From positions 66,174 through 130,173 of the forward strand of contig CADCCZ010000006.1 of the NCBI GenBank assembly GCA_902800045.1: a stretch of 64,000 bases of DNA, written 5' to 3'. The DNA is from an uncultured Bacteroidia bacterium. GTDB taxonomy: Bacteria > Bacteroidota > Bacteroidia > Bacteroidales > ML635J-15. A program made the position numbers and the translations under genes. This document shows, one piece after another, positions 1 through 64,000 of the stretch (the first letter of the stretch is position 1; each line of letters starts with the position of its first letter). The notes beneath the pieces are model-generated. The model saw only the letters and a list, made by a program, of their open reading frames with translations, was not told the DNA's origin and did not search any database.

Positions 1-2
1 TC

Positions 3-389
3 GGCAACTGTCAGGAAGCCATTGCCGCAGGCAACGAAATAGCATCGGTATTCTACGCCACTGCCGACAAAGCCTTCAAAGAAAACGACGCCAAGGCGAA
101 ATCGGATCTGGAACACTTTGACGACCTGTTCATTTCGTTCGACCTGGCCGTCGAATCGATGTATTCCACCTGCCCCGAGGAATTCGACAAATGGGAAAAG
201 GACAACCGAAAGAAAATCGATGCCATAAAGCACAAACGCGACAAACTATACTCAGGTCACGAAACTGACACGACTTGGACAGAGGATGTCTCGTCGGAAA
301 TCGAAGCCGTAAACGTGCAGGTGGAGCAACTCATGATTGACATCCAGAAATTCGAAGAAGAGGATCTCGAAACCGACTCAATGCGATGA
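3..389 (+). CDS. C-terminal fragment of a protein whose 5' end lies outside the window; function unknown
   Basis: The frame of the 159..389 ORF stays open back to the window edge. Its stop overlaps the next ATG (ATGA at 386). Confidence 0.4.
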   Translation, partial: GNCQEAIAAGNEIASVFYATADKAFKENDAKAKSDLEHFDDLFISFDLAVESMYSTCPEEFDKWEKDNRKKIDAIKHKRDKLYSGHETDTTWTEDVSSEIEAVNVQVEQLMIDIQKFEEEDLETDSMR

Positions 390-1303
390 TAAGCATCTGC
401 ATTCCTACATATAACTATAATGTCGAAAAACTAGTCTCCGACCTGTCGCAGCAATGCTGCAAGGCAAATGTTGATTTTGAAATCATTGTCCTCGAAGACG
501 GTTCCGATGAGAAATTTGTCGCACAAAACATGTCCATAGATAATATAATTGGCGCAAAACATATCGTCGCGAAGGAAAATTTCGGTCGCAGCATCACACG
601 CAACACTTTGGCCGACATGGCAAAAGGCGACAAGCTCATCTTCATCGACTGCGATTCCGAAATTCCCGACAGCCAATACATTACACGCTATCTCGAACAC
701 TCCGACTACGATGTTGTCTGCGGTGGAACCACATACAAGGAAACCCAGTATTCGCCCGAAATCTCGCTTCGCTACACTTTCGGAACAAAAGTCGAGAAAA
801 CTCCAGCCGCAATTCGCAACCAAGCCCCCTACTCCGCCTTCACCACCAACAACATGATGGTATCGAAGCATATTTTCGAAAAAATCCGTTTCTGTGAATC
901 GCTCCGCAAATACGGACACGAGGACAGTCTTTTCGGTTTCGACCTACAGGAAAACCACATACAGATACTCCATATCGACAATCCCGTAATACACAAGGGA
1001 ATAGAATCGAACGAAATTTTCCTTGCCAAAACGAAAGCCGGAATCGAGAATCTTGTAACAATAAGCAAACTAGAAAATATCAGTCCAAAATTCCTCGAAA
1101 ACATACGGGTCTACAGGACATACAGCAAGCTGAAAAGACTGAAAATTGCATGGACTGCACGTATTAACTTCCGCATTTTCAAACGCGTACTCGAAAAACA
1201 TCTCATAAAATCTAAGCGACCCAAATTATTGCTGTTCAACATCTACAAACTGGGATACCTATGTAATATTGCGACTGCAATAGAAAATCCGGACAAAAAT
1301 TAG
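386..1303 (+). CDS. Glycosyltransferase family 2
   Basis: N-terminus ISICIPTYNYN ... FEIIVLEDGSDE is the classic GT2 (GT-A) signature; a DCD motif follows. Confidence 0.75.
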   Translation: MISICIPTYNYNVEKLVSDLSQQCCKANVDFEIIVLEDGSDEKFVAQNMSIDNIIGAKHIVAKENFGRSITRNTLADMAKGDKLIFIDCDSEIPDSQYITRYLEHSDYDVVCGGTTYKETQYSPEISLRYTFGTKVEKTPAAIRNQAPYSAFTTNNMMVSKHIFEKIRFCESLRKYGHEDSLFGFDLQENHIQILHIDNPVIHKGIESNEIFLAKTKAGIENLVTISKLENISPKFLENIRVYRTYSKLKRLKIAWTARINFRIFKRVLEKHLIKSKRPKLLLFNIYKLGYLCNIATAIENPDKN

Positions 1304-1332
1304 AGCGAAGCATTCCGTTACATTTTTTTTAC

Positions 1333-1340
1333 TATCTTTG
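1333..1340 (+). promoter_or_regulatory. Bacteroidetes -7 promoter box (TATCTTTG = TAnnTTTG)
   Basis: Exact match to TAnnTTTG about 40 nt upstream of the 1382 ATG. Confidence 0.4.
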
Positions 1341-1381
1341 CGAATTGCATTAGCGTGCATTGGGTAAATGCACATTAAATT

Positions 1382-4300
1382 ATGATTAGAAAATTGTCAA
1401 ATATGAAGAATTTTATTTCAACAGTAGCAATGATTCTTCTGCTTTGCACCGTAGCATTGGCAGAAAATCATCAGACTTCGTACAGCAAAGTTGCTAACGA
1501 ACATCAGATTACATTTACCTTGGGTGACTGGAATCTGGAAACATTAACATCAAACGGAACAACATTCCAGGTAATCGACGCAGGAATATCCGCAGTATCG
1601 AACAGAAAAGGCTGGGCAGAACTGCCAATGATGAGTGCAGCTATACAGCTTCCTGCCGACAAGAACGTAGGTCTCGAAGTAATTTCGTCGGACTACTACG
1701 AAATGAGGCTCGAATTCCCGGCATTGCCTTCGCGCGGAACTATCTACCGCAACCAGAATCCGTCAGAAATCCCATATTGGGTTGACCCGGCTTCGGCAGT
1801 AAACGAGTTCTATCCTAGCGAAAACGTAATCCTCGACGAACCGTTCATCTTCAGGAACGTAAGAGGTACTACCGTAAGGTTCTACCCGTTCCAGTACAAT
1901 GCTGCCACCCAGACATTAAGGGTTTACAACAGCATTACCATCGGACTTGCCGAAAACAACCAGCCGGCAATCAACCCGCTCACAAACAATACGGGCGTTG
2001 ACTCGCGCGAAGTTATTGGTATCTACAAGAGCCTGTTTCTCAACTACGAGCCGAGCAGAACCAGCGCAAACCTTACTGCAGGCGAATTCGGCGACATCCT
2101 GGTTCTCACACCGAGCACCTACGAATCGACAATGCAGCCTTACGTTCAGTGGAAACGCGAAATGGGCTACAATGTAACAGTTCAGACCGTAAGCAGCGGA
2201 GCAAACGTAGTATCTACAATATCGTCGGCATACTCGTCGAACCCCAACCTGCTTTATGTTCAGCTCGTTGGCGACTGGGCCGACATCAAATCGGCAACAC
2301 TCGGCAGCTCTACCTGCTCTTCGTGTCCTACCGACCCGAGAATGGGATGCGTTGCCGGTAACGACAACTACCCAGACCTTGCAATAGGACGTTTCTCTTG
2401 CTCCAACGCAAGCAACCTCGCAGTACAGATAAACAAGGCTATCGACTACGAAAAGAACCCCGACATGACTTCAGGCTGGCGCGAAACATTCATAGGCGTA
2501 GCTTCGGAAGAAGGTCCTGGCGACGACAGCGAATACGATTATACTCAAATCCAAAGGATTTACAACAACAAGTTGTCGCAGCTCGGAACCTACACTACGC
2601 ACAAGCAGCACTATGCTAACTCCGGTTCTGTTTCGGCATCGAGCGTTGCAACTAGCGTAAACGCAGGTGCATCTACAATCGCTTACTGCGGACACGGCGC
2701 AGAAACCTACTGGGTAACCAGCAACTATAGCACCACTAACATCAACAGCGCAACCAACGGCAGCAAGTTGCCGTTCATCGTATCGGTAGCCTGCGTAAAC
2801 GGTGCTTTCCACGAATCGGCAGACTGCTTCGCAGAAGGATGGCTTCGCAAGAGCGGCGGCGGTGCAGTTGTAACACTTATGTCAACCATCAACCAGCCAT
2901 GGCAGCCACCTATGAGAGGTCAGGATTACTTCTACGACATTCTTACTGGCGGTTTCAACTACGACAACGATGGCATTTCTGCAACTGCAGGTATCAATAC
3001 TACAGAACAGCGTACTCACTGGGGATCGATTGTTATCAACGCATTCACACTGATGCTTAAGGAATCGAGCACTACCGACGATATCGAAACCACAAAGACC
3101 TGGTCGACTTTCGGTGACGCTTCGTTGCAGCTCAGAACTAAGACTCCAGATGTTATCACCTCATCGAACAACGAAATGGTAATGGGCGTTCCATACACCA
3201 CTACAATAAAGATTGGTTCAACTCCCGTAGAAAACGCTCTTGTCTGCATATCGCAGAACGGAAGCTACTACAGAGGCTTTACAAATGCCAGCGGTCAGGT
3301 AACAATAACCAACAACTTCTCTGTTGGCGAAGCTTTGCTCGTTGTTACTGCATTCAACACAACAACCATCTACCAGACTATTCCGGTAAATTCGGCTAAC
3401 GAACCATACGTATCAATCCAGAGCTACTCGCCGCAGAACGTAAGCTTCGGAACAACCAGCGTTCTCTCGATGACTCTCGTCAACATGGGCGGTGTTGCAA
3501 CCAATGGTGCTACCAACGTTAGCCTCACAACTTCCGACCAGTACCTCACCCTCAACACTGCAAGTGCAACTTTCGGCACAATGGCAGCACAGGGCGGTAC
3601 AGCATCGAGCAGCGCATTCAACTTTACCGTTGCCGAAAATACTCCCGACGGACACGTTGCAACTATCAACGCAACAATAACCAACGGCTCGTACACATGG
3701 AACGGCACAATGAACATTACCATTGCCGGTCCTAACTGCGACGCACCAACAGGACTTAACGTTACTGCCAACGGCTCAAGCGCAACCATCACTTGGGATA
3801 CGCAGACTATCACACCAGTTACCATAAGCGACGATTTCGAAGGACATACCGCTTTCACAATCAACTCTCCGGGTACAGTCGGTTGGACTTACATCGATGG
3901 CGACGGAAGCACAACCGGCGCGATAAGCAACTACAACTCCTGGACTAACGCAAGGTCAGAAATGGCATATATAGTTTTCAATCCTTCGCAGGTAACTTCA
4001 CAGTATGGAAGCGGAAACCTATCGTCGTCGATAGCAGCACACTCGGGAAGCCAATTCCTTGCAAGCTTCTATGCTTCAACACCGCCAAACAACGACTGGA
4101 TTGTCAGCCCAGAACTTAACTTTGCAGAAAACTTCACTTTCTCATTCTACTATAGAGGCGGACACAAGACCACATACACCGAATCGTTTGAAGTTTACTA
4201 CTCTACTACAACAAACGAACAATCTGCATTCACAAATCAGCTCGGAACAGGAACAGCAACAGGCAGCACATCCGCAAGCGCATGGTCGCAAAAGACCTAC

Positions 4301-5536
4301 ACCGTACCTGCAGCTGCAAAATATGTTGCTATACGATGCACCTCAAACGACCAGTACTACTTCTGCATCGACGACATCACAATCAGCGGAACAGAAATTA
4401 GTGGCGCAGGTGCTGTAAATCTATACGACAACGGAGTTCTCGTTGCATCGAACATTACTACTGGCACTTATACGGCAAACAACCTTACTGCCGGACAGCA
4501 CTGCTTCAGCATCCGTGCCGTATGTGGCGACAACAGTGAATCGATGGCTGTACAGGAATGCGTAAACGTAACAAGTTCAGCTCCTAGCTACACCGTAACA
4601 GTTAATGCTGGCAACGGCGGTACAATAACTCCAAGCGGAACCCAGACCGTTTACCAAAACAACGACTTCACTTTTACCGTTACTCCAGACGACTGCTACG
4701 AAATAGCAAACGTTACCATAGACGGAAACAATGTAAACCTCAATGCTAACAACTCGTACACAATCAACAATATTACAGCAAACCATACTGTAAACGCTAC
4801 ATTCCACCTATTGTCGTACACAATAGCAGCAAGTGCAGGCGACAATGGTTCCATCAGCCCTGCTGGCAACACTAATGTCAATTGTGGCGACAATGCAACA
4901 TTTACCATTACTCCAGACGAAGGCTACGAAATTGCCGGCGTTACAGTCGACGGACAGAACATAGGTTCGCCAAGCACCTACACATTCTCGAATGTTGAGA
5001 CAAACCACACAATCAATGCAACATTCAGCATGATACCGGCCGAAACCTGCTACACAATTACAGGACTTGCAGTTGCTGTTGAGACTTACGGGAACGTCCT
5101 CAACTGGAATGCTGCCGAAAACGCAGTTTCGTACAACATCTACCGCAACAACGACAACACTGTTCTTGCAAACGTAAACTCGACCAGCTACATCGACATT
5201 AACGGAAACGTTGGCGACAGCTACCGCATAGTAACAGTATGCCAGCATGGTGAATCGGAATCGTCGGAAAGCGTTACTGCCACAACTTCCAGCATCGATG
5301 AAAACAGCATTTCGCTCAACATCTACCCGAACCCGACCGACGGCAAGTTCACAATCGAATGCAGCGAAATGATAACCATCGAAGTATTCGACATGGTTGG
5401 ACAACTAGTAGAAAAAATCGATGTCAATGCCAACTCTAGCAGCATCGATGCTTCGTCGTGGACAAATGGCGTTTATACCATCCGCATTGCAACATCCGAC
5501 ACCAACATCGTTGTAAAACAGCTTATCAAGCAATAA
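1382..5536 (+). CDS. Secreted multidomain peptidase C25 (gingipain-like) with T9SS C-terminal sorting domain
   Basis: A signal peptide is present (MKNFISTVAMILLLCTVALA). YCGHGAETYW and SVACVNGAF provide a His/Cys dyad about 33 aa apart, as in gingipains. Two ~70-aa repeats of the type YT(V/I)...G(G/S)I(T/S)P(S/A)G...ANHT(V/I)NATF occur. A DWIVSPELNF adhesin/MAM-like segment is present. The C-terminus LNIYPNPTDGKFTIE...VYTIRI is a T9SS CTD. Confidence 0.8.
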   Translation: MIRKLSNMKNFISTVAMILLLCTVALAENHQTSYSKVANEHQITFTLGDWNLETLTSNGTTFQVIDAGISAVSNRKGWAELPMMSAAIQLPADKNVGLEVISSDYYEMRLEFPALPSRGTIYRNQNPSEIPYWVDPASAVNEFYPSENVILDEPFIFRNVRGTTVRFYPFQYNAATQTLRVYNSITIGLAENNQPAINPLTNNTGVDSREVIGIYKSLFLNYEPSRTSANLTAGEFGDILVLTPSTYESTMQPYVQWKREMGYNVTVQTVSSGANVVSTISSAYSSNPNLLYVQLVGDWADIKSATLGSSTCSSCPTDPRMGCVAGNDNYPDLAIGRFSCSNASNLAVQINKAIDYEKNPDMTSGWRETFIGVASEEGPGDDSEYDYTQIQRIYNNKLSQLGTYTTHKQHYANSGSVSASSVATSVNAGASTIAYCGHGAETYWVTSNYSTTNINSATNGSKLPFIVSVACVNGAFHESADCFAEGWLRKSGGGAVVTLMSTINQPWQPPMRGQDYFYDILTGGFNYDNDGISATAGINTTEQRTHWGSIVINAFTLMLKESSTTDDIETTKTWSTFGDASLQLRTKTPDVITSSNNEMVMGVPYTTTIKIGSTPVENALVCISQNGSYYRGFTNASGQVTITNNFSVGEALLVVTAFNTTTIYQTIPVNSANEPYVSIQSYSPQNVSFGTTSVLSMTLVNMGGVATNGATNVSLTTSDQYLTLNTASATFGTMAAQGGTASSSAFNFTVAENTPDGHVATINATITNGSYTWNGTMNITIAGPNCDAPTGLNVTANGSSATITWDTQTITPVTISDDFEGHTAFTINSPGTVGWTYIDGDGSTTGAISNYNSWTNARSEMAYIVFNPSQVTSQYGSGNLSSSIAAHSGSQFLASFYASTPPNNDWIVSPELNFAENFTFSFYYRGGHKTTYTESFEVYYSTTTNEQSAFTNQLGTGTATGSTSASAWSQKTYTVPAAAKYVAIRCTSNDQYYFCIDDITISGTEISGAGAVNLYDNGVLVASNITTGTYTANNLTAGQHCFSIRAVCGDNSESMAVQECVNVTSSAPSYTVTVNAGNGGTITPSGTQTVYQNNDFTFTVTPDDCYEIANVTIDGNNVNLNANNSYTINNITANHTVNATFHLLSYTIAASAGDNGSISPAGNTNVNCGDNATFTITPDEGYEIAGVTVDGQNIGSPSTYTFSNVETNHTINATFSMIPAETCYTITGLAVAVETYGNVLNWNAAENAVSYNIYRNNDNTVLANVNSTSYIDINGNVGDSYRIVTVCQHGESESSESVTATTSSIDENSISLNIYPNPTDGKFTIECSEMITIEVFDMVGQLVEKIDVNANSSSIDASSWTNGVYTIRIATSDTNIVVKQLIKQ

Positions 5537-5558
5537 TAAAACTAATCCAAATCATAGA

Positions 5559-5588
5559 AGGCTCGCCAAATGGTGAGCCTTTTTTTTG
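5559..5588 (+). terminator. Rho-independent terminator of the C25 gene
   Basis: AGGCTCGCC-aaat-GGTGAGCCT (9-bp stem with one G.U pair) followed by T8. Confidence 0.7.
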
Positions 5589-5603
5589 TTTCGCACTTCA
5601 GAA

Positions 5604-5725
5604 TTTGCAACGATACTAGCATTACAAATGCTCATACTCATCTCAGGCAGATTACAAATCCGCCTGAACAATATGTCCTTCGGGATTTGTAATCCCGAAG
5701 GCTCGAATATTAGGATTTGAAATCC
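5604..5725. repeat. Intact copy of a composite palindromic repeat (left half 5604-5673, right half 5675-5725)
   Basis: Contains GATTACAAATC / GATTTGTAATC and CCTTCGGG / CCCGAAGG inverted pairs. The left half recurs at 7006-7075 (54/55 identity over the core). The right half recurs at 10927-10977 (48/51). Confidence 0.85.
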
Positions 5726-5835
5726 GTAATAAAGCACTAATAGCATAATAGCTTAATTATCAATAATTTAACATTTTGATATAATTTTACATCATATAAA
5801 TTTATATGATATAGTTTTATATGATATAATTTTAT

Positions 5836-5843
5836 TACATTTG
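5836..5843 (+). promoter_or_regulatory. -7 promoter box TACATTTG
   Basis: TAnnTTTG match 17 nt upstream of the ATG at 5860. Confidence 0.4.
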
Positions 5844-5859
5844 CAAAAATTTTAAGTGT

Positions 5860-6993
5860 ATGAACATACCATTTGCATACGGGAAGATTGTGGAAAATAA
5901 CGATTTCACAGATAGGACAGAAGAAACATCTCTCTTGAGAAATAATTTTATGTCGCTTACCAATACGGCAATTATTTCACCTCGCCGTTGGGGAAAATCA
6001 TCTTTGGTTGCAAAAGCCATAAAGTCTGTCAAGGAGGAACAGGATGACATTTTGTTCGTGAAGATGAATATTTTCAAGACCGAAAATCCGCAAGAGTTTT
6101 ATGCAACTTTTGCCAAGCGAATAATGGAAGGCATCTCATCGTCGGCAGAGTCGTTGCTAACTAACGCCAAGGATTTTATTGCTCGCTTGCTTCCCAAACT
6201 GTCAATTTCTGACCCTATTGGACAGTATGAAATTGCACTTGGGGTGGACACAAAAAACTCTCCTATTGAAGAAGACATTCTGGATTTGCCGCAGCAGATT
6301 GCCCAGCGTAAGAAGAAAAAGGTTGTTGTATGCATCGACGAATTCCAACAAATAGGTGAATATTCCGATGCATTGAAATTCCAGAAGACACTACGCAGCC
6401 ATTGGCAGACACATTCTGATGTTGCCTATATACTATATGGAAGCAAAAAGCACATGATGATGAACATTTTCGGTGAATACAACAGTCCTTTCTACCGATT
6501 TGGCGATATGATGTTTTTGCAGAAAATATCCAACGATGAATGGCAGAAATATCTTGTCGGCAGATTTAAAGACACGGGAAAATCAATTACACAAGCACTT
6601 GCCAAGTACCTTGCCGAGCAAGTAGAAAATCATCCATACTATGTGCAGCAACTTGCCCAATATGCTTGGTTGAGAACAACGCGCACTTGCTCTACTGCCA
6701 TTGTTGACAATGCCTTGCAAGCAATGCTCGATTCGCTTAACTTACAGTTTGTCAACATAATGGACTCATTGACCGAGAAGCAACGGAATTTTCTTTGTGC
6801 AGTGTCCAACGATGTTAAAAATTTCTCGGCCTCGGATACCTTGCAACGCTACAAACTTGGCACCAGCGGTAACATCCGCATCATAAAGGAAGCCTTGAAG
6901 AAACGCGACCTGATTGATGAAACGGGCAAGGACATACAAATCCAAGACCCGATTTTTAAATTGTGGATTATTAGGGAATACGCTAAAATGTAA
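5860..6993 (+). CDS. Orphan AAA+ ATPase (archaeal-type ATPase / DUF234-like family)
   Basis: Walker A SPRRWGKSSLV and Walker B VVCIDEFQQI. A paralog of the same architecture lies at 27855-28979. Confidence 0.7.
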   Translation: MNIPFAYGKIVENNDFTDRTEETSLLRNNFMSLTNTAIISPRRWGKSSLVAKAIKSVKEEQDDILFVKMNIFKTENPQEFYATFAKRIMEGISSSAESLLTNAKDFIARLLPKLSISDPIGQYEIALGVDTKNSPIEEDILDLPQQIAQRKKKKVVVCIDEFQQIGEYSDALKFQKTLRSHWQTHSDVAYILYGSKKHMMMNIFGEYNSPFYRFGDMMFLQKISNDEWQKYLVGRFKDTGKSITQALAKYLAEQVENHPYYVQQLAQYAWLRTTRTCSTAIVDNALQAMLDSLNLQFVNIMDSLTEKQRNFLCAVSNDVKNFSASDTLQRYKLGTSGNIRIIKEALKKRDLIDETGKDIQIQDPIFKLWIIREYAKM

Positions 6994-7005
6994 TTCATAT
7001 CGGCA

Positions 7006-7075
7006 TTTACAACGATAAGAGCATTACAAATGCTCATACTCAACTCAGGCAGATTACAAATCCGCCTGAACAATA
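7006..7075. repeat. Left half only of the palindromic repeat
   Basis: gcattacaaatgctcatactcaactcaggcagattacaaatccgcctgaacaata matches 5619-5673 with one mismatch. The similarity ends abruptly at 7075. Confidence 0.85.
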
Positions 7076-7107
7076 GTCAATAACAATATTTGGGTTTTGC
7101 ATACAAT

Positions 7108-8013
7108 TCACAAAATCTTTTTGCTGTATTTCTTTACCAGATCTTTCGCATCCTGTAAGAGCCGTTTACGCAACCAGTTCGGACTTATAACCTCAACTTC
7201 CTTTCCCATAGCTCGCACTGTATTGATGAAATCATCGGTTGGGACCAAATGCAATTCAAATAGGTTGTTGGCAATCTCTTTCTGGGAACGGTGCAGAGGC
7301 AGCGAACGCAAATACTTTGCGCGTGTGTCTGAGGTCTTTAATTGTATATGTTCCGCTTTGCCATCCGTCACTATCATACCAAAATAGCGAGAAAAATAAT
7401 CGTCTGCAGAAAAATCTGTGGGCAGTTTGAACAATTTGTCGCTAATTTTCACATCCTTCATGCGGTCGAGTGCGTAAAGACGCAGAGAATCGTGGAAGCC
7501 GGTGTGAGCCAACACATACCAACGCCGACCAAAGTAGCGCAATGCGTAAGGTTCAATCTCAAACTCGCGTGCGGTTCGCATTTCGTAACTTTGGTATGTG
7601 ATTGACAGCCGACTGTTTTCGCGCATTGCAGTGGTGATTTCTGGAAGAAAAATGTTGCTGCCAGCCGGCGTATCTTCAAGAAGTATGCGGTCTGCCAAGT
7701 CCAGATTTTCGCTAACCATCTGGTTTACAGCAAATGCAGAAAGCAAGAACTGAGTGTTTTTATTGCATCCCGAGATGTCGTTTTCGATATGGTATTTTTT
7801 CTCTTTTCGGTCATATACGATTTGAATGTCGAACAAACTTAATATGTTATCTTTCATTCGGATGAATGTACGACGAGGAATTGTCCCCTTTCCATCATCA
7901 TTGAAGACGGAGTTTGCCCAGCGGCTGTCGATTTCACTTTTGGACAGGCCTTTGCTGTACGACAATAGTTCTATTAGCCAGAGGTAACGAGCGAAAAGAG
8001 TGGTAGGGGTCAT
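7108..8013 (-). CDS. WYL-domain transcriptional regulator (wHTH-WYL-C-terminal extension)
   Basis: N-terminal wHTH-like segment (LWLIELLSYSKGLSKSEI). WYL core YALRYFGRRWYVLAHTG...LRLYALDRM. The ATG lies 2 nt after the stop of the upstream nuclease gene. Confidence 0.75.
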   Translation of the reverse strand: MTPTTLFARYLWLIELLSYSKGLSKSEIDSRWANSVFNDDGKGTIPRRTFIRMKDNILSLFDIQIVYDRKEKKYHIENDISGCNKNTQFLLSAFAVNQMVSENLDLADRILLEDTPAGSNIFLPEITTAMRENSRLSITYQSYEMRTAREFEIEPYALRYFGRRWYVLAHTGFHDSLRLYALDRMKDVKISDKLFKLPTDFSADDYFSRYFGMIVTDGKAEHIQLKTSDTRAKYLRSLPLHRSQKEIANNLFELHLVPTDDFINTVRAMGKEVEVISPNWLRKRLLQDAKDLVKKYSKKIL

Positions 8014-8015
8014 TG

Positions 8016-9824
8016 TTATTTCCAGTAGCGAGTTTCGAGATAATTAAGCAGTTCTTTGTAGTCATCGTTTCCTTTCAAGGGGGAAAGAAGTTCTTGGGGA
8101 TCGATGATACGGAATTTGGATTTATCTTTCAAATTTGGAATAAAACAATTTTCCACTGCTTCACGCAATTCTGTATTCCCATTTGGAATCACATTGAGAT
8201 GGAAGAAATTTTTTGCATATCCTTTTTGTACCAATTGTTCCGCTAACAAAGTCTGGCGCATAAGTTCATAACTTGGTTCTTGGAAATAAATGGAATGAGC
8301 TACTCCGTCTTTAGGCGTTTTAAGCCTTGCTGAACTTATTATTTTTGCTCCATAACGATAAAGGCGCGTATCATTTGTTTTGTCTTCATTTTCGTAATTT
8401 TCCGTGTATTTCCATTCAATCGGAATCAGCCATTTTTCTTCACCTTTTCGTGCCACAATCATAGCATCAATTGATGTGCAAAGAACGCCTCTTCTTGCGC
8501 CCTTATCATTTTCACCCAACATTTCATCATTTTTATAAGCAAACTCAAAAGCAATGTAGCCACCATCGTTGTCAAGAGTCGATGGAAGCACTTCATCAAA
8601 ATCCATATTAGTTGCTTTGTTTATAACTGCCAATACTGCATCTTTATCTTCTCGCAAAGCAAAAAGATGATTTAGACAATGAATTTGTGAGGAAAGTAGA
8701 TGACCAGTAGGTTCAATTCCATTTTGCCCCCACCATGCGATTTTAAAATTTTTAAAATATTTTTTCGCTAAACTTCTGATTCCGGATTCCAAATTGAAAT
8801 CATTATAATTAGTATCTAAAATATAGTCTAATTTATAGACTTTAGATTTTTCATTGTTTCCTATTTTTAGAATTCCACCAAACTTTGCCGATTCAAATAT
8901 TGGATTTGATGTCAATTTGAATTGTTTTTCTGTTTCCAAACATTTAAATTCGTGAATTGGTTTATGAAAATATCTAACATATTTGTTACTTAAATAAATA
9001 TTCAGAATATCAGACTTCCGACCTTCTATTAGAGGATGCAAAGCGTCAGCTAGCATATACCCGTTTATGTATTTACATTTCTTCGTTTTATAAAAATCAT
9101 ATAATTTCCCAAAAGAACGATAAGAAGAAGATTCGGGAATTTTAATTTCCCCTTTCATCACATCGACCATTACATTAACATAGAACATCAATTCTGATAT
9201 TATTCCTACTTTTTTGTTTGTCTTTTGTTTCAATTCATAAATATTCAATGTGTTATATTTTATACTCCATATATCTAAAAAACTACTTGGTGTTACAGAT
9301 TTTCCTTTTGATATTTCTTCATTGAACAAATGAACGGGTAATTGTTGGTTTATCACATCACAAAAAGCCTTATTTTCAGCAAGAAAAGCCCTCTCAAGTT
9401 GAGCTTCTTTATGCGAAGCTTTTTTTTCTGCATCATCATTTGGCACATTAATTACCAAATGTAATTTGTCGAATTTTATTATGTCATCTTTGAAACCATC
9501 AGAACATGCCCAAATATACATTTCTTCAAATTTTTTTAGACGGTATAAAAATCTGTTATAGTGTTCTTTTTCGTTTTTAGATGGAGAGAAACTTTTCCCC
9601 GATACTATGACTTTTTCGATATACTCAGGCAACCATGCTTTCAAACAAATGGCCCAACCTTCAAAAGCTGCTGCGTCTGTTTGCATATTTGAGCAAATGC
9701 CATTCTCTGTCATCGTAATAACAAGTTCTTTTCTTTCTGGGTTTATATTAAAATCAATATCTTTAGGAAAATTTACGCGTCTGATTTTTGAACGTAATAG
9801 GTTTAAAATTTCTTGTTTGTTCAT
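8016..9824 (-). CDS. 602-aa protein with two PD-(D/E)xK nuclease-like modules (N-terminal NucS/DUF91-like; C-terminal restriction-endonuclease-like)
   Basis: Module 1: EAQLERAF ... FLDIWSI-x9-NIYELKQK (E, D, ExK). Module 2: HLLSSQIHCLNHLF ... TSIDAMIV-x12-LIPIEWKYTE (D, ExK). The gene is strongly AT-rich. No match to a named enzyme could be made by eye. Confidence 0.5.
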   Translation of the reverse strand: MNKQEILNLLRSKIRRVNFPKDIDFNINPERKELVITMTENGICSNMQTDAAAFEGWAICLKAWLPEYIEKVIVSGKSFSPSKNEKEHYNRFLYRLKKFEEMYIWACSDGFKDDIIKFDKLHLVINVPNDDAEKKASHKEAQLERAFLAENKAFCDVINQQLPVHLFNEEISKGKSVTPSSFLDIWSIKYNTLNIYELKQKTNKKVGIISELMFYVNVMVDVMKGEIKIPESSSYRSFGKLYDFYKTKKCKYINGYMLADALHPLIEGRKSDILNIYLSNKYVRYFHKPIHEFKCLETEKQFKLTSNPIFESAKFGGILKIGNNEKSKVYKLDYILDTNYNDFNLESGIRSLAKKYFKNFKIAWWGQNGIEPTGHLLSSQIHCLNHLFALREDKDAVLAVINKATNMDFDEVLPSTLDNDGGYIAFEFAYKNDEMLGENDKGARRGVLCTSIDAMIVARKGEEKWLIPIEWKYTENYENEDKTNDTRLYRYGAKIISSARLKTPKDGVAHSIYFQEPSYELMRQTLLAEQLVQKGYAKNFFHLNVIPNGNTELREAVENCFIPNLKDKSKFRIIDPQELLSPLKGNDDYKELLNYLETRYWK

Positions 9825-9854
9825 CTCTTTATATCTTTACGAATTAATACACTA

Positions 9855-9862
9855 CAAATATA
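9855..9862 (-). promoter_or_regulatory. -7 promoter box (TATATTTG on minus strand)
   Basis: Plus-strand caaatata lies 31 nt upstream of the 9824 ATG, suggesting the nuclease-WYL pair can be transcribed on its own. Confidence 0.35.
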
Positions 9863-9892
9863 CACACAATGTTGATATATACAATATAATTT

Positions 9893-10843
9893 TTACCTAT
9901 TTATAACCTCAATTGCCCTTTCTACATCCTTTTCCGTAATTCCTATAATTGGATCGATGCGGATGAAATGGTCTTGCAGTTCGGGTAACACTTCTTTCAA
10001 GTCATCGAAGATGACGAATCGGCGCGAATCGCTGTTGGCATCAAGCACTTCGTCGAAATACCACTTTATTTCGTTGCCTCGGCACAAACTTAGCATATCC
10101 ACTTGGGTCAAGTCGGTGTCGCGCAGTTTGTCGTCCAGCAGGTGCAAAGGCGTAATATCTACAATTCTACCAGGTAAATCGCGGTCGTACCACATCCTCT
10201 GCAAGACATTCAGCCCCATATAGCGCCACGACGAACTGACAACAATACGCGCACCAGTAACATCGATTATTTTCCGCAAATTCGACACAGCCTCGGGGTC
10301 GAACAACTGACCATATTTGTCATCGCTGGGCAGACCCTTGCTTTTCAATTCGCAATAATATTTCTCGGTGTTCAGAACGCCATCGAAATCGAGAAAAATA
10401 ATCGGACAATCCTTCTCATTATCTTGTGCTGCAATCTCTTGCTCTTTTTCAAAGCAGACATCAGCTGTCGTTCTGAATACTTTCTGTTCGTTGTGCTTGC
10501 CTGTTGTCTGCCAATCCAGTAGCAACGGGCGTTCCTTTTCGACAAGGTAATCCGAACACTCCAGCAAGGTGTCCTTGTCGGTGTCGAAAAAGATGTCTTC
10601 CGTAGCCTTTGGCAACCGTCTGAAAAGTTCGCGACTTCCAATGAAGAGTTCCTTGTTCTCCAGAAAATTATTCAAAGTTCCCATAATGGTGAACTTGTTT
10701 TCCTCAATGTGGTGTAATACGGCTTCCTTTATAAATTCATCAAGCACATCTTTAAGTCTGCTTTCGTCATAATTTGCGCCGCTAGCCTTCAAATATGCCT
10801 CCAGATGTGGCATTTCATAGTAAAGTTCAATCGTTCCTTTCAT
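9893..10843 (-). CDS. Two-domain protein: unknown N-terminal domain + HAD-superfamily phosphatase domain of the HAD_SAK type
   Basis: C-terminal half: IIFLDFDGVLNTEKYY (DxDGVL motif I), IVVSSSWR (motif II-like), RGNEIKWY, FVIFDDL (motif IV). Confidence 0.55.
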   Translation of the reverse strand: MKGTIELYYEMPHLEAYLKASGANYDESRLKDVLDEFIKEAVLHHIEENKFTIMGTLNNFLENKELFIGSRELFRRLPKATEDIFFDTDKDTLLECSDYLVEKERPLLLDWQTTGKHNEQKVFRTTADVCFEKEQEIAAQDNEKDCPIIFLDFDGVLNTEKYYCELKSKGLPSDDKYGQLFDPEAVSNLRKIIDVTGARIVVSSSWRYMGLNVLQRMWYDRDLPGRIVDITPLHLLDDKLRDTDLTQVDMLSLCRGNEIKWYFDEVLDANSDSRRFVIFDDLKEVLPELQDHFIRIDPIIGITEKDVERAIEVINR

Positions 10844-10866
10844 TTTTATAATCTTTTATTTTGCTG

Positions 10867-10874
10867 CAAAATTA
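10867..10874 (-). promoter_or_regulatory. -7 promoter box (TAATTTTG on minus strand)
   Basis: Plus-strand caaaatta lies 24 nt upstream of the 10843 ATG. Confidence 0.4.
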
Positions 10875-10926
10875 TGTGCCGAATGTGCCACTATGCGGCG
10901 CAGTGCAAAAAAAATTACATTTTCTC

Positions 10927-10977
10927 GTCCTTCGGGATTTGTACTCCCGAAGGCTCGAATATAAGGATTTGTAATCC
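10927..10977. repeat. Right half only of the palindromic repeat
   Basis: gtccttcgggatttgtactcccgaaggctcgaatataaggatttgtaatcc matches 5675-5725 at 48/51. Confidence 0.8.
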
Positions 10978-11084
10978 CCAAAAAACATCGTTGAAAAAAA
11001 ACACAAACAAATCTGAATTGCGTACCCAAAATATTTATAATTTTACGCAAAATTTTTTAACGCAAACACTAATATAGAAATACA

Positions 11085-13937
11085 ATGATTAGAGAAGATT
11101 TCTACACCCGCCACGTGGGTCCGAGGGAAAGCGAATACGCTGAAATGCTCAAGAAAATCGGAGCAAAATCACTCGACAAATTCATTGATCAGGTCATCCC
11201 GACCAAAATCAGACTGAAAGAAAACCTTAAGCTCGACGAACCGCTCACCGAAGACGAGTTCCTTGTAAAACTGAAGGCTATGGCCGCAAAAAACAAGATT
11301 TACCGCTCGCTTATCGGTATGGGTTACTACGGCACTGCTGTTCCATCGGTAATCCTGCGCAATGTCTTCGAAAATCCAAGCTGGTACACTTCATACACTC
11401 CGTATCAGGCTGAAATTTCGCAGGGCCGTCTCGAAGCTCTCCTTAACTTCCAGACCGTAATCACCGAACTCACAGGAATGGAACTTGCAAACTGCTCGCT
11501 CCTCGATGAAGGTACCGCAGCAGCCGAAGCAGCAAGAATGATGTTCGAATGCCGTTCGCGTCAGGCAGCAAAGGAAGGCCGCAACGTAGTTTTCGTTGAC
11601 AAGGACATCTTCCCGCAGACTCTCGACGTTATCCTTATGCGTACCGAACCACTAGGAATCGAGGTCGAAGTTGGCGACTACAAGAAGGTAAAACTCTCGA
11701 AGAAATATATAGGTGCAATCCTCCAGTACCCGAGCGCAAGCGGCGAAATCCGCGACTATGCAAAGTTCACCGAAACTGCACACGAAAACGAAATGCTCGT
11801 AACTGCAGTTGTTGACACTATGGCTCTCGTACTGCTCAAGTCGCCGGCATCGTGGGGTGCTGACATAGTAGTTGGTAACACACAGCGTTTCGGACTTCCG
11901 ATGGGATTCGGCGGACCGCACGCAGCTTTCATGGCTACTTCCGACAAGTATAAACGCAAAATGCCGGGACGTATAATCGGTGTCAGCGTTGATAAGTTCG
12001 GACGCAAGGCTCTCCGTCTCGCATTGCAGACCCGCGAACAGCACATCAAGCGCGAAGATGCTACATCGAACATCTGCACCGCTCAGGCTCTGCTCGCAAT
12101 GATGGCTGGTTTCTACGTTGTATATCACGGACCAGAAGGAATGAGAAGAATCGCTAACAACATCTACTCATCAGCAAAATTCCTCGCTGCCGAAATCAAG
12201 AAGCTCGGCTACAAGATTGAACATACAAACATATTCGATACAGTTATCGTTAACGGCGCAGACAAGAAGGCTATCGAAAAGCTCGCTTTGCAGCGCAAGA
12301 TTAACTTCCACTACATCGATGAAAAGACCGTTGGCTTCAGCACCGACGAACTTATTTCGGTTGCCGATGTAAACAACATCCTCGAAATCTTTGCTCTCGC
12401 TGCTGGCAAGAAGGCAAAGAAGGTCGTAGATGTTCCGATGGTAAATATGGATGCTAAGTTCGCAAGAACCGACAGCATTTTCAACCAGAAGGTATTCAAC
12501 AGCTACCACAGCGAAACCGAAATGATGCGTTACATCAAGAAACTCGAACGTCGTGACATTTCTCTCACCCAGTCGATGATTTCACTCGGTTCGTGCACAA
12601 TGAAGCTCAACCCTGCAACTTCGATGTTGCCGCTCAGCTGGCCGGAATTTGCAAACATTCACCCGTTTGTTCCGAAGAACCAGGCTCTCGGTTACTACGA
12701 ACTCATCGAAGACATTTCGAAGGACCTTTCGACAATTACAGGCTTTGCAGCAACAACCTTGCAGCCAAATTCTGGAGCAACTGGCGAACATACAGGCCTT
12801 ATGATTATCCGTGCATACCACCACTCAAGAAAGGAAGCTCACAGGAATGTCTGCATTATCCCGACATCGGCACACGGAACCAACCCTGCAAGTATGGCAA
12901 TGGCAGGTTTCAAACTTGTTCTTGTCAACTGCGACGAACACGGTAACATCGATGTTAAGGATTTGAAGGAAAAGGCAGTTGCCAACAAGGACAACCTTGC
13001 TGCAATGATGATTACCTATCCATCAACCCACGGCGTATTCGAGAACAAGATTCTCGACATCGTAAAGATTATCCACGACAACGGCGGTCTTGTATATATG
13101 GACGGCGCAAACATGAACGCACAGGTAGCACTCACCAACCCGGGAACTATCGGAGCAGATGTTTGCCACCTCAATCTCCACAAGACCTTTGCTAGCCCTC
13201 ACGGTGGTGGCGGTCCTGGCATCGGAACCGTTTCGGTATGCAAGAAGCTCGTTGACTTCCTCCCGACCCACAGCGTAATTAAGACCGGTGGCAAGAAGGG
13301 CATCCGCGCTATCACATCGGCTCCGTTCGGCAGTGCAATGATTCTCCCGATTACCTACGCATATATCAAGATGATGGGTGAACGCGGTTTGAAGGAAGCT
13401 ACAAAGATTGCTATCCTCAACGCAAACTACATTGCTAGCGAACTGAAGGATACTTTCAATGTTCTCTACACTGGCGAAACTGGCCGTTGCGCACACGAAA
13501 TGATTCTTGACGTTCAGAAGTTCCGCGCTGAATATGGCGTAGAAGCAGCCGACATCGCACACCGTCTGATGGACTTCGGTTTCCATGCTCCTACATTGTC
13601 GTTCCCAGTACACGAAACCCTTATGGTTGAACCTACCGAGAGCGAAAGCAAGCAGGAACTCGACCGCTTCATCGAGACAATGAAGGTTATCAAGGCTGAA
13701 TGCGAGGACATCAAGGCTGGTAAGTACACCCGCGAGGACAATCCTCTTGTAAATGCACCTCACACCCAGTTCGAATGTACTGCAAGCGAGTGGAACCACT
13801 GCTATCCGCGTGAAAAGGCTGCCTTCCCGCTGCCATGGATCAAGGAAAACAAGTTCTGGCCTTACGTTGCAAAGATTGACAACGCATACGGCGACCGCAA
13901 CCTAGACTGCAAGTGCAACCAGCTCGAAGAAGAATAA
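11085..13937 (+). CDS. gcvP: Glycine dehydrogenase (decarboxylating), single-chain P protein
   Basis: 950 aa. Start MIREDFYTRHVGP. Family motifs SWYTSYTPYQAEISQGRLE and LNLHKTFASPHGGGGPG (PLP-lysine region). Confidence 0.95.
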   Translation: MIREDFYTRHVGPRESEYAEMLKKIGAKSLDKFIDQVIPTKIRLKENLKLDEPLTEDEFLVKLKAMAAKNKIYRSLIGMGYYGTAVPSVILRNVFENPSWYTSYTPYQAEISQGRLEALLNFQTVITELTGMELANCSLLDEGTAAAEAARMMFECRSRQAAKEGRNVVFVDKDIFPQTLDVILMRTEPLGIEVEVGDYKKVKLSKKYIGAILQYPSASGEIRDYAKFTETAHENEMLVTAVVDTMALVLLKSPASWGADIVVGNTQRFGLPMGFGGPHAAFMATSDKYKRKMPGRIIGVSVDKFGRKALRLALQTREQHIKREDATSNICTAQALLAMMAGFYVVYHGPEGMRRIANNIYSSAKFLAAEIKKLGYKIEHTNIFDTVIVNGADKKAIEKLALQRKINFHYIDEKTVGFSTDELISVADVNNILEIFALAAGKKAKKVVDVPMVNMDAKFARTDSIFNQKVFNSYHSETEMMRYIKKLERRDISLTQSMISLGSCTMKLNPATSMLPLSWPEFANIHPFVPKNQALGYYELIEDISKDLSTITGFAATTLQPNSGATGEHTGLMIIRAYHHSRKEAHRNVCIIPTSAHGTNPASMAMAGFKLVLVNCDEHGNIDVKDLKEKAVANKDNLAAMMITYPSTHGVFENKILDIVKIIHDNGGLVYMDGANMNAQVALTNPGTIGADVCHLNLHKTFASPHGGGGPGIGTVSVCKKLVDFLPTHSVIKTGGKKGIRAITSAPFGSAMILPITYAYIKMMGERGLKEATKIAILNANYIASELKDTFNVLYTGETGRCAHEMILDVQKFRAEYGVEAADIAHRLMDFGFHAPTLSFPVHETLMVEPTESESKQELDRFIETMKVIKAECEDIKAGKYTREDNPLVNAPHTQFECTASEWNHCYPREKAAFPLPWIKENKFWPYVAKIDNAYGDRNLDCKCNQLEEE

Positions 13938-13955
13938 ACGATTGATTTATAAACG

Positions 13956-13988
13956 AAAAAGTCCGGCAGATTGTCGGACTTTTTTATT
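13956..13988 (+). terminator. Rho-independent terminator of gcvP
   Basis: AAAAAGTCCG-gcagattgt-CGGACTTTTT followed by a T run. Confidence 0.7.
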
Positions 13989-13992
13989 GTAC

Positions 13993-14059
13993 AGACGCAA
14001 AATTTTGCGTCTCAATCAATGCAAATCATTGCAATCGGCGCAAATCATTGCGCCGCTAC
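13993..14059. repeat. Cluster of REP-like hairpins at the convergent gcvP/mutS2 junction
   Basis: Hairpins AGACGCAAaattTTGCGTCT, CAATGcaaatCATTG and GGCGCAAatcaTTGCGCC+GCTAC. The 39-mer at 14021-14059 is identical to 25315-25353. Confidence 0.7.
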
Positions 14060-16524
14060 AGTTTTACAACTGTTATTCCGTCTCCGCCAAACCTTATATC
14101 CTCGTCGTTAATTGACTTCACCTGCGAAATGGTCTTTAGGTACTGGCGAATATTCTGGCGAAGGATGCCGTTGCCACGTCCGTGCAGAATTTTCAGTTCG
14201 TGATGACTGAGCATAACGGCCGCATCCACAAGCTCCTCAATCTTGCGTAAAGCCTCATCGGTACGGTCGCCACGAACATCAATGTACGGCTTGAAATTCA
14301 ACGCCTTTTCGCTATACAATGCCGAAGCCGACGACTGCTTACGCTGGTTTGCATATTCCTCCTGTGGAACCTTCTGCAACTTGTCCAAAGCAACCGACAT
14401 ATATAGGCTGCCGAAGCAAACAACAGCCGTCTTTTCGCCAAGCCCAGTGACCTCCCCTATCGCTTCCTGCCCCACCAGACGGACCTTGCTGCCAATATTT
14501 ATCTTGTCCTCGTCGACAGGAATAATCTCCAGTTTCTTGGCTTCCTCGCGGGCTTTCTTACGTGCCTCACGTTCCTCGACCTTACGCTTCACATATTCGT
14601 ACTTGCGTGCAAATTCGGTTTCGTCAACCTCCTTCGACTTCTCAAAGTCCTCCTTGAACTGCCTTACCTCCTCTCGTACTTCCTTCACCTTTTCCTTGTC
14701 GGCATTGCTGCGTTTGATTTCCGAAATGGTGTTCTCAATCTGCTTGTTCACACCGCTCAAAAGTTGTTCGGCCTCGCTTCGTGCGCTCTCGATTATCTGC
14801 TTGCGCTTAGTCTTTATAAGCTCAAGCTCCTCGAGATTTTTCTTCAGAGTCTCGTCAACACGCTTGCTCTGCTCGGTCACCTGCTTGCGCTTGCGCTCCC
14901 AATAACGCTTGTCGCGCATAAGTTCGCGCAAAAAACGGTCGATGTTCATCTGCTGGGTGCCAGTCTTCTCGACCACCTTATTTATAATTGCCTCGGGCAG
15001 ACCAATCCTACGCGCAATTTCCACCGCATACGACGAGCCAGGAATTCCTACTTCGAGGATAAAGGTCGGCTGCATATTGGTATGGTCAATCAGCATGGCA
15101 CCATTAATGATGCCCTCAGCCTCTGCGGCAAAAACCTTCAGATTGGTATAATGCGTGGTTATCATGCCGAAAGTCTTGGTGGCATTCAGTTGCTCGAGTA
15201 TAGCCTCGGCGATTGTTCCACCTATTATCGGGTCGGTTCCTGCACCGAACTCATCTATGAAAATAAGAGAATCGGGACCGGCATTCCTTAGGAAATACTT
15301 CATGTTGACCAAGTGCGAACTATATGTACTAAGGTCATTTTCAATCGATTGCTGGTCACCAATATCGAGCATAATCTTCTTGAAAATTCCAAACGAAGAT
15401 GCACCGCCAACAGGCACCGGCAGTCCGCACTGCAACATATAGGCAAGTATTGCAGCAGTCTTGAGGCAGACGCTCTTTCCCCCAGCATTTGGACCCGAAA
15501 TCAGCAGGATACGGTTTACGGAATCAAGACGGAAAGACGTAGGGACAATTTCTCGGTTTTCCCTTTTAAGTGTCAGATACAGAAGTGGATGCTTGCCACG
15601 AACAATGTCAAGGCAAGGCTCTTCATGTACAGAGGGAATTATTGCTTCGATGGAAATTGCAAACTTTGCCTTTGCACGGATGAAGTCGAGTTCGGCAAGC
15701 ACCTGCGAGATGTTCTTCAGGTCGTCGGCGTAAGGTCGGAACTCGCAGGTAAGGTCGTAGAGTATCTTTTGTATTTCGCGGGCTTCGGAAAGTTCCAGTT
15801 CGCGGATGCGGTTGTTCATCTCCAGCACCTCCTGCGGTTCTATGTAGGAAGTCTTTCCACTTGCAGATTCATCGTGAACAAAACCCTGAACCTTACGCTT
15901 GTAAGTAGTTTCGATAGGCAGCACCAGACGACCGTTTACCATAGTTGCCGACAAGTCCTTGCTAACCCAGCCCTGCTCGCGGAACGAAGTGAGTATGGTG
16001 TTCAGTTTCCGCGACACCGACTCCTGCGTAGAAATGAGCGACGAGCGTATTTCGCGCAGTTCGGGCGAAGCGGTATCCTTAATTTCGCCATTTTTCGTAA
16101 GCACCGACTGAATGCGGTCGTAGAGATAGGTTGGGAAATTTATCGAATCGACAATCTTCTTGAGGTTTGGGAATTCGTTTTTGTCGTCGGTGCGGAAAAA
16201 TGCACGCAGAGCACGGCTGTTTTCGAGAACGGTGCGGATGTCGACCAGTTCGAAAAGTTGCAGGCTTGTACCCTCCACGTGCATACGCGAAGCCGCCTGC
16301 GACACATCGGGGTAATTGTTGGCTGGATAATTGTCCTTGAGCATGCAGATGCTCATCATTTCGCCAGTTAGCGCAAGCGACTTGCGGATGCAGCCGATGT
16401 CGGTCGAAAAAGCAATCTCATCGACTATGCCCTTTGCAGGTGCAGCAATGCATTCCGACTTTATCAGGTTGCGGATTTTATCGAAACCTATCTTTGACTC
16501 AAAATTATCGGGATAAAAAAACAT
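14056..16524 (-). CDS. mutS2: Endonuclease MutS2 (MutS domain V ATPase + C-terminal Smr)
   Basis: 822 aa. Walker A ISGPNAGGKS, STYSSH, DEFGAGTDP. C-terminal Smr LKILHGRGNGILRQ. Confidence 0.9.
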   Translation of the reverse strand: MFFYPDNFESKIGFDKIRNLIKSECIAAPAKGIVDEIAFSTDIGCIRKSLALTGEMMSICMLKDNYPANNYPDVSQAASRMHVEGTSLQLFELVDIRTVLENSRALRAFFRTDDKNEFPNLKKIVDSINFPTYLYDRIQSVLTKNGEIKDTASPELREIRSSLISTQESVSRKLNTILTSFREQGWVSKDLSATMVNGRLVLPIETTYKRKVQGFVHDESASGKTSYIEPQEVLEMNNRIRELELSEAREIQKILYDLTCEFRPYADDLKNISQVLAELDFIRAKAKFAISIEAIIPSVHEEPCLDIVRGKHPLLYLTLKRENREIVPTSFRLDSVNRILLISGPNAGGKSVCLKTAAILAYMLQCGLPVPVGGASSFGIFKKIMLDIGDQQSIENDLSTYSSHLVNMKYFLRNAGPDSLIFIDEFGAGTDPIIGGTIAEAILEQLNATKTFGMITTHYTNLKVFAAEAEGIINGAMLIDHTNMQPTFILEVGIPGSSYAVEIARRIGLPEAIINKVVEKTGTQQMNIDRFLRELMRDKRYWERKRKQVTEQSKRVDETLKKNLEELELIKTKRKQIIESARSEAEQLLSGVNKQIENTISEIKRSNADKEKVKEVREEVRQFKEDFEKSKEVDETEFARKYEYVKRKVEEREARKKAREEAKKLEIIPVDEDKINIGSKVRLVGQEAIGEVTGLGEKTAVVCFGSLYMSVALDKLQKVPQEEYANQRKQSSASALYSEKALNFKPYIDVRGDRTDEALRKIEELVDAAVMLSHHELKILHGRGNGILRQNIRQYLKTISQVKSINDEDIRFGGDGITVVKL

Positions 16525-16527
16525 AAT

Positions 16528-16597
16528 TTACAATGGACAATTGATAATGGATAATTGACAATTTTCGAATTTTCAAATCTTCAAATCTTCGAATCTT
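16528..16597. repeat. Heptamer array (KGAYAAT type, 16528-16562) abutting an octamer array (YTTCRAAT, 16563-16597)
   Basis: ttacaat ggacaat tgataat ggataat tgacaat, then tttcgaat tttcaaat cttcaaat cttcgaat. The array fills the whole mutS2-start to ftsB-like-stop gap. Confidence 0.85.
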
Positions 16598-16915
16598 CTA
16601 CTCCTCCAATATCACAAGAAATATATCCTCGTCCTCCTCCTTCATGTAGTACTGTTCACGGGCAAACTTCTCGAGTTCTTCCTTTCCCGACATAAGTTCG
16701 TCTAGACGGGTGCTGTTCTCCAAATTTTCCTTCTCGTAGTACTTTTCGTTTTCACGCAGTTCGTGCAACTTGCTCATCTTCTCGAACCTGTCGATCAGAT
16801 TGAAATCGTCGAAAAACGTTATCCAAACAAGGAACAGAATAGCAACCACCCATCCCATGTATTTAGAGGAAAAATCCTTTACCTTACCGAATATTTTCTT
16901 GAACTTTTCTTTCAT
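16598..16915 (-). CDS. Septum formation initiator family protein (FtsB/DivIC-like)
   Basis: 105 aa with one N-terminal TM helix (WVVAILFLVWITFF) followed by a charged coiled-coil segment. Confidence 0.6.
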   Translation of the reverse strand: MKEKFKKIFGKVKDFSSKYMGWVVAILFLVWITFFDDFNLIDRFEKMSKLHELRENEKYYEKENLENSTRLDELMSGKEELEKFAREQYYMKEEDEDIFLVILEE

Positions 16916-16991
16916 CAGCGCAAATTTAAGACATATCTCACAACCTAAAACGAAAAAAACAATTTAGTTTTCAACATGTTTATAAAGAGGG

Positions 16992-17153
16992 GGCTAACAG
17001 GCTAGAAGGCTAACAGGCTAGAAGGCTAACAGGCGAGAAGGCTAACAGGCTAAAAGGCTAACAGGCTAAAAGGCTAACAGGCGAGCTGTCTAGCAGAGGA
17101 TCTGTCTGACAGACAGCCAGACCGTTAGACTGCAAGACTGTTAGCCTGTTAGA
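16992..17153. repeat. Array of GGCTAACA/GGCTAGAA-type octamers (16-bp super-unit, about 6.5 copies) plus an inverted partial copy and a CTGTCTGaCAGACAG palindrome
   Basis: ggctaacaggctagaa x2, ggctaacaggcgagaa, ggctaacaggctaaaa x2 ... The segment gttagcctgttag (17140-17153) is the reverse complement of the array word. Confidence 0.85.
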
Positions 17154-17194
17154 CATAAATCAAAAATCGTAAATCGTAAGTCGTAAATATATTG

Positions 17195-17202
17195 TACCTT
17201 TG
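17195..17202 (+). promoter_or_regulatory. -7 promoter box TACCTTTG
   Basis: TAnnTTTG match 18 nt upstream of the ATG at 17221. Confidence 0.45.
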
Positions 17203-17220
17203 CACATAAATTTTTTCGGT

Positions 17221-18225
17221 ATGACATACGACCAGATTCTAAACGATTTGAAGAACAAAATTTACAAGCCTATATACCTTCTATATGGCGAAGAATCGTA
17301 CTTTATCGATAAAATCACCGACTATATTGCCGAAAATGTGCTCACCGATGCAGAGAAATCTTTCAACCAAATTGTAATGTACGGCAAGGACACCGATGTA
17401 AAAAGCGTCATACAGGCTGCACGACGCTTCCCGATGATGTCGAACTACCAGGTCGTAATCGTCAAGGAAGCTCAGAACCTGAAGCCGCTTGCCGACTTCG
17501 AAGTGTATCTCGAAGCTCCACTCCAGTCAACAATTCTAGTCCTTGCAGTAAAGGACGCTGGCAAAATCGACAAGCGTACTAAATTTATGAAACTTGCCGA
17601 CAAGATCGGTGCTGTACTCGAGTCGAAGAAGCTCTACGAGAACGAAATGATAAAATGGGTGTCGAGCCTTGCCAAGTCGTACGAACTCACACTCACACCC
17701 GAAGCGCAACGCATGATGTACGAGCACATTGGTGCCGACCTCTCCCGCTTGGATGGCGAGATGAAAAAACTAAGGACAGCCGTAAGCGACATTTCGGTGC
17801 CAATCGACGGAAAAACCGTCGCCCAGAACATCGGCATCAACCGCGAATTCAACATTTTCGAGCTGCAGAAGGCTATAGGTACAAAGAACGCACTGAAGGC
17901 ATACCAGATTACAGACTATTTCGCAAAGAACCCCAAAAGCACTTACATAGGCTTGGCAATAAAGCAGATATTCGACTACTTTGTCCGCATAATGAAAGTG
18001 CACTACGCCAAGGACAAGAGCAAGAACGGTCTTGCCAGCGAACTTGGCGTCAACCCATACTTTGTGGATGAATACACCACAGCCGCCAGGTATTATCCTG
18101 CAGCAAAAATCTTCAGCATAGTATCATTCCTGCGCGATGCCGACATGAAGAGCAAAGGTATGGGCGGCACATACGAGGATGGCGACATCTATAAGGAATT
18201 AATTTTCAAAATCATGCACGTATGA
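17221..18225 (+). CDS. holA: DNA polymerase III delta subunit
   Basis: IYLLYGEESYFIDKI ... VIVKEAQNL are typical of HolA. The start was moved to the ATG at 17221 because the track start at 17200 is a TTG inside the promoter box. Confidence 0.8.
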   Translation: MTYDQILNDLKNKIYKPIYLLYGEESYFIDKITDYIAENVLTDAEKSFNQIVMYGKDTDVKSVIQAARRFPMMSNYQVVIVKEAQNLKPLADFEVYLEAPLQSTILVLAVKDAGKIDKRTKFMKLADKIGAVLESKKLYENEMIKWVSSLAKSYELTLTPEAQRMMYEHIGADLSRLDGEMKKLRTAVSDISVPIDGKTVAQNIGINREFNIFELQKAIGTKNALKAYQITDYFAKNPKSTYIGLAIKQIFDYFVRIMKVHYAKDKSKNGLASELGVNPYFVDEYTTAARYYPAAKIFSIVSFLRDADMKSKGMGGTYEDGDIYKELIFKIMHV

Positions 18226-18710
18226 ACAAGGCGGTTTTTCTCGATAGGGACGGTGTGATAAACAAGGAACTCGGTCGCTACTGCGAAAACGTGGACGAAT
18301 TCGAGATTCTCGAGGATGTCGGCCTTGCCATAAAAGTGCTGAAAGAAGCAGGTTTCCTTGTCATAATCATTTCGAACCAAGGCGGAATAGCCAAGGGACT
18401 TTACACCGAAGCCGACGTAAACCGAATGCACGACAAGCTCTGCCAGCACACATCCAAATTCGGTGCCAGCATCGACGACTTCTACTTCTGCCCCCACCAC
18501 GACTCCATAAGCCGCTGCCTCTGCCGCAAGCCCAACAGCCTGATGATTGAAAAGGCTATGGCAACCTACAACATCGACCCAAGCCAGTCGTACATGATTG
18601 GCGACGGCAAACGCGACATCGAAGCTGCCGAACGCGCCGGGGTAAAGGGCATACTCATCGAATCGAATTCTGGAATTCTTGAAATCTGCAAACAAATAGC
18701 ATCGGAATAA
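18222..18710 (+). CDS. gmhB: D-glycero-D-manno-heptose-1,7-bisphosphate phosphatase (HAD-IIIA)
   Basis: FLDRDGVIN, ISNQGGIAKG, a C-x-H-x(n)-C-x-C zinc motif (FCPHH...CLCRKP) and GDGKRDIEAA. ATGA overlap with holA. Confidence 0.8.
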   Translation: MNKAVFLDRDGVINKELGRYCENVDEFEILEDVGLAIKVLKEAGFLVIIISNQGGIAKGLYTEADVNRMHDKLCQHTSKFGASIDDFYFCPHHDSISRCLCRKPNSLMIEKAMATYNIDPSQSYMIGDGKRDIEAAERAGVKGILIESNSGILEICKQIASE

Positions 18711-19579
18711 TGGCACGACACATAATGCTAAACGGAACCATAATGCCTTCGGACACTCCTTGTCTGAGCTACAACAACCGTGGAGTCCTGTGGGGCGATT
18801 CGTTCAGCGTGCAACTGAGAGGAAATTCGTGCTTTGTTTACGATTTCAGCAGCTACTTCGCATGCATAACACGCATTGCCGAATCGATTGGAATGCAAGC
18901 CAGCGAGTCGTTCAAGCAAAAAGGTTTTGCCAACGACATTATGCTCCTGCTTAGGAAAAACCGCATCTACAAGGAATTCGTCGCCACAATCACCATCTTC
19001 CGCAACAGCAACAGTACCAACAAGATAGCAAACACAAACACATTCTCCACGCTCGTCTCGGTAGAAAGCCTGCCGCACGAATACTACAGCATCAACAAGG
19101 ACGGCATCTTTACCGACATATTCGATGCATCGCTGCTACCATGTCCTACAACAAGCCAAACTTTTCAGTACGAACTTATTAGCGGAAACATTTTGGCTGA
19201 GAAAAAAGTCGACGACTTGATTATCACCGACACGGACGGCAACTACCGACGCAGCCTACATTCCGACATTTTCTTTATGAAAGACAAGTCGCTGATTTAC
19301 GCTTCCAATTACGAAAAAACATCCATTAATTCCGTATTCTCGTCAAGGATAATGCAACTAACCAAACAAAAGTTGGGCATGGAAATATACAAGTCGCCGA
19401 TAAACAGCAGCAAGATAAGAAGCATCGACGCCATGTTCCTTGCCGATCCTGTAAACGGAATCAGATGGGTTGTCGGAATGGGCAGGGAACGATTCTACAA
19501 AGGCGACATCGATAACCTAGCCTACGAAATATACCTGTACTACAAAACCGAAATCGAACAACTAAAAACAACATATTAG
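18710..19579 (+). CDS. Aminotransferase class IV-fold protein (BCAT/ADC-lyase-like), function uncertain
   Basis: The N-terminal pattern LNGTIMP...NRGVLWGDSFSVQLR...F...ACITRIAESIGM resembles the class IV fold. The catalytic Lys was not verified. Confidence 0.4.
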   Translation: MARHIMLNGTIMPSDTPCLSYNNRGVLWGDSFSVQLRGNSCFVYDFSSYFACITRIAESIGMQASESFKQKGFANDIMLLLRKNRIYKEFVATITIFRNSNSTNKIANTNTFSTLVSVESLPHEYYSINKDGIFTDIFDASLLPCPTTSQTFQYELISGNILAEKKVDDLIITDTDGNYRRSLHSDIFFMKDKSLIYASNYEKTSINSVFSSRIMQLTKQKLGMEIYKSPINSSKIRSIDAMFLADPVNGIRWVVGMGRERFYKGDIDNLAYEIYLYYKTEIEQLKTTY

Positions 19580-19582
19580 TAA

Positions 19583-19602
19583 AGACGCAAGACCTTGCGT
19601 CT
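19583..19602 (+). terminator. Hairpin AGACGCAAgaccTTGCGTCT immediately after the stop codon (REP/terminator-like)
   Basis: 8-bp GC-rich stem. Same family as 13993-14012 and 21444-21463. There is no strong T tract. Confidence 0.45.
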
Positions 19603-19608
19603 CAACAA

Positions 19609-19802
19609 CCAGAAACTCAGAAACCAGAAATTCAGAAACCAGAAACTCAGAAACCAAAAACTAGAAACAAGAAACTTGAAACTATTGAACTTTGAACCTT
19701 AAACTTTGAACCATTGAACCTTGTACAGTCGCGGCGCGCCACGACGCAACAAGAAACTTAGAAACAACTAGAAACTTAGAAACGGGCATAGCCCATAGAA
19801 AC
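19609..19802. repeat. Three consecutive octamer word arrays (CAGAAACY, TTGAACYW, AGAAACTT) with an embedded GTCGCGGCGCGCCACGAC hairpin (19728-19745)
   Basis: Read directly from the sequence: ccagaaactcagaaaccagaaattcagaaacc ... ttgaactttgaaccttaaactttgaaccattgaacc ... agaaacttagaaacaactagaaacttagaaac. Confidence 0.85.
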
Positions 19803-19810
19803 ACTTTTCA

Positions 19811-21196
19811 ATGCAAACACTAAAACAACATATCAACGAAAACCGCGGACTTCGCTTCATCTACGAGAAAATGGAGATCTGCTCGGCGACAGGACGCAAA
19901 CGACTGCTATCGCAGCATTTTATTACCAGTGATTTCGAGCTGAAAATGGAACTCGATACCCTTGAAATTTTCGCGAACTTCGTCAGCGACCGCGAAAACG
20001 CCAAGAACATTGTCGCAATACAGCACCGTCTGTACTGTCAGAACGACATCCACCAGACAATACACAACCTACGTTCGGCACAGACACTCGACGACATTGA
20101 ACTTTTCGAGGTAAAAAATTTCTGCATGGTTTCGCGAGACATCTGCAAATTAATAAAGGATACACAGATTGACATACTGCCGTTCCACGACCTCAACCCG
20201 GTTGTCGAAATCCTCGACCCCGAGCACAACGGAATTAACAGCTTCTACATCTACTCGGCATACGACGAGAAACTTGCCACACTGCGCAAGGAATACGACA
20301 TCGCCAAGAATGCCAACGAGAACGAAAAAGCCGAACGTATACGCCTCGAATGCATCGAAATCGAAGACCGCATACGCGAACACCTATCCGAAAAGTTGCG
20401 CAACTACAGCGAGGCAATTCAAGCCAACTACGACCAGCTTGCATACTTAGACTTGCTTCTGGCAAAAGCACTGCTCGCCCGCGACTTCAAACTTTGCAAA
20501 CCGTCGATTTCGGCAAACGACACAAACATAAAAGGTGCTTTCAATCCCGTTGTCGCTGAATCGCTGAAGGAACGCGGCAGCGAATTCCAGCCCATCGACC
20601 TGCACTTCGACGACACGCCAAACCTTATAACCGGAGCTAACATGTCGGGTAAAACGGTAGTACTCAAAACTATGTCGCTCATACAGATGATGTTCCAGTT
20701 TGGCTTCTTCGTACCAGCAGAGAGTGCCGAAATAGCTATGGTCGAAGAAATTATGACCAGCATTGGCGACGCGCAGTCGGAAGTAAACGGATTGTCGTCG
20801 TTTGCAATCGAAATGCTCAACATCGACAAGATTCTCAAGGCAGTGAAGTCGGGACAAAAGATACTTGCCCTCGTCGACGAGCTTGCACGCACCACCAACC
20901 CCAGCGAAGGCCGAGCTTTGGTCAATGCATTCATAAAGATTCTGTCGCGCCATGCAACCCGTAGCCTCATCACCACTCACTACAACGGCATAACCGCGCA
21001 ATGCAACCGCTTGAGGGTAAAGGGTCTGCAAGTTCCAGAAGGCACAAGGGTAACGCCAGAAAACATCAACCGCTACATGGATTATTCGCTCGTACGCACC
21101 ACCGAAGAGGAAGTTCCTACCGAAGGCCTCACCATTGCCGAAATCTTTGGCATCGACGAGGAATTCATCAGCGAAGCGAGAAAGATGATTAATTAG
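19811..21196 (+). CDS. MutS-family ATPase (domain V only; no mismatch-binding domain)
   Basis: GANMSGKTVVLKT (Walker A), SSFAIEM, LVDELARTTNPSEG (Walker B region), TTHY. Confidence 0.7.
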   Translation: MQTLKQHINENRGLRFIYEKMEICSATGRKRLLSQHFITSDFELKMELDTLEIFANFVSDRENAKNIVAIQHRLYCQNDIHQTIHNLRSAQTLDDIELFEVKNFCMVSRDICKLIKDTQIDILPFHDLNPVVEILDPEHNGINSFYIYSAYDEKLATLRKEYDIAKNANENEKAERIRLECIEIEDRIREHLSEKLRNYSEAIQANYDQLAYLDLLLAKALLARDFKLCKPSISANDTNIKGAFNPVVAESLKERGSEFQPIDLHFDDTPNLITGANMSGKTVVLKTMSLIQMMFQFGFFVPAESAEIAMVEEIMTSIGDAQSEVNGLSSFAIEMLNIDKILKAVKSGQKILALVDELARTTNPSEGRALVNAFIKILSRHATRSLITTHYNGITAQCNRLRVKGLQVPEGTRVTPENINRYMDYSLVRTTEEEVPTEGLTIAEIFGIDEEFISEARKMIN

Positions 21197-21197
21197 G

Positions 21198-21381
21198 GCG
21201 AAAAGGCGGACAGGCTAACAGGCTGACAGGCGAACAGGCTAACAGGCTGACAGGCGAACAGGCTAACAGGCGAAAAGGCTAGCAGGCTAACAGGCTAACA
21301 GGCTAACAGGCTAACAGGCTGACAGACGAGAAGGCTAAAAGACTGCAAGACTGCAAGACTGCAAGACTGTAAGACTGTAAG
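21198..21381. repeat. Octamer arrays CAGGCTRA/CAGGCGAA (about 18 units) followed by AAGACTGY x5
   Basis: gacaggctaacaggctgacaggcgaacaggctaacagg ... aagactgcaagactgcaagactgcaagactgtaagactgtaag. The same two words occur at 16992-17153. Confidence 0.85.
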
Positions 21382-21443
21382 TCAACCCCAGTAACGACGA
21401 AAAGGCTGAAAGCGCAACACATAAAATACCCTATAATTTGTAC

Positions 21444-21463
21444 AGCCGCAAAATTTTGCGGCT
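21444..21463 (+). terminator. Hairpin AGCCGCAAaattTTGCGGCT preceded by TTGTACAG (REP/terminator-like)
   Basis: 8-bp stem followed by CTCTTTC. Confidence 0.45.
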
Positions 21464-21535
21464 CTTTCAAATTTCTCTTTGACATACGAAAAAAAAATCC
21501 TAAACTTGCACATTAAAATTTAAACATCGAACAAA

Positions 21536-22516
21536 ATGGCAAACATAAAGAAAGTAGCTGTCCTCACATCGGGTGGCGACGCTCCAGGAATGAATGCGGC
21601 AATTAGAGCCGTTGTACGCAAGGCATTGCACGAAGGTCTTGAAGTTATGGGTGTAATGAGAGGTTACGAAGGTCTCATCGCCGACGACTTTATACCAATG
21701 GAATCGAAAAGTGTAGGTAACATCATCCAGCGCGGTGGTACTATCCTCAAGACCGCACGTAGCGATAGGTTCAGAACCATCGAAGGTCAGCAGATTGCAT
21801 ACGATAACCTCAGAAAGCACGAAGTTGATGCTCTTGTAGTTATCGGCGGTGATGGTACATTCAGGGGCGCAAGGGAATTCACCGAAAACTTCCCGTTCCC
21901 AGTAGTTGGTCTGCCAGGCACAATCGACAACGACCTGTACGGCACCGACATGACAATCGGATACGACACAGCATTGAATACCGTTGTTGAAGCAGTCGAC
22001 AAGATTCGCGACACAGCTGCCAGCCACGAACGTATGTTCTTCGTAGAGGTTATGGGCCGTGATGCTGGTTTCATCGCATTGCGTAGCGGTATCGCTTGTG
22101 GTGCAGAGGACGTACTTATCCCAGAAACAGTAACTTACCTCGACGAAGTTCACGACAAGCTCGTTAAGTACATGACCGAAAAGAAAACCTCGAGCATCAT
22201 ACTCGTTGCCGAAGGCGACGATGCAGGTGGCGCATACGACATCCGCAACGCTATGGCAAAGTACGGCGAAGAATTCGACATGAGAGTTATCGTTCTCGGT
22301 CACATCCAGCGTGGTGGTTCTCCGTCGGCATACGACAGATACCTCGCAAGCCGTCTAGGTGTAGCTGCTATCGACGCACTTCTCGACGACCAGCGCAGCG
22401 TAATGTGCGGTATGGTTCACAACGAAATCGTTCTTGTTCCGTTCAACAAGACCATCAAGCACCACAAGACCATCGACCAGAAGATGCTCGACATCGTTGA
22501 CGTACTCAACAGCTAA
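21536..22516 (+). CDS. pfkA: ATP-dependent 6-phosphofructokinase
   Basis: VAVLTSGGDAPGMNAAIRAVV, IGGDGTF, PGTIDNDL, MGRDAG, GHIQRGG. Confidence 0.92.
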   Translation: MANIKKVAVLTSGGDAPGMNAAIRAVVRKALHEGLEVMGVMRGYEGLIADDFIPMESKSVGNIIQRGGTILKTARSDRFRTIEGQQIAYDNLRKHEVDALVVIGGDGTFRGAREFTENFPFPVVGLPGTIDNDLYGTDMTIGYDTALNTVVEAVDKIRDTAASHERMFFVEVMGRDAGFIALRSGIACGAEDVLIPETVTYLDEVHDKLVKYMTEKKTSSIILVAEGDDAGGAYDIRNAMAKYGEEFDMRVIVLGHIQRGGSPSAYDRYLASRLGVAAIDALLDDQRSVMCGMVHNEIVLVPFNKTIKHHKTIDQKMLDIVDVLNS

Positions 22517-22536
22517 TTTTATTAATAACTAACATA

Positions 22537-22572
22537 ATCGGGTAGCAGCATTCACAGCAATGCCTACCCGAT
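22537..22572 (+). terminator. Putative pfkA terminator hairpin
   Basis: ATCGGGTAG-18 nt-CTACCCGAT followed by an AT-rich T-containing run. Confidence 0.45.
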
Positions 22573-22662
22573 TAATTTAATTTAATATAGCCGTTGCTCG
22601 CTAGTTTTAGTCGTTGCTCGCAACGACTCTACAAACTGTTAACTTTTAACTATTAACTGATT

Positions 22663-25113
22663 TTGCTTTCCGCTTCCGTCATACTTCCACTTGCATTGCC
22701 AGGAACTTTTACCTACGAAGTTCCCGACGAACTTCGCCATTCCATAAAAAATGGACAGCGCGTACTCGTCAACTTTGGCAAGAAAAAGATTTACACGGGA
22801 ATTGTGGTAAATGTCGAGGAAACCGACGCAAGCAATACCGACTTCAACATCAAACCCATATATGCACTTCTCGACGATACACCTTTCATAACCGAAGCGC
22901 AGCTGAAACTCTGGAACTGGATGTCGTCTTACTATTGCTGTACAATCGGCGAAGTGCTTGCCGCCGCAATACCATCGATACTCCTGCCCACCAGCGAAAG
23001 CAAATATTCGGTTTCGGCAACACCGACAAGCGACGAAGTCCTTGTAAAAAGCGACCTCGCCGTTTTCAACGCTTTAACACTTAGCCATGTATCGTCGCTC
23101 AACGAAATTATTGACGTCTCCGGCCTAAAAAATCCATTGCCAGCATTGCAAAGGCTTGTCGCCCGCGGACTTGTTTCCGACGAACAAATAATTGCCAAGC
23201 AATACAAGCCGACAGAACGCAACTACGTGCTGTTTTCGACCATTGAAGCCGAAAAAAATCAGAGTGCACTCGACAAGATTATGGCTAAAAACGGCAAGCA
23301 GAAGCAAATTATCGAACAGCTTGTCGGCCTTTGCCAGACGCGCCATACCGACTGCATCGAAATAGAGGAGCGTGAAATTCTTGAACGTTGCGAAGCAGCG
23401 AAATCGAGCCTGCAAAGCCTGCAGAAATATGGTCTGCTACAACTCTACCGCAAAGTTCGTGAAACCAATTTCGACACCGAAACCGATTCTCAGCAAGTGG
23501 AGCTATCTAAGCAACAGCAGATTGCGTTTGCAGAAATAAATTCGGCCTTTGCCGAGAACATTCCTGTCCTGCTTCACGGAGTAACCTCGAGCGGCAAGAC
23601 AGAAATTTACATACGCCTAATTCAGAACACATTGGCACAAGGCAGAAAAGTCCTTTACCTTCTGCCCGAAATTGCCATTACAGCACAGATAATTGCGCGG
23701 CTTGAAAAATATTTTGGCACCTCGGTAAAGGTTTATCATAGCAAACACACAGCATCGGCACGCGCAGGAATTTACAATGCAGTCCTTGGCAACAAATACG
23801 AAATAATCTTGGGCGTCCGCTCGGCAATTTTCCTGCCATACGAAAACCTCGGACTTATAATCGTTGACGAGGAACACGAAAACTCGTACAAACAGTTCGA
23901 CCCCGACCCGCGCTACAATGCACGCGACATGGCACTTGTGCTTGGTAAGATTCATAATGCCAATGTGATACTCGGTTCGGCAACGCCATCGGTCGAATCG
24001 TACTTCAATACTACGCAAGGGCGTTACCGGCTCGTAGAACTTACCGAACGCTACGGAAATGTGCAGTTACCTACAATCGAGGTCGCCGACATGAAGGACG
24101 CGTATTTCCGCAAGATTAACAAAGGACACTTCCACCCTACCCTCATCGCGGCAATCAACTCTGCAATCGCAGCAGGCGAACAGGTAATATTGTTCCAGAA
24201 CCGTCGCGGCTACTCATCGATGATGGAATGCAAGGACTGCGGATGGGTGCCGCATTGCAGCAACTGCAACGTAAGCCTTACGCTGCACAAGTTCGACAAC
24301 AAGCTCGTGTGCCACTACTGTGGAGAAAAATTCAACGTACCGACAAAGTGCGGCAACTGCGGAAGCGAGAACCTTACAAGCAAAGGACTTGGCACCGAAA
24401 AGATTGAAGAACAAGTGGCAACGTTGTTCCACACCGCACGCATCGCCCGTCTCGACTACGACACCGCGCAGTCGCGCAAGAACTACGAGCGCATAATCGA
24501 CGAGTTTTCGAATGGCGACATCGACATTCTTATCGGTACGCAGATGATTACCAAAGGCTTGGACTTCCCGAACGTCAGCCTAGTTGGAATCCTCAATGCC
24601 GACAACATGCTCAACTTCCCCGATTTCAGGGCATTTGAGCGTTCGTACCAGCTAATGGCGCAGGTTGCAGGACGTGCGGGGCGCAGGCAGAAGCGCGGAC
24701 GGGTAATCATACAGACTTTCAGTCCCGACCACGAGATAATACGGCAGGTTTTGGCAAACAACTACAAGGCAATGTTCGACAACCAGATGCGCGAGCGCGA
24801 ACTTTTCCACTACCCACCGCTTTGCAGTTTCGTAATAGTCCATCTGAAGCACAAGGACTACCGCAAGGCTTTCCAGGCAGCAGCCATTCTTGCGAAAGAA
24901 CTGAAAGCCGTACTGCAACAGCGCGTGCGTGGACCAGAAGAGCCAGCCGTAAACCGCATCAGCAGCTATTACATCATGAATGTGCATGTACGCTTCGAAA
25001 AAAGCATCTCGGCCTCCAAGGTCAAAGCCTTCATTATGGAGAAAGTGCAGATGATAAAGTCAATCCCCGAGCTGACACAGGTAAATGCAGAGATAGATGT
25101 GGATCCGTACTAG
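22663..25113 (+). CDS. priA: Primosomal protein N' (replication restart helicase)
   Basis: 816 aa. LHGVTSSGKTEIY (Walker A), IIVDEEHE (DExH), the Cys cluster CKDCGWVPHCSNCNVSLTLH...CHYCG...CGNCGS, and QVAGRAGR. The annotated start is TTG, so the exact start is uncertain. Confidence 0.9.
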   Translation: MLSASVILPLALPGTFTYEVPDELRHSIKNGQRVLVNFGKKKIYTGIVVNVEETDASNTDFNIKPIYALLDDTPFITEAQLKLWNWMSSYYCCTIGEVLAAAIPSILLPTSESKYSVSATPTSDEVLVKSDLAVFNALTLSHVSSLNEIIDVSGLKNPLPALQRLVARGLVSDEQIIAKQYKPTERNYVLFSTIEAEKNQSALDKIMAKNGKQKQIIEQLVGLCQTRHTDCIEIEEREILERCEAAKSSLQSLQKYGLLQLYRKVRETNFDTETDSQQVELSKQQQIAFAEINSAFAENIPVLLHGVTSSGKTEIYIRLIQNTLAQGRKVLYLLPEIAITAQIIARLEKYFGTSVKVYHSKHTASARAGIYNAVLGNKYEIILGVRSAIFLPYENLGLIIVDEEHENSYKQFDPDPRYNARDMALVLGKIHNANVILGSATPSVESYFNTTQGRYRLVELTERYGNVQLPTIEVADMKDAYFRKINKGHFHPTLIAAINSAIAAGEQVILFQNRRGYSSMMECKDCGWVPHCSNCNVSLTLHKFDNKLVCHYCGEKFNVPTKCGNCGSENLTSKGLGTEKIEEQVATLFHTARIARLDYDTAQSRKNYERIIDEFSNGDIDILIGTQMITKGLDFPNVSLVGILNADNMLNFPDFRAFERSYQLMAQVAGRAGRRQKRGRVIIQTFSPDHEIIRQVLANNYKAMFDNQMRERELFHYPPLCSFVIVHLKHKDYRKAFQAAAILAKELKAVLQQRVRGPEEPAVNRISSYYIMNVHVRFEKSISASKVKAFIMEKVQMIKSIPELTQVNAEIDVDPY

Positions 25114-25314
25114 AATTAGATTGCAGATTATCAGCCTACTGAAACTTTTTCAAGGGAGTTTTTGTCAATTTCAACAACTTTTTCAAACGACTTTTTCTTA
25201 AACCTGCAACTTTTTCAAGGGACTTTTATAAAACATGCAATCCCTATCCCAAGAAATAAGCCTTTTTTACAGAATGAGGATTTACGTTTTTTGCGGCGCA
25301 ACATTGCAATCGGT

Positions 25315-25401
25315 GCAAATCATTGCAATCGGCGCAAATCATTGCGCCGCTACTACAATCATTGAATTTTTGAACCTTGTACGGTCGCGGCGCGCCACGA
25401 C
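25315..25401. repeat. REP-like hairpins at the convergent priA/glycan-locus junction
   Basis: 25315-25353 is identical to 14021-14059. gaaccttgtacggtcgcggcgcgccacgac (25371-25401) matches 19714-19745 with one mismatch. Confidence 0.8.
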
Positions 25402-25485
25402 CACTACAACTTTGCACCTTGAACCTCCTTACCACCTCCGCCAACTGATGTGCACCTTCGCGACGGGAGTAATTGGAGGGATTGA

Positions 25486-26589
25486 TTACGAAAACAAACC
25501 TTCAAACTTATCTACTACATTTCCAATATGATAATCTTCAAGATTGGCAATCTTCAATGTTGACGAATAATCGCCCGACATAAACTCATCAATCTGATTT
25601 GTATTGGGATTTATTGGATTTACATCCAATATTGGACGTCCTGCAATACCATAATCTATAAGTTTACTAGGCAATTGATTAGGACTATTCACATTGCTTA
25701 TATTCACAAGGAAATCCATTCCACTCAATATATCTATCAATTCTTTACGTGGGACCGGATTCTTAATAATCATTTTACCTTTTAATCTTTCCTTGTAATC
25801 AACCAGCAGATTATCGAACCTTGTATATACATAAAAACGGAAATCTCTATTTATGCTACAAAGATAGTCAAGGAACAATTTGGGATTTCTAATGTCGGGA
25901 TAAAACATTCCGGCAAATGCAAATGTAGGAACATCATTATGGACCTGTTTCTGCCCGACTGCCGACAAATCGAAATCAAAGCCCTGCGGGATTACCCTTA
26001 TCTTGTCTCTATATTCTGGATAATATGCTTCTTTTGCATTCTCAATAGGCACCGTTATATAATCGCATTCCTCACAAAAAAGCCTCTCATATTTTGCGTA
26101 TCGCTGTAGATGTTCTTTTGTCCTTCCATTCTTCATATATGGGTCACCACAGTCGGCAATCCAATGTTTAGGAAATTTTTCTGGATATTTCATTCTTGCA
26201 TTGGCGCATCCCCAATGTATCTGATGTGGAACTGCAATGGAAATAAGCACATCATATTGTGATTCACTGGCAATAATCTCGGGAATTCTATAATAAAACT
26301 CAAACAACGGGAATTCAAACCTTCTAAAAATACGACCAAACACCTTGTCTATAAAATTCCTTTTTGAGGGGCCATCGCTACTTGTCGGCAATACTTCCCA
26401 ACGGATAGGAATACCTTTTACCTTAATGCCTGTTTCTTTCTCGAAACTACTATAATCATATTTCCCCAACACTGCATACACGGTGACATCGTGCCCACGA
26501 CGAGCCAATTCCTTTATAAGTTCGGTGCTACGAATAGAACGTGGTGTCTGGATTGGAAAAATATGCTGGGTTATTACCAGTATCTTCAT
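25486..26589 (-). CDS. GT-B fold glycosyltransferase (GT4-like)
   Basis: MKILVITQHIFP...ELARRGHDVTVYA is a typical GT-B N-terminus. This is the last gene of the minus-strand glycan locus. Confidence 0.6.
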   Translation of the reverse strand: MKILVITQHIFPIQTPRSIRSTELIKELARRGHDVTVYAVLGKYDYSSFEKETGIKVKGIPIRWEVLPTSSDGPSKRNFIDKVFGRIFRRFEFPLFEFYYRIPEIIASESQYDVLISIAVPHQIHWGCANARMKYPEKFPKHWIADCGDPYMKNGRTKEHLQRYAKYERLFCEECDYITVPIENAKEAYYPEYRDKIRVIPQGFDFDLSAVGQKQVHNDVPTFAFAGMFYPDIRNPKLFLDYLCSINRDFRFYVYTRFDNLLVDYKERLKGKMIIKNPVPRKELIDILSGMDFLVNISNVNSPNQLPSKLIDYGIAGRPILDVNPINPNTNQIDEFMSGDYSSTLKIANLEDYHIGNVVDKFEGLFS

Positions 26590-26592
26590 AGC

Positions 26593-27687
26593 TTATCGGC
26601 AGAATTCTTTCAATATTATATCCACTATCCTTTCTGCGGTTTTTCCGTCCCACATTCTAGGGATACCACCTTGCTTCCACTCTCCAGCAAACAACTTCTG
26701 CAATGCAGGGACAAGATTCTTAGGATTAGTTCCAATAAGTTCGTTTGTTCCGACAGTACAAGTCTCCATCCTTTCGGTATTGTCGCGCAAAGTCATGCAA
26801 GGTATGTGCATAATTGTAGTTTCCTCGGTAATACCTCCCGAATCGGTTATTACTGCCATAGAATGCTTTATGGTATATATAAATTCGAGATAACCTAAAG
26901 GTTTCACAAATCTTATATTTGCAAAATGATAGTCAACACCTTTCAAGCGTTGCTCAGTACGCGGGTGAATCGGGAAAACGACAGGCACACCATTTACATT
27001 TCCATCAATGGTTCCAAGCATAGCAAGCAGAGTATCAATGTCATCAACATTGTTGGGGCGATGCAGGGTAAGTACAATATATTTCCCATTCTCAAGTTCA
27101 AGGCTATCGAATATTTCTGGACGACGAAGCCTTTGCATATTTGCCATAAGACTGTCAATCATAACATTGCCGACGAAAAACACTTTTTCGTCAGGCACTC
27201 CGTTTTTCTTAAGATTATCCTTTGCGAAATCGGATGTTATGAAAAAATAATCGGCAAGACTATCGGTAACAATCCTGTTTATTTCCTCTGGCATCGACAT
27301 ATCAAACGAGCGAATTCCCGCCTCGACATGTGCCAATTTTATGCCCATTTTCTTTGCAACAATCGAACAAGCCATAGTCGATGTAACATCACCTACGACA
27401 AGCACCAAATCTGTTGGATGTTCCATCAGATACTTCTCAAAGGCGACCATAATGGAAGCAGTCTGTTCTGCCTGTGTCCCACTCCCTGCTGCAAGGTTTA
27501 CATCCGGTTCAGGAATATTCAGTTCCTCGAAAAACAGTCCGCTCATCAGCTTGTCGTAATGCTGGCCAGTATGCACAAGACTATACCGAATGTCAGCACC
27601 ATCCAACTGCTTCTTCTTTATTGCATTTATTATCGGGCTTATCTTTATGAAATTAGGCCGAGCCCCGGCTATAAGAGTAATATGCAT
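26593..27687 (-). CDS. wecB: UDP-N-acetylglucosamine 2-epimerase (non-hydrolysing)
   Basis: ITLIAGARPNFIKISPI, VHTGQHYD, VGDVTST, HVEAGIRS, TDSGGITEET. Confidence 0.9.
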   Translation of the reverse strand: MHITLIAGARPNFIKISPIINAIKKKQLDGADIRYSLVHTGQHYDKLMSGLFFEELNIPEPDVNLAAGSGTQAEQTASIMVAFEKYLMEHPTDLVLVVGDVTSTMACSIVAKKMGIKLAHVEAGIRSFDMSMPEEINRIVTDSLADYFFITSDFAKDNLKKNGVPDEKVFFVGNVMIDSLMANMQRLRRPEIFDSLELENGKYIVLTLHRPNNVDDIDTLLAMLGTIDGNVNGVPVVFPIHPRTEQRLKGVDYHFANIRFVKPLGYLEFIYTIKHSMAVITDSGGITEETTIMHIPCMTLRDNTERMETCTVGTNELIGTNPKNLVPALQKLFAGEWKQGGIPRMWDGKTAERIVDIILKEFCR

Positions 27688-27854
27688 ATTCTATTTCCTT
27701 TTTAATTCGCTGCAATTCAATCAATCTGAACACAAACGACTTCGCAAAATTACAAAAACCAAACAAAATGACAATCGTATGCCAATATAATGAGTTTCTT
27801 AATTGTTGAATAACAAATATCTGTGCAAATTTAATAAATTATCATAAATGTTTA

Positions 27855-28979
27855 TCAGTAAGTTTCTTCCAACCATCGCGACAAGAACACGTTATATACA
27901 GAATAGCTCCTTTCATTTAGACCTACAGTTTCAAGAAGCAATTCCTTCTCGGTAAGCGATTCCAGATTTCGTCGCGCATTAGTAGCACTACCCAACTGAT
28001 ATTTTGCAAGAAATTGTGCCGATGTTACACTTTGAACAGACTGCTCCTTGGCTATGGCAATAAGCAACCGCCACTGTTGCTCTGTTATCAAATTGCGTAT
28101 CTGCAAAAAGTTGGACACTTCCGTTTCTAAAATCTCACGGCTTGCTTTACGTGCAACAGCAACAGAAACCACTCTAGGCTTCATTTTGAATATTTCGTTA
28201 CACAACGACTGGGTGTAGAAAGTATGACGACGTGTCCATTCCAAAATATAGGCCATTGCCTCATCATCAACCGCCACAGGCAAAAACTTTTCCCGGATAA
28301 ATGCTGCATATTTATCGGCATCAATCTTATCAAGCGTCAGTTGCCGAGTACTCGAATAAAACGGGCGAGCAGCATCGGCAAATATTTGTGTCATTATAGA
28401 CTTCTTACTTCCACAATACACAAAACTTATATTGTGCATCTGCTGCGTATATGTCCTAAGCAGTGCTTCAACATTTTTCTCTGGATATGTAGTTATTTGC
28501 TGGAATTCATCGATAGCTACCACGACATGCTGCTTCTGTGAGTTTAGAAAAGCGAACAAACCCTTCAATGTATATTCTTTTTCCGATGGTGCCGAAAAAT
28601 TAAATTCTACCTGAGGCATTCCGCTCACAGGATCGTATGTAATTACTGGGCGATAGCCCTTTAGCAATGCCATAAACTTGTTACCGATACTAGTTTTTTC
28701 AGGAAACTCCACGAGTATCGCTTCTGCCAATGTCTTTATGAAATCTTTCAACGAAAGTGTCGCAAAAATATCCACATACAAGGTAGAGAAAGGCAATTTT
28801 TCTTCTGCTATCTTATAAAAAGTGTGAAGAATCAATCCAGTTTTTCCGAACTTACGTGGAGAAATCAACGTAGTATCGAGACCATTCTGTATATTCGACA
28901 ATAAAGCCTCTGTTTCTTTCTCTCTGTCACAGAAGAACATAGGCAACAAATACCCCTTAGCTAAAAATGGATTCTGCAT
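27855..28979 (-). CDS. Orphan AAA+ ATPase (same family as 5860-6993)
   Basis: FCDREKE, ISPRKFGKTGLI (Walker A), VVAIDEFQQI (Walker B). The start was set at the ATG at 28979 because the track start at 28997 is a TTG inside the promoter box. Confidence 0.7.
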   Translation of the reverse strand: MQNPFLAKGYLLPMFFCDREKETEALLSNIQNGLDTTLISPRKFGKTGLILHTFYKIAEEKLPFSTLYVDIFATLSLKDFIKTLAEAILVEFPEKTSIGNKFMALLKGYRPVITYDPVSGMPQVEFNFSAPSEKEYTLKGLFAFLNSQKQHVVVAIDEFQQITTYPEKNVEALLRTYTQQMHNISFVYCGSKKSIMTQIFADAARPFYSSTRQLTLDKIDADKYAAFIREKFLPVAVDDEAMAYILEWTRRHTFYTQSLCNEIFKMKPRVVSVAVARKASREILETEVSNFLQIRNLITEQQWRLLIAIAKEQSVQSVTSAQFLAKYQLGSATNARRNLESLTEKELLLETVGLNERSYSVYNVFLSRWLEETY

Positions 28980-28994
28980 AATTTTAATTTTTTG

Positions 28995-29002
28995 CAAATA
29001 TA
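28995..29002 (-). promoter_or_regulatory. -7 promoter box (TATATTTG on minus strand)
   Basis: Plus-strand caaatata lies 16 nt upstream of the ATG at 28979. Confidence 0.4.
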
Positions 29003-29021
29003 ATAATTTTCACAAAATCCA

Positions 29022-29063
29022 ACCTATTTTAGGTTACCTATTTTAGGTTACCTATTTTAGGCA
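29022..29063. promoter_or_regulatory. Three tandem 14-bp units, each containing the palindrome ACCTAtttTAGGT; candidate operator
   Basis: acctattttaggtt acctattttaggtt acctattttaggca, directly upstream of the ATPase promoter box. Confidence 0.5.
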
Positions 29064-29159
29064 TGATTTTTTTGAGAGAGAGCAAAACTTCCGCCAGAAT
29101 ACAAGATATTCGGAAACAGGAAGAGAGATTAATATCAAAAGCAATGCAATCCAATTCAT
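29052..29159 (-). pseudogene. 5' remnant of a third copy of the large polytopic (GT-C-like) membrane protein
   Basis: Translates to MNWIALLLILISLPVSEYLV..., homologous to MNLLALVAIIVSLVFLYVVG (31111) and MDWIALVAIIVSIVVLYFVG (33111). The upstream DNA aattcatagtcta..aat.acaaaatttcacc is shared with 31105-31136. The ORF stops after 35 codons inside the palindrome repeats. Confidence 0.6.
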
Positions 29160-29179
29160 AGTCTAGGAATTACAAAATT

Positions 29180-31111
29180 TCACCTCTTAAGGAACATAAA
29201 TCGCTCACCTGTTTTACCATCTGTAAAAATTGTATCAACAAGAGTCTCTATAATATCTGGCAATATAACATCTCGTTCTGCAATTATGTACTCAATTTTA
29301 TTTTCTTTTATAAACTTATATTGAATATCGCCAACAGACGCCACAGCATTTTCATTATTCCTATAATCTTCTGCATATTTATAAAATGTAGAATTATATA
29401 TTTCGGGCAACACTATAGGACTTGAATTTGCAAGAGGGATTGAATCCAACACACTTATGCATATTGTTTTAAAATTCAATTCTGGAATTTGTCCACAAAC
29501 CTGAAACGGATGTCCAAAATGAATTCCCGAGATTGGCGAATAACTATTGACATTAATTAAAGAAACCCCAATCTTATTTTTTATATCCATTTTACTTATG
29601 TCATCAATATATCTATCATCATATTTCAAATCATAACAATGAAAGATATTTATCTTTGTAATGTCAAATACAGCGAATGCAATGTAAAACACGACTAGCC
29701 CCACCTTAATGGCTCGTGTATCCAATGATTCTCCAATACATACGAAATTTAGCAGATAAAATGCTGGCAATACGAGGATTGGAATAGAAAAAAACTGAGA
29801 ATGATTTGGGATTCCCATAACCACTTGAGAAAAAACAAAAGCAATTATCAAAAACGAAGGAATTATAATATAAAGTTCCGCTATTTTTTTAAAACTTTCC
29901 AATGTTTTTTGCCTATTTGAGAAATAACATGCCAACCACAAAATTAACAAGGGCAAATGAAAAATAAAAAGGAAACAAATAAACTTAATTGTTGACTTAA
30001 CAATCATTAATTTTTTATTCATTATATTGTCCAATATAACATCACTATTAGAAAAAGCTCCTAACACTTCTGTATTGACCGACTGAAAAAAATAAAAAGC
30101 AATTATTCCACAGGCAAATATTATCGACACAATCAGATTAATAAAATCTATCTTTTTTTCTTTACCCCAAATAATCCTCAATAGCAACATAATTCCTATT
30201 CCTAGGAATATAGCTGGTGCAAAAACAATATTTACTATTGGCAAGCACAACAAAGACAAGACAAAAAATTGTTTGTTCTTAAAAAATATTAACAACGAAA
30301 ACAATAGAAAGACTGCAACAATCAATGTTTTTGTATTTGTAATCGGAGAATACACCGAAAAATCTATCATCTGCAAAGGAGTTGTTACTTCATAGTTAAA
30401 GAACGCTATGGGCACAAAAGCAAGTGCCAATACTGCCAAAAACTGCATTAATATTTTTGTACAAAAAGTTCTGACTATAGATATCAAACCTATTACATAT
30501 ATACAACAAAGTATTGCATATACCACAACATACAAAAGTTCAGATACATTTATTTTAAATACCAAACTTATAAGCATTGCAAGCCATATTTCAACATAAT
30601 GGTAAGGGGTTGGCACTAAATCCATCTTAACAACAAGGTCATTGAAAACTGTGGTTGTCTCAGTTCCTCTCTCAACCATTAATTCTCCCAATGCAGAATA
30701 GAAGTAATAATCAGAGTGTATATCGCGATTCCATGGAGAATCATAAAACCCCCATCCAACGAATAAGAAACATATAATTGCGGACAATAACACTACAGAA
30801 AAACATAATATGTGTGTTTTACTTAAATAGAAAATTTCACCTATTGGATACTTACAAATATAGCCCGCCTTACTCTTGTACACTATACAACATATAGCAA
30901 TAATAATAAATCCCAATTGGATTGTATTGAAACATGTTATGACTGACGCATAAATAGTCGTAGAAACAATCAATCCCAATATTAACCTAAAAAATGTATC
31001 ACAAAATGCATCAATCTGAGGTTTTGTTCTTGTAATCCACAAAGCAATGGAGCCAACAACATATAAAAAAACCAAAGAAACTATTATCGCAACTAAAGCC
31101 AACAAATTCAT
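29180..31111 (-). CDS. Large polytopic membrane protein, candidate GT-C-fold glycosyltransferase (paralog 1)
   Basis: 643 aa, mostly hydrophobic helices. An acidic/aromatic loop HSDYYFY follows the early TM helices. PYHYVEIW is conserved, and the C-terminal soluble tail ends in DGKTGERFMFLKR. Confidence 0.5.
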   Translation of the reverse strand: MNLLALVAIIVSLVFLYVVGSIALWITRTKPQIDAFCDTFFRLILGLIVSTTIYASVITCFNTIQLGFIIIAICCIVYKSKAGYICKYPIGEIFYLSKTHILCFSVVLLSAIICFLFVGWGFYDSPWNRDIHSDYYFYSALGELMVERGTETTTVFNDLVVKMDLVPTPYHYVEIWLAMLISLVFKINVSELLYVVVYAILCCIYVIGLISIVRTFCTKILMQFLAVLALAFVPIAFFNYEVTTPLQMIDFSVYSPITNTKTLIVAVFLLFSLLIFFKNKQFFVLSLLCLPIVNIVFAPAIFLGIGIMLLLRIIWGKEKKIDFINLIVSIIFACGIIAFYFFQSVNTEVLGAFSNSDVILDNIMNKKLMIVKSTIKFICFLFIFHLPLLILWLACYFSNRQKTLESFKKIAELYIIIPSFLIIAFVFSQVVMGIPNHSQFFSIPILVLPAFYLLNFVCIGESLDTRAIKVGLVVFYIAFAVFDITKINIFHCYDLKYDDRYIDDISKMDIKNKIGVSLINVNSYSPISGIHFGHPFQVCGQIPELNFKTICISVLDSIPLANSSPIVLPEIYNSTFYKYAEDYRNNENAVASVGDIQYKFIKENKIEYIIAERDVILPDIIETLVDTIFTDGKTGERFMFLKR

Positions 31112-31131
31112 AGTCTAAAAATCACAAAATT

Positions 31132-33111
31132 TCACCTCTTAAGGAACATAAACCTCTCTCCTGTTTTGCTGTCGATAAATGTTGTGTCAACAAGATCATA
31201 AATTACATTGGGAATGCATGTTTTTGAGTCACAGACAACAAATCCTAGATTATATTTTTTGATAAATTCAAGCTGTAAAGTATCAATTGTTGTTTCACCA
31301 CATGAGTCGACATAATGCTTTGCAAAAAACGCAAAAGGATCTTGCATTAATTGTAAAGGATAATTTCGTTTGAAAAACTTTGACAAATAACTATCTCCAT
31401 ATGCTTTCTCTATTTCCGCATACATTGCTGCATCATTGGGAAAGTAGGTATTTAGATTTGTGAAATACATGAAATTCGTTTTTAGGCAAAATGGCGTAAA
31501 TAAGTATCCATTAGGGACTTCCAAATTAAAGACAGGAACATCTGACGAAATTCGCCCCCCCCTAAATGTTTTACATTTTGCATTATAAAAATCTGTAACA
31601 TTCGAAATATATGAAGAATCATAATGGTCTTGTGGAACATAGGAAATTCTGACTCTACTCATGCAATATATTGTTGTAGAATATGTCAAGCAACACAAAA
31701 CAAAAAAAATTGCAACATATTTTATTTTCAAATTACGAATTTTTGTAATTGCAATTAAAAATGACAAGAAGGAAAGTATACATAAAAACGGAATATTCAC
31801 TAACGTATGCAACTGATCGGCGTCGTACCTATAAAGAGGATAACTAAAATATCCATATAACAATCCAAAACATGTGGAAATGCAAAAGAAAATAACAATA
31901 CCTTTATATTCATTCCAAAATTCAGAAACTTTCGTTTTATTTCTTATTAAACTATAAACTAAAAGCAGGACAAGCGGAACCATATATGGGAAAAACATCG
32001 CATAATTGACAAGATTTGAATAAAGGTGCTTACTAAATCCTGAGAATGAATAAAATTGCAAACAATAATCTATAAAATTAGAATTTTCTATATCTGTATT
32101 GGCATTTGATGAAGAATTCAAAAAATAATAAAAACATATAAATAATATCGCCATGCAGAATGTTGGCACTATTTGGTGCAAAAACAGCTTTAGATTTTTA
32201 TTCACAATCATTTGTATTAAGGCAAATATTACAATCGAACTATAAAGTACGGGCATGCTTCCCATATGAAATATTGGAGCTAGCAGCAAGGGATAAAACC
32301 ATAATGTATTTTTTCTTAGGCATAGAGCACAAGTCCAAATATACAAACAATACATAAACATACCTAACGGTCGATAGGCAAGACATTGTTTCTGTTCTAT
32401 TACGGAATTGTCAAGCAAAAAGGGGCAAATAGTAATAGAAAATATGCCAATAATAATCAACCATTTACTCTTTGAATAATGACGAGCAATCACAATCATA
32501 CCTACTGCCAGCAAAGTACATCCTATTGTCCGCTCTATTACAGCATAGGTAAACATCGGATTCGTTTTAAATACCGAGACCAATAGATTTAAAAACCACA
32601 ATTCCACATAATGATATGGAGTTGCAATATGCCAATTACCATCATAAACAGAATTACTTGTTTCTATTCCAAAACATCCAAGTTTTGTGCTTAAAAAAGT
32701 ATAATAAACATCATCAAAGTGTGGAATATAATTTATAGGTGTTTTGCTTGCAAAAAAAAGAAAATAGACAAAAAACAGCAATGAGAGCACAATAATAGCC
32801 AAAACATTACGCCATTCTTCATATCTTTTAAAAACATTTGAATAAGAATTCATTGAAAACAACGGAATTTTCATCCTTGCATGAATTAAATATGCCAAAC
32901 CTATAATAGCACTAATAATTAACACAGTATTTCCTCCTGTCTTCACAATAGCATACCCCATAGTAACAGCAAGGAAACCGACTAGAAGGCTAACAAACGT
33001 GTCGTATAACGAATCATTATCATTAGTCCTAAATGGATATGTAATTATTGTACCTACGAAATATAATACAACAATAGAAACTATTATCGCCACTAACGCT
33101 ATCCAATCCAT
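31132..33111 (-). CDS. Large polytopic membrane protein, candidate GT-C-fold glycosyltransferase (paralog 2)
   Basis: Loop HFDDVYY, conserved PYHYVELW, C-terminus DSKTGERFMFLKR. The start was set at the ATG at 33111 (MDWIALVAII) by analogy with the paralog. Confidence 0.5.
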   Translation of the reverse strand: MDWIALVAIIVSIVVLYFVGTIITYPFRTNDNDSLYDTFVSLLVGFLAVTMGYAIVKTGGNTVLIISAIIGLAYLIHARMKIPLFSMNSYSNVFKRYEEWRNVLAIIVLSLLFFVYFLFFASKTPINYIPHFDDVYYTFLSTKLGCFGIETSNSVYDGNWHIATPYHYVELWFLNLLVSVFKTNPMFTYAVIERTIGCTLLAVGMIVIARHYSKSKWLIIIGIFSITICPFLLDNSVIEQKQCLAYRPLGMFMYCLYIWTCALCLRKNTLWFYPLLLAPIFHMGSMPVLYSSIVIFALIQMIVNKNLKLFLHQIVPTFCMAILFICFYYFLNSSSNANTDIENSNFIDYCLQFYSFSGFSKHLYSNLVNYAMFFPYMVPLVLLLVYSLIRNKTKVSEFWNEYKGIVIFFCISTCFGLLYGYFSYPLYRYDADQLHTLVNIPFLCILSFLSFLIAITKIRNLKIKYVAIFFVLCCLTYSTTIYCMSRVRISYVPQDHYDSSYISNVTDFYNAKCKTFRGGRISSDVPVFNLEVPNGYLFTPFCLKTNFMYFTNLNTYFPNDAAMYAEIEKAYGDSYLSKFFKRNYPLQLMQDPFAFFAKHYVDSCGETTIDTLQLEFIKKYNLGFVVCDSKTCIPNVIYDLVDTTFIDSKTGERFMFLKR

Positions 33112-33117
33112 AATCAA

Positions 33118-34242
33118 TTAAAATTGTTCCTTTATCACTTCGCAAATTCTCTCTACATCGCCTTCAGTCAAGTCGTAGTACATCGGCAAACGAACCAAAC
33201 AATCGGCATACCTGTCGCAGTTTGGCAAATCGCGTCCATCGTGCTTATCCTGATAATACGGACTGCTATGCAGACTCAAGTAGTGGAACACCGCCAAAAT
33301 ATCATTTTCCTTTAGTTTATTAATCAGTGCTGTCCTTTCCTCCAAGCTATTGCATACAAGATAGAACATGTGCGCATTGTTGGTAGCATAGTCGGGAATG
33401 TCGGGCAAACGGAAACATCCCTTGTCGGCAATAGGTTTCAAAAGCTCGTAATATTTGTTCCACAACGATTTGCGTTTCGTCTGAATATCATCGAGGCTTT
33501 CAATCTGCGCCCACAGGAAGGCAGCAACCACCTCGCTAGGCAAGAACGAGCTGCCAGTATCAACCCAGCCGTACTTGTTGACCTCGCCACGGAAAAACTC
33601 TGCACGATTTGTACCTTTTTCCCAAATGATTTCTGCACGGCGGATAAAACGCTCATCGTTTATAGCCAACATACCACCCTCGCCAGAAATTATATTCTTG
33701 GTTTCGTGGAAAGAAAATGCAGCAAAATGCCCTATACTGCCAAGCGGTTTACCTTTATAGTAAGAATCAATTGCCTGCGCAGCATCTTCCACGACAAGCA
33801 AATTATGCCGATTTGCTATGTCCATAATCTTATCCATATCGCAGGCTATGCCAGCATAATGCACAGGAACAATGACTTTTGTGCGAGGTGTTATCAATGC
33901 TTCAATCTTATCGGCATCGATATTGGGATTGCGCTCCATACTATCGGCAAACACAATCTTTGCACCAGCCCTGACAAAAGCCAACGCCGACGACACAAAG
34001 GTATAACTCGGAACAATTACCTCATCGCCAGGCTTTATGTCACAAAGGATAGATGCCATTTCAAGCGCATCGGTACAACTAGTTGTAAGCAGACACTTCT
34101 TGAAGCCATAATGTCCTTCAAAAAACTGCTGACATTTTTTTGTATATTCGCCATTTCCAGACAGTTTGCCTTTGTATACTGCCTGATACATATAATGGGC
34201 CTCTTTGCCCGTAAGATGTGGAAGATTAAATGGTATAAACAT
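33118..34242 (-). CDS. wecE: dTDP-4-amino-4,6-dideoxy-D-galactose (or -glucose) transaminase, WecE family
   Basis: Near-colinear with E. coli WecE as I recall it: IPFNLPHLTGKE, PSYTFVSSA, VPVHYAG, VVEDAAQA, FSFHETKN, EKGTNR..FFRGEV.KY.W.D.GSS, NAHMFY. The start was moved to the ATG at 34242. Confidence 0.85.
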   Translation of the reverse strand: MFIPFNLPHLTGKEAHYMYQAVYKGKLSGNGEYTKKCQQFFEGHYGFKKCLLTTSCTDALEMASILCDIKPGDEVIVPSYTFVSSALAFVRAGAKIVFADSMERNPNIDADKIEALITPRTKVIVPVHYAGIACDMDKIMDIANRHNLLVVEDAAQAIDSYYKGKPLGSIGHFAAFSFHETKNIISGEGGMLAINDERFIRRAEIIWEKGTNRAEFFRGEVNKYGWVDTGSSFLPSEVVAAFLWAQIESLDDIQTKRKSLWNKYYELLKPIADKGCFRLPDIPDYATNNAHMFYLVCNSLEERTALINKLKENDILAVFHYLSLHSSPYYQDKHDGRDLPNCDRYADCLVRLPMYYDLTEGDVERICEVIKEQF

Positions 34243-34286
34243 AGTCAATTCAAAATTTAGCACAAAAATACAACAATCCCCAACAC

Positions 34287-34622
34287 TCACAAGAAAAATA
34301 TGAAAACGCCAACCATTATAATAGCGATTGCCACCGCCTTTCGCCAAGTCATTTTCTCCTTGAAGAAAAACCACGACATCAATGGCACAAACAAATAGCT
34401 GAGCGATTCAATTATGGAGACTTCCTTCACAAGCACACCGCGACTTAAACAAAAGACATTCAACACCAACGATGCCGCCATTATCGAGTATCCGCCAATA
34501 ACCCAACCGTTAAGATACTGACGAATCCACTTGTCGTAACTTATACTTGCCCCTTTCTTCAGTAGCATCTGCGCTCCAGCGGCCATAAAAACCGAAAATA
34601 TTACAATCAGTCTGTACATCAT
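34287..34622 (-). CDS. Small 4-TM EamA/SMR-like membrane protein (ArnE/ArnF- or GtrA-like flippase subunit candidate)
   Basis: 111 aa, hydrophobic, GAQMLLKKG motif. ATGA-type overlap with its 114-aa neighbour. Confidence 0.5.
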   Translation of the reverse strand: MMYRLIVIFSVFMAAGAQMLLKKGASISYDKWIRQYLNGWVIGGYSIMAASLVLNVFCLSRGVLVKEVSIIESLSYLFVPLMSWFFFKEKMTWRKAVAIAIIMVGVFIFFL

Positions 34623-34963
34623 GACCTTGCATAAATTACAATTCCAACAATAATGACGAATGCTCCGATAATGTTCGAGAGCGTAATCGCCTCACCGAAT
34701 ATCAAAGCAGATAGCAACAACACAAAAATCAGAGATGTTCCCTTGAACATATATGCTTCGGCAATTGGCATACGCTTAATCACCTGCTGCCACAGCAATG
34801 CGTAACCGACCATTACAGCTACTGCACCGACCAAACATAAAATGTAGTGTAATGACAAAAATTGATGTTGTGATGCTGATTTTGTGAAAATAGCAGTGCA
34901 GGCATAAATAAGATTTATACCGACAAGGGAAAGATATGTTAGAAAACATCTGAAATTTGACAT
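34619..34963 (-). CDS. Small 4-TM EamA/SMR-like membrane protein (second flippase subunit candidate)
   Basis: 114 aa, four hydrophobic segments, paired with 34287-34622 as ArnE/ArnF are paired. Confidence 0.5.
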   Translation of the reverse strand: MSNFRCFLTYLSLVGINLIYACTAIFTKSASQHQFLSLHYILCLVGAVAVMVGYALLWQQVIKRMPIAEAYMFKGTSLIFVLLLSALIFGEAITLSNIIGAFVIIVGIVIYARS

Positions 34964-34964
34964 A

Positions 34965-35651
34965 TCACTTTCGCCACCAATGATAAATATCTGTCATAGA
35001 ATCCACAACATAGCCATTCTTTTCATACCACGAACAAGCCTTTATATTGTCAAGTTGCGTTGCAACTTCAACAACACGAACTCCCTTTCCGAACAAATAC
35101 GAATCTACGGATTCCAACAATGCAGAACCAATTCCTAGCCCACGGCACGAAGAATCAACAGCGACAAGTCCAATGTTTCCGACATTATCCTTTACTGCCA
35201 ATGTAACCATTCCGACAATCTTACCATTGTAATAATAACATAAAACCTCATCGGCCATTGCCTTGCAAACAGACTGCTCTATCCATCGGCGATACAATTT
35301 CTCATAACTGCCAGCAGGCATTTTATCATCCAGCCTAAAACGGGAATACTCGCCGCTTTGCAATGCAAGTTCATACAAATCTGGCGATGGTTTATTCTCC
35401 GAAAAAGCAACTACATTTGAATTAGTTTCCACATTACGACTAATTGACTTTTTGTAGATGACCTTACAATCGACAAGATTTGCTCTGACAACTGGCATTT
35501 TATATCCGTGATTTGCAAAAATATAAACTAGGTCATAATCAACAAGCCTAACAATATCAAACTTCAAAAAGTCATCCTCGTCAGACAAAACAAGTTTTCC
35601 GATGTTCAGTCCGAAAAAATCGCTATCCCAATTTAACCGAGACAAATTCAT
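34965..35651 (-). CDS. wecD: dTDP-4-amino-4,6-dideoxyhexose N-acetyltransferase, WecD (RffC)-like GNAT
   Basis: N-terminal LNWDSDFFGLNIG (compare WecD LTWENAFFGV). GNAT core VDSSCRGLGIGSALL. C-terminal VEVATQLDNIKACSWYEKNGY (compare RVATQMGNTAALKRY). Confidence 0.7.
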   Translation of the reverse strand: MNLSRLNWDSDFFGLNIGKLVLSDEDDFLKFDIVRLVDYDLVYIFANHGYKMPVVRANLVDCKVIYKKSISRNVETNSNVVAFSENKPSPDLYELALQSGEYSRFRLDDKMPAGSYEKLYRRWIEQSVCKAMADEVLCYYYNGKIVGMVTLAVKDNVGNIGLVAVDSSCRGLGIGSALLESVDSYLFGKGVRVVEVATQLDNIKACSWYEKNGYVVDSMTDIYHWWRK

Positions 35652-35653
35652 CC

Positions 35654-36589
35654 CTATATATTTATCTTATCATCAACAATAAAAGTCGGACGACCTTTGG
35701 TCTGGTTAAAGGTTTTACCCAGATACAACCCCACGACACCAATAAGGAATACCAAAATTCCACAAATAAACCAAAGTGAAATTATAAGGCTTGCATATCC
35801 CATAACAGCAATATGGCCGCATAGATATTGTATAAGATAGATTAAACCTATCAGAAAAGATACCATTGTTATCAATGCTCCAATATTCATAGTGAGCCGA
35901 AGCGGTTTGTCAGAGAACGAGACAATAGTATCAAAAGCTAATCTGAATAATTTCTTCAAACTATAACTAGACTTTCCTTCCAAACGCGAATCGTGTTCCA
36001 CAGGCATATAATATTTACGGAATCCAACCCACTGAACCTGAGTAGGAAAATATCTCATCTTGTCGCCCATAGCAAGTATTGATTCGATAACTTTCCTATT
36101 GTATATCCCGAAGTTAGCCACCGATGCATCCTGTCTGGTTTCGGTCATATACGAAAAGAACTTGTAAAAAAGCTTCGACGACATCCTTTTCAGCAAAGAA
36201 TCGGAACGATTTACACGCTGTGCAAAAACTGAATCATAACCTTCGATGGCCTTATTATACAGATTTGGGATTTCTTCCGGTCTATCCTGCAAGTCGCAGT
36301 CCATCACCACAACCCATTCGCTTTTTGCATACGACAATCCTGCCGTTATAGCATAATGCTGCCCAAAGTTGCGAGAAAGATTTATACCCTTTACGCGCGA
36401 ATCCTTTTCACATTCCGCCCTTATAACATTCCACGAATTATCAGGAGAGGCATCGTTCACAAGAATTATTTCATAGTGTTCTGTTATCGGGCTAACACTT
36501 TCCGATATTCTGCGCACCAACTCTTCCGTCATCTTTTCTCCACGATATACTGGCGAAACTATTGATAATAATATTTCATTATTATTCAT
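35654..36589 (-). CDS. Polyprenyl-phosphate glycosyltransferase, GT2 (ArnC/GtrB/DPM1-like) with two C-terminal TM helices
   Basis: LSIVSPVYRGE...YEIILVNDASPDNS, MDCDLQD, and C-terminal TM pair ITMVSFLIGLIYLIQYL / LWFICGILVFLIGVVGLYLG. Confidence 0.7.
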   Translation of the reverse strand: MNNNEILLSIVSPVYRGEKMTEELVRRISESVSPITEHYEIILVNDASPDNSWNVIRAECEKDSRVKGINLSRNFGQHYAITAGLSYAKSEWVVVMDCDLQDRPEEIPNLYNKAIEGYDSVFAQRVNRSDSLLKRMSSKLFYKFFSYMTETRQDASVANFGIYNRKVIESILAMGDKMRYFPTQVQWVGFRKYYMPVEHDSRLEGKSSYSLKKLFRLAFDTIVSFSDKPLRLTMNIGALITMVSFLIGLIYLIQYLCGHIAVMGYASLIISLWFICGILVFLIGVVGLYLGKTFNQTKGRPTFIVDDKINI

Positions 36590-36610
36590 TGTCTATTACA
36601 ATATTTAGTG

Positions 36611-36618
36611 CAAATATA
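36611..36618 (-). promoter_or_regulatory. -7 promoter box (TATATTTG on minus strand)
   Basis: Plus-strand caaatata lies 22 nt upstream of the 36589 ATG. This is a possible internal promoter for the modification module. Confidence 0.35.
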
Positions 36619-36630
36619 TGACTTTTTATG

Positions 36631-37875
36631 TTAGCTATCAATAATAATTCTGCAAAAGACTTCATAATTCTTCTCCGCCTCGTAGTTTTCTCTCCAAAAC
36701 CTGTATGCCCTACGCCTATACGACAATTTTTCATCATCAGACAAGCCTAAATAAGCATTAATTTTCTTCACTACATCGGCATTGTCAAACTCGGCATGAA
36801 TTAGATAACCATTTCCTTCATTTACGGCTTCCGCAGTTCCTCCTACATCAGTTGCTACAACTGGAATACCAGCCGACAACGCCTCCATTATGCTTACAGG
36901 AATACCTTCTGACGAACTCAGGTTTATAAACAAATCCACATAATTTCTGGCATAGAAATCAAGAATCTTATTGTTCGGCACTATGCCCTTAAACTCATAT
37001 TGCACATTAGGTAACATTTTCTGAGCATATTGCAACAATTCTTCGCGCAAAGGTCCATCACCGAAATGTACCCAATGCATGTTTTCTACATTAAGTAAAG
37101 ATAGTACCTCAATAATCCTATCAACCAGCTTTACGGGCGTCAATGTACTGCAAGAACAAATCAAAATTTCATTGCTCCTTTTTTCAAGCAACGGTTTCCT
37201 ATCATTTATTTTGCCAAGATAAGAAACAGAAATCGCAGCACTTGGACTTGGCTTTACATATTCGTAAAAATATTCCTTTCCTGCCTTGGATATTGATATT
37301 GTATTCGACAAATTGTCAACGATAAACTTCTTGAACGGCAAATATGGTATCTTATTCTTATCGGCAAACACATCCCACCTATGCGCCCTTGCAACACATT
37401 TCAAGTTTTGGTTCTTACTTCTCATCATAGCCAATGCCAACGCCTTATAGTCGTGCCAATAGGAATAGAATACACAGTCTGCCAAATCAACATTTTTCTC
37501 TTTGCACAACACAACAAGTTCCTTTTTAAGATTAGTTGCCCTATGTATATCGACATACATTATCTTGAATGCACTCAACCAATATTTCAACGGCAGTTTT
37601 TTCAACGCAAAGAAAAATTCGGCAATGAACATCGGTGTAAAAATCCGAAAAATGGATTTCAATTTGCCTGCTTCAAATTTTTGCCGAGAGAACGAAACCA
37701 CTTCGGCATTATCTGGCACAAAACGGTTCAGATTCTCATCGGAACCCGATGATGCCGTATATATAAGCAACTTATCAAACTTTGGCGCGATTACACGCAT
37801 CTCGTCATCGATGAAGAATTCGCCTGCAGAAAGCGGATAACTATCGCAAAGAAGTATGAGAGTGTTATGTTTCAT
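36631..37875 (-). CDS. Glycosyltransferase family 4 (GT-B)
   Basis: The C-terminal half NLSSSEGIPVSIMEALSAGIPVVATDVGGTAE contains the GT4 E-x7-E region. Confidence 0.7.
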   Translation of the reverse strand: MKHNTLILLCDSYPLSAGEFFIDDEMRVIAPKFDKLLIYTASSGSDENLNRFVPDNAEVVSFSRQKFEAGKLKSIFRIFTPMFIAEFFFALKKLPLKYWLSAFKIMYVDIHRATNLKKELVVLCKEKNVDLADCVFYSYWHDYKALALAMMRSKNQNLKCVARAHRWDVFADKNKIPYLPFKKFIVDNLSNTISISKAGKEYFYEYVKPSPSAAISVSYLGKINDRKPLLEKRSNEILICSCSTLTPVKLVDRIIEVLSLLNVENMHWVHFGDGPLREELLQYAQKMLPNVQYEFKGIVPNNKILDFYARNYVDLFINLSSSEGIPVSIMEALSAGIPVVATDVGGTAEAVNEGNGYLIHAEFDNADVVKKINAYLGLSDDEKLSYRRRAYRFWRENYEAEKNYEVFCRIIIDS

Positions 37876-37876
37876 A

Positions 37877-39130
37877 TCAACCCAAGAAATATGCTGCGTT
37901 TACAGCTGTTATTGAATCTGAAAAATGGTGAGTTAGGTTATCGTTGGAGATAAGGAACGAATGCAGAAGAGGCTTGTCAAGAAATTCTTGCAAGTTGCGT
38001 AAATGACGTGCATCTGTTGCCGACACATGTTCCGCCATCTTTATTTCGAAGGCAAAATAACCCTCTGGTAGCTCTACCAGCAAATCGACCTCCCTGCCAT
38101 CGTGAGTGCGAAGATGATAAAACGATGCCTGTATTAGCAAATTCTTGGTCTGCTTGTAGATTTCAGATACTACAAGACTCTCAAACTCATTGCCTGTCAT
38201 ACCACCTCGCTTACCAAGAACAGCTTGCACCACTCCCCAATCAACATAATGGATTTTAGGAGCTTTTACCAACCGCTTATTCAAGTTCTGTGACCATGCC
38301 GGCAAGGTAATGGTCTGATAACTAACATTCAGATATTCAATATACCTCTGAACAGTATTCACAGAAACTGCAATACCACTTGCAATCGAAGCATAATTCA
38401 CCAATTGAGCCGTCTGAGCCGCCAATGCCTTTTGCAACTTTGTGAAAGGCTCTAAATCGCGTAGCATAGCCAGGTCTTGAATATCTCTCTCAAGATATGT
38501 TCGTATATAGTTATGAAGCCATAAATAGCGCTGCTCGTCGCTCATCGACTCGTCAACTAATGCAGGATACCCTCCGAATTGCATGTAGTAGTTCCACCAT
38601 TTGGAAATTTCTGCCATTTGCGGATGAAAGAGAAACGATGGCAAAATATCAAGACTTACTGTTGGGTTACGCAAAATGGTTTGCCATATAGAATCAGTAA
38701 CCTCATCGCCCATTGATGAAGTTTGCATTTCTCTCAATGTCAATGGATACATATCAATAATCACACATCGCCCCGCAAGGCTCTCGTTAACCTTTTTGAG
38801 CAAAAGGATCTGGCTTGAGCCTAATAGGATGTAACGCACATCTAGAAACTGGTCGTAGGTGGCCTTTATGCTCTCAATCAAAGATGGTTCTTTCTGAATT
38901 TCATCGAGCGCTGCTTTCGGATATAGCGAATGCCACTGCTCTGCAGTAATGTTCGAAAACTGCCCGACCTTTACGGGGTCTTCTATTGATAAATAGCGGT
39001 ATTCGGGTAAACATTGCTGCACTAACATAGTTTTCCCTACCTGCCTTGCTCCTGTCAGTACGAGTATTCTTCCTATTTTTTTATCCTTCAGCGAACCAAT
39101 AACTTGCAATATTTTTCGTGCCTTCTCCAT
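37877..39130 (-). CDS. Orphan ATPase-nuclease fusion (AAA_14 + DUF4143-type)
   Basis: Walker A TGARQVGKTML, Walker B-like YLSIEDP/LDEIQ, and C-terminal EVDLLVE...FAFEIK (D...ExK). Its stop lies 1 nt from the next gene's start. Confidence 0.75.
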   Translation of the reverse strand: MEKARKILQVIGSLKDKKIGRILVLTGARQVGKTMLVQQCLPEYRYLSIEDPVKVGQFSNITAEQWHSLYPKAALDEIQKEPSLIESIKATYDQFLDVRYILLGSSQILLLKKVNESLAGRCVIIDMYPLTLREMQTSSMGDEVTDSIWQTILRNPTVSLDILPSFLFHPQMAEISKWWNYYMQFGGYPALVDESMSDEQRYLWLHNYIRTYLERDIQDLAMLRDLEPFTKLQKALAAQTAQLVNYASIASGIAVSVNTVQRYIEYLNVSYQTITLPAWSQNLNKRLVKAPKIHYVDWGVVQAVLGKRGGMTGNEFESLVVSEIYKQTKNLLIQASFYHLRTHDGREVDLLVELPEGYFAFEIKMAEHVSATDARHLRNLQEFLDKPLLHSFLISNDNLTHHFSDSITAVNAAYFLG

Positions 39131-39147
39131 CGTTCCAAAATTTTCCG

Positions 39148-39155
39148 CAAATATA
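39148..39155 (-). promoter_or_regulatory. -7 promoter box (TATATTTG on minus strand)
   Basis: Plus-strand caaatata lies 18 nt upstream of the 39130 ATG. The upstream region carries ATTTTGGCGTAAT x2 (about 39179-39224) and its inverted copy ATTTTACGCCAAT (39244-39256). Confidence 0.4.
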
Positions 39156-39304
39156 ATCGTTTAAATAATTCTACAACATATTTTGGCGTAATATTTCACA
39201 TCACATATAAGATTTTGGCGTAATTTATCACATATCGTGTGAGATTTTACGCCAATTTCTACACACCACTTCCAACCTTTACGCAAAAAAACAGGAATAA
39301 AAGA

Positions 39305-40441
39305 CTACGAATTTGAACCTTGATAAAAATCTAACAGACTGTCAACGTACGGCTTAATATCAAATTGACGAGCGAACTCCTGTGCAAAAGCCGACATCTG
39401 ATTATATTTCTGTTTGTCGTTCCAAATTTCGAGAATCCTATCCGCAAACTGCTCGGCATCCTGTTCATACACCATATAACCATTTTTTCCTTGTACAATC
39501 AAGTCACGATTGCCACGTCCATCGAGAGTGACAACAGGGAGGCCAGACGCCATGGCTTCGATAATAGTTAATCCTAAAGCTTCTGAAAGCGAAGAATGAA
39601 CATAGATATTATTTATGGAATACATTCTCTCTACATCTTCAACTAGACCTGGCATCTTTAAATATGGTAATAAACCATATCTTTCCGCCACCGACATAAT
39701 CTTATTGCCATTATTTCTCCAATCTCCTACCAAAGTAAGAATTGCATCATTTCCACGGCTTCTAAGGTTTTTCAACACATCAATCAAAAATATTTGATTT
39801 TTATTGTCTGACATGTGAGCCACCATTATCAAATTTAACGGGCCTGAACAATCAAGATTTCTTTCACAATAAAATTTATGATAGTCTATCGCATTGGGTA
39901 AAGTATATATATTTTTAACCAAAGTCTTAGGCAAAGCTCTTTTGTAAAACCTTTCAGTATCACCTGATATCGCAATAAACTTATTGTTACATCTCTTATA
40001 TTTTGCAACAATCCTACATTTCTCCCAAAACTTAGTCAACTTAGCTTTATTAAAAAAAGTTCCGACTGTAAAATTCCTAAATTCTGGCATATTATTATGA
40101 GCATGAGTAAAATACCTTACATTAGGAAATAAATGTTCCCTGCTCACCAATTCAGACTTATATGTATGCGAATGGATGACGTCCGGACAATATTCTTTAA
40201 CTATATTATCAAACTCAGCAACATCAATATTTGAATGACCAAATATGGACAGATTTACCTTTGAATTACAATACACAATATCCAACCCCTGCGACAACTC
40301 TACATATTCATTTTTCCTTTCAAGCGCCACAATCTTATTTTGCACTTCAGGATGATATTTCCTCAAAGCCTGAGATATTTCCAAAACAAGCCTTTCCGCA
40401 CCACCCTTACCTAAACTCTGAACAACTTGTAGTATTTTCAT
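39305..40441 (-). CDS. Glycosyltransferase family 4 (GT-B)
   Basis: MKILQVVQSLGKGGAERLV N-terminus; HSSLSEALGLTIIEAMASGLPVVTLDGRGN (E-x7-E). Confidence 0.75.
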   Translation of the reverse strand: MKILQVVQSLGKGGAERLVLEISQALRKYHPEVQNKIVALERKNEYVELSQGLDIVYCNSKVNLSIFGHSNIDVAEFDNIVKEYCPDVIHSHTYKSELVSREHLFPNVRYFTHAHNNMPEFRNFTVGTFFNKAKLTKFWEKCRIVAKYKRCNNKFIAISGDTERFYKRALPKTLVKNIYTLPNAIDYHKFYCERNLDCSGPLNLIMVAHMSDNKNQIFLIDVLKNLRSRGNDAILTLVGDWRNNGNKIMSVAERYGLLPYLKMPGLVEDVERMYSINNIYVHSSLSEALGLTIIEAMASGLPVVTLDGRGNRDLIVQGKNGYMVYEQDAEQFADRILEIWNDKQKYNQMSAFAQEFARQFDIKPYVDSLLDFYQGSNS

Positions 40442-41361
40442 AAATCAAAAGCGTTTCTATCGATTCCATTAAAAACCATTTTTGAACAATCAAGATTGGA
40501 ATTAATCTGATATGCATACACAGGCAAAGTTGGTTTCGCCTCATAATCACTACTCAACAAAGAATATAACATTGAACCAGAATAGCAATAATAGGAGATT
40601 CTATGTATTCCCCTTTTTTGACAAAATGATTCCAAATGCTGTATCTCCTGTTCTAGTTCTTTTTTTGTTGTAACTTCGGAAAACAAAACAACAAGTCCGT
40701 CAGAAAATGTCCAAATTATAGCCTTGTCATTGTACAAATGACAAGAATATTTGCCATAAGTTTTATAATCTAAATAATCAGAATCCACGTATACCCCTAT
40801 TTTATCATTTTCTGTAATTTCTTTATTCTTAATTTTTGAAATAAACGCATTGCTAGAAACCCTTCTTAATATGTTAAAATACAAATCGTTCAAATGCATC
40901 TTATTTAACAACTTCAGCAATGGCATAGTCTTTACTTTGAACGAAAAACTATAAAAGGTACCTATATGCCGCCAATCATCCAACTTTTCATATATCTTAC
41001 TGGCCTTTTTATTAGGGAATACAACTATAGCATCAATATTATTTCCAATTGCTTCTTTTTCTATTCCCATAATCATTTCTGTCGCCAATCCCTTATTCCT
41101 GTAATTCTCATCAACAACCAAATCACCACACTGTGCTACTTTATAATTGCAAGAAACACTATTAAACTTATATATAGTAGTACATCTTAATGCTATAGGA
41201 ATATCTCCGTCCATTGCAATTATACCAAGCAATGGCATTCCAGACCACTCTGTACTATATTTTTTTTTGAAAAAATTTAGAGGCAGATTCCTTTTTCTAC
41301 ACCTATTAAAACAATCTCGGACAAGATTGATATTTGTTGTATTTAATAATTCAAATTCCAT
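40438..41361 (-). CDS. GNAT-family acyltransferase-like protein
   Basis: VVDENYRNKGLATEMI (acetyl-CoA binding Q/RxxGxG/A-like). ATGA overlap with the downstream GT4. Confidence 0.45.
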   Translation of the reverse strand: MEFELLNTTNINLVRDCFNRCRKRNLPLNFFKKKYSTEWSGMPLLGIIAMDGDIPIALRCTTIYKFNSVSCNYKVAQCGDLVVDENYRNKGLATEMIMGIEKEAIGNNIDAIVVFPNKKASKIYEKLDDWRHIGTFYSFSFKVKTMPLLKLLNKMHLNDLYFNILRRVSSNAFISKIKNKEITENDKIGVYVDSDYLDYKTYGKYSCHLYNDKAIIWTFSDGLVVLFSEVTTKKELEQEIQHLESFCQKRGIHRISYYCYSGSMLYSLLSSDYEAKPTLPVYAYQINSNLDCSKMVFNGIDRNAFDL

Positions 41362-41474
41362 TCTAAAATCTATTATATTCTGTTGCAGATATCGATGCTA
41401 AGCCTTTCGGCTCCGCCTTTGTTCAATCTGGGAATTATATGAAGAATACGCATTACTCTTATTTATAAACGCAA

Positions 41475-42647
41475 TTACTCAAAAATATCATATAATGACA
41501 GCAACAAATCACCTAGATTTACGACATCAACATTTTCATGTATTTCGTATTTTCTTTCTACAGGAGCGACTACAAATGTTCTATCAGGTCTTATTATATC
41601 GACTGCATTCCAAAAGCCCTGAGCAATTTGCGGAGCAGTTGATGCCTTGCATTCTATAGCTACGACTCTGCCATTTTTCTGCACGATCAAGTCCATTTCT
41701 TCACCAGTGGCACTTCTAAAAAAGGAAAATTCTGCATTCAGCACCGATGAGCAGACATTCTCTACGACAAGTCCTTCCCATGATGCTCCGAACACAGGAT
41801 GACCAAGCAAATCGTTGAAAGTTCTGATTTGCAACAACTGATGAAGCAAACCGGTATCCCGAACATATATCTTGGGTGATTTTACTATTCTTTTCTTTGT
41901 ATTCGCAAAAAAAGGAGGCAACGAACGAATCAAATAAGTTTGTTCCAAAACATCTACATAACGTTTGACTGTTGGATGTGTAATCCCAAGCGACTCTCCG
42001 AGTTTAGAGCTATTCAGAAGCTGACCATGATTGTGTGCAATCATCAGCATAAGACGAAGCATTTGCCTCGAAGTAATTTGAAATCCAAACTGTGGGATAT
42101 CGCGTTCTATGTATGTACGAATGAAACTTTCGCGCCACAACGAACTATACTCATCGTTTTCCGACAGATAACTATCGGGGTATCCTCCTCGCAACCAAAA
42201 TCTATTAATGTCAAAGTCGCTACTACCATATAATTCTTCATAGGTAAAAGGAGTCATATCAATCAAGCCTATCCTACCCGCTAAAGTTTCTGATGTATTT
42301 TGCAGCAATTCGCGAGAAGCCGACCCAAGCAATATAAATCTTCCATTTCGCCTGTCCCTATCGATTTCACTTCTCAGCACCGAGAACAATTCTGGCACTT
42401 GTTGTATTTCATCCAAACAGACAATCTTGTCGGCATTATTCCTGAAAAATAAAGTCGGTTCCGACAACATTGCATAGTCATCCCGATTCTGCAGATCAAG
42501 ATATAGCATCTCTGGCAACTCTTCAGACATCATCCTTATCAATGTGCTTTTTCCACATTGTCTTGATCCCAATATTACCACCGCTGGAAATACATTAAGG
42601 TATTCTTTTACAACATCTTGAACTCTTCTTGATATTAATTTTTGCAT
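41475..42647 (-). CDS. Orphan ATPase-nuclease fusion (AAA_14 + DUF4143-type), paralog of 37877-39130
   Basis: Walker A LGSRQCGKSTLI, CLDEIQ, and C-terminal EEMDLIVQKNGRVVAIECK (D...ExK). The start was set at the ATG at 42647. A -7 box TATTTTTG (plus-strand caaaaata, 42672-42679) lies 25 nt upstream. Confidence 0.75.
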   Translation of the reverse strand: MQKLISRRVQDVVKEYLNVFPAVVILGSRQCGKSTLIRMMSEELPEMLYLDLQNRDDYAMLSEPTLFFRNNADKIVCLDEIQQVPELFSVLRSEIDRDRRNGRFILLGSASRELLQNTSETLAGRIGLIDMTPFTYEELYGSSDFDINRFWLRGGYPDSYLSENDEYSSLWRESFIRTYIERDIPQFGFQITSRQMLRLMLMIAHNHGQLLNSSKLGESLGITHPTVKRYVDVLEQTYLIRSLPPFFANTKKRIVKSPKIYVRDTGLLHQLLQIRTFNDLLGHPVFGASWEGLVVENVCSSVLNAEFSFFRSATGEEMDLIVQKNGRVVAIECKASTAPQIAQGFWNAVDIIRPDRTFVVAPVERKYEIHENVDVVNLGDLLLSLYDIFE

Positions 42648-42867
42648 TTTGTAAATCTGATTTTCAATTTGCAAAAATACAACTTAAATCATTATAACAC
42701 ACATATATTAAAAATTATTTTTCTCGCTTGGTGTTAATTTTTAATTGGGGGAAAATGACATAGCAAGATTTTTTAACTAAATACTCGTATAACATTCCAA
42801 ATTTAATCACCGTTAAAATAACGGCGGCTATTTTTAGAGAAGACCCAATGTATTAATATAATATACT

Positions 42868-43425
42868 TTATTCAACAAATCCACATCCATATTTTTTTAC
42901 TACTTCTATTTGTTCTTGCTTCTTTTCTTCTGAAATATTTTTCTTAATGGTATATCGTTCATCAAAACAATTATCTTTATTCATTTTCTGTCTAACTTTT
43001 TCGTAATATTCTTCAGTAGAACAAATAAATCTTGCCGGATTGCCTGCCACTACAGTATTGGAAGGAATATCCTTAGTAACGACACTTCCTGCACCGACAA
43101 TAGAACCTGCACCGATTGTAACTCCTGGCAAAATAATGCTATTTGCCCCAACAAACACATCATCGCCAATGGTTGTCACACCCAATTTGGCATACCCCAA
43201 TTCTCTTTTTGTACTTGCATCATGCGCCAAGATATGGACTCGAGGTGCAATGGTTACATTTTTACCTATCTCTATAAGCCAATAGTGCGAATAGTCAATA
43301 ATAACATCACCTTGAATTTTAGTGCCTTCACCTATTTTCACTCCCATCCGACGAAATTTTGTTACCTCATCAATTGGGAAAAAGAAACGATATATTTTCG
43401 ACAATAACAATCTGAACCTATTCAT
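42868..43425 (-). CDS. Left-handed beta-helix (hexapeptide repeat) O-acetyltransferase
   Basis: Hexapeptide repeats IGDDVFVGANSIILPGVTIGAGSIVGAGSVVTKDIPSNTVVAGNPAR. Confidence 0.8.
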   Translation of the reverse strand: MNRFRLLLSKIYRFFFPIDEVTKFRRMGVKIGEGTKIQGDVIIDYSHYWLIEIGKNVTIAPRVHILAHDASTKRELGYAKLGVTTIGDDVFVGANSIILPGVTIGAGSIVGAGSVVTKDIPSNTVVAGNPARFICSTEEYYEKVRQKMNKDNCFDERYTIKKNISEEKKQEQIEVVKKYGCGFVE

Positions 43426-44326
43426 CTGAAAGTAATTCTTTTAATTTCTGCTTCCTGCAAAAATACGAAAATAAAATATTCAACTTGTATTTTGTATTTT
43501 CTTGTAACGAGTTAACGATCAAGGATTTTAACAAATACTTTATCCCGACTAGATTCCTATTAATCAAATGATCACGTGATGCATTAAACAATACGGCAGA
43601 ACGCAACCATTTTTTTTGCTTACCAGAGACCTTATTGGCAGGGTGTCCTTTCGAAAACATAACTTTCAATGTTTTCAACTGTTTTTCACTTGCCTTTGAA
43701 TGCATTGCCACCGACCTCCCTTCGTGTTCCACTTCAACCACCGTTGCCTGATTGGGTACATAAACCAAAGGGTACTCATCCGTTATCCTAAACAACAATT
43801 CCATATCCTCGCCAATAGACAATAGCGGATTGAACTGATGCTTGCGAAGAATTTCTGCCGAGCAACATATTTGCGGTGTGGCAATTATATCCTGTATCAA
43901 CAAGTTAACATCCATAGGGAACGGATACGAATGTCCTTCTTTTATATTAACGCATCCTGTCTGTTCGTTGAAGTACTCAATACCAGTAAAATAGCAAGCA
44001 ATATTACTTTCTTTCGCTATAAAAGCCGACAATTTTGCCAACCTGTCTGATTTCATATAATTGTCGCTATCCATAAAGCAGACATAATAACCATTTGCAC
44101 GAGCAATACCATTATTTCGGGCGGCACTGCGCTCGGCATTATCCTGATATATATATCGAATCCTTGAATCTGAATATTGAGCGACAACATCCTTGGTGTT
44201 GTCGGTACTGCCATCGTCAACAATTATGAGTTCCCAATCGGTATACGTCTGCGCCAATACCGATTCTATCGCTTTTGGTAGAAAGACGGCACGGTTGTAG
44301 GTTGGTATGATGATGGAAAATTTCAT
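43418..44326 (-). CDS. Glycosyltransferase family 2
   Basis: MKFSIIIPTYNRAVFL...WELIIVDDGSTDNT, FMDSDN. Confidence 0.8.
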   Translation of the reverse strand: MKFSIIIPTYNRAVFLPKAIESVLAQTYTDWELIIVDDGSTDNTKDVVAQYSDSRIRYIYQDNAERSAARNNGIARANGYYVCFMDSDNYMKSDRLAKLSAFIAKESNIACYFTGIEYFNEQTGCVNIKEGHSYPFPMDVNLLIQDIIATPQICCSAEILRKHQFNPLLSIGEDMELLFRITDEYPLVYVPNQATVVEVEHEGRSVAMHSKASEKQLKTLKVMFSKGHPANKVSGKQKKWLRSAVLFNASRDHLINRNLVGIKYLLKSLIVNSLQENTKYKLNILFSYFCRKQKLKELLSDE

Positions 44327-44329
44327 TTT

Positions 44330-45970
44330 CTATTCTTTTATTTGCCAGTGACCACCCTTTGCTGATCCAATATAAGAAATAATATCGCTCATACTCACAA
44401 TATCTCTTTCTATAGTCTTTATACTCACACCTAACTTGTCGGCCAATTGAGCTCTACTTATATATGGATTTCCCTTTATATAGCCTAAAATAGCTGCATG
44501 TCGATTGTTTTGAGCGACATTTTGAGAGACATTTTGGGCGACATTTTGAGAGACATCACCCGCCAAAATATTTCTACCTACACTCCAATGTCCGCCCTTT
44601 GCCGAGCCTTCATAACGAATTAAATCACCCATTTCTGCAATATCTCTTTCAACAGTCTTCAAACTAACACCCAACTTCTTAGCAATTTGTGACCGACTTA
44701 TTTGAGGATTCTCTTTTATACATTCGATAATTGCGACATGCCTGTCGTTTTGAACGACATTCTGAGAGACATTTTGAGCGACATCTTCTAAACTTTTTTC
44801 TCCTCGATAAAATGTAATAGCAAAATTATTGTTCTGAGCAGAGAATTCTGGTACTTTCGCACCATTTTCAGCACATACTTCAGTCATTCGCCGAACTCCA
44901 GAACCCCAGCTCTCAATAAATGTTGTTCGATACAAGACTTGTGCTATCAGCAAATTATGTGGCGATGATGCATGAGGTTTCTTCAATTTTTCAATGGACA
45001 AATCGGGAGGGAGAGTTCCTGGGTTTATTATCTCAACCCTATCATCGTATATTGCTAGACTTACAGCAGCATGTATGTTGTTGTAATCTCGATGGCACAA
45101 TGCGTTAATCAACGCCTCGCGCAATGCCTCCTGAGGTATCTCCAGTGTTTCGACACGCCGTACACCAACGATTTTGCCGTGAAGATTCAGGTGCTTGAAA
45201 CAAAAATCCATGCCAGCATCCAGCAAATCGAAAAAATTGCCTGTCGCCTGCCGATTATCAATAAATTCATTTTTATCCAATCCTCTGAAGCGAGCCATTC
45301 GCAACAGAAGTTGAGGATAATATCGGCTTTCCTTTGCAAAAAGCATAACAGCGGCTTGCGAAAGTTTACCATTGTTGAGCAGATTGAATTTATTAAGCAA
45401 TGATATTACAGAATCACCCTCTGCTGACGCATTCAACCTACCACCAGCTACTCCCAAACGGACGGCATTTCTAATGCGCACTTCTTCCAAATCAGAAAAA
45501 TCGACTCCGTATGCATCTTGCACGTCCCAACCGAACAATTGCGGACGATTTGCTCGAATTCTTTCGTCATACATGTCGCGTGGCATGACCATAGTAGTGC
45601 TCTCTACCTTGTAATACGGACAACCGCGAAAAACAAATGGATGCTGCCCATTAACGAATGCATCGCAATTCAAAACAATCAACTTTTTACCAGAATTATC
45701 AGGCAAATCAATGTATTCTATTCTTATGTCTGCAACAGGCTCTATACCTTTTATGGCTTGGGCAAGTTCACGTTGCGTAGCATCGGAAACATCTTGACCA
45801 ACAATCTTTAACGATGGGGCGACACCAAAAACCAATTGTCCACCATCCGTATTCAGAAAAGCACATACAGTATGCATAGCATCCTTGAGTTCTCCTGTTG
45901 TTTTCTTCAACTCTAGCGTGTGACTCTCACCATTTTCAATCAGTTTTTCTATATCTTCGTATGTGCGCAT
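44330..45970 (-). CDS. AlbA_2/Schlafen-like + HATPase_c_4-type putative transcriptional regulator (often annotated RecG-like) with a tandemly duplicated C-terminal wHTH
   Basis: N-terminal ESHTLELKK...AFLNTDGGQLVFGV (AlbA_2) and central LREALINALCHRDY. There are two consecutive ~75-aa copies of QNV(A/S)QN...I...NP.ISR.Q.A.KLGVS.KT.ERDI....D.I.Y.GSAKGGHW. Confidence 0.7.
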   Translation of the reverse strand: MRTYEDIEKLIENGESHTLELKKTTGELKDAMHTVCAFLNTDGGQLVFGVAPSLKIVGQDVSDATQRELAQAIKGIEPVADIRIEYIDLPDNSGKKLIVLNCDAFVNGQHPFVFRGCPYYKVESTTMVMPRDMYDERIRANRPQLFGWDVQDAYGVDFSDLEEVRIRNAVRLGVAGGRLNASAEGDSVISLLNKFNLLNNGKLSQAAVMLFAKESRYYPQLLLRMARFRGLDKNEFIDNRQATGNFFDLLDAGMDFCFKHLNLHGKIVGVRRVETLEIPQEALREALINALCHRDYNNIHAAVSLAIYDDRVEIINPGTLPPDLSIEKLKKPHASSPHNLLIAQVLYRTTFIESWGSGVRRMTEVCAENGAKVPEFSAQNNNFAITFYRGEKSLEDVAQNVSQNVVQNDRHVAIIECIKENPQISRSQIAKKLGVSLKTVERDIAEMGDLIRYEGSAKGGHWSVGRNILAGDVSQNVAQNVSQNVAQNNRHAAILGYIKGNPYISRAQLADKLGVSIKTIERDIVSMSDIISYIGSAKGGHWQIKE

Positions 45971-46063
45971 TTATCCAAATAATTGTCTGCAACAAAAATA
46001 CTAAAATATTTCATCATACAACATTCACAGCACAATTGCAAATCAGGATGATGATGGAAAATT

Positions 46064-47059
46064 TCATTTTCTGTTATATCGTTGAGTTCTTGTTTCTACA
46101 ATACGAAGATATGATCGCTTCATCTTGTCGTTAAGGAAAGAGTTGGCTATCAAAACTTTAGTCGCGTCAGGGACAGCAGAGAACACATCCATTATCTTTG
46201 CTATTCTAACAGGTCTCAATCCTATCAACTCGCCAAATCGCTCAAAGTCGGAACGGCAAGGATGACCTGTTTTTTCATATACATCGCTCCTCGGCATTGT
46301 AAGCGACAAGCCGCCATGCAATCCGAAATCATCGCCATCAATATGAATGCTTGTATTCAGTAAATCGTAAGCCGGAGCAAGAGCATAACCCACATCGGTT
46401 CTTATTATCGAAAAATTCTTCAGATGGGCATCTCCATTTCCGTATATATAGTTGAAAACAACCAACTTGAAAAACTGTTCCATAGAGACCATCCATGCCG
46501 GCATATAGCGCTTTATTGCATTGGCTATATCCTCGTAACTGCCGTCGTACTTATAATTTACTCCGCCATCAGCACGTGTTCTGCCTAACAACGATGCGAA
46601 ATCCTCCATTTCGCATTTTTCGCCGCCAAGAGTGATATCAAAACGCTTGGTAATGTAAATTGCCTCACCTTTTGGAAAGAAACACAATCCGTTTTCGGCT
46701 GTAGGTATCCCATAAACCTGGCGGGCAATCTGCATTGTAAGATGCTCGTTTGCCGGTATTTGTTTACGCGTCTCGATAGTCTCGTCCCAAGGTGCAGGTT
46801 TCAAAATGTATTTTGACCGGTCACCTTCAGCTGACAAACGGATCCTACCATTTTCTGCAACTGCGGGAAATTTCTCCTGTACTCCCGAAATTGAGATTCT
46901 ACGCATAGCGCTCTGCAAATCGGGCGAATTGCGGAACGAATCGATCCCGAAGGTGAGTTCGTGCGATATGCGCAAGCCATCAAAGAGGTGACGAATAGCA
47001 ACAGGGCTATAGGTAGCAAATCCTTGAGCAAGTGTCGATGGACAAACATTTACATTCAT
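46064..47059 (-). CDS. HipA-C-terminal-domain Ser/Thr kinase toxin (HipT-like, lacks HipA N-terminal subdomain)
   Basis: ISGVQEKF, YILKP, ITKRFD, MEDFASLLG, YGNGDAHLKNFSII (catalytic loop), APAYDLLNT. Confidence 0.8.
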   Translation of the reverse strand: MNVNVCPSTLAQGFATYSPVAIRHLFDGLRISHELTFGIDSFRNSPDLQSAMRRISISGVQEKFPAVAENGRIRLSAEGDRSKYILKPAPWDETIETRKQIPANEHLTMQIARQVYGIPTAENGLCFFPKGEAIYITKRFDITLGGEKCEMEDFASLLGRTRADGGVNYKYDGSYEDIANAIKRYMPAWMVSMEQFFKLVVFNYIYGNGDAHLKNFSIIRTDVGYALAPAYDLLNTSIHIDGDDFGLHGGLSLTMPRSDVYEKTGHPCRSDFERFGELIGLRPVRIAKIMDVFSAVPDATKVLIANSFLNDKMKRSYLRIVETRTQRYNRK

Positions 47060-47379
47060 ATCTTGCTAACTGTTAGGGAACCGATAAAATCCAAACCACT
47101 AAAAGCACACAACAAGCCAAAATCATCGTCCTCATCGATTTTGTTGGCCCGACAGACTACGCTACGATTCATACCTTCGGGCAATAGATTTGCGAAAAAA
47201 GGGAACAACGTATCGGAATAATACTCAGACTCCGACAACGGAAGAGTTTTGGAAATTGCACCGAACTTCCCATCTAGAACATATTCTCTATCGTACGAAA
47301 ACCGATAGCCTTTGCCGACGACATCCTCTGTCAGCATTCCCGATTTTACTCCATGATTATATATATACAAGGCTCTCAT
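47056..47379 (-). CDS. HipA N-terminal-subdomain protein (HipS-like)
   Basis: 107 aa: YIYNHGVKSGML...YRFSYDREY...LPLSE..Y....LFPFFANLLPEG...D..GLLCAFSGLDFIGSL. ATGA overlap with the kinase gene. Confidence 0.75.
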   Translation of the reverse strand: MRALYIYNHGVKSGMLTEDVVGKGYRFSYDREYVLDGKFGAISKTLPLSESEYYSDTLFPFFANLLPEGMNRSVVCRANKIDEDDDFGLLCAFSGLDFIGSLTVSKI

Positions 47380-47384
47380 TTCTG

Positions 47385-47585
47385 CTATTCGGTATCACGT
47401 TCGACATATTTTATTTCCAGACCTAGCACTTCCAGCAATCGAGTAATTGTAGCAAGCGACGGATTCGACTTTCCTCGTTCGATATCTTTCACTGTAGCAA
47501 GCCCTACCTCCGCCATTTGGGCAAGATCTTCCTGCGATATTTTCAACGCCTTCCGCCGAGTTCTAATTGTTGCTTGCAAATCCAT
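47385..47585 (-). CDS. hipB: XRE-family HTH protein (HipB-like)
   Basis: IRTRRKALKISQEDLAQMAEVGLATVKDIERGKSNPSLATITRLLEVLGLE. The start was set at the ATG at 47585 because the track start is a TTG inside the promoter box. Confidence 0.7.
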   Translation of the reverse strand: MDLQATIRTRRKALKISQEDLAQMAEVGLATVKDIERGKSNPSLATITRLLEVLGLEIKYVERDTE

Positions 47586-47620
47586 AAAGTATGCTTTATT
47601 ATACTTTAGGTGCAAAGATA
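47586..47620 (-). promoter_or_regulatory. -7 box (TATCTTTG, plus-strand caaagata 47613-47620) and inverted repeat AAAGTAT-8 nt-ATACTTT (47586-47607); candidate HipB operator
   Basis: Both elements were read directly. The inverted repeat lies between the box and the ATG. Confidence 0.4.
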
Positions 47621-47660
47621 TAATATTCTATTAATATGAAGTAATAAAAAGTTTATTTTT

Positions 47661-47720
47661 TTAGACTTTTACAAGATAAGCAGGACAAATATAGGTTGAT
47701 ATGATGACGGAAAAGGTCAT
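47661..47720 (-). pseudogene. 19-codon remnant of a GT2 gene start (MTFSVIISTY...)
   Basis: The ATG overlaps the stop of the upstream GT2 (ATGA). 23/27 nt are identical to the start region of the intact GT2 at 44300-44326. The ORF diverges and stops after 19 codons. Confidence 0.5.
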
Positions 47721-48733
47721 TGTTGATACTTTACATTCAAAAAATTCGTTTTTGTTTCCATAAAATGATCGTGACGTAATAATAAGACTACCTTGTCAAC
47801 AAACTTCTTAAATAGATTCTTTATTTTGGACAATTTACGATTGTGTAAGGACTTAATATACCATTTCCACATAGAGAGTTCCATATTATTTACAAGACGA
47901 TATTTCTCGATTACCTGTTCTCCAATATTAATTCCTGGTTGAGCCTGCTGTAATATCACTTCAGTCGAAAATAACAATTTTGCCAAATAGTACTTTCTTT
48001 GGCTTGTCATTTGTCCGTTTTGCTTTAGAATAGGAATAATTCTGTCAATCATACCTATTCTGTCTGACAGGAAATCTTTATTAGTATTTTTTGTGCTAAT
48101 ATCCGACAATTCACTTTTCCGATAAAATAAATCTATATCCCTATTTATTTTAACATAATTAGGCCTTAAAGCTAATGCTCGGACATGAATCTCCCAATCT
48201 TGCCAGTTTTTGCATCGAGAATCGAAACATCCAATCTTATTGAAAAAATCTTTTCTCCATAATACTCCAGAAGTCTGCCATGGAGTATCAACCTTCATAA
48301 ATCTGTCTAAATCATTTTCTTTTGTAAAATCGTTCCACAACAAATCTGAATCACCTGGTTTTTCGTGAAATATCAATGACCTATATACTATAAAATCTAC
48401 ATCAGAAATATTGTTAATATCTTTTAATCTATTGGCAACAAAACAATTATCCAACAAATCGTCCGCATCAAGGAATACAACCCAATCGCAAGAAGACATT
48501 TTGACGCCAAAATTTCTGCAATATGACGCACCTTGTCCGTTATTATCTCGCCTTATATATGTTATTCTTCTATCGGATTGACAGACTCCTGCGATCTCGC
48601 AAAAATCACCTTCTAGAGAGCCATCATCTACGATTATCCATTCCCAATTACCATTGTTTTGTGCCACAACAGAATCATAGGTTTGTTTAAACAACACTAC
48701 CCTTCCTTTTATTGGAGTAATTATTGATATCAT
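47717..48733 (-). CDS. Glycosyltransferase family 2
   Basis: MISIITPIKGR...WEWIIVDDGS, FLDADD. Confidence 0.75.
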   Translation of the reverse strand: MISIITPIKGRVVLFKQTYDSVVAQNNGNWEWIIVDDGSLEGDFCEIAGVCQSDRRITYIRRDNNGQGASYCRNFGVKMSSCDWVVFLDADDLLDNCFVANRLKDINNISDVDFIVYRSLIFHEKPGDSDLLWNDFTKENDLDRFMKVDTPWQTSGVLWRKDFFNKIGCFDSRCKNWQDWEIHVRALALRPNYVKINRDIDLFYRKSELSDISTKNTNKDFLSDRIGMIDRIIPILKQNGQMTSQRKYYLAKLLFSTEVILQQAQPGINIGEQVIEKYRLVNNMELSMWKWYIKSLHNRKLSKIKNLFKKFVDKVVLLLRHDHFMETKTNFLNVKYQQ

Positions 48734-48744
48734 AATATCTTTCT

Positions 48745-49575
48745 TTAAATATTACGTCCCACTAATTTACACAAAAGTTTTTTCACGCGATGTTTAAATA
48801 AAAAATATAATGTCTTATATCTATTCTTTATTATATATTTCAATGTTACACATGGCAACGTATCTAAACCGAAACATTTCAAACAAGGTTGGAAACAAAC
48901 AATACCATGTTGTGTATTTATCATATTTTCATTATGTATAACTTGAAACCACATTCTTGGTTCCTTTATTGTAATAAACATAGCCTTACCAATCCATTTG
49001 GGGTGTTCTTCCCTATATACACTATACATTGTTGCATGGGTGGATTCTATATAAGAAATAAATGGATTGCTTATCATAGTATATTTTGTATAAATATAAC
49101 TTTCTCTATCGTAACAATATCCATTTACACAATCTATAATAACATTAGATTGGGGGATAAACGCTTTTTGTATTTTTTCAATTGCAGTGTTTCTTAATGC
49201 ATCATCATTATCCAAACGTGTCGTTATAATGAAATCACACTTTTCTTCTGTATGGTGAGTTATATAGTCAGGAAGATCAATAGATTTAAAGGTTTCATAA
49301 TCTACAGAATATTGCGGAGAAAAGTTAGCGCATCTATTACACCAATCAGCAATTTTTTCTAATAAAAAATCTGGACTACTTTTGTCAAAATAAACAAGCC
49401 ATTCAAAATCCTTATTTGATTGAGCCTCAATAGATGGGAAACAATATGTTTCAAAAAGCAATATACGGCTTCGCAACCATGCATCATCTAATATAGACTG
49501 ATTATTTTTATCATAGTGCCATACTTTATTTTTTAAGTTGAACCGAGTTATAAGATAATGTTTAAAAACTTTCAT
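48745..49575 (-). CDS. Putative glycosyltransferase (rhamnosyltransferase-like PF11316-type by N-terminal pattern)
   Basis: YLITRFNLK...WL..R..LFE.YC.PS...Q....F.W.V.FD is the pattern I associate with that family. This rests on memory only. Confidence 0.4.
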   Translation of the reverse strand: MKVFKHYLITRFNLKNKVWHYDKNNQSILDDAWLRSRILLFETYCFPSIEAQSNKDFEWLVYFDKSSPDFLLEKIADWCNRCANFSPQYSVDYETFKSIDLPDYITHHTEEKCDFIITTRLDNDDALRNTAIEKIQKAFIPQSNVIIDCVNGYCYDRESYIYTKYTMISNPFISYIESTHATMYSVYREEHPKWIGKAMFITIKEPRMWFQVIHNENMINTQHGIVCFQPCLKCFGLDTLPCVTLKYIIKNRYKTLYFLFKHRVKKLLCKLVGRNI

Positions 49576-49580
49576 CTGTC

Positions 49581-51044
49581 CTATATCTTATTAATAAAAT
49601 AATATATTATTTTCTTCATCACACGTGAAAAAATATTTGATGCTTGGATTTTTCTATCTCCATCCGTCACAATACTTTTTATACCAAGCATGACACATCT
49701 ATCATCTATAGATGATGAGATGTTTCTTATCTTTTTAACACTATGTTTCTTACCTTTTAAGATTGAAATAATGTCTTCCTTTTTCGCATTCCACCCTCTT
49801 GTCCCATGATATTTCATCATTGTCTTATATTGCTGACATGCCAAAGCCTCCGATTTTTTTGAATCTAGCAACAGACTTACTGCAAGTTCAAGAAATTCTT
49901 TCTTTTTGGATATTTTTGTTACACCTTCTACCAAACTACCAAAATCTGGATTAAAAACAGAATACGACAGAACAGGAAGATGTGCTTGTATAGCATCCAT
50001 AATTGCCACCCCACCTCCTATAGGTAAAGAATCGACATATAAATCTGCCGCCGCAAGATATTTATAATATTCTTCTCCATATGCTATTTCTCCCAATGGA
50101 ACACATTTCGGTGTATTGCCCCAAAAACCAGTTTCTTCAGTTGGCCCAATACCATAACATATCGAACTAGGAACTTGTTGTAGTACACTATAAATAACAT
50201 TACAAAACTCTATATTTCCTATTGATTTATACTTAGCTGACCGTCCAATAGTTAATATAACTTTTACGTCTTGTGCAATACCTAAAGACAAACGAGATGA
50301 GCTTTTGGCATTTATATATTTATTTAAATTAAAGTTCGACTCAATCGGTATTCTCAACACATATACATCATCAATATTCCTATACTTTTGAGAAATTCCA
50401 TTATCTCTTATATCTGCAATAACATCAACAATACTTGCTCCACACCAATAATTATGGTCAGCATGATTAAACATAAGTATCGGCGTTTTAAACGTATTTA
50501 CTCCATAAGCAATTATCGATGTAGGGTCTTTGGGATGTATGTGTAATATTATACCTTTATATTGTAATGATAATTTACGTAAATACCTGGCATTTTCTAG
50601 CAAATCTTGATTACTTGACACATAGATATCTCCGCCATGAGAAGCGACAGCTGTTTGTATATCCTGAGGAATCTCATTATTTCCTTGATTTAATAAAACA
50701 AGAGAATGCTTTTGTTCTTCAGGCGAAGTTTCTATCCAACGCGCAACTACCCGACTATGCCCTCCTGTTGTATATGCCGTTGTCATAACATGCAAATATG
50801 AATTTGGATAGAAAATACCATCCTCTATCGTATCAATACTGTGAGCTAATTTAATATAAAAATCTTCTATTTCTGATATAGTATAATATCCAGCGCCACT
50901 TCTCTCCGCAAAATCCATTATATCAAAAGACAACGCAATCTTCTTTTTCTCATCAGTTTCTTTCGAAAAATTACTTATTTTTTTCTTAAGTATCCTCCGA
51001 TTCCTGTAACAAAAAATATAATACTTCTTTATGCTTAAATTCAT
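49581..51044 (-). CDS. Hypothetical protein, possibly a GT-B-like glycosyltransferase
   Basis: Long ORF inside the operon with a TTGGHSRVV motif; no secure family assignment. The start was set at the ATG at 51044. Confidence 0.3.
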   Translation of the reverse strand: MNLSIKKYYIFCYRNRRILKKKISNFSKETDEKKKIALSFDIMDFAERSGAGYYTISEIEDFYIKLAHSIDTIEDGIFYPNSYLHVMTTAYTTGGHSRVVARWIETSPEEQKHSLVLLNQGNNEIPQDIQTAVASHGGDIYVSSNQDLLENARYLRKLSLQYKGIILHIHPKDPTSIIAYGVNTFKTPILMFNHADHNYWCGASIVDVIADIRDNGISQKYRNIDDVYVLRIPIESNFNLNKYINAKSSSRLSLGIAQDVKVILTIGRSAKYKSIGNIEFCNVIYSVLQQVPSSICYGIGPTEETGFWGNTPKCVPLGEIAYGEEYYKYLAAADLYVDSLPIGGGVAIMDAIQAHLPVLSYSVFNPDFGSLVEGVTKISKKKEFLELAVSLLLDSKKSEALACQQYKTMMKYHGTRGWNAKKEDIISILKGKKHSVKKIRNISSSIDDRCVMLGIKSIVTDGDRKIQASNIFSRVMKKIIYYFINKI

Positions 51045-51071
51045 CTTGCACAAACCTCTATTTCTAAAATT

Positions 51072-52172
51072 TCAAATTACATCATTAAGAACCGAAACAA
51101 TTCTATATACGTCATCATCTGACATTACAGGACTTATAGGCAAACTCAATTCTTCTCTCGCTATTTTATCTGTAATTGGCAACGAAATTTCATTCCACTC
51201 TTTATAGCAATTTTGCTTATGGGGAGGAATAGGATAATGGATGATAGTCTGCACAGTTTGCTCTGTAAGATATTTCTGCAAATCATCTCTTCTTTTGCAA
51301 AATACAGGAAACAAATGATATACATTGCTTGTATCTGGCAAACGAAGAGGGAATTTTATGTTCGGATTTTTTATGTTATCGTAATAATATGCAGCGACCT
51401 TCTGCCTTAACTTATTATCTTCTTCCAAATACTTAAGTTTTACATTGAGCACAGCAGCTTGTATTTCATCCAACCTACTATTACGGCCGCAATACTCAAA
51501 CACATATTTCTTTGACGAACCATAATTAGCCAAACTGCGGATTGTTTGAACCAAGACCTCATCGTTTGTAGTCACAGCCCCTGCATCACCTAAAGCCCCG
51601 AGATTTTTCCCTGGATAAAAGCTATGTCCAGCGGCATCGCCAATCGAACCCGTTCTTTTTTCTGCGAACCTGCACCCGTGAGCTTGAGCATTGTCTTCCA
51701 CTAATTTAAGATTATATTTTTTACACAATTCTCCTATTTTCTCAGTATATGCACAGCGTCCATACAGATGTACAATCATTATAGCTTTTGTCCGTACTGT
51801 AATCTTTGATTCTATCAGTTCATCGTCAATTTCCAAAGTTTCAAATCGGGGTTCCACCAACACTGGCACCAAATTGTTTTCGGTTATAGCAAGTATTGAG
51901 GCAATGTAGGTATTGGCAGGGACAATCACCTCGTCGCCATCTTTCAAAACACCCAATTCCTTATATGCTCGGAATATCAACGTCAATGCATCCAAACCAT
52001 TGGCGACGCCAATACAATATTTTGTGCCGATATAATTGGCATAATTTGTTTCAAAAGAACCAATTTCCTTTCCTAACAAATACCAACCGGAATCAACCAC
52101 TCGCAATACTGCCTCATGAATTTCTGAAGCATATTTTGCCGTAATATCTTTTAAAGAAAGAAATGGTATCAT
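51072..52172 (-). CDS. DegT/DnrJ/EryC1/StrS aminotransferase, dTDP-3-amino-3,6-dideoxyhexose transaminase-like (FdtB/QdtB type)
   Basis: [52 protein letters not shown]. Genetically linked to FdtA-like and formyltransferase genes. Confidence 0.8.
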
Positions 52173-53032
52173 AATCTACCGTTTAAATATTGTCCTATTT
52201 TAAATTTATCACTAACATCAATCGTATTTCCTGACTCATCAAGAAATTCCTTTATAATCATATATCCATCAAGCACTTTCACCCACAATCCATCCGCGTC
52301 AATATTAAGGATTCTTCCAATATGAGTAACAACATTTGATGGATGAAAAGCTACCTTCGTAACAATATATTTAGTCTGTTTATAAACAATATACGGCAAC
52401 GGATACGGAGAAACCAAAGCACGGAAAAACGCCTTCTGATATGAGATTGGTTTTGAGAAATCAATCTGACAATCTTTCTCATTTCGCTTTCCGACCCACG
52501 ACGCCTTACTTTTATCCTGCTCAATGGGAATGATACTTCCATTTATATATCCCGACAAAACACCAGAAACAACTTCCGTCATTTTCTTATTAAACATATT
52601 CATATAATCACAAGAAGTTGAAACAAAGTCATTTTCCGTCTTATACTGATAGATGATAGGTCCGTCGTCAATATACGGAGACATTAAATGAATCGTCGCA
52701 CCCAAATATGGCTCATCATTCAGAATTGCCCATACTGTTGAATGAAAACCGCGATATGCTGGCAATAAGGAATAATGAATATTTATACATGTATTTTTCT
52801 TCAAAACTTCTTCTGGAACTATCGGTTTATATCCAGCGAACAAAAGTAATTCACCACTATATTGCGACAATGGATACGAAATCTCACGATTTGCCATTGA
52901 ACGAAGTTCTTCATCATTGGTTTGCACAAATACTGGCAAACAGAAATCTGTCAATCCCTTATATACAGCAATTGCTCCCCACCCATCGCCAAGCAAGATT
53001 ATTCTTTTATATTGCTTTAATCCTTGATTCAT
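52169..53032 (-). CDS. Sugar N-formyltransferase-like protein (Fmt N-terminal catalytic domain)
   Basis: [12 protein letters not shown] (HxSLLPxxRG) and IDDGPIIYQ (catalytic Asp region). ATGA overlaps on both sides. Confidence 0.7.
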
Positions 53033-53952
53033 AATTCAATTGTATGTTTAAGAGTTACTTCGCAACCGATATTTTCCTTAAACTCGCATAGTCCATAATT
53101 CGGAACACCATCTTCGGTTGAAGGACCAATATCCAAAATCTGAATATTTGTCTGAGAATAATATTCAAAAACCTTATAGGTGAAAAAATTCATTGTTCGC
53201 AAATGCGAATATTGTGGCAAATCGCCCCAGTATATTACTTGAGCGATATCTTTTGCGACATGGAATACTTGTGCAGCAGCAACATCAATTCCTTCATACG
53301 ACATCACAAAAAAATCAGCATTGATTATTTTTCGTGTTTCAAGAACATCCTGCAATGTCATACGTAAAGGGAAACCACGTTCATAACGGTTCTGCCTTAT
53401 CACACAATATGCCCTCTCAACATCACAATCCATACTCGTATCCAATTTGACAAATTGGAAATTATTTTTCTGTGAATTATAAAACTTATTACGGGTGCCT
53501 CGTTCTAAATAATCGCAGTAATGTGCAAACTTATAAAGTGGATAATGATAGTTCAAATCCGTATATGCGATATGCGCATCGGAACGCATAAAAGATGAAA
53601 ACATTTTTGAAACAGCAGATCCATATATAGAAGGAGGAAGAATAACACGTAACGGTTTGCTCTTTTCTGACATATATTTTTTTAGTGCGATCACGGCCTC
53701 CTCGTAATGTTCAATCCTTTCTATTTTATTACTCTCCAATATAGAGAACGGAGCAGAGAATGGGCAACAGAACACATCATCACGTTCGCCTACTATTAAT
53801 CCGAAACGCAATTTTGAATCTCTGAATGTCAAATAATGCACATCTATGCATTTATTTCTATTGAGTTCAGAAAATTCGACAGAATCAAATGCTATCGCTG
53901 TCTGCTGAAACAATTGTCTATATTCAGAGAATGTTACTTCGTGTAAATCCAT
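53029..53952 (-). CDS. Hypothetical protein (possibly FemAB/GNAT-fold acyltransferase)
   Basis: 307-aa ORF translationally coupled to the formyltransferase gene. No confident motif was found. Confidence 0.3.
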   Translation of the reverse strand: MDLHEVTFSEYRQLFQQTAIAFDSVEFSELNRNKCIDVHYLTFRDSKLRFGLIVGERDDVFCCPFSAPFSILESNKIERIEHYEEAVIALKKYMSEKSKPLRVILPPSIYGSAVSKMFSSFMRSDAHIAYTDLNYHYPLYKFAHYCDYLERGTRNKFYNSQKNNFQFVKLDTSMDCDVERAYCVIRQNRYERGFPLRMTLQDVLETRKIINADFFVMSYEGIDVAAAQVFHVAKDIAQVIYWGDLPQYSHLRTMNFFTYKVFEYYSQTNIQILDIGPSTEDGVPNYGLCEFKENIGCEVTLKHTIEL

Positions 53953-54072
53953 TACTTCTTATATTATATAAATTCATTATAATTTCTAATATTGTCATAA
54001 TTTACATATTTTCTTTTAGCACCTCTTCAATTTGGATCATTTTTCACTCCGAAAATTTATCATGAGCAGATT

Positions 54073-54345
54073 TTATACATCGTTGGTTTTTATCCACTCC
54101 CATGCATCTTTCGGCAACCATCCTTGATGAGGTTTATGAGATATATCTACTATAAATAAAGAATCGTTCTCATCCATGTTAGGGTGAATTCTGTCAAAGC
54201 ACTGCGCAGGAGTCATCTCTGTCCTAATCAACCAGACAGACTCTAAATAATGCCACCATACTGTACCACTTTGCTTGATAGCACTATACAACGCATCGTA
54301 GTTACGATCGGGTTGCTTTAAATCGTATGTAATCAAAACTATCAT
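54073..54345 (-). CDS. 90-aa protein with a Cas2/VapD-like beta-alpha-beta-beta-alpha-beta pattern
   Basis: MIVLITYDL (beta1), YDALYSAIKQSG (alpha1), WWHYLESVWLIRT (beta2), TPAQCFDRI (alpha2), DSLFIVDIS (beta3). Lies 5 nt downstream of its partner. Confidence 0.4.
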   Translation of the reverse strand: MIVLITYDLKQPDRNYDALYSAIKQSGTVWWHYLESVWLIRTEMTPAQCFDRIHPNMDENDSLFIVDISHKPHQGWLPKDAWEWIKTNDV

Positions 54346-54350
54346 ACCAC

Positions 54351-55019
54351 TTATACTTTAGAGATTTTTTTATACTCTTGTTCTGATATCATCCTAACTT
54401 CAAAACAATCTTTATTAATAACAAAATCATCATTATCCCATAATATCTTCATATATGCCACAGAAACACCTGAACGTGAAGAATAAAATTTTAACGGGAT
54501 AATAAAATCGCCCTTCCCCAATTGAAGGCTCTTTCCGTCTCCCAAAAGAAATAATTTATAAAATTGCTTACTCTCTCCCTTTTCATTAGCAGATGCCATT
54601 CCTTGAAACTTCTGCACAGAAGCAATATCTACGTAATATTTTAGATGAGGCGCAATCACACTTAATTTAGCATTATTACAATCCTTAAATTGTTTTGGTG
54701 TAAATACTTTTCGCACATATCCAGAATCTGCATCACGTTTCTTCAGATATTCATCTACATTTAATGCTGCGTAATCGGCAGTATATTTTCCTTTATTCGT
54801 AATACACACTCTAATAACCATGTTCTTATCCACCGAAGAACTATTAATAGAATCCATTGAAACAATTTCAACATAAGGCTCCTCATTTGCTATGGACATG
54901 TTTATTTGAGGTCTATTCCACCATTTTCGAATCGGACTCCAAAATAGAGCAACAAGTACAGCCCCCAAAGTACCTATTGCTGTTAACCAATCTGGTAGTA
55001 TCTTAAAAATTTCATCCAT
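54351..55019 (-). CDS. 222-aa single-pass membrane-anchored protein, unknown function
   Basis: N-terminal TM WLTAIGTLGAVLVALFW followed by a beta-rich soluble region. AT-rich. Confidence 0.4.
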   Translation of the reverse strand: MDEIFKILPDWLTAIGTLGAVLVALFWSPIRKWWNRPQINMSIANEEPYVEIVSMDSINSSSVDKNMVIRVCITNKGKYTADYAALNVDEYLKKRDADSGYVRKVFTPKQFKDCNNAKLSVIAPHLKYYVDIASVQKFQGMASANEKGESKQFYKLFLLGDGKSLQLGKGDFIIPLKFYSSRSGVSVAYMKILWDNDDFVINKDCFEVRMISEQEYKKISKV

Positions 55020-55157
55020 TATATTGTTATTAAAATTTAAATTATTATTCTACTATCATCCGATATTCATCCCGTCATCAAGTCACTTATTTATTTTCTG
55101 GTTTCTCTCGGTCATCTCCCGCTCATCGCTCGGTATAAGAATCCATAATTGTAATCG

Positions 55158-55640
55158 TTATACCATTATTGATTCAACAAAACGCAACTGTGCTAAGACC
55201 TTCTCTGTATGAAATGAGACTTGGTTAAAAAGGACGTGTGTCATTAATTGAACAACAGCAGCTTCGGCACTCAGTTCCCCGTTCTCATACAGACTTATCG
55301 TAGCATACAAACTATCATTAGCTACAGGACCTAATACAATGTCATATTCATGCAATGTAGCATAACGCCTATTGGCTACCACAAAATCAAGCCATTCCTT
55401 TGTTGCCCCATTATATTCCATGATACGGAAATCTTTCTTTTGCAAAAGGTCATCATCCACCTCATACACAGAAACAACTGCATTACCGCCACCTGCACGA
55501 TCTCGGCGAATACGAGCCCAACGTGCTGCCTGATCAAAATCTACAGTTGTATAAAACCCTTTACCATAATCCGTATTAGGGCGACCTTGACGGAGATTCG
55601 GGTTCTTAACCGATACTATAGAACCATGATAGAGTTTCAT
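55158..55640 (-). CDS. DUF3990-like protein
   Basis: MKLYHGS...DYGKGFYTT..FDQAARWA matches my memory of the DUF3990 N-terminus. ATGA overlap with the upstream partner. Confidence 0.5.
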   Translation of the reverse strand: MKLYHGSIVSVKNPNLRQGRPNTDYGKGFYTTVDFDQAARWARIRRDRAGGGNAVVSVYEVDDDLLQKKDFRIMEYNGATKEWLDFVVANRRYATLHEYDIVLGPVANDSLYATISLYENGELSAEAAVVQLMTHVLFNQVSFHTEKVLAQLRFVESIMV

Positions 55641-56062
55641 TTCTCTTGATTTTTACGGTTTTTAATAAAGATTTCTATATCCTGAAGGATGGCATCTTTC
55701 CCTTGAGTGTGAAGCATATCAAAGCCATTAACCAAATACACATCCACGTGATAGTGGCGGAAAAGAGCGTATGCTTCCAAGGATGTCATATTATACTTCT
55801 TGGCGTAATTCTCCATACAAAAGGTCAAAAAGACTACCACATTATTGGTGATGACACTACCACTAGACAACCAACTCTGCTCCAACAACTTATACAAAGA
55901 CTCCGTATCCAAATACCACCACTTAGCATCTTCATCATATAACTTAGCGTAAAATGGGGTATCATATATGTAGCCCAATGCCACATTCACAGGAATGTGC
56001 TTGCGATGCGAGACCAATAACGCTAACTGCGATATTTTCAATGGAATGATTGATGCACTCAT
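55637..56062 (-). CDS. DUF3791-like protein
   Basis: 141-aa helical protein immediately upstream of and overlapping the DUF3990-like gene, the usual pairing of these two families. Confidence 0.45.
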   Translation of the reverse strand: MSASIIPLKISQLALLVSHRKHIPVNVALGYIYDTPFYAKLYDEDAKWWYLDTESLYKLLEQSWLSSGSVITNNVVVFLTFCMENYAKKYNMTSLEAYALFRHYHVDVYLVNGFDMLHTQGKDAILQDIEIFIKNRKNQEK

Positions 56063-56068
56063 AGTTTG

Positions 56069-56509
56069 TTATTTTATTCCTTTATACTTCAAAAATTCAT
56101 CATAATCGCGAATATAGTCCTCTGCCTCATAATGCTCACTTGCCAAGCACAACAATACAGCTCCGCTCGAAAAATCATCCAAATCACGCCAAATACCTGG
56201 GACAACTAACAATCCATAGTACGAGCGATTCAAATTAAAAGCCTTCTTGTTCGATCCATCATCAAGAGTCACAGAAAAAGAACCACTTGCAGCAATAATT
56301 AACTGAAACAATTGCTTATGAGCATGAGCCCCCCGGCTTTCTCCTCCAGGAACATCATACAAATAATAAATTCGCTTTATATCAAACGGGACATCTATTC
56401 CACCTTCTATAGGAGTAAGATTTCCACGTGGGTCGCTTATCTTCCGCAAGTCAATAATACGACAATCTGATATTGTACTCTTTTTTACATCCATAACTTT
56501 AGCCTTCAT
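56069..56509 (-). CDS. fdtA: dTDP-4-keto-6-deoxyglucose 3,4-ketoisomerase (FdtA/QdtA, WxcM-like cupin)
   Basis: Colinear with FdtA as I recall it: D.RG.L..IE....PF.IKR.YY..D.....RG.HAHK.L.Q......GS......DG...........GL.V.P..W....DFSS..V....AS..Y.E.DYIR.YD.F.KY. Confidence 0.85.
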   Translation of the reverse strand: MKAKVMDVKKSTISDCRIIDLRKISDPRGNLTPIEGGIDVPFDIKRIYYLYDVPGGESRGAHAHKQLFQLIIAASGSFSVTLDDGSNKKAFNLNRSYYGLLVVPGIWRDLDDFSSGAVLLCLASEHYEAEDYIRDYDEFLKYKGIK

Positions 56510-57779
56510 ATTGGATTCTTACATCGTTATTGTTTAAACGCAACACACCAGGCATGGTTCCTTGATTATATCCCATATCAGACAATGTATTTTCTACGGA
56601 GAAACATTGTTCAAACCCCGAATACACCACATATCGCTGATTTTCACCAAAGAAAATCTCTGCTCTGTATTTTCCTGCATTTATTGTATATGGTTTTAAT
56701 TCAAAATCAACAGAATAGAAACCTATTTTCGAGTCTTTTTCACCTATTTCACCGATTGCTTGCCCCACTTGAAAAACAGTCACGTTATCCAATGTAACAA
56801 CTTTCATATTAACATCGAGCATCGCATTTTCTTTACAACACTTAAATGTCAATCTGAATTTTATTCCCGATTCAATATCTATCTGTGTCCGTCCATCTCC
56901 AGCAATAATTTCAAATGATTTTATACGGATAACATCGTTACCAGGAGCTTTAGCAAGGTCATCAAAATATTGATTTTCAGAGCTACCACTTTCTCCGATA
57001 TAATAATCAACCGTTTCTTTGACCCCTCCAACATACTTTAAAGAACCATTTTCTAACATAACACCAGTCTTACACAAAGACTTTATACTCGCCATATTAT
57101 GACTAACAAACAGCACTGTCCTTCCCTCTCCTTTGCTTACATCTTGCATCTTACCAATAGCCTTCTTCTGGAATTCGGCATCACCAACAGCAAGCACCTC
57201 ATCAACCACAAGGATTTCAGGGTCGAGATGGGCGGCAATGGCAAAGCCAAGACGAACGGTCATTCCGCTGGAGTAGCGTTTAACTGGGGTGTCAATGTAG
57301 CGTTCGCAACCAGAGAAATCTACAATTTCATCAAGCTTGCGGGTAATTTCCTGCTTGGTCATACCCATAATGGCACCATTCATATAGATGTTTTCGCGGC
57401 CAGTCATTTCGGGATGAAAACCTGTGCCGACCTCAAGGAGAGAGGCTATACGACCTTTGTACTTTATGCTACCTGTTGTAGGTTTGGTTACACGCGATAG
57501 CAATTTCAGCAAGGTGGATTTGCCTGCACCGTTCTTGCCGATAATACCTACGACATCGCCCTGCTCGATTTCCATGTTTATGTCTTTGAGCGCCCACACA
57601 TATTCACTGTCAGCCTTTTGGGAACGGTCGTTCACAGAACCGATTTTAAGGTATGGGTCTTCCTTGCGAAGAATTTTGGTTGTCCACCACCTGTTCAGGT
57701 CGTGGCTCAATGTTCCCGTCGAGATTACACCCAGACGATATTGCTTCGAAACGTTTTCTATTTTTATTGCTGTTGACAT
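56499..57779 (-). CDS. wzt: O-antigen/glycan ABC transporter ATP-binding protein Wzt with extra C-terminal domain
   Basis: GIIGKNGAGKSTLLK (Walker A), YSSGM (signature), ILVVDEVLAVGD (Walker B), and about 170 extra C-terminal residues. The start was set at the ATG at 57779 (MSTAIKIENV). Confidence 0.85.
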   Translation of the reverse strand: MSTAIKIENVSKQYRLGVISTGTLSHDLNRWWTTKILRKEDPYLKIGSVNDRSQKADSEYVWALKDINMEIEQGDVVGIIGKNGAGKSTLLKLLSRVTKPTTGSIKYKGRIASLLEVGTGFHPEMTGRENIYMNGAIMGMTKQEITRKLDEIVDFSGCERYIDTPVKRYSSGMTVRLGFAIAAHLDPEILVVDEVLAVGDAEFQKKAIGKMQDVSKGEGRTVLFVSHNMASIKSLCKTGVMLENGSLKYVGGVKETVDYYIGESGSSENQYFDDLAKAPGNDVIRIKSFEIIAGDGRTQIDIESGIKFRLTFKCCKENAMLDVNMKVVTLDNVTVFQVGQAIGEIGEKDSKIGFYSVDFELKPYTINAGKYRAEIFFGENQRYVVYSGFEQCFSVENTLSDMGYNQGTMPGVLRLNNNDVRIQYEG

Positions 57780-57785
57780 AGACGG

Positions 57786-57793
57786 CAAAATTA
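57786..57793 (-). promoter_or_regulatory. -7-like box (TAATTTTG on minus strand) only 6 nt upstream of the wzt ATG
   Basis: Plus-strand caaaatta. If functional, it would give a leaderless or near-leaderless wzt mRNA. Confidence 0.3.
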
Positions 57794-57802
57794 ATTAATA
57801 AT

Positions 57803-57935
57803 TGACAATGGGCAATGGATAATTGATAATTGATAATGGATAATTGATAATGGATAATTGACAATGGATAATGGATAATTGATAATGGATAATGGACAAT
57901 GGACAATTGATAATTGATAATGGACAATGGATAAT
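57803..57935. repeat. 19-unit heptamer array (KGAYAAT)
   Basis: tgacaat gggcaat ggataat tgataat ... ggacaat ggataat = 133 bp = 19 x 7. The last nucleotide overlaps the abiEii stop codon. Confidence 0.95.
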
Positions 57936-58921
57936 TATTTGTGGTGAGATGTTATTATACCTATAATCCTTATCATAGCTTGAAAAATATCATCTGCAGA
58001 AGGTATTTCCTTATATGACAATTCGGGCAGTTCTCGCAGATATGTTGACTGCAGTCGTTCCCAGACTCCTCGAAAATCTTTAAGTAAAGGTGATTCTGCA
58101 ATATCTCGTTTTTGCCATCCGACAGGTCTCTGAAATGTAACCATGTCATGGTTAAGCAAATTTTCGAAATCTTTATTAAAATCAATGCTTTGCATATATT
58201 TCATGCACTTCTCATCATTTGTCAGATAATATAAATCATAGAAATGACGTATATGAGCATTCAAATCAACAATATAATCGTCACCCATTGAACACCTAAC
58301 TAGCGAAACTAACTTCTCTGTCATAGTTCTTCGCCTATCAAGCACAGTCATGTTGAACGATTGCATTTCATAATCCGCAATTATATCCTGTCGATTTTTC
58401 GCATTCAGAAAATCTGTTACAAAACTATTTATTTGCCGCGTTTCACAAGGATAGGGATTTGCAAATGAATTTATTTCCAAAAGGATCTCTCCATGTTTGA
58501 ATGCATTTGAGGCATTAGGTATATCTGAAATTGTAGGATAAGCAAAAAAAGCTTTATAATAATGAGACCCTTTACTTGTTAAACCGACTTTGGGAATTTC
58601 CTCCAATTCCCAAGACATGATATGAGCAGTCTTTTTTATGATGTTCTTTAATTGATTGCCTGTCATTTGCTCCGAATTTGCAATTGCAATATCAATATCT
58701 TCCGAGAATCTGGAGCCTATGCCATAGGCTTTTGTCAAACTTGTTCCTCCTTTAAAAACAGCATGACAATCCTTATCAGCAGCAGCAAGCAGCTGAAGAC
58801 TTCTACATATCCAATAGTCCTTCTCAACAAATTCGCGCTTTATGCGAAAATGCTGAGAAGTCATTTCTACAGCCTGCGAGAAAAGCTCTTTATTTTTATG
58901 CAAATTCATACAATCCTCCAT
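57935..58921 (-). CDS. abiEii: Nucleotidyltransferase AbiEii/AbiGii-family toxin
   Basis: FKGGTSLTKAYGIGSRFSEDIDIAI (GG[ST]...RxSxDxD NTase motif). An alternative ATG at 58909 gives an ATGA overlap with abiEi. Confidence 0.8.
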   Translation of the reverse strand: MEDCMNLHKNKELFSQAVEMTSQHFRIKREFVEKDYWICRSLQLLAAADKDCHAVFKGGTSLTKAYGIGSRFSEDIDIAIANSEQMTGNQLKNIIKKTAHIMSWELEEIPKVGLTSKGSHYYKAFFAYPTISDIPNASNAFKHGEILLEINSFANPYPCETRQINSFVTDFLNAKNRQDIIADYEMQSFNMTVLDRRRTMTEKLVSLVRCSMGDDYIVDLNAHIRHFYDLYYLTNDEKCMKYMQSIDFNKDFENLLNHDMVTFQRPVGWQKRDIAESPLLKDFRGVWERLQSTYLRELPELSYKEIPSADDIFQAMIRIIGIITSHHK

Positions 58922-59625
58922 TCTTTAGCATTAGGCAAGGCATTTTCGGAAATACCCAATTTATACACAGTTGCTGCATTTAGCGACTTTTTCAATGACA
59001 CAGCATCGTCGCCAATGCACTCCAACAGCGCACCCAGCACGGCTCGCACCGAACTTGTATATGACAAAGCAAGACGAGCAATATCTTTTCGCTCTTTTAT
59101 ATTCAGCGCGGCCAATATATTCTTTATAACCGCAATTGCAGCATCAGGTGTCGTTGCCGGAATATGACGAATAAATCTTATCGCATCCAACAATTGTAAC
59201 AAATGCACGTTATTCCTTGTAATTACATTATGTTGTAACACAAAATTTATTTTGTTTTCGCCTCGCATTATAGCACGTCGATACGTATTAGTGCCAATAT
59301 GATATGCAGAAGATATTTGTGTAGTAAGCCCCATTTGTGCAAAAGCGCGAGTTCCTGTAATGTATCCGATTATTGATTTCCCCTTATACAAAAATTCGCG
59401 TAACAACCAATCACTTGATGGAGGCATAATTCCAAATACAGATTGCTTCGGCTTATCGTATTTACCCTTTGACAATTTCCTTATCTCACCATCGCGAACC
59501 ATTTTATTGAGTATCCTACTCACAACTGAAGGACTTTTCACAACATCATAGAAATCGGATGATGTGAAAACATATCCAGCCCTAAACCTATTTATCTTAT
59601 TTCTAACTAAATCAATATTTTGCAT
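58906..59625 (-). CDS. abiEi: AbiEi-family antitoxin/transcriptional regulator (N-terminal wHTH)
   Basis: FTSSDFYD....PSVVSRILNKMVRDGEIRKLSKGKY (wHTH). Positioned immediately upstream of and overlapping the AbiEii gene. Confidence 0.65.
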   Translation of the reverse strand: MQNIDLVRNKINRFRAGYVFTSSDFYDVVKSPSVVSRILNKMVRDGEIRKLSKGKYDKPKQSVFGIMPPSSDWLLREFLYKGKSIIGYITGTRAFAQMGLTTQISSAYHIGTNTYRRAIMRGENKINFVLQHNVITRNNVHLLQLLDAIRFIRHIPATTPDAAIAVIKNILAALNIKERKDIARLALSYTSSVRAVLGALLECIGDDAVSLKKSLNAATVYKLGISENALPNAKEWRIV

Positions 59626-59656
59626 ATCATAATTCAGAATACCAAAAAACTAAAAA

Positions 59657-59697
59657 AAGTCAAGTTTTTTACGTAAATAAATTGACTTGCAAAAATA
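59657..59697 (-). promoter_or_regulatory. -7 box (TATTTTTG; plus-strand caaaaata 59690-59697) followed by inverted repeat AAGTCAA-18 nt-TTGACTT (59657-59688); candidate AbiEi operator
   Basis: Read directly. The inverted repeat lies between the box and the abiEi ATG (59625). Confidence 0.35.
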
Positions 59698-59732
59698 AGA
59701 AATATTTTTTATTCCGGCAAATACGAACAAAT

Positions 59733-60232
59733 GGATAATTGATAATTGATAATGGATAATTGATAATTGATAATGGATAATTGATAATGGATAATGGATA
59801 ATGGATAATGGATAATGGATAATGGACAATGGATAATGGACAATGGATAATGGACAATGGACAATGGACAATGGACAATGGACAATGGATAATGGATAAT
59901 GGACAATGGATAATGGATAATTGACAATGGATAATGGATAATGGACAATGGACAATGGATAATGGATAATGGACAATGGATAATGGATAATGGACAATGG
60001 ATAATGGATAATTGATAATGGATAATTGATAATGGATAATGGATAATGGACAATGGATAATGGACAATGGATAATGGATAATGGACAATGGATAATGGAT
60101 AATTGACAATGGATAATGGATAATGGACAATGGACAATGGATAATGGATAATGGATAATGGATAATGGATAATTGATAATAATGGATAATTGATAATGGA
60201 TAATTGATAATGGATAATGGACAATGGATAAT
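59733..60232. repeat. 71-unit heptamer array (KGAYAAT) with one 3-nt AAT insertion
   Basis: Counted unit by unit: 41 GGATAAT, 18 GGACAAT, 10 TGATAAT, 2 TGACAAT, plus aat at 60181-60183, for 500 bp in total. Confidence 0.97.
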
Positions 60233-60240
60233 TATTTTGA

Positions 60241-60299
60241 ACATCGACGCAAAGCATTGCGTCGCTACTGGGGTGCCGATATTTATTGTATAAATCATT
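60241..60299. repeat. Left copy of a 59-bp direct repeat flanking the hipBA module
   Basis: acatcgacgcaaagcattgcgtcgctacTggggtgccgatatttattgtataaatcatt. 58/59 identical to 62281-62339. Contains the hairpin CGACGCAAagcaTTGCGTCG+CTAC. Confidence 0.9.
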
Positions 60300-60322
60300 A
60301 CGCTTGCGTTCGACGCGCCATT

Positions 60323-61834
60323 CTATTTAATCAAGAATTCATCGACATACCTTTGCGTCATTTCTGCAGACATGTGTTTCCATCCAGCATCCATAATCTT
60401 GCGCGCCAATGAACTATTTGCACCAAACACATACCGCTTGCATTCGCCATCCACTTTTGCACACAACTGAATATCATGCTTACGCGTCATCCTCCAGTGC
60501 ACATCACTAATCGCACGACCATCAGATGTCATATAATCGGGGACAGGCGTCGGCATATAATGCGTCATACCTCCAATATACCTCTCAGGCAACAAACCTG
60601 CCAGATACTCCTCTATCTTGTCCGCCCAGTAATCATCTACGCCTTGAGCTTTGAGATAAGACCAACATTCGGACAGTACACGACAAACCTTATCAATCTT
60701 ACCCTGAGCCCTTCCTATACTATTATCCGCTGCAAAACGGAGCAAGTCGCTTTCTGTTATATCCGACAATTTACCACCAACTGACAGGCAATGATTATTC
60801 TCATAACCAGATGTTTCCGGATTGGATGTAAAAGTCATGTCATAGGCTGGAGCTATATGCCACTCTCCATTCTCTACCATCTGGAATGAGAAGTTCTTCT
60901 GATGGTCGTCAACATTTCCGCCAAACACATTAAACACCATGCGCATAAACAACTCGTCTTGCTCGCCCTGCGGTATCTGAAGCATACGCGACACACGCAT
61001 CAAATCATCGTAACTATCCGCACTAGTACTCATCGCAGCCAAAGTCTGCGTATGGATTCTTTTCCCTCTCTGCCTGTCGAACCGCTCAGTCAAGAAATGC
61101 TTCTTTCCGTCAATCTCAACCAACCGAGACGGCATCATCCTTATACCTATAGCTTTTGCCATCTCGTAGTATGCCTGTTCGACCAATGTATATGGGAACC
61201 GATCAGTCTCAGCGAACTTTAATATATAATAAGTGTAATCTGCACCAAAATCAATCTGACCGGAACGTATTTCTTGCGTCTCGTTGTGAATCGCAATGAT
61301 GGCTTTCGGATGCTTTCCTCCAGCAGATGTTCCTATAGAATATAGACTTTGCAGTGTCAACGATTCTTCAGGCAAAACCATAACGTCCATCCGCTCTTCG
61401 AAAATACGTTGCGCCAACGAATACAAACTAGACAATGCCAACTCTCCTGGAATAGCAGACAACCCTACTGCCGGACGAAACTCCAAAGCCCCCATTCCCC
61501 TACTACCTATATAGGCCAATTTATCAACCGGTGTAATATCCTTTGAACGAATGTTATTCTCCTTTGCCCAGCATTCAAACACCAAACTTCCCCATTTATC
61601 CGGCAACGAATCGGCAATAAACGGCGGCAACCCCTGATAAACAGGTTCACTGCTTCCCAATATGGGACGAGCAGCAGCAACACTATGAATCGATGCGCAC
61701 AATGGCGCAATGTCAATTCCTGCACTTATGAATGCTGGATTGTACTCAAACACAGCCCTTGAAAGTTTCTTGTCCCAATATATGCGACCAACCTCCCGAT
61801 TCCACAACAATATAGACAGCACATTATTTTGCAT
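60323..61834 (-). CDS. hipA: HipA-family Ser/Thr kinase toxin (full length, with about 60-aa C-terminal extension)
   Basis: N-terminal subdomain (VGRIYWD...AVFEYNP, LPPFIADSLPDKWG), SAGGKHPKA, LTERFDR, and GGNVDDHQKNFSF (catalytic loop). The start was set at the ATG at 61834 because the track start is a GTG. Confidence 0.85.
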   Translation of the reverse strand: MQNNVLSILLWNREVGRIYWDKKLSRAVFEYNPAFISAGIDIAPLCASIHSVAAARPILGSSEPVYQGLPPFIADSLPDKWGSLVFECWAKENNIRSKDITPVDKLAYIGSRGMGALEFRPAVGLSAIPGELALSSLYSLAQRIFEERMDVMVLPEESLTLQSLYSIGTSAGGKHPKAIIAIHNETQEIRSGQIDFGADYTYYILKFAETDRFPYTLVEQAYYEMAKAIGIRMMPSRLVEIDGKKHFLTERFDRQRGKRIHTQTLAAMSTSADSYDDLMRVSRMLQIPQGEQDELFMRMVFNVFGGNVDDHQKNFSFQMVENGEWHIAPAYDMTFTSNPETSGYENNHCLSVGGKLSDITESDLLRFAADNSIGRAQGKIDKVCRVLSECWSYLKAQGVDDYWADKIEEYLAGLLPERYIGGMTHYMPTPVPDYMTSDGRAISDVHWRMTRKHDIQLCAKVDGECKRYVFGANSSLARKIMDAGWKHMSAEMTQRYVDEFLIK

Positions 61835-62144
61835 GGCGTACACGTTTCGGTTTCTTAGCGTTAAGCTTAGACATCATATAGGGCGAAAGCGGTATTGGAG
61901 GGAACAATTCATTTATCGACTCCAACCGCCCCACAATCCGCAACAGTGACAACAAATTGCCAAGCGTAATATTCTTTGCCTTGCCTGTCTCAAAGTTACG
62001 GATTGTTATCAGGCTGACGCCAACCTTTTCCGCCACTTCATGCTGTGTCAAATTTGCATTCAGACGATAGTCTCTAAATTGTTCACCTAACGACTGCACT
62101 ATCTCCGCATTCGACATTCCCAATATGTTATCTGCGTCTATCAT
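61824..62144 (-). CDS. hipB: XRE-family HTH protein (HipB-like antitoxin)
   Basis: LTQHEVAEKVGVSLITIRNFETGKAKNITLGNLLSLLRIVG. Overlaps hipA by 11 nt. Confidence 0.65.
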   Translation of the reverse strand: MIDADNILGMSNAEIVQSLGEQFRDYRLNANLTQHEVAEKVGVSLITIRNFETGKAKNITLGNLLSLLRIVGRLESINELFPPIPLSPYMMSKLNAKKPKRVRHAK

Positions 62145-62169
62145 TATTGTCTAAATAAAAAAAACGCCA

Positions 62170-62177
62170 CAAAGGTA
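62170..62177 (-). promoter_or_regulatory. -7 promoter box (TACCTTTG on minus strand)
   Basis: Plus-strand caaaggta lies 25 nt upstream of the 62144 ATG. Confidence 0.4.
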
Positions 62178-62280
62178 AAAAAAATTTCCAATAAATACAA
62201 ATATTACATCTAAAGGACAACAAATTTTCTGTTATATAAATTTTTAGATGTAATTTGGAGGCGTTTATATGCATGTGTAA

Positions 62281-62339
62281 ACATCGACGCAAAGCATTGC
62301 GTCGCTACAGGGGTGCCGATATTTATTGTATAAATCATT
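62281..62339. repeat. Right copy of the 59-bp direct repeat flanking the hipBA module
   Basis: Offset is exactly 2040 bp from the left copy, with one mismatch (A for T at repeat position 29). Confidence 0.9.
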
Positions 62340-62699
62340 TAATTATTACGTTCTATTTGTCCGAAACGCAACCATTTTTTTAGGGAACTATATACAAGTT
62401 GACTAAATTTTGTGCTATTAAACTGTCATTGCTTGTTTCACTGCGCGAGCTAAAGGTTCCGCAAGTTAGAACAATAACGCGATACGGAACGGGGAGCGTA
62501 ATATTGTTCAACTGTGCGGAATCTCCTATAGAAACGTTTTCAATTGGAGATTACTCACTCCGTTTCGTGAAGGAGTTCCGCATAAACGAACTCACAAGCA
62601 ACGTTCCTTATGCTGTTCGTTCTGTTTTACGGAATGACTCAGAGGGCATAGGACAAAAGCACATTGCGTCAACACGTATATAGCTACTTTTTTTTATTT

Positions 62700-62822
62700 G
62701 TCGTTGCTCGTTTATTAGTCGTTGCTCGCAACGGCTCTACGGGGTTTGGATATTGTCAGTCGTTGCTCGCAACGGCTCTACGGGGTTTGGATATTGTCAG
62801 TCGTTGCTCGCAACGACTCTAC
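62700..62822. repeat. Tandem 41-bp repeat (2 full units + partial units), each carrying the GTCGTTGCtcGCAACGrC hairpin + TCTAC
   Basis: gtcgttgctcgcaacggctctacggggtttggatattgtca at 62718-62758 and 62759-62799. The partial unit at 62800-62822 is identical to 22610-22632. Confidence 0.9.
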
Positions 62823-63750
62823 AACATTCCAATGACCGCCCTTGTCGGGGCCAACACGAACAATAAATCCTTTTTCTCGTAATGTATTTAAATGAACACG
62901 TATAGTATCCCTATGCTTCCCTGTCATATCAGACAACTTATCATAGGTAATCTTTGGATTATCCTTTAACAACGAAACTATCAAAACATCTAAATCATCC
63001 AATTTTTCAGGCGGATTTTCAGGCGGATTTTCAGGCGGATTTTCAGGCGGATTTTCAGGCGGATTTTCAGGCGGATTTTCTATGATTGTTCTCTTAACAT
63101 CCAGCCTCCTGAACACCACCAAAGCACAGTCCATCTTTTCATCACGGAAACTTACGAGCTTGGAATCTTCTTCATTCCATTGCTGCATCTTGTCAAATCC
63201 AAAACCAGCATTCTCGCACAACTTTGCGCAACGGAACAATTTGGCAATAACAGGATTGCGAGGAATTGAAACATCAGTACGCAGCAGTTCGTCAATTGGA
63301 CGAGGGAAACCGCCTGGATTTTCAAACTCAATCCGATCTGTAAACACCCTTATCCGCGACTTCATCGGACTGAAATAATCAGCATGCATAAGCATATTTA
63401 CCAAGGCCTCACGGAGAGCATCCAACTTAGGCGACTCTTCAATGCCAACACCCATCTGGTTTATTCCCACAAAAACATTATCCGCATACAATCTAAGTCT
63501 CTGTATTATAGCCAGATAATATTCCCAAATATTTTCCATTTCCGAAATTCGGAATGTATATCGGTTCGTAGCATTGGCATACGATGTTCCTGGAATCTCA
63601 AAATAATCAATTCTAAAATCTGCAAAATGGTGTCCTATTGACAATTCGTTACCAAACATCAGTAAGCCTCCGTATGTAAGATTGCCATTCTTGGCAATCT
63701 GCAATTTCTCGCAAAATTCAGTATCGTCCAGATTATTATGGACATTTAAC
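62778..63750 (-). pseudogene. 5'-truncated paralog of the AlbA_2/HATPase_c_4 regulator (AlbA_2 domain missing)
   Basis: There is no ATG; the frame is open from the stop at about 63750. NNLDDTEFCEKLQIAKNGNLTYGGLLMFG aligns with residues about 195-225 of the 546-aa paralog. LREALVNMLMHADY is retained. A (PPEN)x6 linker is encoded by a 12-bp tandem repeat (63008-63079). The 3' end runs into the 41-bp repeat. Confidence 0.6.
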
Positions 63751-63798
63751 TATTTTTTATTTATTGAGACGTTGCACGCAACGTCGCTACAAATTTTA

Positions 63799-63847
63799 AT
63801 TATTCATTGTCAATTATCAATTGTCCATTGTCAATTGTTAATTGTTA
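63799..63847. repeat. 7-unit heptamer array in inverted orientation (ATTRTCM)
   Basis: attattc attgtca attatca attgtcc attgtca attgtta attgtta. The last unit contains the wzm stop codon. Confidence 0.8.
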
Positions 63848-64000
63848 AACGGTGTCCATGAAATCTTTTTCCACCTTATTGAATATAATTATTCCCACGA
63901 ACAGCATCAGCAGCATAAACCCGAAACTGTATGCCAGCCACAGCCACGAGAATGTACCCTGCCCTATGGCGCCATACTTGAAGGTCTCGATTATGGATGT
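63845..64000 (-). CDS. wzm: C-terminal 51 codons of an ABC-2 type glycan-export permease (Wzm); 5' end outside the window
   Basis: My translation: ...TFKYGAIGQGTFSWLWLAYSFGFMLLMLFVGIIIFNKVEKDFMDTV*. It shows a terminal TM helix plus an F.KVEK.F.D.V tail typical of Wzm/TagG. The ORF is not in the track because it is under 60 aa within the window. Confidence 0.55.
   Translation of the reverse strand, partial: TSIIETFKYGAIGQGTFSWLWLAYSFGFMLLMLFVGIIIFNKVEKDFMDTV

Follow-up and report, generated by a model that had tools for sequence, protein, structure and literature searches.

CGTC repeats have been described in Bacteroidetes and noted to lack a dedicated transposase; in the families defined in that work, stems are 8-9 bp long and start with AT, loops measure 4-5 nt, and the tail is CCA (Di Nocera et al. 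2013, PMC3733652). For Neisseria, NIME arrays built of dRS3 and RS repeats have been suggested to foster recombination with DNA of foreign origin (Bentley et al. 2007, PMC1797815). The locus described here shares traits with both, as well as with the REP/BIME and REPIN-RAYT systems of Enterobacteria and Pseudomonas and with integron arrays. It lies in a 64-kb window, by which we mean the whole stretch of DNA analyzed, and consists of two copies each of two short modules, L and R, placed among the following features.

1382-5536, C25/T9SS protease gene, left flank
5556-5590, plus strand, intrinsic terminator of the C25/T9SS protease gene, 12-bp stem and T run
5598-5673, plus strand, L1, L-type double-hairpin module with a degenerate head, hairpins GCATTACAAATGC and GGCAGATTACAAATCCGCC, and end CTGAACAATA
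5674-5733, plus strand, R1, R-type double-hairpin module with TGTC tag, hairpin A, spacer CTCGAATATTA and hairpin B (GGATTTGAAATCC)
5760-5859, plus strand, private ATPase operator/promoter region with inverted and direct ATATGATATAATTTTA-type repeats and three overlapping predicted promoter-like sites
5860-6993, plus strand, ATPase_2/AAA_14-family P-loop ATPase gene, 377 aa
7000-7075, plus strand, L2, second L module, starting 7 nt past the ATPase stop codon and ending in CTGAACAATA
7076-7081, 6-nt junction filler GTCAAT, from L2 to the cassette homology block
7082-10914, minus strand, three-gene cassette block, delimited by its homology with UBA1184
7108-8013, minus strand, WYL+WCX regulator gene
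8016-9824, minus strand, REase-ARP/PDDEXK_13, PD-(D/E)xK nuclease gene
9893-10843, minus strand, HAD_SAK_2 phosphatase gene
10915-10926, 12-nt junction filler TTACATTTTCTC, from the cassette to R2, also preceding the junction in the X4 contig
10927-10985, plus strand, R2, gcvP-linked R module, hairpin A at 10929-10953 and hairpin B at 10964-10976
10986-13937, plus strand, gcvP promoter region and gene, conserved right flank

A repeat search of the window aligned the two L copies (5598-5673 and 7000-7075) over 76 nt at 92% and the two R copies (5675-5733 and 10927-10985) over 59 nt at 90%. By blastn-short, identity was 94.4% over 71 nt for the L pair (E 4e-27) and 94.1% over 51 nt for the R pair (E 1e-17), and no third copy of either was present in the whole 64 kb, giving a total of 2 L and 2 R. 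The motif GATTWSWAATC occurred five times in the window, every time within an L or R copy, against 0.29 expected from shuffles. These positions bear out what the initial annotation had reported, namely a repeat that is contiguous once, with a single T (5674) parting L1 from R1, and separated once around the cassette; the three minus-strand genes are the only ones in the 3,851 bp from L2 to R2 (7076-10926), and the ATPase gene does lie between copies of the left half, that is, between L1.R1 and L2.

The same positions had been interpreted as one 122-bp palindromic element, and here our results differ: L (~75 nt) and R (~51 nt) are two different double-hairpin modules arranged head-to-tail, not halves of one palindrome. 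Both open with a common head of 15-17 nt, written (C/T)GTCCTTCGGGATTTG or GTCCTTCGGGATTTG(C/T)A around the 15-nt core GTCCTTCGGGATTTG, which also opens a third module, and by this head L and R are oriented directly rather than inverted. In the predicted minimum-energy fold (dG -26.2, z -5.8), the L.R strand forms four local triloop hairpins, all intergenic, and no stem between L and R. Every L and R hairpin carries an ATT-NNN-AAT top over variable, compensating stems; in R1, for example, hairpin A (5677-5701) has an 11-bp stem (CCTTCGGGATT) and a TGT loop. The mutually complementary arms noted earlier are real (71% over 41 nt), but they are trivial, because they reflect the ATT-NNN-AAT core found in all hairpins of the family and nothing more.

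Module ends were sharp. R began after (C/T)GT with CCTTCGGG in every copy from the metagenome scan, and L ended in GAACAATA followed by GT in four independent solo contexts. In nearly all copies, CGT or TGT stands 5′ of R hairpin A and is followed by C, as in CGTC/TGTC-tagged REPs; unlike those, R has an 11-bp stem starting with CC and a 3-nt loop, stem pairing already begins with the tag's final C, and the CCA tail is missing. Like REP/BIME and REPIN elements, the modules are imperfect palindromes, short and extragenic, that follow a terminator and precede the next promoter; they form mosaics of different hairpin types with hairpins in doublets, and are prone to deletion and targeted by IS elements. 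However, the GTAG tag is replaced by CGT/TGT plus C, L and R follow each other in direct head-to-tail order where REPIN pairs are inverted, in close relatives L has few copies and is confined to its locus, and the host belongs to Bacteroidota rather than Proteobacteria. No RAYT (Y1/HUH) gene was found in window positions 1-56 kb, beside the L003/L007 arrays, or in the fetched loci examined.

NIME arrays and minimal mobile elements offer a further parallel, in which short conserved inverted-repeat punctuation parts variable modules, arrays occupy syntenic positions and vary in number among strains, and the flanking genes are conserved while the small gene sets between them alternate, with restriction and defense genes among them but no mobility genes. 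The sequences are nevertheless unrelated and from another phylum (a 15-nt head and ATT-NNN-AAT hairpins here, the 20-bp dRS3, ATTCCCN8GGGAAT, there), no phage integrase is known for L/R, and natural transformation is not known for the host. NIME/dRS3 arrays are thus an analogue and not the same family. An IS200/IS605-type element or MITE (PATE) was also considered and rejected, as the cargo has no transposase and, in close relatives, L.R is confined to the orthologous site.

Across genomes and metagenomes of relatives, whose gcvP is 95-97% identical at the nucleotide level and >99% at the amino acid level in all cases, the locus took at least 12 arrangements, in arrays of 1 to at least 5 modules. 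The empty sites that the initial annotation had proposed to look for exist: RUG13567 (locus L019) and rumen metagenome contig L048 read C25 terminator-[L.T.R]-gcvP promoter without cargo. The head-to-tail L.R pair, the usual arrangement between the protease gene and gcvP, is probably the basal state of the locus in this uncultured rumen Bacteroidales lineage. Elsewhere, the space between GT2/C25 and gcvP holds the ATPase, the cassette, RelB-PIN or small genes of no assigned function, and the units recovered (the ATPase, WYL/REase-ARP/HAD_SAK_2, RelB-PIN, small secreted or membrane proteins, and IS4) are each bounded by L, R or L.R. As for what else sits at the half-junction, several unrelated cargos were found there in other strains: cargo X in L008, X in L030 and a 1.76-kb insert in run X3 all lie between ...GAACAATA and GTCCTTCGGG.... 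In 4-5 independent cases, the cargo was 0-2 nt from the same L end and R start.

The individual copies are tied to their neighbors by linked variants. L1 is the C25-linked ("chromosomal") copy, with a diagnostic GATACTAGC variant common to the C25-linked L of L019, L048, L010 and L063, in all of which the C25 terminator sequence also precedes L. R1 travels with the ATPase unit; its hairpin-B variant and tail (GGATTTGAAATCCGTAATAAAGCACTAATAG) recur ahead of the ATPase operator region of L049, which has no L upstream. The head of L2, TTCATATYGGCATTT, is the ATPase-linked variant shared with L008 and L030. R1, operator, ATPase and L2 (R-Op-ATPase-L) form one present/absent block, in which the operator region is 97-100% conserved together with the gene (L008, L009, L030, L051, L055). 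The ATPase is 98-99% identical in L008, L009, L030 and L055, whereas L019, L048, UBA1184 and L063 lack it. An R likewise adjoins the gcvP promoter in L019, L048, L006, L008, L030 and L037, and its 3′ part only in L009.

The cassette, with a GC content of 0.28-0.45 against 0.47-0.51 in its flanks, is not bound to a split element as had been supposed. Its module flanks differ among UBA1184 (L.R on both sides), L030 (L and L), L063 (L.R-M on the left, none on the right), L055 and X3, and REase-ARP cassettes at other loci, outside this lineage, have no modules. Its left end, AACAATATTTG, recurs in UBA1184 and in cargo X of L008, and the L2-cassette junction, GAACAATAGTCAATAACAATATT, is identical in L030 and the X4 contig. 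On the right, the filler TTACATTTTCTC is absent from the fetched loci; UBA1184, L030 and L037 have CTTGC(A/G)T followed by L there, and X3 has CTTGTAT.

L and R are also separable outside this arrangement, as the initial annotation had foreseen for the case that it was wrong. This applies largely to R, with 47 of 61 distinct contexts lacking an L within 70 nt, and partly to L, which lacked R in 8 of 23 copies and forms distant L-type doublets in other genera that R never follows; these counts are biased toward the two modules because patterns derived from L and R were used to retrieve the loci. The exact L 20-mer occurred once or twice per close-relative genome and only at this locus. R is a dispersed repeat of rumen Bacteroidales, being multi-copy in rumen metagenomes, with R-bin depth 2-5x that of the flanks in four rumen runs.

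Breakpoints at this locus fall at module ends or in hairpin loops, and several loci show recombination within the repeats directly. Loop-to-loop deletion is seen in a 30-nt deletion allele between two GGATTTGTA cores (L041 compared with L067/L039), which recurs in L009. Additionally, module M sits nested in the loop of hairpin B, UBA1184 has a 9-bp loop duplication, one R in L049 has its hairpin A split by an IS4 element (IS4 family, DDE_Tnp_1), and the X4 contig, otherwise window-like, has R2 cut down to TCCCA. Recombination between such elements, which had been offered earlier as an alternative, fits these data well.

We believe, with some reservation, that the C25-gcvP spacer is probably a cassette hotspot punctuated by hairpin modules, a REP/BIME- or NIME-like mosaic that serves as a recombination substrate. 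Different genes are inserted in different strains at the same repeat-marked spot, and the locus is therefore read as a gene-swapping hotspot and not as one element cut by one insertion; of the earlier interpretation as a whole, the empty sites and the recombination between elements stand, and the single element cut by a single insertion does not. Gene units may be gained, lost and swapped through recombination ending at module ends or hairpin loops, with the repeats providing portable homology or microhomology for exchange with DNA of other strains. L.R-bearing circles could be inserted Campbell-type via the repeats, and slippage through the repeats could cause deletions.

The window layout, L.R-ATPase-L-cassette-R, is best read as the outcome of at least two events. 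In one, the cassette would have ended up with an L on one side and the gcvP-linked R on the other, either because it inserted at that spot or because it lost an R+terminator piece on its left and an L on its right, two parts that are still present in other strains. In the other, the R-Op-ATPase-L unit would have been added through recombination within L. The order in which we give them is conjecture, since no single-event route was found from the UBA1184-type layout (L.R-cassette-L.R) to that of the window. A point against the hotspot reading is that the cargo ends coincide more closely than would be expected from plain homologous recombination, which could mean that a site-specific enzyme is at work or that the modules are mobile.

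A single precise insertion, in which L.T.R was a REP-like target and a hairpin-targeting enzyme acting in trans (HUH/Y1, IS-like) put the 3.85-kb cassette at the half-junction, seems unlikely to us. It would account for the empty sites with intact L.R, for the other cargos at the same L end and R start, and for the GT on both sides of the cargo, which a 2-bp crossover or duplication would leave behind. IS1397 and ISKpn1 are known to insert into REPs, and the IS4 in R hairpin A of L049 is a comparable case; unlike such elements, however, the window cargo has neither a transposase nor terminal inverted repeats. L and R are separate modules and commonly solo, and in UBA1184 the cassette sits between two complete L.R pairs, with different flanks elsewhere. 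The left junction is common to L030 and X4 and the right one is unique, so the two have separate histories, which contradicts the initial annotation's proposal that one insertion into a hairpin made the split. The T of L.T.R is missing, 6- and 12-nt fillers occupy the junctions, and the candidate enzyme is encoded neither in the cassette nor among the called genes in 1-56 kb of the window, where no integrase, transposase, Y1 or other recombinase family was found.

We consider it distinctly improbable that the locus is an integron-like platform, with L.R as an attC-like folded site and R-cargo-L circles, carrying an L.R junction, reinserted at L.R by a recombinase encoded elsewhere. R-cargo-L units do lie between L.R sites (the ATPase in the window, L009, L030 and L051; the cassette in UBA1184) and could circularize to give an L.R site. 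Module ends are sharp, and a hairpin top conserved over co-varying stems suggests structure-specific recognition. Like attC sites, the modules are folded imperfect palindromes of ~60-140 nt bounding single small gene units. The cargo here, with a toxin-antitoxin pair, small unknown proteins and defense-like genes, resembles the content of chromosomal integron cassettes. However, no integrase adjoins the array within 1-56 kb of the window, and intI, attI and Pc are absent nearby. The units come with promoters or operators of their own and are found in both orientations, the ATPase with its operator/promoter on the plus strand and the cassette with its own upstream region on the minus strand. 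Junctions lack a GTTRRRY-type core, and an L.R x L.R exchange would not yield L-X-R forms. The sites are also near-identical to one another, and with L.R copies 90-98% alike, ordinary homologous recombination over ~120 nt would be enough.

Equally doubtful is a more specific proposal, that the ATT-NNN-AAT modules are sites of a putative hairpin- or single-strand-specific recombinase, such as a RAYT-like HUH enzyme encoded elsewhere, cutting between (C/T)GT and CC... and between ...GAACAATA and GT. If it were true, C25-[L.R]n-gcvP arrays would be an integron-like gene-capture platform of rumen Bacteroidales, in which promoter-bearing defense, toxin-antitoxin and surface-protein cassettes are moved as R-cargo-L circles.

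We give very little credence to L and R as terminal repeats of a mobile cargo element with L.T.R as its empty, MITE-like form: L-cargo-R forms with several cargos and a cargo-less 122-bp form do exist, but the latter occupies the orthologous site in relatives and not new sites, as does the exact L 20-mer in close relatives, R is mostly solo, REase-ARP cassettes elsewhere do without both modules, a transposase is absent, and the repeats are direct. Mis-assembly across short repeats is the least credible of all, as, although the source sample's Logan unitigs are interrupted at L and R, depth is uniform at ~25-26 over all pieces (X1), L030 independently has ATPase-L-cassette with the same junction, and the layout is not an assembly artefact because an independent 7.8-kb contig from another rumen sample (X4 record 23) spans L.R-ATPase-L-cassette to upstream of gcvP.

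All solo L copies have AATAGT where L.R has AATATGT, a 1-nt difference that weighs against the hotspot reading. A second locus shows the same theme, with gene-R-next gene in L065 and gene-R-lipoprotein gene-duplicated gene end-next gene in L052 and L068, the latter having a second R after the duplicated end.

Each of two hairpin-repeat modules, L (~75 nt) and R (~51 nt), occurs twice around the ATPase gene and the minus-strand cassette, as listed here together with the genes of the locus.

1382-5536, C25/T9SS protease gene, ending in a clean terminator (terminator scan)
5598-5673, L1, first copy of L; 92-94% identical to L2 (E 4e-27)
5675-5733, R1, first copy of R; 90-94% identical to R2 (E 1e-17)
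5860-6993, ATPase_2/AAA_14 ATPase gene
7000-7075, L2, second copy of L
7108-8013, minus strand, WYL+WCX gene
8016-9824, minus strand, REase-ARP/PD-(D/E)xK nuclease gene
9893-10843, minus strand, HAD_SAK_2 gene
10927-10985, R2, second copy of R
11085-13937, gcvP

The repeat comparison thus bore out the positions in the initial annotation, which had described a 122-bp palindromic element, intact at 5604-5725 and split elsewhere around the three-gene cassette. No further copy of L or R was present in the 64-kb window, and all five occurrences of the 11-mer core GATTWSWAATC (0.29 expected) lay inside L or R copies. The cargo is AT-richer than its surroundings, with GC contents of 0.40 for the ATPase gene and 0.28-0.45 for the cassette against 0.47-0.51 in the flanks. 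PADLOC recognized the WYL protein and gave a weak match to the ATPase (PDC-S01, E 4e-5), and nothing else. The source contig is a rumen metagenome scaffold, and its nearest genomes are MAGs of uncultured rumen Bacteroidales. At 63006-63078, a 12-nt unit (TTCAGGCGGATT) is repeated six times in tandem and encodes (ENPP)x6, a linker within a 308-aa minus-strand ORF (62778-63704); its 13-nt resemblance to L (AATCCGCCTGAAC) looks coincidental.

Alignment of all junctions revealed that L starts with GTCCTTCGG(G/A)ATTTG(C/T)A, the same 15-17 nt that open R. After this head, L continues with CAACGATA..., carries the small hairpins GCATTACAAATGC and GGCAGATTACAAATCCGCC and ends in CTGAACAATA; in R, what comes after the head is the 3' arm of hairpin A (11 bp), then a spacer, then hairpin B (GGATTTGTAATCC). 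Since a common head opens both modules, L.T.R (L, one T, then R) is a head-to-tail pair of two modules and not one palindromic element, and R was found without an L within 70 nt in 47 of 61 distinct contexts. The head-to-tail pairing had escaped the initial annotation because the heads of L1 and L2 are degenerate. The T is part of the TGTC tag of R, and solo L, which in all copies reads GAACAATA-GT... (the copy shared by the window and locus L030, a second L030 copy and two copies in L037), differs by 1 nt from L.R, which reads GAACAATA-T-GT. L.R folds into four independent triloop hairpins, and a long-range L:R pairing, by which the cassette would be bounded by inverted arms, was rejected after repeat comparison and folding. 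In the 603 kb of fetched DNA, a biased sample in which counts are descriptive, ATT-NNN-AAT with at least 4 flanking Watson-Crick pairs occurred 75 times on 42 different stems, against ~3 expected, and the copies show a conserved hairpin top over co-varying stems. The terminator scan did not find L or R to be T-tailed terminators on the plus strand, and hairpin A read on the minus strand scored weakly. Rfam matches at E<=1 over 5300-11300 were at chance level, below gathering scores and outside the modules proper. In rumen metatranscriptomes, the RNA contigs comprised a few low-depth pieces over the ATPase gene and one piece, at thin coverage, that runs from the C25 terminator through L.R.

To survey copies, genome contigs were scanned with an L 20-mer and metagenome contigs with R hairpin A, complemented by protein-identity look-ups and Logan contigs of public runs. 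The L 20-mer scan of genome contigs returned 22 loci, 4 of them from close relatives (gcvP 95-97% identical in nucleotides), in which the exact 20-mer occurred at this locus only; viral contigs gave no match to it. R hairpin A was present in 45 rumen metagenome contigs, where every copy of R started sharply at (C/T/A)GT|CCTTCGGG, and in four rumen runs the depth of R-bin contigs was 2-5x that of neighbouring bins. R is a dispersed repeat. The body of L falls within a wider doublet family (hairpin-N12-15-GGCGGATTACAAATCCGCC-TGAAC) found in Prevotella and other rumen MAGs, at times as tandem arrays and there never followed by R. Two such arrays in Prevotella MAGs (L003 700-1200 and L007 150-700) consist of the distant-family unit GGCGGATTACAAATCCGCCTGAAC with periods of ~43 nt and ~220 nt, respectively; they lie between queF-like and glmM-like genes and upstream of a SusC-like receptor gene, as judged by eye from ORF translations, and no Y1/HUH gene adjoins either of them.

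A second variable spot marked by R was identified in L040, L052, L056, L061, L065 and L068, where R comes after the same conserved gene end (…TTCTCAAAATATCAGTAA). In L065, the next gene comes directly after R, and in L052 and L068 a ~0.85-kb lipoprotein gene and a duplicated gene-end piece precede it, with another R after the duplicated piece in L068. L040 and L056 carry a truncated R, ~0.77 kb and a second R after the gene end.

At the locus between the C25 protease gene and gcvP, we found at least 12 natural arrangements. They include two empty sites, as the initial annotation had foreseen: RUG13567 (L019) reads GT2-C25-terminator-L.T.R-gcvP promoter with no cargo, and metagenome contig L048 has the same arrangement. 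UBA1184 (L010 and L006, one contig) lacks the ATPase gene and reads C25-L.R-50 nt-cassette-8 nt-L.R-gcvP, with a full L.R at both sides of a cassette homologous to window 7082-10914. In ruminal_MAG_341 (L008), a different T9SS gene is followed by R only, a further module M, the operator, the ATPase gene, L, a 1.07-kb cargo encoding a 198-aa secreted protein, R and gcvP. RGIG8023 (L009), which has no C25 gene, reads GT2-L.R-ATPase, then L, a truncated R and two M, a RelB+PIN_3 pair, the 3' part of R and gcvP. Among the other metagenome contigs, L030 has R.L.R-Op-ATPase-L-cassette-L-0.94-kb cargo-R-gcvP (Op, the ATPase operator region), L037 has cassette-L-1.8-kb cargo-L.(11 nt).R-gcvP, and L055, L035 and L047 have L.R-50 nt-cassette. 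In L063, C25-L.R-M-cassette is fused directly to a shortened gcvP upstream region, the right side having neither L nor R. Sequencing run X3 yielded L.R(M)-ATPase-L, L-H'-cassette, cassette-CTTGTAT-L and L-1.76 kb-R-gcvP. L050 and L049 have R in the place of the ATPase gene after its operator region, and in L049 (10695-12090) a gene for a 437-aa IS4-family (DDE_Tnp_1) transposase lies within R hairpin A, a direct example of an IS hitting these hairpins. At 1417-2268, L055 also has a copy of gcvP promoter-like sequence after the ATPase gene, ahead of a 225-aa ORF without an assigned family. Beside its array lies a 559-aa ORF (7586-9266) whose C-terminus resembles a tyrosine recombinase by eye only; it had no match in Pfam or NCBIfam and was not counted as evidence.

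Wherever the arrangements differ, the difference ends at the edge of a module or within the loop of a hairpin. A 30-nt deletion between two GGATTTGTA cores of one R separates the allelic contigs L041 (3522-3574) and L067 (1586-1608) with L039, and occurs also in L009; this clean allelic deletion demonstrates slippage from one hairpin core to the other. Hairpin B holds module M (CCTTTAGCTCGCTGCAACAGCAGCA) in its loop, a loop in UBA1184 contains a duplication of 9 bp, and in L009 and L055 the tail of hairpin B is fused to the ATPase stop codon (...AAAATGTAATCCGCAC). Degenerate module remnants of 9-23 nt lie between L and R in L037, L035/L055 and L049.

The window's own order can be read from linked variants. 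Its R-Op-ATPase-L segment is 93-94% identical in nucleotides to L008 and L009, and the ATPase protein is 98-99% identical in L008, L009, L030 and L055. The hairpin-B variant and tail of R1 recur beside the operator region in L049, and the odd head of L2 recurs 3' of the ATPase gene in L008 and L030, while the L1 variant (GATACTAGC) is that of all C25-linked L copies and R2 is the gcvP-linked R. R-Op-ATPase-L is one block, so that the window's layout reads as a chromosomal L, this block, the cassette and a chromosomal R. On the left, the window, L030 and run X4 have the junction L2-GTCAAT-AACAATATT in common. The right junction, ...GCAAAAAAAA-TTACATTTTCTC-GT-R, was not found elsewhere: UBA1184, L030, L037 and X3 have ...GCAAAAAAA-CTTG(C/T)(A/G)T-L, L063 and L055 have ...CTCGT without a module, and in X4 the window's filler is present without an R. 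Because the left junction is shared and the right one is not, the two have separate histories, and the layout required two events or more. The ATPase 3' end resembles the reverse-complemented right junction over 16 nt; an inversion scar was rejected as the explanation, since the similarity is at chance level and the list contains several equal matches.

The best supported explanation, which we hold to be somewhat probable, is that the repeats act as portable homology or microhomology at a cassette hotspot. Changes would then occur by homologous exchange with DNA of other strains via the repeats, by circle integration via L.R and by slippage between hairpin cores. An ATPase circle with an L.R junction could have entered an L-cassette-R chromosome by recombination of the Campbell type inside L, which would account exactly for the order in the window. 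The positions of four to five cargos agree to within 0-2 nt in a spacer of ~130 nt, and R always starts at the same base; such precise module ends indicate that something more specific may act. The initial annotation had proposed a single insertion targeted to a hairpin. Its empty sites and its recombination linked to repeats stand, but the idea that a single precise insertion split one palindromic element does not agree with two modules and two junction histories, and we regard hairpin-targeted single insertion as unlikely. An integron-like circle system with a dedicated enzyme is more doubtful still, as none of the defining features of integrons that were tested was found here, and window 1-56 kb contains no integrase, transposase or Y1 gene.

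Homologues of the REase-ARP nuclease gave 519 matches at E <= 1e-10, and three loci were looked up. L076 (6526-9744), from another Bacteroidales genome, has HAD_SAK_2-REase-WYL between unrelated genes, beside a UvrA-like gene and with a short HAD_SAK_2 (154 aa). At the others the nuclease is paired with different neighbours, and in L075 (171-3260) an ATPase_2 gene directly follows an 81%-identical nuclease. None of the three has the common head, L, R or a paired ATT-NNN-AAT hairpin. Since REase-ARP loci elsewhere lack the modules, we rejected them as the cassette's own ends; they belong to the recipient lineage and locus, and it is very improbable that L and R are transposon ends. Metagenome assemblies break at the locus because of the repeats, and a single 7.8-kb contig of run X4, ~95% identical, covers L.R-ATPase-L-cassette with TCCCA in place of R2 (10929-10976); mis-assembly is the least credible explanation.

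The cassette itself varies among strains. Identity of the nuclease (window 8016-9824) ranges from 43 to 95% in L030, L034, L037, L047, L055 and L063, with only the C-terminal half aligning in L030 and L047. WYL identity to the window is 83-94% in L030, L037, L047, L055 and L063, and L034 combines a 95%-identical nuclease with WYL and HAD at just 67%. These uneven identities and the mosaic nuclease point to recombination inside the cassette.

Set against known systems, the modules function as REP/BIME mosaics do, but lack the GTAG tag and inverted pairing by which REPs and REPINs are defined. They resemble the CGTC/TGTC-tagged REPs, which are reported in Bacteroidetes and have no dedicated transposase (Di Nocera et al., PMC3733652), but their stems, loops and tails depart from the rules for the defined families. 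Closest in kind overall are the neisserial NIME arrays, in which dRS3 punctuates variable RS modules, and minimal mobile elements (PMC1797815). Shared features are short conserved punctuation, syntenic but variable arrays, and alternative gene sets between conserved genes; as of 2007, this arrangement had reportedly not been observed beyond Neisseria (PMC1797815). The repeats are the equivalent, in Bacteroidota, of REP/BIME and of the NIME/minimal-mobile-element arrangement of Neisseria. They provide a base-resolution view of how uncultured rumen Bacteroidales hold one chromosomal spot open for exchange of small defence-like and surface-protein units. As a comparative series, the set of arrangements is unusually complete, and the sharpness of the module ends is striking, but repeat-mediated plasticity itself is already known, and if homologous recombination alone is at work, this is a well-documented but ordinary case of it. 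The sharp ends and the conserved hairpin top offer a concrete substrate for an enzyme search.

An array of inverted and direct repeats private to the ATPase_2 gene precedes its promoter (window 5760-5859). A paralogue on the minus strand (27855-28979, 27% identical) shares the TATTAYATTTGCAAAAA promoter box but carries a different repeat of its own, three direct copies of CCTAAAATAGGTAA (~29030-29070), and has no L or R modules. Both genes look like self-regulated ATPase cassettes.

Follow-up and report, generated by a model that had tools for sequence, protein, structure and literature searches.

A HAD phosphatase, a hypervariable two-module nuclease and a WYL regulator form a candidate anti-phage operon in a Bacteroidales genome

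The operon described here, from a gut or rumen Bacteroidales genome, appears on sequence and comparative grounds to be a credible candidate for a new anti-phage system. It lies in a 64-kb stretch of DNA (hereafter, the window) and consists of three co-oriented minus-strand genes, 10843->9893 (316 aa), 9824->8016 (602 aa) and 8013->7108 (301 aa), with 2 nt between the stop of gene 2, ending at 8016, and the ATG of gene 3, beginning at 8013; coordinates, strands and this spacing agree exactly with those given by an earlier, sequence-only reading of the same DNA. The interpretation that we favor, and to which we assign a somewhat better than even chance, is that of a restriction-like nuclease system gated transcriptionally by a WYL repressor and equipped with an end-modifying phosphatase. 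As judged from the sequence, the cassette is compact and co-oriented, and a conserved palindrome closely precedes its Bacteroidetes-type -7 box. The features of the locus are the following:

5598-5733, no strand: intact REP-like hairpin repeat, reference for both half-repeats
5860-6993, plus strand: AAA+ gene, ATPase_2-type, convergent with the cassette
7000-7075, no strand: left half-repeat, 92% identical to 5598-5673, between gene 3 and the AAA+ gene; flanking, outside the system
7108-8013, minus strand: gene 3, 301 aa WYL-WCX transcription regulator (Pfam WYL E=4.5e-17, WCX E=8e-7)
8016-8864, minus strand: gene 2 C-module, aa 321-602, conserved PD-(D/E)xK, REase-ARP (E427, D453, E470, K472)
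8865-9824, minus strand: gene 2 N-module, aa 1-320, variable PD-(D/E)xK-like domain (D184, E197, K199)
9855-9862, minus strand: second TAnnTTTG-like box TATATTTG, read from sequence, gene 1-gene 2 spacer
9893-10843, minus strand: gene 1, 316 aa, helical N-domain (g1N) plus cap-less HAD phosphatase (HAD_SAK_2 family)
9893-10408, minus strand: HAD domain of gene 1, aa 146-316, cap-less, HAD_SAK_2 family
10409-10843, minus strand: g1N, aa 1-145, all-helical, lineage-restricted domain
10867-10874, minus strand: TAnnTTTG box TAATTTTG, Bacteroidetes-type -7, read from sequence, upstream of gene 1
10885-10901, minus strand: candidate operator, imperfect palindrome GCGCCG-CATAG-TGGCAC, 17 bp (conservation, WYL association)
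10927-10985, no strand: right half-repeat, 90% identical to 5675-5733; flanking, outside the system

Gene 2 shows signs of conflict. The cassette occupies the same gcvP-adjacent site in the loci L092-L100 and L010, and in closely related strains the HAD and WYL genes are about 86-95% identical in DNA, whereas the nuclease gene gives way to alleles that defy alignment; compared with L092, the identity is 96.7% for gcvP, 94.7% for the HAD gene and 93.8% for the WYL gene, while the nuclease cannot be aligned. The C-modules of L092 and L099 are 81% identical, yet their N-modules are unrelated; fused and split forms of the nuclease occur side by side with shuffled N-modules, and in every allele the GC content of the nuclease gene lies 10-15 points under that of its neighbours. 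The g1N domain stays about 95% identical where the adjoining nuclease allele is replaced. These alignments show that the HAD and WYL genes are conserved and enclose a nuclease gene with hypervariable alleles, and such swapping, which would represent conflict-type evolution, was counted for the restriction-like reading. The AT-richness previously attributed to the whole cassette is real, but it derives almost wholly from gene 2 (GC 0.323; N-module 0.302), genes 1 and 3 standing at 0.443 and 0.440, compared with 0.492 for gcvP and 0.48 for C25.

Both D...ExK cores that had been noticed in gene 2 are present (D184/E197/K199 and, in the C-terminal half, D453/E470/K472) and are conserved in homologs. 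The C-module matches the Pfam families REase-ARP (E=1e-41; 143.7 bits, cut-off 27) and PDDEXK_13 (E=3e-15), has many invariant residues, IPIEWKYTE and the triad included, and is modeled by AF2 with a pLDDT of about 90-97. In the N-terminal half, by contrast with these many residues, only D184/E197/K199 together with L10, G56 and G207 are invariant among 19 homologs of classes A and B; the AF2 topology is alpha-beta-beta-beta-alpha-beta, where the D begins strand two and ExK lies on strand three, and [F/L]D...E-L/V-K is kept in all the alternative N-module classes. From this motif, the predicted topology and the conservation we infer that the N-module is a nuclease domain; searches of Pfam and of PDB sequences gave it no match, and an hhalign comparison with the C-module was negative. 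No solved REase resembles the nuclease in sequence or, to a significant degree, in structure, and Foldseek on the nuclease model returned no significant match (best E=0.04), with a weak resemblance to McrC.

The assignment of gene 1 to the HAD_SAK type holds, with a Pfam HAD_SAK_2 match over aa 148-307 (E=2e-24; 86.9 bits, cut-off 27.5) and with FLDFDGVL, VSSSW and FDD (nearly) invariant in 27 homologs. At the sequence level, all the nucleophile and Mg-binding motifs are intact (D152xD154GV, S204/S205, D280D281). The AF2 model has a pLDDT of 85-98 over the HAD and of 50-70 over the helical N-domain; Foldseek ranked two cap-less HADs highest, MDP-1 (prob 0.98, E 0.01) and Scp1, which, together with CTDNEP1, are the best structural matches of the HAD domain, at E-values of only about 0.01. 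These three are cap-less HADs with macromolecular substrates, although proteins and sugar phosphates are also among the substrates of MDP-1-like HADs. The g1N domain gave no match in Pfam and has only 22 representatives in 1.84 billion proteins.

Concerning gene 3, previously described as a wHTH-WYL protein, Pfam recognizes WYL plus WCX; a wHTH can only be presumed, because an HTH profile search of the N-terminal 120 aa gave no match. Its PDB sequence matches are DriD 8tp8 (7e-7), the WYL proteins 9pfq and 7u02, PafBC 6sj9 and CapW 9c5g. The TAnnTTTG boxes already reported are readable at 10874->10867 (TAATTTTG) and at 9862->9855 (TATATTTG), the latter being a possible internal promoter; 23 nt separate the former from the ATG of gene 1 at 10843, an offset shared by L092, L096, L099, L010, L015, L008 and L003. 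Ten nucleotides upstream of this -7 box lies the palindrome (family consensus GTGCCR-CAnRR-TGGCAC), found once in the window against 0.07 expected and, in 17 other loci, as one copy each in operon orientation. With at most one mismatch, it is present near the cassette in 16/33 loci with a WYL gene vs 3/47 without (Fisher p=2e-5), on a background of 3 matches per 1.87 Mb; at this threshold half of the WYL loci do not have it, and it is kept even where the proteins of the loci share only 45-60% identity.

Comparative evidence from 80 species-level nuclease homolog loci indicates that the two-module nuclease is the core of the system, which HAD and WYL join facultatively. HAD or g1N is a neighbour of the nuclease in 33/80 loci and WYL likewise in 33/80, with both in 18 and neither in 32; where present, they are nearly always co-directional with the nuclease and no more than tens of nucleotides away. 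The linkage of the trio is non-random but not obligatory; other Bacteroidales (L003, L008, L010, L013 and others) have all three genes together, with proteins 45-60% identical. The WYL gene is mostly the last of the operon, its position differing between loci. In L007 and L044 g1N, HAD and REase-ARP are joined in one protein while the N-module stays a separate gene, and in L001, L009, L012, L014, L019 and L054 a g1N protein without HAD lies directly upstream of the nuclease. In at least 12 of the 80 loci the nuclease homolog lies within a Type I R-M operon, flanked by hsdM on one side and hsdS or hsdR on the other; these loci come from Prolixibacter and at least 11 further species. Other neighbours include AAA_21, AAA_15, SIR2 and STALD. 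R-M neighbours are absent around the cassette in the window, and the full trio loci, this one included, do not sit in defence islands but are surrounded by housekeeping genes, among which UvrA, MutS2 and DnaE. The AAA+ gene is indeed convergent with the cassette, as had been stated, but as a conserved partner it was rejected, being adjacent in 1/80 loci, besides the lineage of the window and L002. The distribution of the family is patchy and limited to Bacteroidales; a search of 50,697 phage records and IMG/VR gave no relatives, so that the family is cellular only. The earlier view that the trio fits no named defence system stands, in that PADLOC and DefenseFinder-type searches gave no match to genes 1 and 2 and neither family carries a name in any paper found; we regard these blanks of the search tools as neutral on novelty and as no support for defence. 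Among the cassette genes we found no integrase or transposase, no methyltransferase or other self-protection gene, and no ligase, kinase or nucleotidyltransferase.

According to the proposed mechanism, in an uninfected cell a WYL dimer on the palindrome, overlapping the -33 region, would hold the operon low, including gene 3 itself, which is probably on one transcript with gene 2. Upon infection or DNA damage, a nucleic-acid-derived ligand, probably ssDNA, might free the repressor, in analogy with CapW, DriD and BrxR. The nuclease would then cut the invading DNA, with the REase-ARP module and the variable N-module giving one active site each, and therefore a double-strand break might be made by one molecule or, in the split alleles, by one heterodimer; the target preference would be set by the fast-swapping N-module. 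The HAD phosphatase, tethered via its helical N-domain, might have a macromolecule as its substrate; the phosphorylated ends of the cut nucleic acid are the most plausible one, and once dephosphorylated they would leave breaks that cannot be re-ligated. This end-processing is the weakest step of the proposal, and the HAD substrate is entirely conjectural. We prefer the restriction-like reading because of co-occurrence, gene fusion, catalytic-residue conservation, allele swapping, R-M context and the palindrome-WYL association, as well as the precedents (CapW, BrxR, Chp), the HAD type and the cellular-only distribution. Counting against it are the housekeeping setting of the trio loci, the absent self-protection gene, the undetected wHTH of gene 3, the palindrome missing from half of the WYL loci and a nuclease model whose best Foldseek match is not significant.

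How the host would be spared bears on a possible, if doubtful, reading, less a strict alternative than a sub-hypothesis on how self is told from non-self, i.e., that of a Type IV-like, modification-dependent enzyme cutting only DNA with foreign modification, whose variable N-module would read modification or sequence while the HAD would strip phosphates from modified nucleotides or ends. The cassette has no cognate methyltransferase, the N-modules are hypervariable and shuffled, the nuclease weakly resembles McrC, and its relatives lie inside Type I R-M loci, much as Mrr and McrBC lie in classical immigration-control regions. However, no modified-base reader (SRA, YTH, DUF3578 or similar) was found, the N-module being without Pfam match; this module retains a catalytic triad that a pure reader would not need, and an enzyme unable to attack host DNA would have no need of tight WYL repression. 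The same missing self-protection gene, together with a candidate operator overlapping the promoter, which suggests tight gating, might instead point to an abortive-infection or toxin-like module, in which a non-specific nuclease is silenced by WYL, and perhaps by the gene 1 protein as inhibitor or antitoxin, and induction kills or arrests the infected cell. The order of g1N and nuclease in the loci without HAD resembles that of antitoxin and toxin, and the R-M-embedded relatives recall the PrrC/RloC-type guards of Type I R-M. We consider this unlikely, as g1N is conserved beside replaced alleles, whereas one would expect a direct inhibitor to change along with the nuclease; moreover, a non-specific toxin would hardly account for the fast swapping of what looks like a specificity module, and 32/80 family members have neither g1N nor WYL.

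A DNA/RNA-repair or damage-response operon, where a WYL activator like DriD or PafBC would induce two enzymes for the cleaning of damaged termini, a structure-specific nuclease and an end-healing phosphatase, appears quite improbable. It would accommodate the name of HAD_SAK_2, taken from RNA-repair proteins, the fusions of this domain elsewhere to Metallophos phosphoesterases (P0202-P0217), an end-healing-type architecture, the matches of gene 3 to DriD and PafBC, both DNA-damage regulators, and the proximity of trio loci to UvrA, MutS2 and DnaE; but neither allelic replacement between strains with 95-97% identical flanks nor nesting between hsdM and hsdS is normal for repair enzymes, the distribution is patchy within Bacteroidales only, and the cassette, having no ligase, kinase or nucleotidyltransferase, is without the syntax by which RNA-repair systems are defined. 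Lastly, the split repeat described by the sequence-only reading exists, since 7000-7075 and 10927-10985, put end to end, correspond to the intact copy at 5598-5733, with about 71% complementarity between the two halves, and it could suggest a mobile trio recently delivered into the centre of a palindromic repeat, or carried as cargo between terminal inverted repeats. We find this scarcely credible and rejected it. The locus is resident and syntenic at gcvP, and L092, L096 and L010, whose sequence between gcvP and HAD is otherwise collinear, lack the right half, which therefore represents a secondary insertion of about 43 nt into conserved sequence. The same left half occurs at the same place in L096, and L092 has an intact copy after WYL; halves and intact copies are variously combined around other variable genes (AAA, ORF194, ORF180), and no integrase or transposase accompanies the cassette.

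Returning to the restriction-like reading, the closest parallels of the nuclease are Mva1269I and the heterodimeric BbvCI/Bpu10I-type enzymes, REases whose two catalytic PD-(D/E)xK domains or subunits differ. Like them, the gene 2 family would have two distinct PD-(D/E)xK sites per unit, fused in one chain or split over two adjacent genes, in alleles that change fast; unlike them, the trio loci have no cognate methyltransferase, and unlike Type II systems the cassette has phosphatase and WYL partners. The nesting of gene 2 relatives in Type I R-M operons is shared with the PrrC/RloC guards and with Mrr-type Type IV enzymes, although the copy in the window is without R-M neighbours, and PrrC and RloC belong to the ABC-ATPase anticodon nucleases and not to the PD-(D/E)xK proteins. 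Gene 1 recalls the HAD_SAK RNA-repair phosphatases (Pfam PF18143) by its Pfam assignment to HAD_SAK_2, but no RNA ligase or kinase goes with it. A HAD phosphatase is known as an immune effector in Chp, the CARF-HAD of type III CRISPR, a membrane-bound enzyme that is activated through CARF and depletes ATP, dATP and IMP (PMC12715507); gene 1 resembles it in having intact catalytic motifs in a conflict-type locus, and differs in being cap-less (MDP-1/Scp1-like), without CARF or TM segments, and physically linked to the nuclease through fusions. Finally, BREX is controlled by BrxR (PMC9122589), and CapW-type wHTH-WYL-WCX repressors let go of DNA upon ssDNA binding (PMC11662680). Unlike in BREX and CBASS, the effector genes of the cassette are unrelated, the WYL gene is usually last rather than first and variable in position, and the wHTH of gene 3 is undetectable by profile. 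Like BrxR-BREX and CapW-CBASS, the operon encodes its own WYL-WCX regulator, and a palindrome that overlaps its promoter and co-varies with the WYL gene is the candidate operator; by analogy, ligand-induced de-repression would be the expected logic of the cassette (PMC11662680, PMC9122589).

The three genes of the cassette (7076-10926) lie on the minus strand of the window, at the positions that a sequence-only reading had given them; the 2-nt gap separating the stop of gene 2 from the ATG of gene 3 and both of the proposed Bacteroidetes-type TAnnTTTG boxes were likewise found in the sequence. The ENA metagenome scaffold ERZ28613997 scaffold_71 is identical to the window.

Features of the cassette
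10885-10901, minus strand: candidate operator GCGCCG-CATAG-TGGCAC, 10 nt upstream of the -7 box
10874-10867, minus strand: Bacteroidetes-type TAnnTTTG box, TAATTTTG
10843-9893, minus strand: gene 1, 316 aa
9862-9855, minus strand: Bacteroidetes-type TAnnTTTG box, TATATTTG
9824-8016, minus strand: gene 2, 602 aa
8013-7108, minus strand: gene 3, 301 aa

The cassette had also been described as AT-rich; its low GC content is real but uneven, since gene 2 stands at 0.323 and genes 1 and 3 at 0.443 and 0.440, with gcvP at 0.492 and the C25 peptidase gene at 0.48. The GC content of the whole window is 0.404, yet the housekeeping genes of its first 16 kb are at 0.47-0.50, so that the rest of the window must be markedly lower. 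No known RNA family, such as a gcvP leader, was found in the intergenic regions, and an NCBIfam search of the cassette proteins gave nothing meaningful. A PADLOC search, suggested by the sequence-only reading, was run with the PADLOC-DB v2.0 HMMs: genes 1 and 2 match no named anti-phage system, and gene 3 matches generic WYL models only.

The C-terminal module of gene 2 (C-module, aa 321-602) matches the Pfam family REase-ARP (PF22558; aa 327-601, E=1e-41, 143.7 bits against a cut-off of 27) and, more weakly, PDDEXK_13 (56.6 bits against 27). Alignment of 19 diverse homologs showed strong conservation of the C-terminal half and invariance of D453, E470, K472 and E427, the core E427...D453...E470-x-K472 falling in the signature IPIEWKYTE; the assignment of this module to the PD-(D/E)xK nucleases is firm. 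The N-terminal half (N-module, aa 1-320) is very variable, and the same homologs, which comprise two unrelated N-classes, share only L10, G56, D184, E197, K199 and G207, the triad D184/E197/K199 being kept in otherwise unrelated classes. In the AF2 model (mean pLDDT 81.9) D184 begins strand 185-189, E197 and K199 end strand 192-198, and helices 139-150 and 207-224 flank them, a predicted placement that corresponds to the canonical alpha-beta-beta-beta-alpha-beta arrangement with the D...ExK on the beta2-beta3 hairpin. A Pfam search with the isolated N-module returned no family at E<=5, hhalign found no relationship between the two modules (probability <2%), and neither the PDB sequence search with family profiles for genes 1 and 2 nor Foldseek with the full-length gene 2 model against PDB and BFVD (none at E<=1e-3) gave a match; the weak top Foldseek matches (Can2, Card1, McrC, R2 endonuclease and viral PD-(D/E)xK proteins) all have the PD-(D/E)xK fold. 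Thus, of the tandem nuclease that had been proposed, the C-module stands on profiles and invariant catalytic residues, whereas the putative assignment of the N-module, which has no profile or significant structural match, rests on motif, topology and conservation. The 526 detectable relatives of gene 2 are all unnamed and come nearly all from rumen/gut Bacteroidales MAGs; none was found in 50,697 phage records or in IMG/VR, and the single plasmid match, from Phenylobacterium, is distant (27%) and its context uninformative. A full-text literature search did not reveal the meaning of "ARP". To our knowledge, REase-ARP and HAD_SAK_2 are Pfam families existing only as computational predictions.

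The HAD_SAK-like phosphatase expected in gene 1 was borne out by a match of aa 148-307 to HAD_SAK_2 (PF18143; E=2e-24, 86.9 bits against a cut-off of 27.5) and by the conservation of the nucleophile and Mg motifs (D152xD154GV, S204/S205, D280D281): in HAD motifs I, II and IV, D152, D154, S204 and S205 are invariant and D280 and D281 nearly so. This part of the model (pLDDT 85-98) has almost no cap insert, and the best Foldseek match is MDP-1 (prob 0.98, TM(target) 0.50, with an E of 0.011 that exceeds the 1e-3 line), followed by Scp1, CTDNEP1 and lipin, a list consistent with a predicted cap-less C0 HAD. MDP-1, Scp1 and CTDNEP1 are cap-less HADs that act on macromolecular substrates. The first 145 aa of gene 1 (g1N) are all-helical in the model, at modest confidence, and match no Pfam family; among 1.84 billion representatives scanned exhaustively with HMMER, only 22 relatives were found, which stand alone or are fused to a HAD of the gene 1 type. 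A Swiss-Army-Knife-type RNA repair system was rejected, as no RNA ligase (ATP-grasp or RtcB), kinase or nucleotidyltransferase is present in the cassette or its immediate flanks. The HAD_SAK_2 domain (9893-10408) also matches the phage protein family phrog_1818, of unknown function (E=9e-28). It also occurs in Bacteroidales proteins other than gene 1 (P0202-P0217, about 417 aa), where its fusion to a calcineurin-like Metallophos phosphoesterase gives an architecture of the end-healing type.

Gene 3 had been read as a wHTH-WYL protein, and its second half agrees with this, with Pfam matches to WYL (E=4.5e-17) and WCX (29.7 bits against a cut-off of 23.9) and matches of aa 122-290 to solved WYL regulators in PDB (DriD, PafBC, CapW and others); aa 1-120, on the other hand, match no Pfam/HTH profile even at E<=10 and may represent a divergent wHTH. 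Two alignments, one comparing strains over the gcvP-HAD intergenic region and the other comparing distant loci over the sequence that precedes the first cassette gene, exposed an imperfect palindrome that is conserved in both (consensus GTGCCR-CAnRR-TGGCAC). It occurs once in the 64-kb window (0.07 expected) and once in each of 17 other loci, always in operon orientation, with a background of 3 matches per 1.87 Mb. Allowing <=1 mismatch, it lies near the cassette in 16 of 33 loci with a WYL gene and in 3 of 47 others (Fisher p=2e-5); every palindrome-bearing locus has the HAD gene, just upstream of which the palindrome is found. Since the WYL protein is the only DNA-binding candidate of the cassette, and by analogy with CapW (PMC11662680) and BrxR (PMC9122589), the palindrome is most simply read as its candidate operator. 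Several loci carry a second operator-like palindrome some 35 nt past the nuclease stop (L017 2262-2276, L026 4297-4311, and from 2775 in L038, 7885 in L057 and 8004 in L059), pointing either to an additional regulated promoter, possibly that of the WYL gene or of the following gene, or to looping.

The distribution of the three genes was analyzed in 80 homologous loci, the yield of a scan with one genome per species; the proteins of the window served as queries against the ORFs in all six frames of these loci. A HAD or g1N gene adjoins the nuclease in 33 of the 80 loci and a WYL gene is found in 33; the partners are almost always co-directional with the nuclease and tens of nt apart, and the WYL gene may come before or after it. 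The trio, which had been regarded as a unit, does recur in a co-directional arrangement, but both partners are present in only 18 loci and neither in 32. In two loci (L007 and L044) g1N-HAD and the REase-ARP module form one polypeptide, and L007 retains the displaced N-module as a separate gene on the other strand; by the Rosetta-stone argument, these fusions point to a phosphatase that works together physically with both nuclease modules. In many loci two neighbouring genes take the place of a single nuclease gene, one encoding the N-module (about 270-330 aa) and the other a REase-ARP protein (about 320 aa); an N-module with the D...E-x-K signature was recognized by a crude regex in at least 46 of the 80 loci, the counts of the regex fused/split classifier being lower bounds since it misassigns some loci.

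The commonest neighbours in the 32 loci lacking both HAD and WYL genes are Type I R-M genes (N6_Mtase, HsdM, 12; Methylase_S, HsdS, 7), in the order hsdM-nuclease-hsdS-...-hsdR when the nuclease is embedded, as in Prolixibacter bellariivorans; further neighbours are ATPases of the AAA_21/AAA_15 type, SIR2 and STALD. In contrast, the 18 full trio loci and the window are flanked by ordinary housekeeping genes, so that a location in defence islands applies to the former loci and not to the latter. The Prolixibacter HsdR (1303 aa; L005/L006 12782-16693), which belongs to the Type I R-M operon hosting the nuclease homolog, carries an additional Pfam match to Y1_Tnp, an IS200/IS605-type transposase.

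Close homologs are unequally distributed among the cassette genes: about 30 protein clusters are 87-100% identical to gene 1, and only two reach at least 81% with gene 2. On the contigs with close gene 1 homologs, from which synteny was established, the cassette adjoins gcvP in the same place. An empty site was sought by exact-protein look-up of the AAA+ and gcvP proteins, which returned only the source scaffold and short fragments.

Cassettes at the gcvP-adjacent site: form of the nuclease and DNA identity to the window
Related strains L092-L095: nuclease of 300 + 334 aa, two genes; L092: gcvP 96.7%, HAD 94.7%, WYL 93.8%, nuclease short 70-90% fragments only
Related strains L096-L098: nuclease of 608 aa, fused, different N-class; L096: gcvP 95.5%, HAD 92.1%, WYL 86.3%, nuclease short 66-80% fragments only
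Related strains L099-L100: nuclease of 271 + 331 aa
More divergent copy L010: gcvP 94.9%, HAD 72%, WYL 75%, nuclease 66-69% over partial stretches

In L010, the identity of gcvP (94.9%) against that of the cassette genes (66-75%) indicates an allele that has diverged over the entire cassette. Between L092 and L099 the C-modules share 81% identity, yet the N-modules partnered with them are unrelated, and in every allele the nuclease gene lies 10-15 GC points below the adjacent HAD and WYL genes. These comparisons show allelic replacement and module shuffling of the nuclease, as for the specificity determinants of conflict systems, and not the behaviour of a housekeeping or repair gene.

Other variation was observed around this site. 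In one related strain (L099 5674-7972, L100 1267-3565) small genes, namely HTH_34, a RelB-like antitoxin and three unannotated ORFs, are inserted as a block between the cassette and gcvP, which adds to the evidence that accessory or conflict-type genes gather at this site. Between the AAA+ gene and a glycosyltransferase cluster, the window encodes a C25 (gingipain-like) peptidase of 1384 aa with a T9SS Por_Secre_tail (1382-5536, plus strand); L092, L096 and L099 lack it at the matching position and continue with a GT2 gene or with small ORFs (194 and 180 aa), and its presence or absence marks the gcvP-to-GT2 interval as a hotspot of strain variation.

The cassette had been thought to lie between the halves of a split repeat. 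The repeat is about 136 nt long and consists of four hairpins in a row that all have ATT-NNN-AAT at their centre (GGATTTGTAATCC-like cores); as DNA it folds far better than shuffled controls do (z=-5.3), and it matches no Rfam family.

Copies of the repeat
Window 5598-5733: intact copy
Window 7000-7075 and 10927-10985: halves flanking the cassette
L092: 12003-12131
L096: 11784-11858, 13141-13198, 14273-14346
L099: 7806-7858, 12489-12617

The two halves do flank the cassette, but its insertion into the repeat is not borne out, as the right half is itself an insertion of 43 nt: the rest of the intergenic sequence is collinear with that of L092, L096 and L010, and none of these three has the half-repeat upstream of HAD. 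The related strains combine intact and half repeats differently, around variable genes such as the AAA+ gene and the 194-aa and 180-aa ORFs. Taken together, the 43-nt insertion and these varied combinations show that the repeat is a REP-like element colonising the borders of variable segments, and not one into which the cassette was inserted. A cassette insertion of the integron, MITE or TIR type was also rejected: the site is the same in all relatives found, the cassette contains no recombinase and the half-repeat is secondary. Logan assembly contigs break at the repeats, which implies many copies per genome.

The neighbouring AAA+ gene (5860-6993, plus strand), bounded by repeat halves, encodes an ATPase of the ATPase_2/AAA_14 type with a weak match to PADLOC PDC-S01 (E=4e-5). 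It is polymorphic among close strains, being present in the window and in L096-98 (96% DNA identity) and absent from L092-95 and L099-100; paralogs lie downstream of the nuclease cassette in L002 and L020. The gene does sit beside the cassette, as the sequence-only reading had it, but it is not a conserved partner, and we discarded it as a fourth component because such adjacency is limited to L002, L020 and the window lineage and its orientation varies.

A further question concerns the function of the cassette. A WYL-gated, restriction-like nuclease system is its best-supported reading and, on balance, we lean towards an inducible nuclease-based defence, in which the conserved REase-ARP module and the fast-evolving second PD-(D/E)xK module would contribute one active site each, and the HAD phosphatase, predicted to be cap-less, would be a physically associated accessory of the nuclease. 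A repair function is unlikely, because the nuclease gene undergoes allelic replacement and some of its relatives are embedded in R-M systems. If the cassette is such a restriction-like system, the host genome might be spared by modification dependence (Type IV-like) or by tight repression with abortive killing; in the R-M-embedded relatives, the guarding of R-M systems is another option.

As for the phosphatase, we regard it as rather unlikely that the HAD removes phosphates from nucleic-acid termini, thereby blocking re-ligation; it may instead deplete nucleotides in the manner of Chp, a HAD to which that role is attributed (PMC12715507), or be regulatory. The most ambitious reading, an unrecognised Bacteroidales immune system that combines several properties, we hold to be improbable. 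According to it, REase-ARP would pair combinatorially with interchangeable second nuclease modules, in a cassette-like swap of specificity confined to one fixed place on the chromosome, with conserved HAD and WYL genes on either side, and a dedicated cap-less HAD phosphatase within the effector complex would remove the phosphates from the termini of the breaks, so that the invader DNA (or RNA) could not be re-ligated. We know of no defence system for which end-dephosphorylation has been described as an immune tactic.

Bacteroidales dominate gut and rumen communities, and their phage-defence repertoire is poorly charted because system discovery has taken place mostly in Proteobacteria and Firmicutes. 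At about 3.9 kb, the locus represents a concrete, well-delimited and testable candidate that can be cloned; an operator is predicted for it, catalytic residues are defined for its three predicted active sites, and its natural alleles (with fused, split and shuffled N-modules) form a series in which specificity could be mapped. If the HAD did act on nucleic-acid termini, this would represent a new effector logic for nuclease-based immunity, the making of unrepairable breaks, and would assign a function to the Pfam families REase-ARP and HAD_SAK_2; if the cassette is a WYL-gated restriction-like nuclease and nothing more, it extends a known theme modestly. A literature search found no paper describing this gene combination, for which there is no PADLOC model either. 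All three domain superfamilies are already known, as are WYL-controlled nuclease defences as a kind; what seems unusual, as far as sequence comparison can tell, is the putative combination of a dedicated phosphatase partner, a combinatorial two-module nuclease, allele swapping at a fixed locus and a predicted operator.

Follow-up and report, generated by a model that had tools for sequence, protein, structure and literature searches.

What is the function of a 602-aa protein that joins two nuclease-type modules in one polypeptide and is encoded beside a phosphatase and a transcription regulator? The gene lies on the minus strand of a 64,000-nucleotide stretch of DNA from an uncultured Bacteroidia bacterium (here called the window). 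A first-pass annotation, made from the sequence without database searches, had read it as two different PD-(D/E)xK modules with no methyltransferase partner. The open reading frame, its length (8016-9824, 602 aa) and all of the quoted motifs are borne out, and the division into two modules is supported as well. By examining the domains and conserved residues of the protein, its genomic neighbours and its relatives in other genomes, we hypothesize that the cassette is a regulator-controlled conflict system of the anti-phage type with the 602-aa protein as its effector, a defence role that we regard as rather probable.

A three-gene cassette within a split repeat

The nuclease gene is the middle member of a 3.85-kb AT-rich cassette with the gene order HAD_SAK_2 phosphatase, nuclease, WYL/WCX regulator (Table 1). 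A gap of 68 nt separates the HAD gene from the nuclease gene, and the WYL gene starts 2 nt past the nuclease stop. The HAD_SAK_2 domain has an intact motif I (DFDGV); the 'SAK' of its name is said to originate with Burroughs & Aravind 2016. The nearest solved relatives of the regulator are DriD, PafBC and CapW (the last at E=0.001). Upstream of the operon lies a palindrome-like element, the columns of which are invariant in seven cassettes that contain different nucleases. The idea of a 'regulator-licensed nuclease' put forward in the first-pass annotation fits this arrangement, given the tight spacing of the WYL/WCX gene, the presence of WYL genes in 31 of 80 related loci and the conserved upstream element.

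Table 1. Features of the cassette and of its insertion site, in window coordinates
Feature	Position	Strand	Basis or remark
D1, left half of the split 136-bp repeat bounding the cassette	7000..7075	.	92% identity to 5598-5673 in the intact copy
301-aa HTH-WYL-WCX transcription regulator	7108..8013	-	PF13280 WYL 4.5e-17, PF25583 WCX 8.3e-7
Two-module nuclease gene (P0001)	8016..9824	-	ORF and translation, 602 aa
C-module, residues 327-601, REase-ARP / PDDEXK_13 PD-(D/E)xK nuclease	8022..8846	-	Pfam PF22558, PF20796
N-module 'A', residues 1-290: N-subdomain (1-125) and putative Cas4/RecB/NucS-like PD-(D/E)xK core (about 135-290)	8955..9824	-	Conservation, AF2
316-aa protein: unknown N-domain (1-147) and HAD_SAK_2 phosphatase (148-307)	9893..10843	-	PF18143, 2.1e-24
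Palindrome-like element G(C/T)GCCAC-N3-5-TGGCAC, candidate operator	10885..10901	-	Precedes the HAD start by about 45 nt
D2, right half of the split 136-bp repeat bounding the cassette	10927..10985	.	90% identity to 5675-5733 in the intact copy

The cassette sits precisely within the split 136-bp repeat, and its flanks are housekeeping genes with a GC content of 0.48-0.50, as against 0.30-0.34 in the nuclease gene. Genomes of the same genus document the insertion: in one of them (G158) the site is empty, consisting of a peptidase gene, one intact repeat and gcvP, while others hold HAD-X-WYL cassettes at the same site, where X is a PDDEXK_13 nuclease without the N-module (G176, G090) or an unrelated N-module, termed B-type, joined to REase-ARP (G175). 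The fused nuclease gene of the window occurs in one of 25 same-genus genomes, and its distribution is patchy. The cassette is small and horizontally mobile. A gene for an AAA ATPase at 5860-6993 was rejected as a part of the system and is taken as a separate insertion, because it occurs at the site without the cassette in two genomes (G161, G153) and because hardly any related locus carries it.

Searches of defence and phage collections returned little for these genes. No model of PADLOC-DB v2 (2023) matches the nuclease or the HAD protein, and the regulator matches generic WYL models only; NCBIfam, like PADLOC, gave no useful match to the nuclease, and the protein is absent from phages as represented in PHROGs and in a phage tblastn search. 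A single weak match to the nuclease was found among plasmids and is uninformative.

Two modules in one polypeptide

The whole protein has 526 homologs at E<=1e-3, and its AF2 model reaches a mean pLDDT of 83.6. In a Foldseek search of the PDB with the whole protein there was no match at E<1e-3, the best being Can1/Card1/Can2 with TM below 0.13, and HMMER searches of PDB sequences with the whole protein, with its C-terminal half and with profiles of 18, 7 and 129 sequences found nothing relevant. Nuclease activity is a prediction for both modules, as is any substrate.

The C-module is readily classified. It matches PF22558 (REase-ARP) at E=1.1e-41 (143.7 bits, cut-off 27) and PF20796 (PDDEXK_13) at E=3.4e-15 (56.6 bits, cut-off 27), and the residues E427, D453 and E470-W-K472 do not vary among 24 homologs and are nearly invariant in 42, which confirms the C-terminal PD-(D/E)xK module of the earlier reading. 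Other invariant positions are S378-S-Q380, R490-Y491 and E520/R523/Q524. Stand-alone REase-ARP versions of about 315-335 aa begin at the helix that corresponds to residues 293-304 or so. The C-module is the probable effector of the cassette.

The first-pass annotation overlooked that the N-module forms a family of its own and can be swapped. This A-module family is large and undescribed, has no Pfam entry and comprises 829 clusters, mostly of stand-alone proteins of about 300 aa. Among 129 diverse members D184, E197, Y215 and H263 are invariant, and at least 90% retain E140, E144, Q161, K199 and E211; in the N-subdomain (1-125) the polar and aromatic residues Q48, E55, W57, R91, R95 and W105 are strongly conserved. 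No cysteine stands among the invariant or at least 90% conserved columns of these 129 members, so that the four-cysteine Fe-S cluster of Cas4 has no counterpart there. The AF2 model of the module (pLDDT 88.9, pTM 0.89) predicts the topology alpha(139-154)-beta-beta-beta(185-189, 192-198)-alpha(207-223)-beta, and this predicted alpha-beta-beta-beta-alpha-beta core resembles that of Cas4, RecB and NucS.

Profile comparisons are marginal. The N-module of the window has no Pfam match at E<=10 and no match among PDB sequences, and Foldseek searches of the PDB and BFVD with its model returned nothing significant and no NucS structure. Within the family, sub-threshold Cas4 matches (PF01930) occur in 7 of 129 members (best E=0.005), the window protein not being one of them, and sub-threshold NucS_C matches (PF01939) in two (best 0.044). 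When the module was aligned by hhalign to a 25-sequence Cas4 alignment, D184, E197xK199 and E211xxxY215 fell in register with the D, ExK and QxxxY of Cas4, at P=0.046 only; the AF2 secondary structure is compatible with this layout of a D/ExK hairpin followed by a QxxxY motif on the next helix. The pattern E140/E144...D184...E197-L-K199 on which a NucS/DUF91 assignment had been based is real, membership of NucS/DUF91 does not hold, and a nuclease fold is a plausible prediction for the N-module. A-type and B-type N-modules are treated as separate families because hhalign aligned just their D..ExK hairpin (18 columns, 1% probability).

Relatives and the exchange of slots

Related loci hold the same kinds of genes in varying combinations. 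HAD-like proteins are present in 31 of 80 such loci, and in two cases (P0103, L035) the HAD domain is fused straight to the REase-ARP module, a Rosetta-stone fusion. In six loci the first 95 or so residues of the HAD protein occur by themselves. Metallophos fills the HAD slot in 12 loci; more broadly, the phosphoesterase slot is taken by HAD, calcineurin-like or Nudix proteins and the nuclease slot by REase-ARP or a beta-CASP metallo-beta-lactamase (MBL) enzyme. N-modules are fused, split or replaced, and the A-module elsewhere pairs with beta-CASP MBL nucleases that carry an RMMBL motif. A homolog in Xylanibacter ruminicola lies between SIR2 and NUDIX genes, the sole sampled locus with both, and some relatives adjoin Fic, Vsr or YhcG genes.

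As first described, a methyltransferase partner is lacking: none is encoded in the cassette or among the ten main ORFs of its surroundings (the longest non-overlapping ones, 386 to 16915). This does not extend to 12 related loci, type I R-M operons in which a nuclease homolog with an A or B partner sits between hsdM and hsdS. In the two of these that were compared with Pfam (L053, L027), the gene after hsdS encodes an AAA_21/SMC_N or AAA_15 ATPase. This embedding of some relatives had gone unnoticed in the first-pass annotation. The N6_Mtase genes of the window's genome are on other contigs, in a genome-wide search that covered the N6 family. The first-pass doubt about a classical R-M system is supported: a type II pair is absent, no methyltransferase adjoining the nuclease in a cassette of HAD, nuclease and WYL genes only.

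A wider reading, quite possible in our view but short of probable, is that an undescribed modular defence system, widespread in Bacteroidota, has the A-family (about 830 clusters) as its hallmark. Such a system would have four slots: an A or B sensor-nuclease with a Cas4-like core; an effector nuclease, either PDDEXK_13/REase-ARP or beta-CASP MBL; a phosphoesterase (HAD_SAK_2, calcineurin-like or Nudix); and a WYL regulator. The phosphoesterase would make cleaved ends unrepairable or reset a nucleotide signal, and variants without the WYL and phosphoesterase genes would plug into type I R-M operons.

Function of the cassette and comparison with known systems

The defence reading favoured here draws on a range of observations: the family of the C-module and its E/D/ExK residues, the invariant residues and predicted topology of the N-module, the operon, gene linkage and HAD fusion, modular swapping and the same-site variants, AT-richness, the split repeat and patchiness, the defence-type neighbours and the upstream element. 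WYL regulators are described in the literature as governing diverse defence systems (PMC9122589; PMC13622015), and in section 3.8 of PMC9503650 a rapidly evolving REase appears in predicted conflict systems alongside WYL/Nudix regulators and phosphatases of HAD or calcineurin type. As we picture it, the C-module would make the killing cut as a metal-dependent PD-(D/E)xK endonuclease. The N-module would be an accessory unit, most likely a second Cas4/RecB-like PD-(D/E)xK site (D184/E197/K199) with its N-subdomain, and might contribute a second cut or resection, or else target sensing. The WYL/WCX protein (of DriD/PafBC/CapW type) would probably bind the palindrome-like element upstream of the operon, its candidate operator, and expression would be set by a nucleic-acid or nucleotide cue from infection or damage. 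The HAD phosphatase may trim phosphorylated nucleic-acid ends, or process a nucleotide or ADP-ribose-type signal, and self-protection would be achieved without reliance on a linked methyltransferase. Several points count against defence: a simple cut-and-kill model gives the phosphatase no obvious job, the nuclease fold of the N-module is without statistical support, PADLOC has no model for the nuclease or the HAD protein, and the ARG and rhodanese-phosphatase partners from which the REase-ARP name derives are missing here.

The alternative that survives best, although we consider it unlikely, is a damage-inducible nucleic-acid end-processing or repair module with no part in immunity, in which a DriD/PafBC-like WYL protein would sense ssDNA and switch on a nuclease (PD-(D/E)xK or beta-CASP) together with a 3'-phosphatase, of HAD or calcineurin type like those of Pnkp enzymes, to clean damaged DNA or RNA ends. 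HAD and Metallophos are the two phosphatase folds of T4 Pnkp and Clostridium Pnkp, and the same slot is taken by one or the other in the loci described above; HAD_SAK_2 is named for RNA-repair proteins, and the RMMBL motif of the MBL partners would suit such a role. DriD and PafBC, among the closest solved relatives of the WYL protein, are activated by ssDNA (PMC9186387, PMC10853764); DriD/PafBC-type factors also run DNA-damage responses, and a repair role therefore keeps some probability. A housekeeping repair function would, however, be expected to be retained more uniformly, whereas this cassette is patchy and strain-specific within the genus, AT-rich and foreign-looking in composition, and placed at a hot spot with effector swapping, and its relatives lie within type I R-M operons and beside SIR2, Fic and Vsr genes.

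Two further explanations seem to us equally improbable, more so than repair. One overlaps with the defence reading as a sub-case in which the signal is named: the cassette would be an ARG-less offshoot of ADP-ribose-centred systems (Iyer et al. 2022), with the phosphoesterase (HAD, Metallophos or Nudix) processing ADP-ribose-derived or other nucleotide signals, the WYL protein sensing them and REase-ARP acting as a second-line effector. REase-ARP was probably defined in such systems, whose other components include WYL/Nudix regulators and a HAD or calcineurin phosphatase, and SIR2 and NUDIX genes flank the X. ruminicola homolog, but at that one sampled locus only; the cassette and its flanks in the window hold no ARG, Macro, NADAR or rhodanese-phosphatase gene, and the HAD domain belongs to a type that is assigned to polynucleotide repair and not to a 5'-nucleotidase family. 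The other is the type IV-like, modification-dependent enzyme suggested in the first-pass annotation, in which a modified phage base would be recognized by the N-module, or by residues 1-125 of it, and only modified DNA would be cut; it would account for the absent methyltransferase, the N-subdomain is functionally unassigned and N-modules swap among close relatives as specificity domains often do, but the suggestion goes unsupported, as Pfam, NCBIfam and PADLOC show no known modified-base reader or type IV family, fold searches gave no significant match, the cassette has no McrB-type NTPase, the same HAD/WYL frame holds a nuclease without the N-module in two genomes, beta-CASP MBL enzymes are further partners of the A-module, and conserved phosphatase and WYL partners are not type IV features.

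If the cassette works in defence, as we favour, it would be a compact three-gene, regulator-controlled nuclease system of gut and rumen Bacteroidales, the phage defences of which are little studied, and an unannotated family of about 830 clusters would gain its first function. The hot spot is a natural experiment, with HAD and WYL genes constant and the nuclease having no N-module or one of A-type or B-type; its variants are ready-made constructs for probing the contributions of the extra module and the phosphatase. Fixed slots in which phosphoesterases of three folds, and nucleases of two, replace one another also make these loci a clear case of modular conflict-system evolution.

Close described systems include those centred on ARG, for which a role against viral ADP-ribosylation is predicted (Iyer, Burroughs, Anantharaman, Aravind 2022; PMC9503650). 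Their 'rapidly evolving REase' probably corresponds to REase-ARP (PF22558) / PDDEXK_13 (PF20796), a link between name and paper that we infer; in our literature search the terms REase-ARP, PDDEXK_13, PF22558, PF20796 and HAD_SAK_2 were found in no paper. The C-module matches the profile, keeps the catalytic residues and is linked to WYL and HAD genes, both of them named in PMC9503650 among the components. Unlike those systems, the cassette comes without ARG, rhodanese-phosphatase, chaperone, Macro or NADAR genes (ten main ORFs, 386-16915), its C-module is fused to an extra module of about 290 aa that sets it apart from the account in section 3.8 of that paper, and the contexts extend to type I R-M embedding and Metallophos pairing. 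With BrxR (BREX) and CapW (CBASS) operons and with DriD/PafBC the cassette has in common an HTH-WYL-WCX protein that is co-operonic with the effector and a palindrome-like element upstream; its sequence similarity to BrxR/CapW is low, and the genes controlled, a HAD phosphatase and a tandem nuclease, do not form a described system.

Type I R-M operons can also have accessory genes within them, such as those for the PrrC and RloC anticodon nucleases and the 'rlo' genes. The 12 relatives between hsdM and hsdS are embedded likewise, whereas the window's copy is outside an R-M operon and has a PD-(D/E)xK rather than an ABC-ATPase nuclease fold. A possible likeness of the N-module to Cas4, RecB and NucS lies in its D...ExK pattern, with (E/Q)xxxY on the helix that comes after, and in weak Cas4/NucS_C matches of a few members; it differs from them in having an extra conserved N-subdomain of 125 residues and no conserved Fe-S cysteines, NucS N-domain, Foldseek match or above-threshold match. 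Can1 was the top Foldseek match of the whole model, at a non-significant level (E=0.02, TM 0.09). The protein is without the CARF domain, coiled coil or McrBC partner of Can1 and CoCoNuT (PMC11090510), and it is like both in combining two nuclease-type modules in one polypeptide at a conflict locus.

Architecture of the nuclease and its cassette

The 602-codon reading frame of the first-pass annotation retains its coordinates, its length and every quoted motif, and lies on the minus rather than the plus strand. That the gene is real is shown by 526 proteins that match its product at E<=1e-3, almost all of them encoded by rumen and gut Bacteroidales. The AlphaFold2 model, which draws on 24 homologs, reaches a mean pLDDT of 83.6. 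Residues 327-601 (the C-module) match PF22558 (REase-ARP, E=1.1e-41) and PF20796 (PDDEXK_13, 3.4e-15), both far over the Pfam cut-offs, and S378-S-Q380, E427, D453, E470-W-K472, R490-Y491 and E520/R523/Q524 are invariant among homologs. These matches and the invariant E/D/ExK residues identify the C-module as a PD-(D/E)xK nuclease domain with its site intact, in agreement with the restriction-type module recognized at first pass.

The first-pass assignment of the N-terminal ~290 residues (the A-module) to NucS/DUF91-type nucleases did not hold: these residues have no Pfam match even at E<=10, A-module profiles found nothing in the PDB sequence set, and for a separate, very confident model of residues 1-300 (pLDDT 88.9, pTM 0.89) Foldseek gave no significant match to PDB or BFVD, so that membership of NucS/DUF91 is ruled out. 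An exhaustive HMMER search gave a family of 829 clusters at E<=1e-3 (586 at <=1e-10); most are 290-330 aa long and stand alone, and no cluster carries a Pfam domain or a name. Among 129 diverse members D184, E197, Y215 and H263 are invariant, and conservation is at least 90% at N46, M47, Q48, F54, E55, W57, Y89, R91, F92, R95, W105, N126, E140, E144, Q161, P163, K199, N203, G207 and E211; residues 1-125 make up a conserved subdomain of their own. The predicted topology comprises helix 139-154, strands 157-160, 185-189 and 192-198, helix 207-223 and strand 252-258, and E140/E144, D184, E197/K199 and E211/Y215 are predicted to occupy the positions of the four RecB/Cas4-type PD-(D/E)xK motifs. 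Scanned one by one against Pfam, seven of the 129 members matched Cas_Cas4 (best E=0.005) and two NucS_C, the only models matched by more than one member (RE_ApaLI by one); hhalign against a Cas4 alignment built in this analysis gave a single alignment, of 53 columns, in which the D, ExK and (E/Q)xxxY motifs are in register (P=0.046). This homology evidence is weak but consistent, and the A-module likely holds a Cas4/RecB/NucS-like nuclease core.

On the minus strand the cassette runs from the HAD gene across a 68-nt gap to the nuclease gene and then the WYL+WCX gene. The DFDGV motif of the HAD protein is intact, and the closest solved relatives of the WYL regulator are DriD, PafBC/PafC and CapW. 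The palindrome-like element upstream, kept in seven cassettes with differing nucleases, is a candidate operator.

Features of the cassette and its insertion site in the window
Feature	Position	Strand	Remark
C25 (gingipain-family) peptidase, 1384 aa	1382-5536	+	with T9SS sorting domain
136-bp repeat, intact copy	5598-5733		two hairpin-forming units (D1 and D2)
AAA_14/ATPase_2-type ATPase, 377 aa	5860-6993	+	between intact repeat and left half
Left half of 136-bp repeat (D1)	7000-7075		
WYL+WCX regulator, 301 aa	7108-8013	-	start 2 nt past nuclease stop
Nuclease, 602 aa	8016-9824	-	
HAD_SAK_2 protein, 316 aa	9893-10843	-	first gene of cassette
Element G(C/T)GCCAC-N3-5-TGGCAC	10885-10901	-	~45 nt upstream of HAD start
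Right half of 136-bp repeat (D2)	10927-10985		

A probable recurrent insertion site

The nuclease gene is AT-rich: its GC content is 0.30-0.34, and that of gcvP, mutS2 and the peptidase gene on its flanks is 0.48-0.50. Because the two repeat halves recur on either side of it, the 3851-bp cassette can be placed exactly between them; one copy of the repeat is intact and one is split by the cassette, and the repeat therefore seems to be a recurrent insertion or recombination site. The peptidase gene borders this hot spot.

At the same site in genomes of the same genus (gcvP 92-98% identical), G158 is empty, with the peptidase, a single intact repeat and gcvP, and G161 and G153 hold the AAA ATPase gene only. 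This gene is an insertion separate from the cassette, because it is present without the cassette in the latter two and missing in G158. G176 and G090 carry HAD, a 321- or 293-aa PDDEXK_13/REase-ARP protein (E=4e-62 and 1e-59) without N-terminal module, and WYL, and G175 carries HAD (92% nucleotide identity), a 610-aa protein joining REase-ARP to a different N-terminal module (the B-module), and WYL. A split A + C version (47% amino acid identity) is on the same contig as gcvP in G152, and the fused gene occurs in one of 25 genomes of the genus. Recombination has exchanged the N-terminal module between the window and G175 versions, because they are similar across the WYL gene and on into the nuclease as far as 8695 (~residue 376), and again from the HAD stop onward.

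Partners and neighbours in related loci

Fusion of REase-ARP to the A-module is one architecture among the 80 related loci compared. The A-module is a separate upstream gene in L008, L030, L032-34, L043 and L072/73; the B-module, unrelated to it and with its own motif RFDhhAh...hhE(L/V)K, is fused to or precedes REase-ARP in 36 loci; REase-ARP is fused to a HAD protein in P0103 and L035, and has no A- or B-type gene beside it in about 23 of 79. HAD-protein and WYL similarity each occur in 31 of the 80, and in 12 other loci a 185-aa calcineurin-like phosphoesterase 3' of the nuclease replaces HAD. Stand-alone A-module genes from elsewhere are directly followed by a metallo-beta-lactamase-fold hydrolase in six of seven sampled cases (with an RMMBL (beta-CASP) motif in both of two scanned with Pfam), with a WYL/WCX gene and a calcineurin-like phosphoesterase frequently close by.

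Six loci without a HAD domain (L002, L005, L007, L012, L013, L045) have, upstream of the nuclease, a counterpart of the HAD protein's N-terminal ~95 residues (window 10559-10843); in the first four it is a small ORF of its own, 103-141 aa long. This N-domain, rather than the phosphatase, may interact with the nuclease. L036 has two tandem REase-ARP paralogs (292 and 446 aa; 6613-8930) downstream of its WYL gene, L013 a 23%-identical homolog of the window's AAA ATPase after WYL, and L084/L085 an AAA_14+DUF4143 gene before the A-module gene.

The absence of a methyltransferase partner, claimed at first pass, was borne out by Pfam scans of the ten main ORFs of positions 386-16915; the N6_Mtase genes of this genome, the family covered genome-wide, are on other contigs. 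In 12 related loci (L027, L028, L051-L055, L058, L067, L070, L072, L073) a type I R-M operon carries the nuclease, with an A or B partner, between its hsdM and hsdS genes; in L028 (Prolixibacter bellariivorans) the A- and C-modules are fused as in the window. In L053 and L027, both of the embedded loci scanned with Pfam, the gene after hsdS encodes an AAA_21/SMC_N or AAA_15 ATPase, and L027 also has hsdR downstream. In L041 (Xylanibacter ruminicola KHT3, 6125-10382), a cultured strain and possible experimental handle, the order is DUF6994, a 116-aa ORF, SIR2 (232 aa), a fused A+C nuclease (644 aa) and NUDIX (145 aa), an NAD/ADP-ribose-flavoured context. Vsr, Fic-HTH and YhcG nucleases are further neighbours, and with SIR2 and NUDIX these are usual defence-gene surroundings. 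L014, L016-L018 and L024 have WYL, B-module, REase-ARP and Metallophos genes and, after these, one for a Vsr-type mismatch endonuclease of 167-170 aa, with no C5 methyltransferase among the genes checked; in L014 a Fic+HTH gene precedes Vsr.

Function and known systems

We infer the activities, substrate, ligand and defence phenotype of the cassette, and consider it probably a regulator-controlled defence cassette. The C-module, as the sole part that every HAD-X-WYL frame contains, would be its core effector, and the A or B module would have an accessory role, probably that of a sensor or a second nuclease. The WYL factor would set expression via the conserved upstream element, and the phosphoesterases, a slot occupied by HAD, calcineurin-like or Nudix enzymes, may act either on the ends of nucleic acids or on a signal of nucleotide/ADP-ribose type. 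The patchy distribution and the behaviour of the hot spot make a damage-inducible repair module unlikely. A type IV, modification-dependent enzyme is very unlikely: Pfam, NCBIfam and PADLOC revealed no modified-base reader domain, and the frame works without any N-terminal module. An ARG-less ADP-ribose-signal system, which overlaps the defence reading, is a similarly slim prospect.

PADLOC has no model matching the nuclease or HAD protein, no phage copy of the nuclease was found (PHROGs, phage tblastn), and a literature search found no paper naming REase-ARP, PDDEXK_13, PF22558, PF20796 or HAD_SAK_2 and no experimental study of the C-domain family and WYL theme, which are already known from computational work. 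The new points are the A-module family with its size, the pairing of this family with either of two unrelated nuclease folds, three interchangeable phosphoesterases, a hot spot showing natural effector swaps, and variants embedded in type I R-M operons. In all likelihood the REase-ARP name goes back to Iyer et al. 2022 (PMC9503650, section 3.8), whose systems combine WYL or Nudix regulators with HAD, calcineurin-like or HD phosphatases. The hsdM-nuclease-hsdS loci of the relatives recall the layout of PrrC/RloC-type embedded genes.
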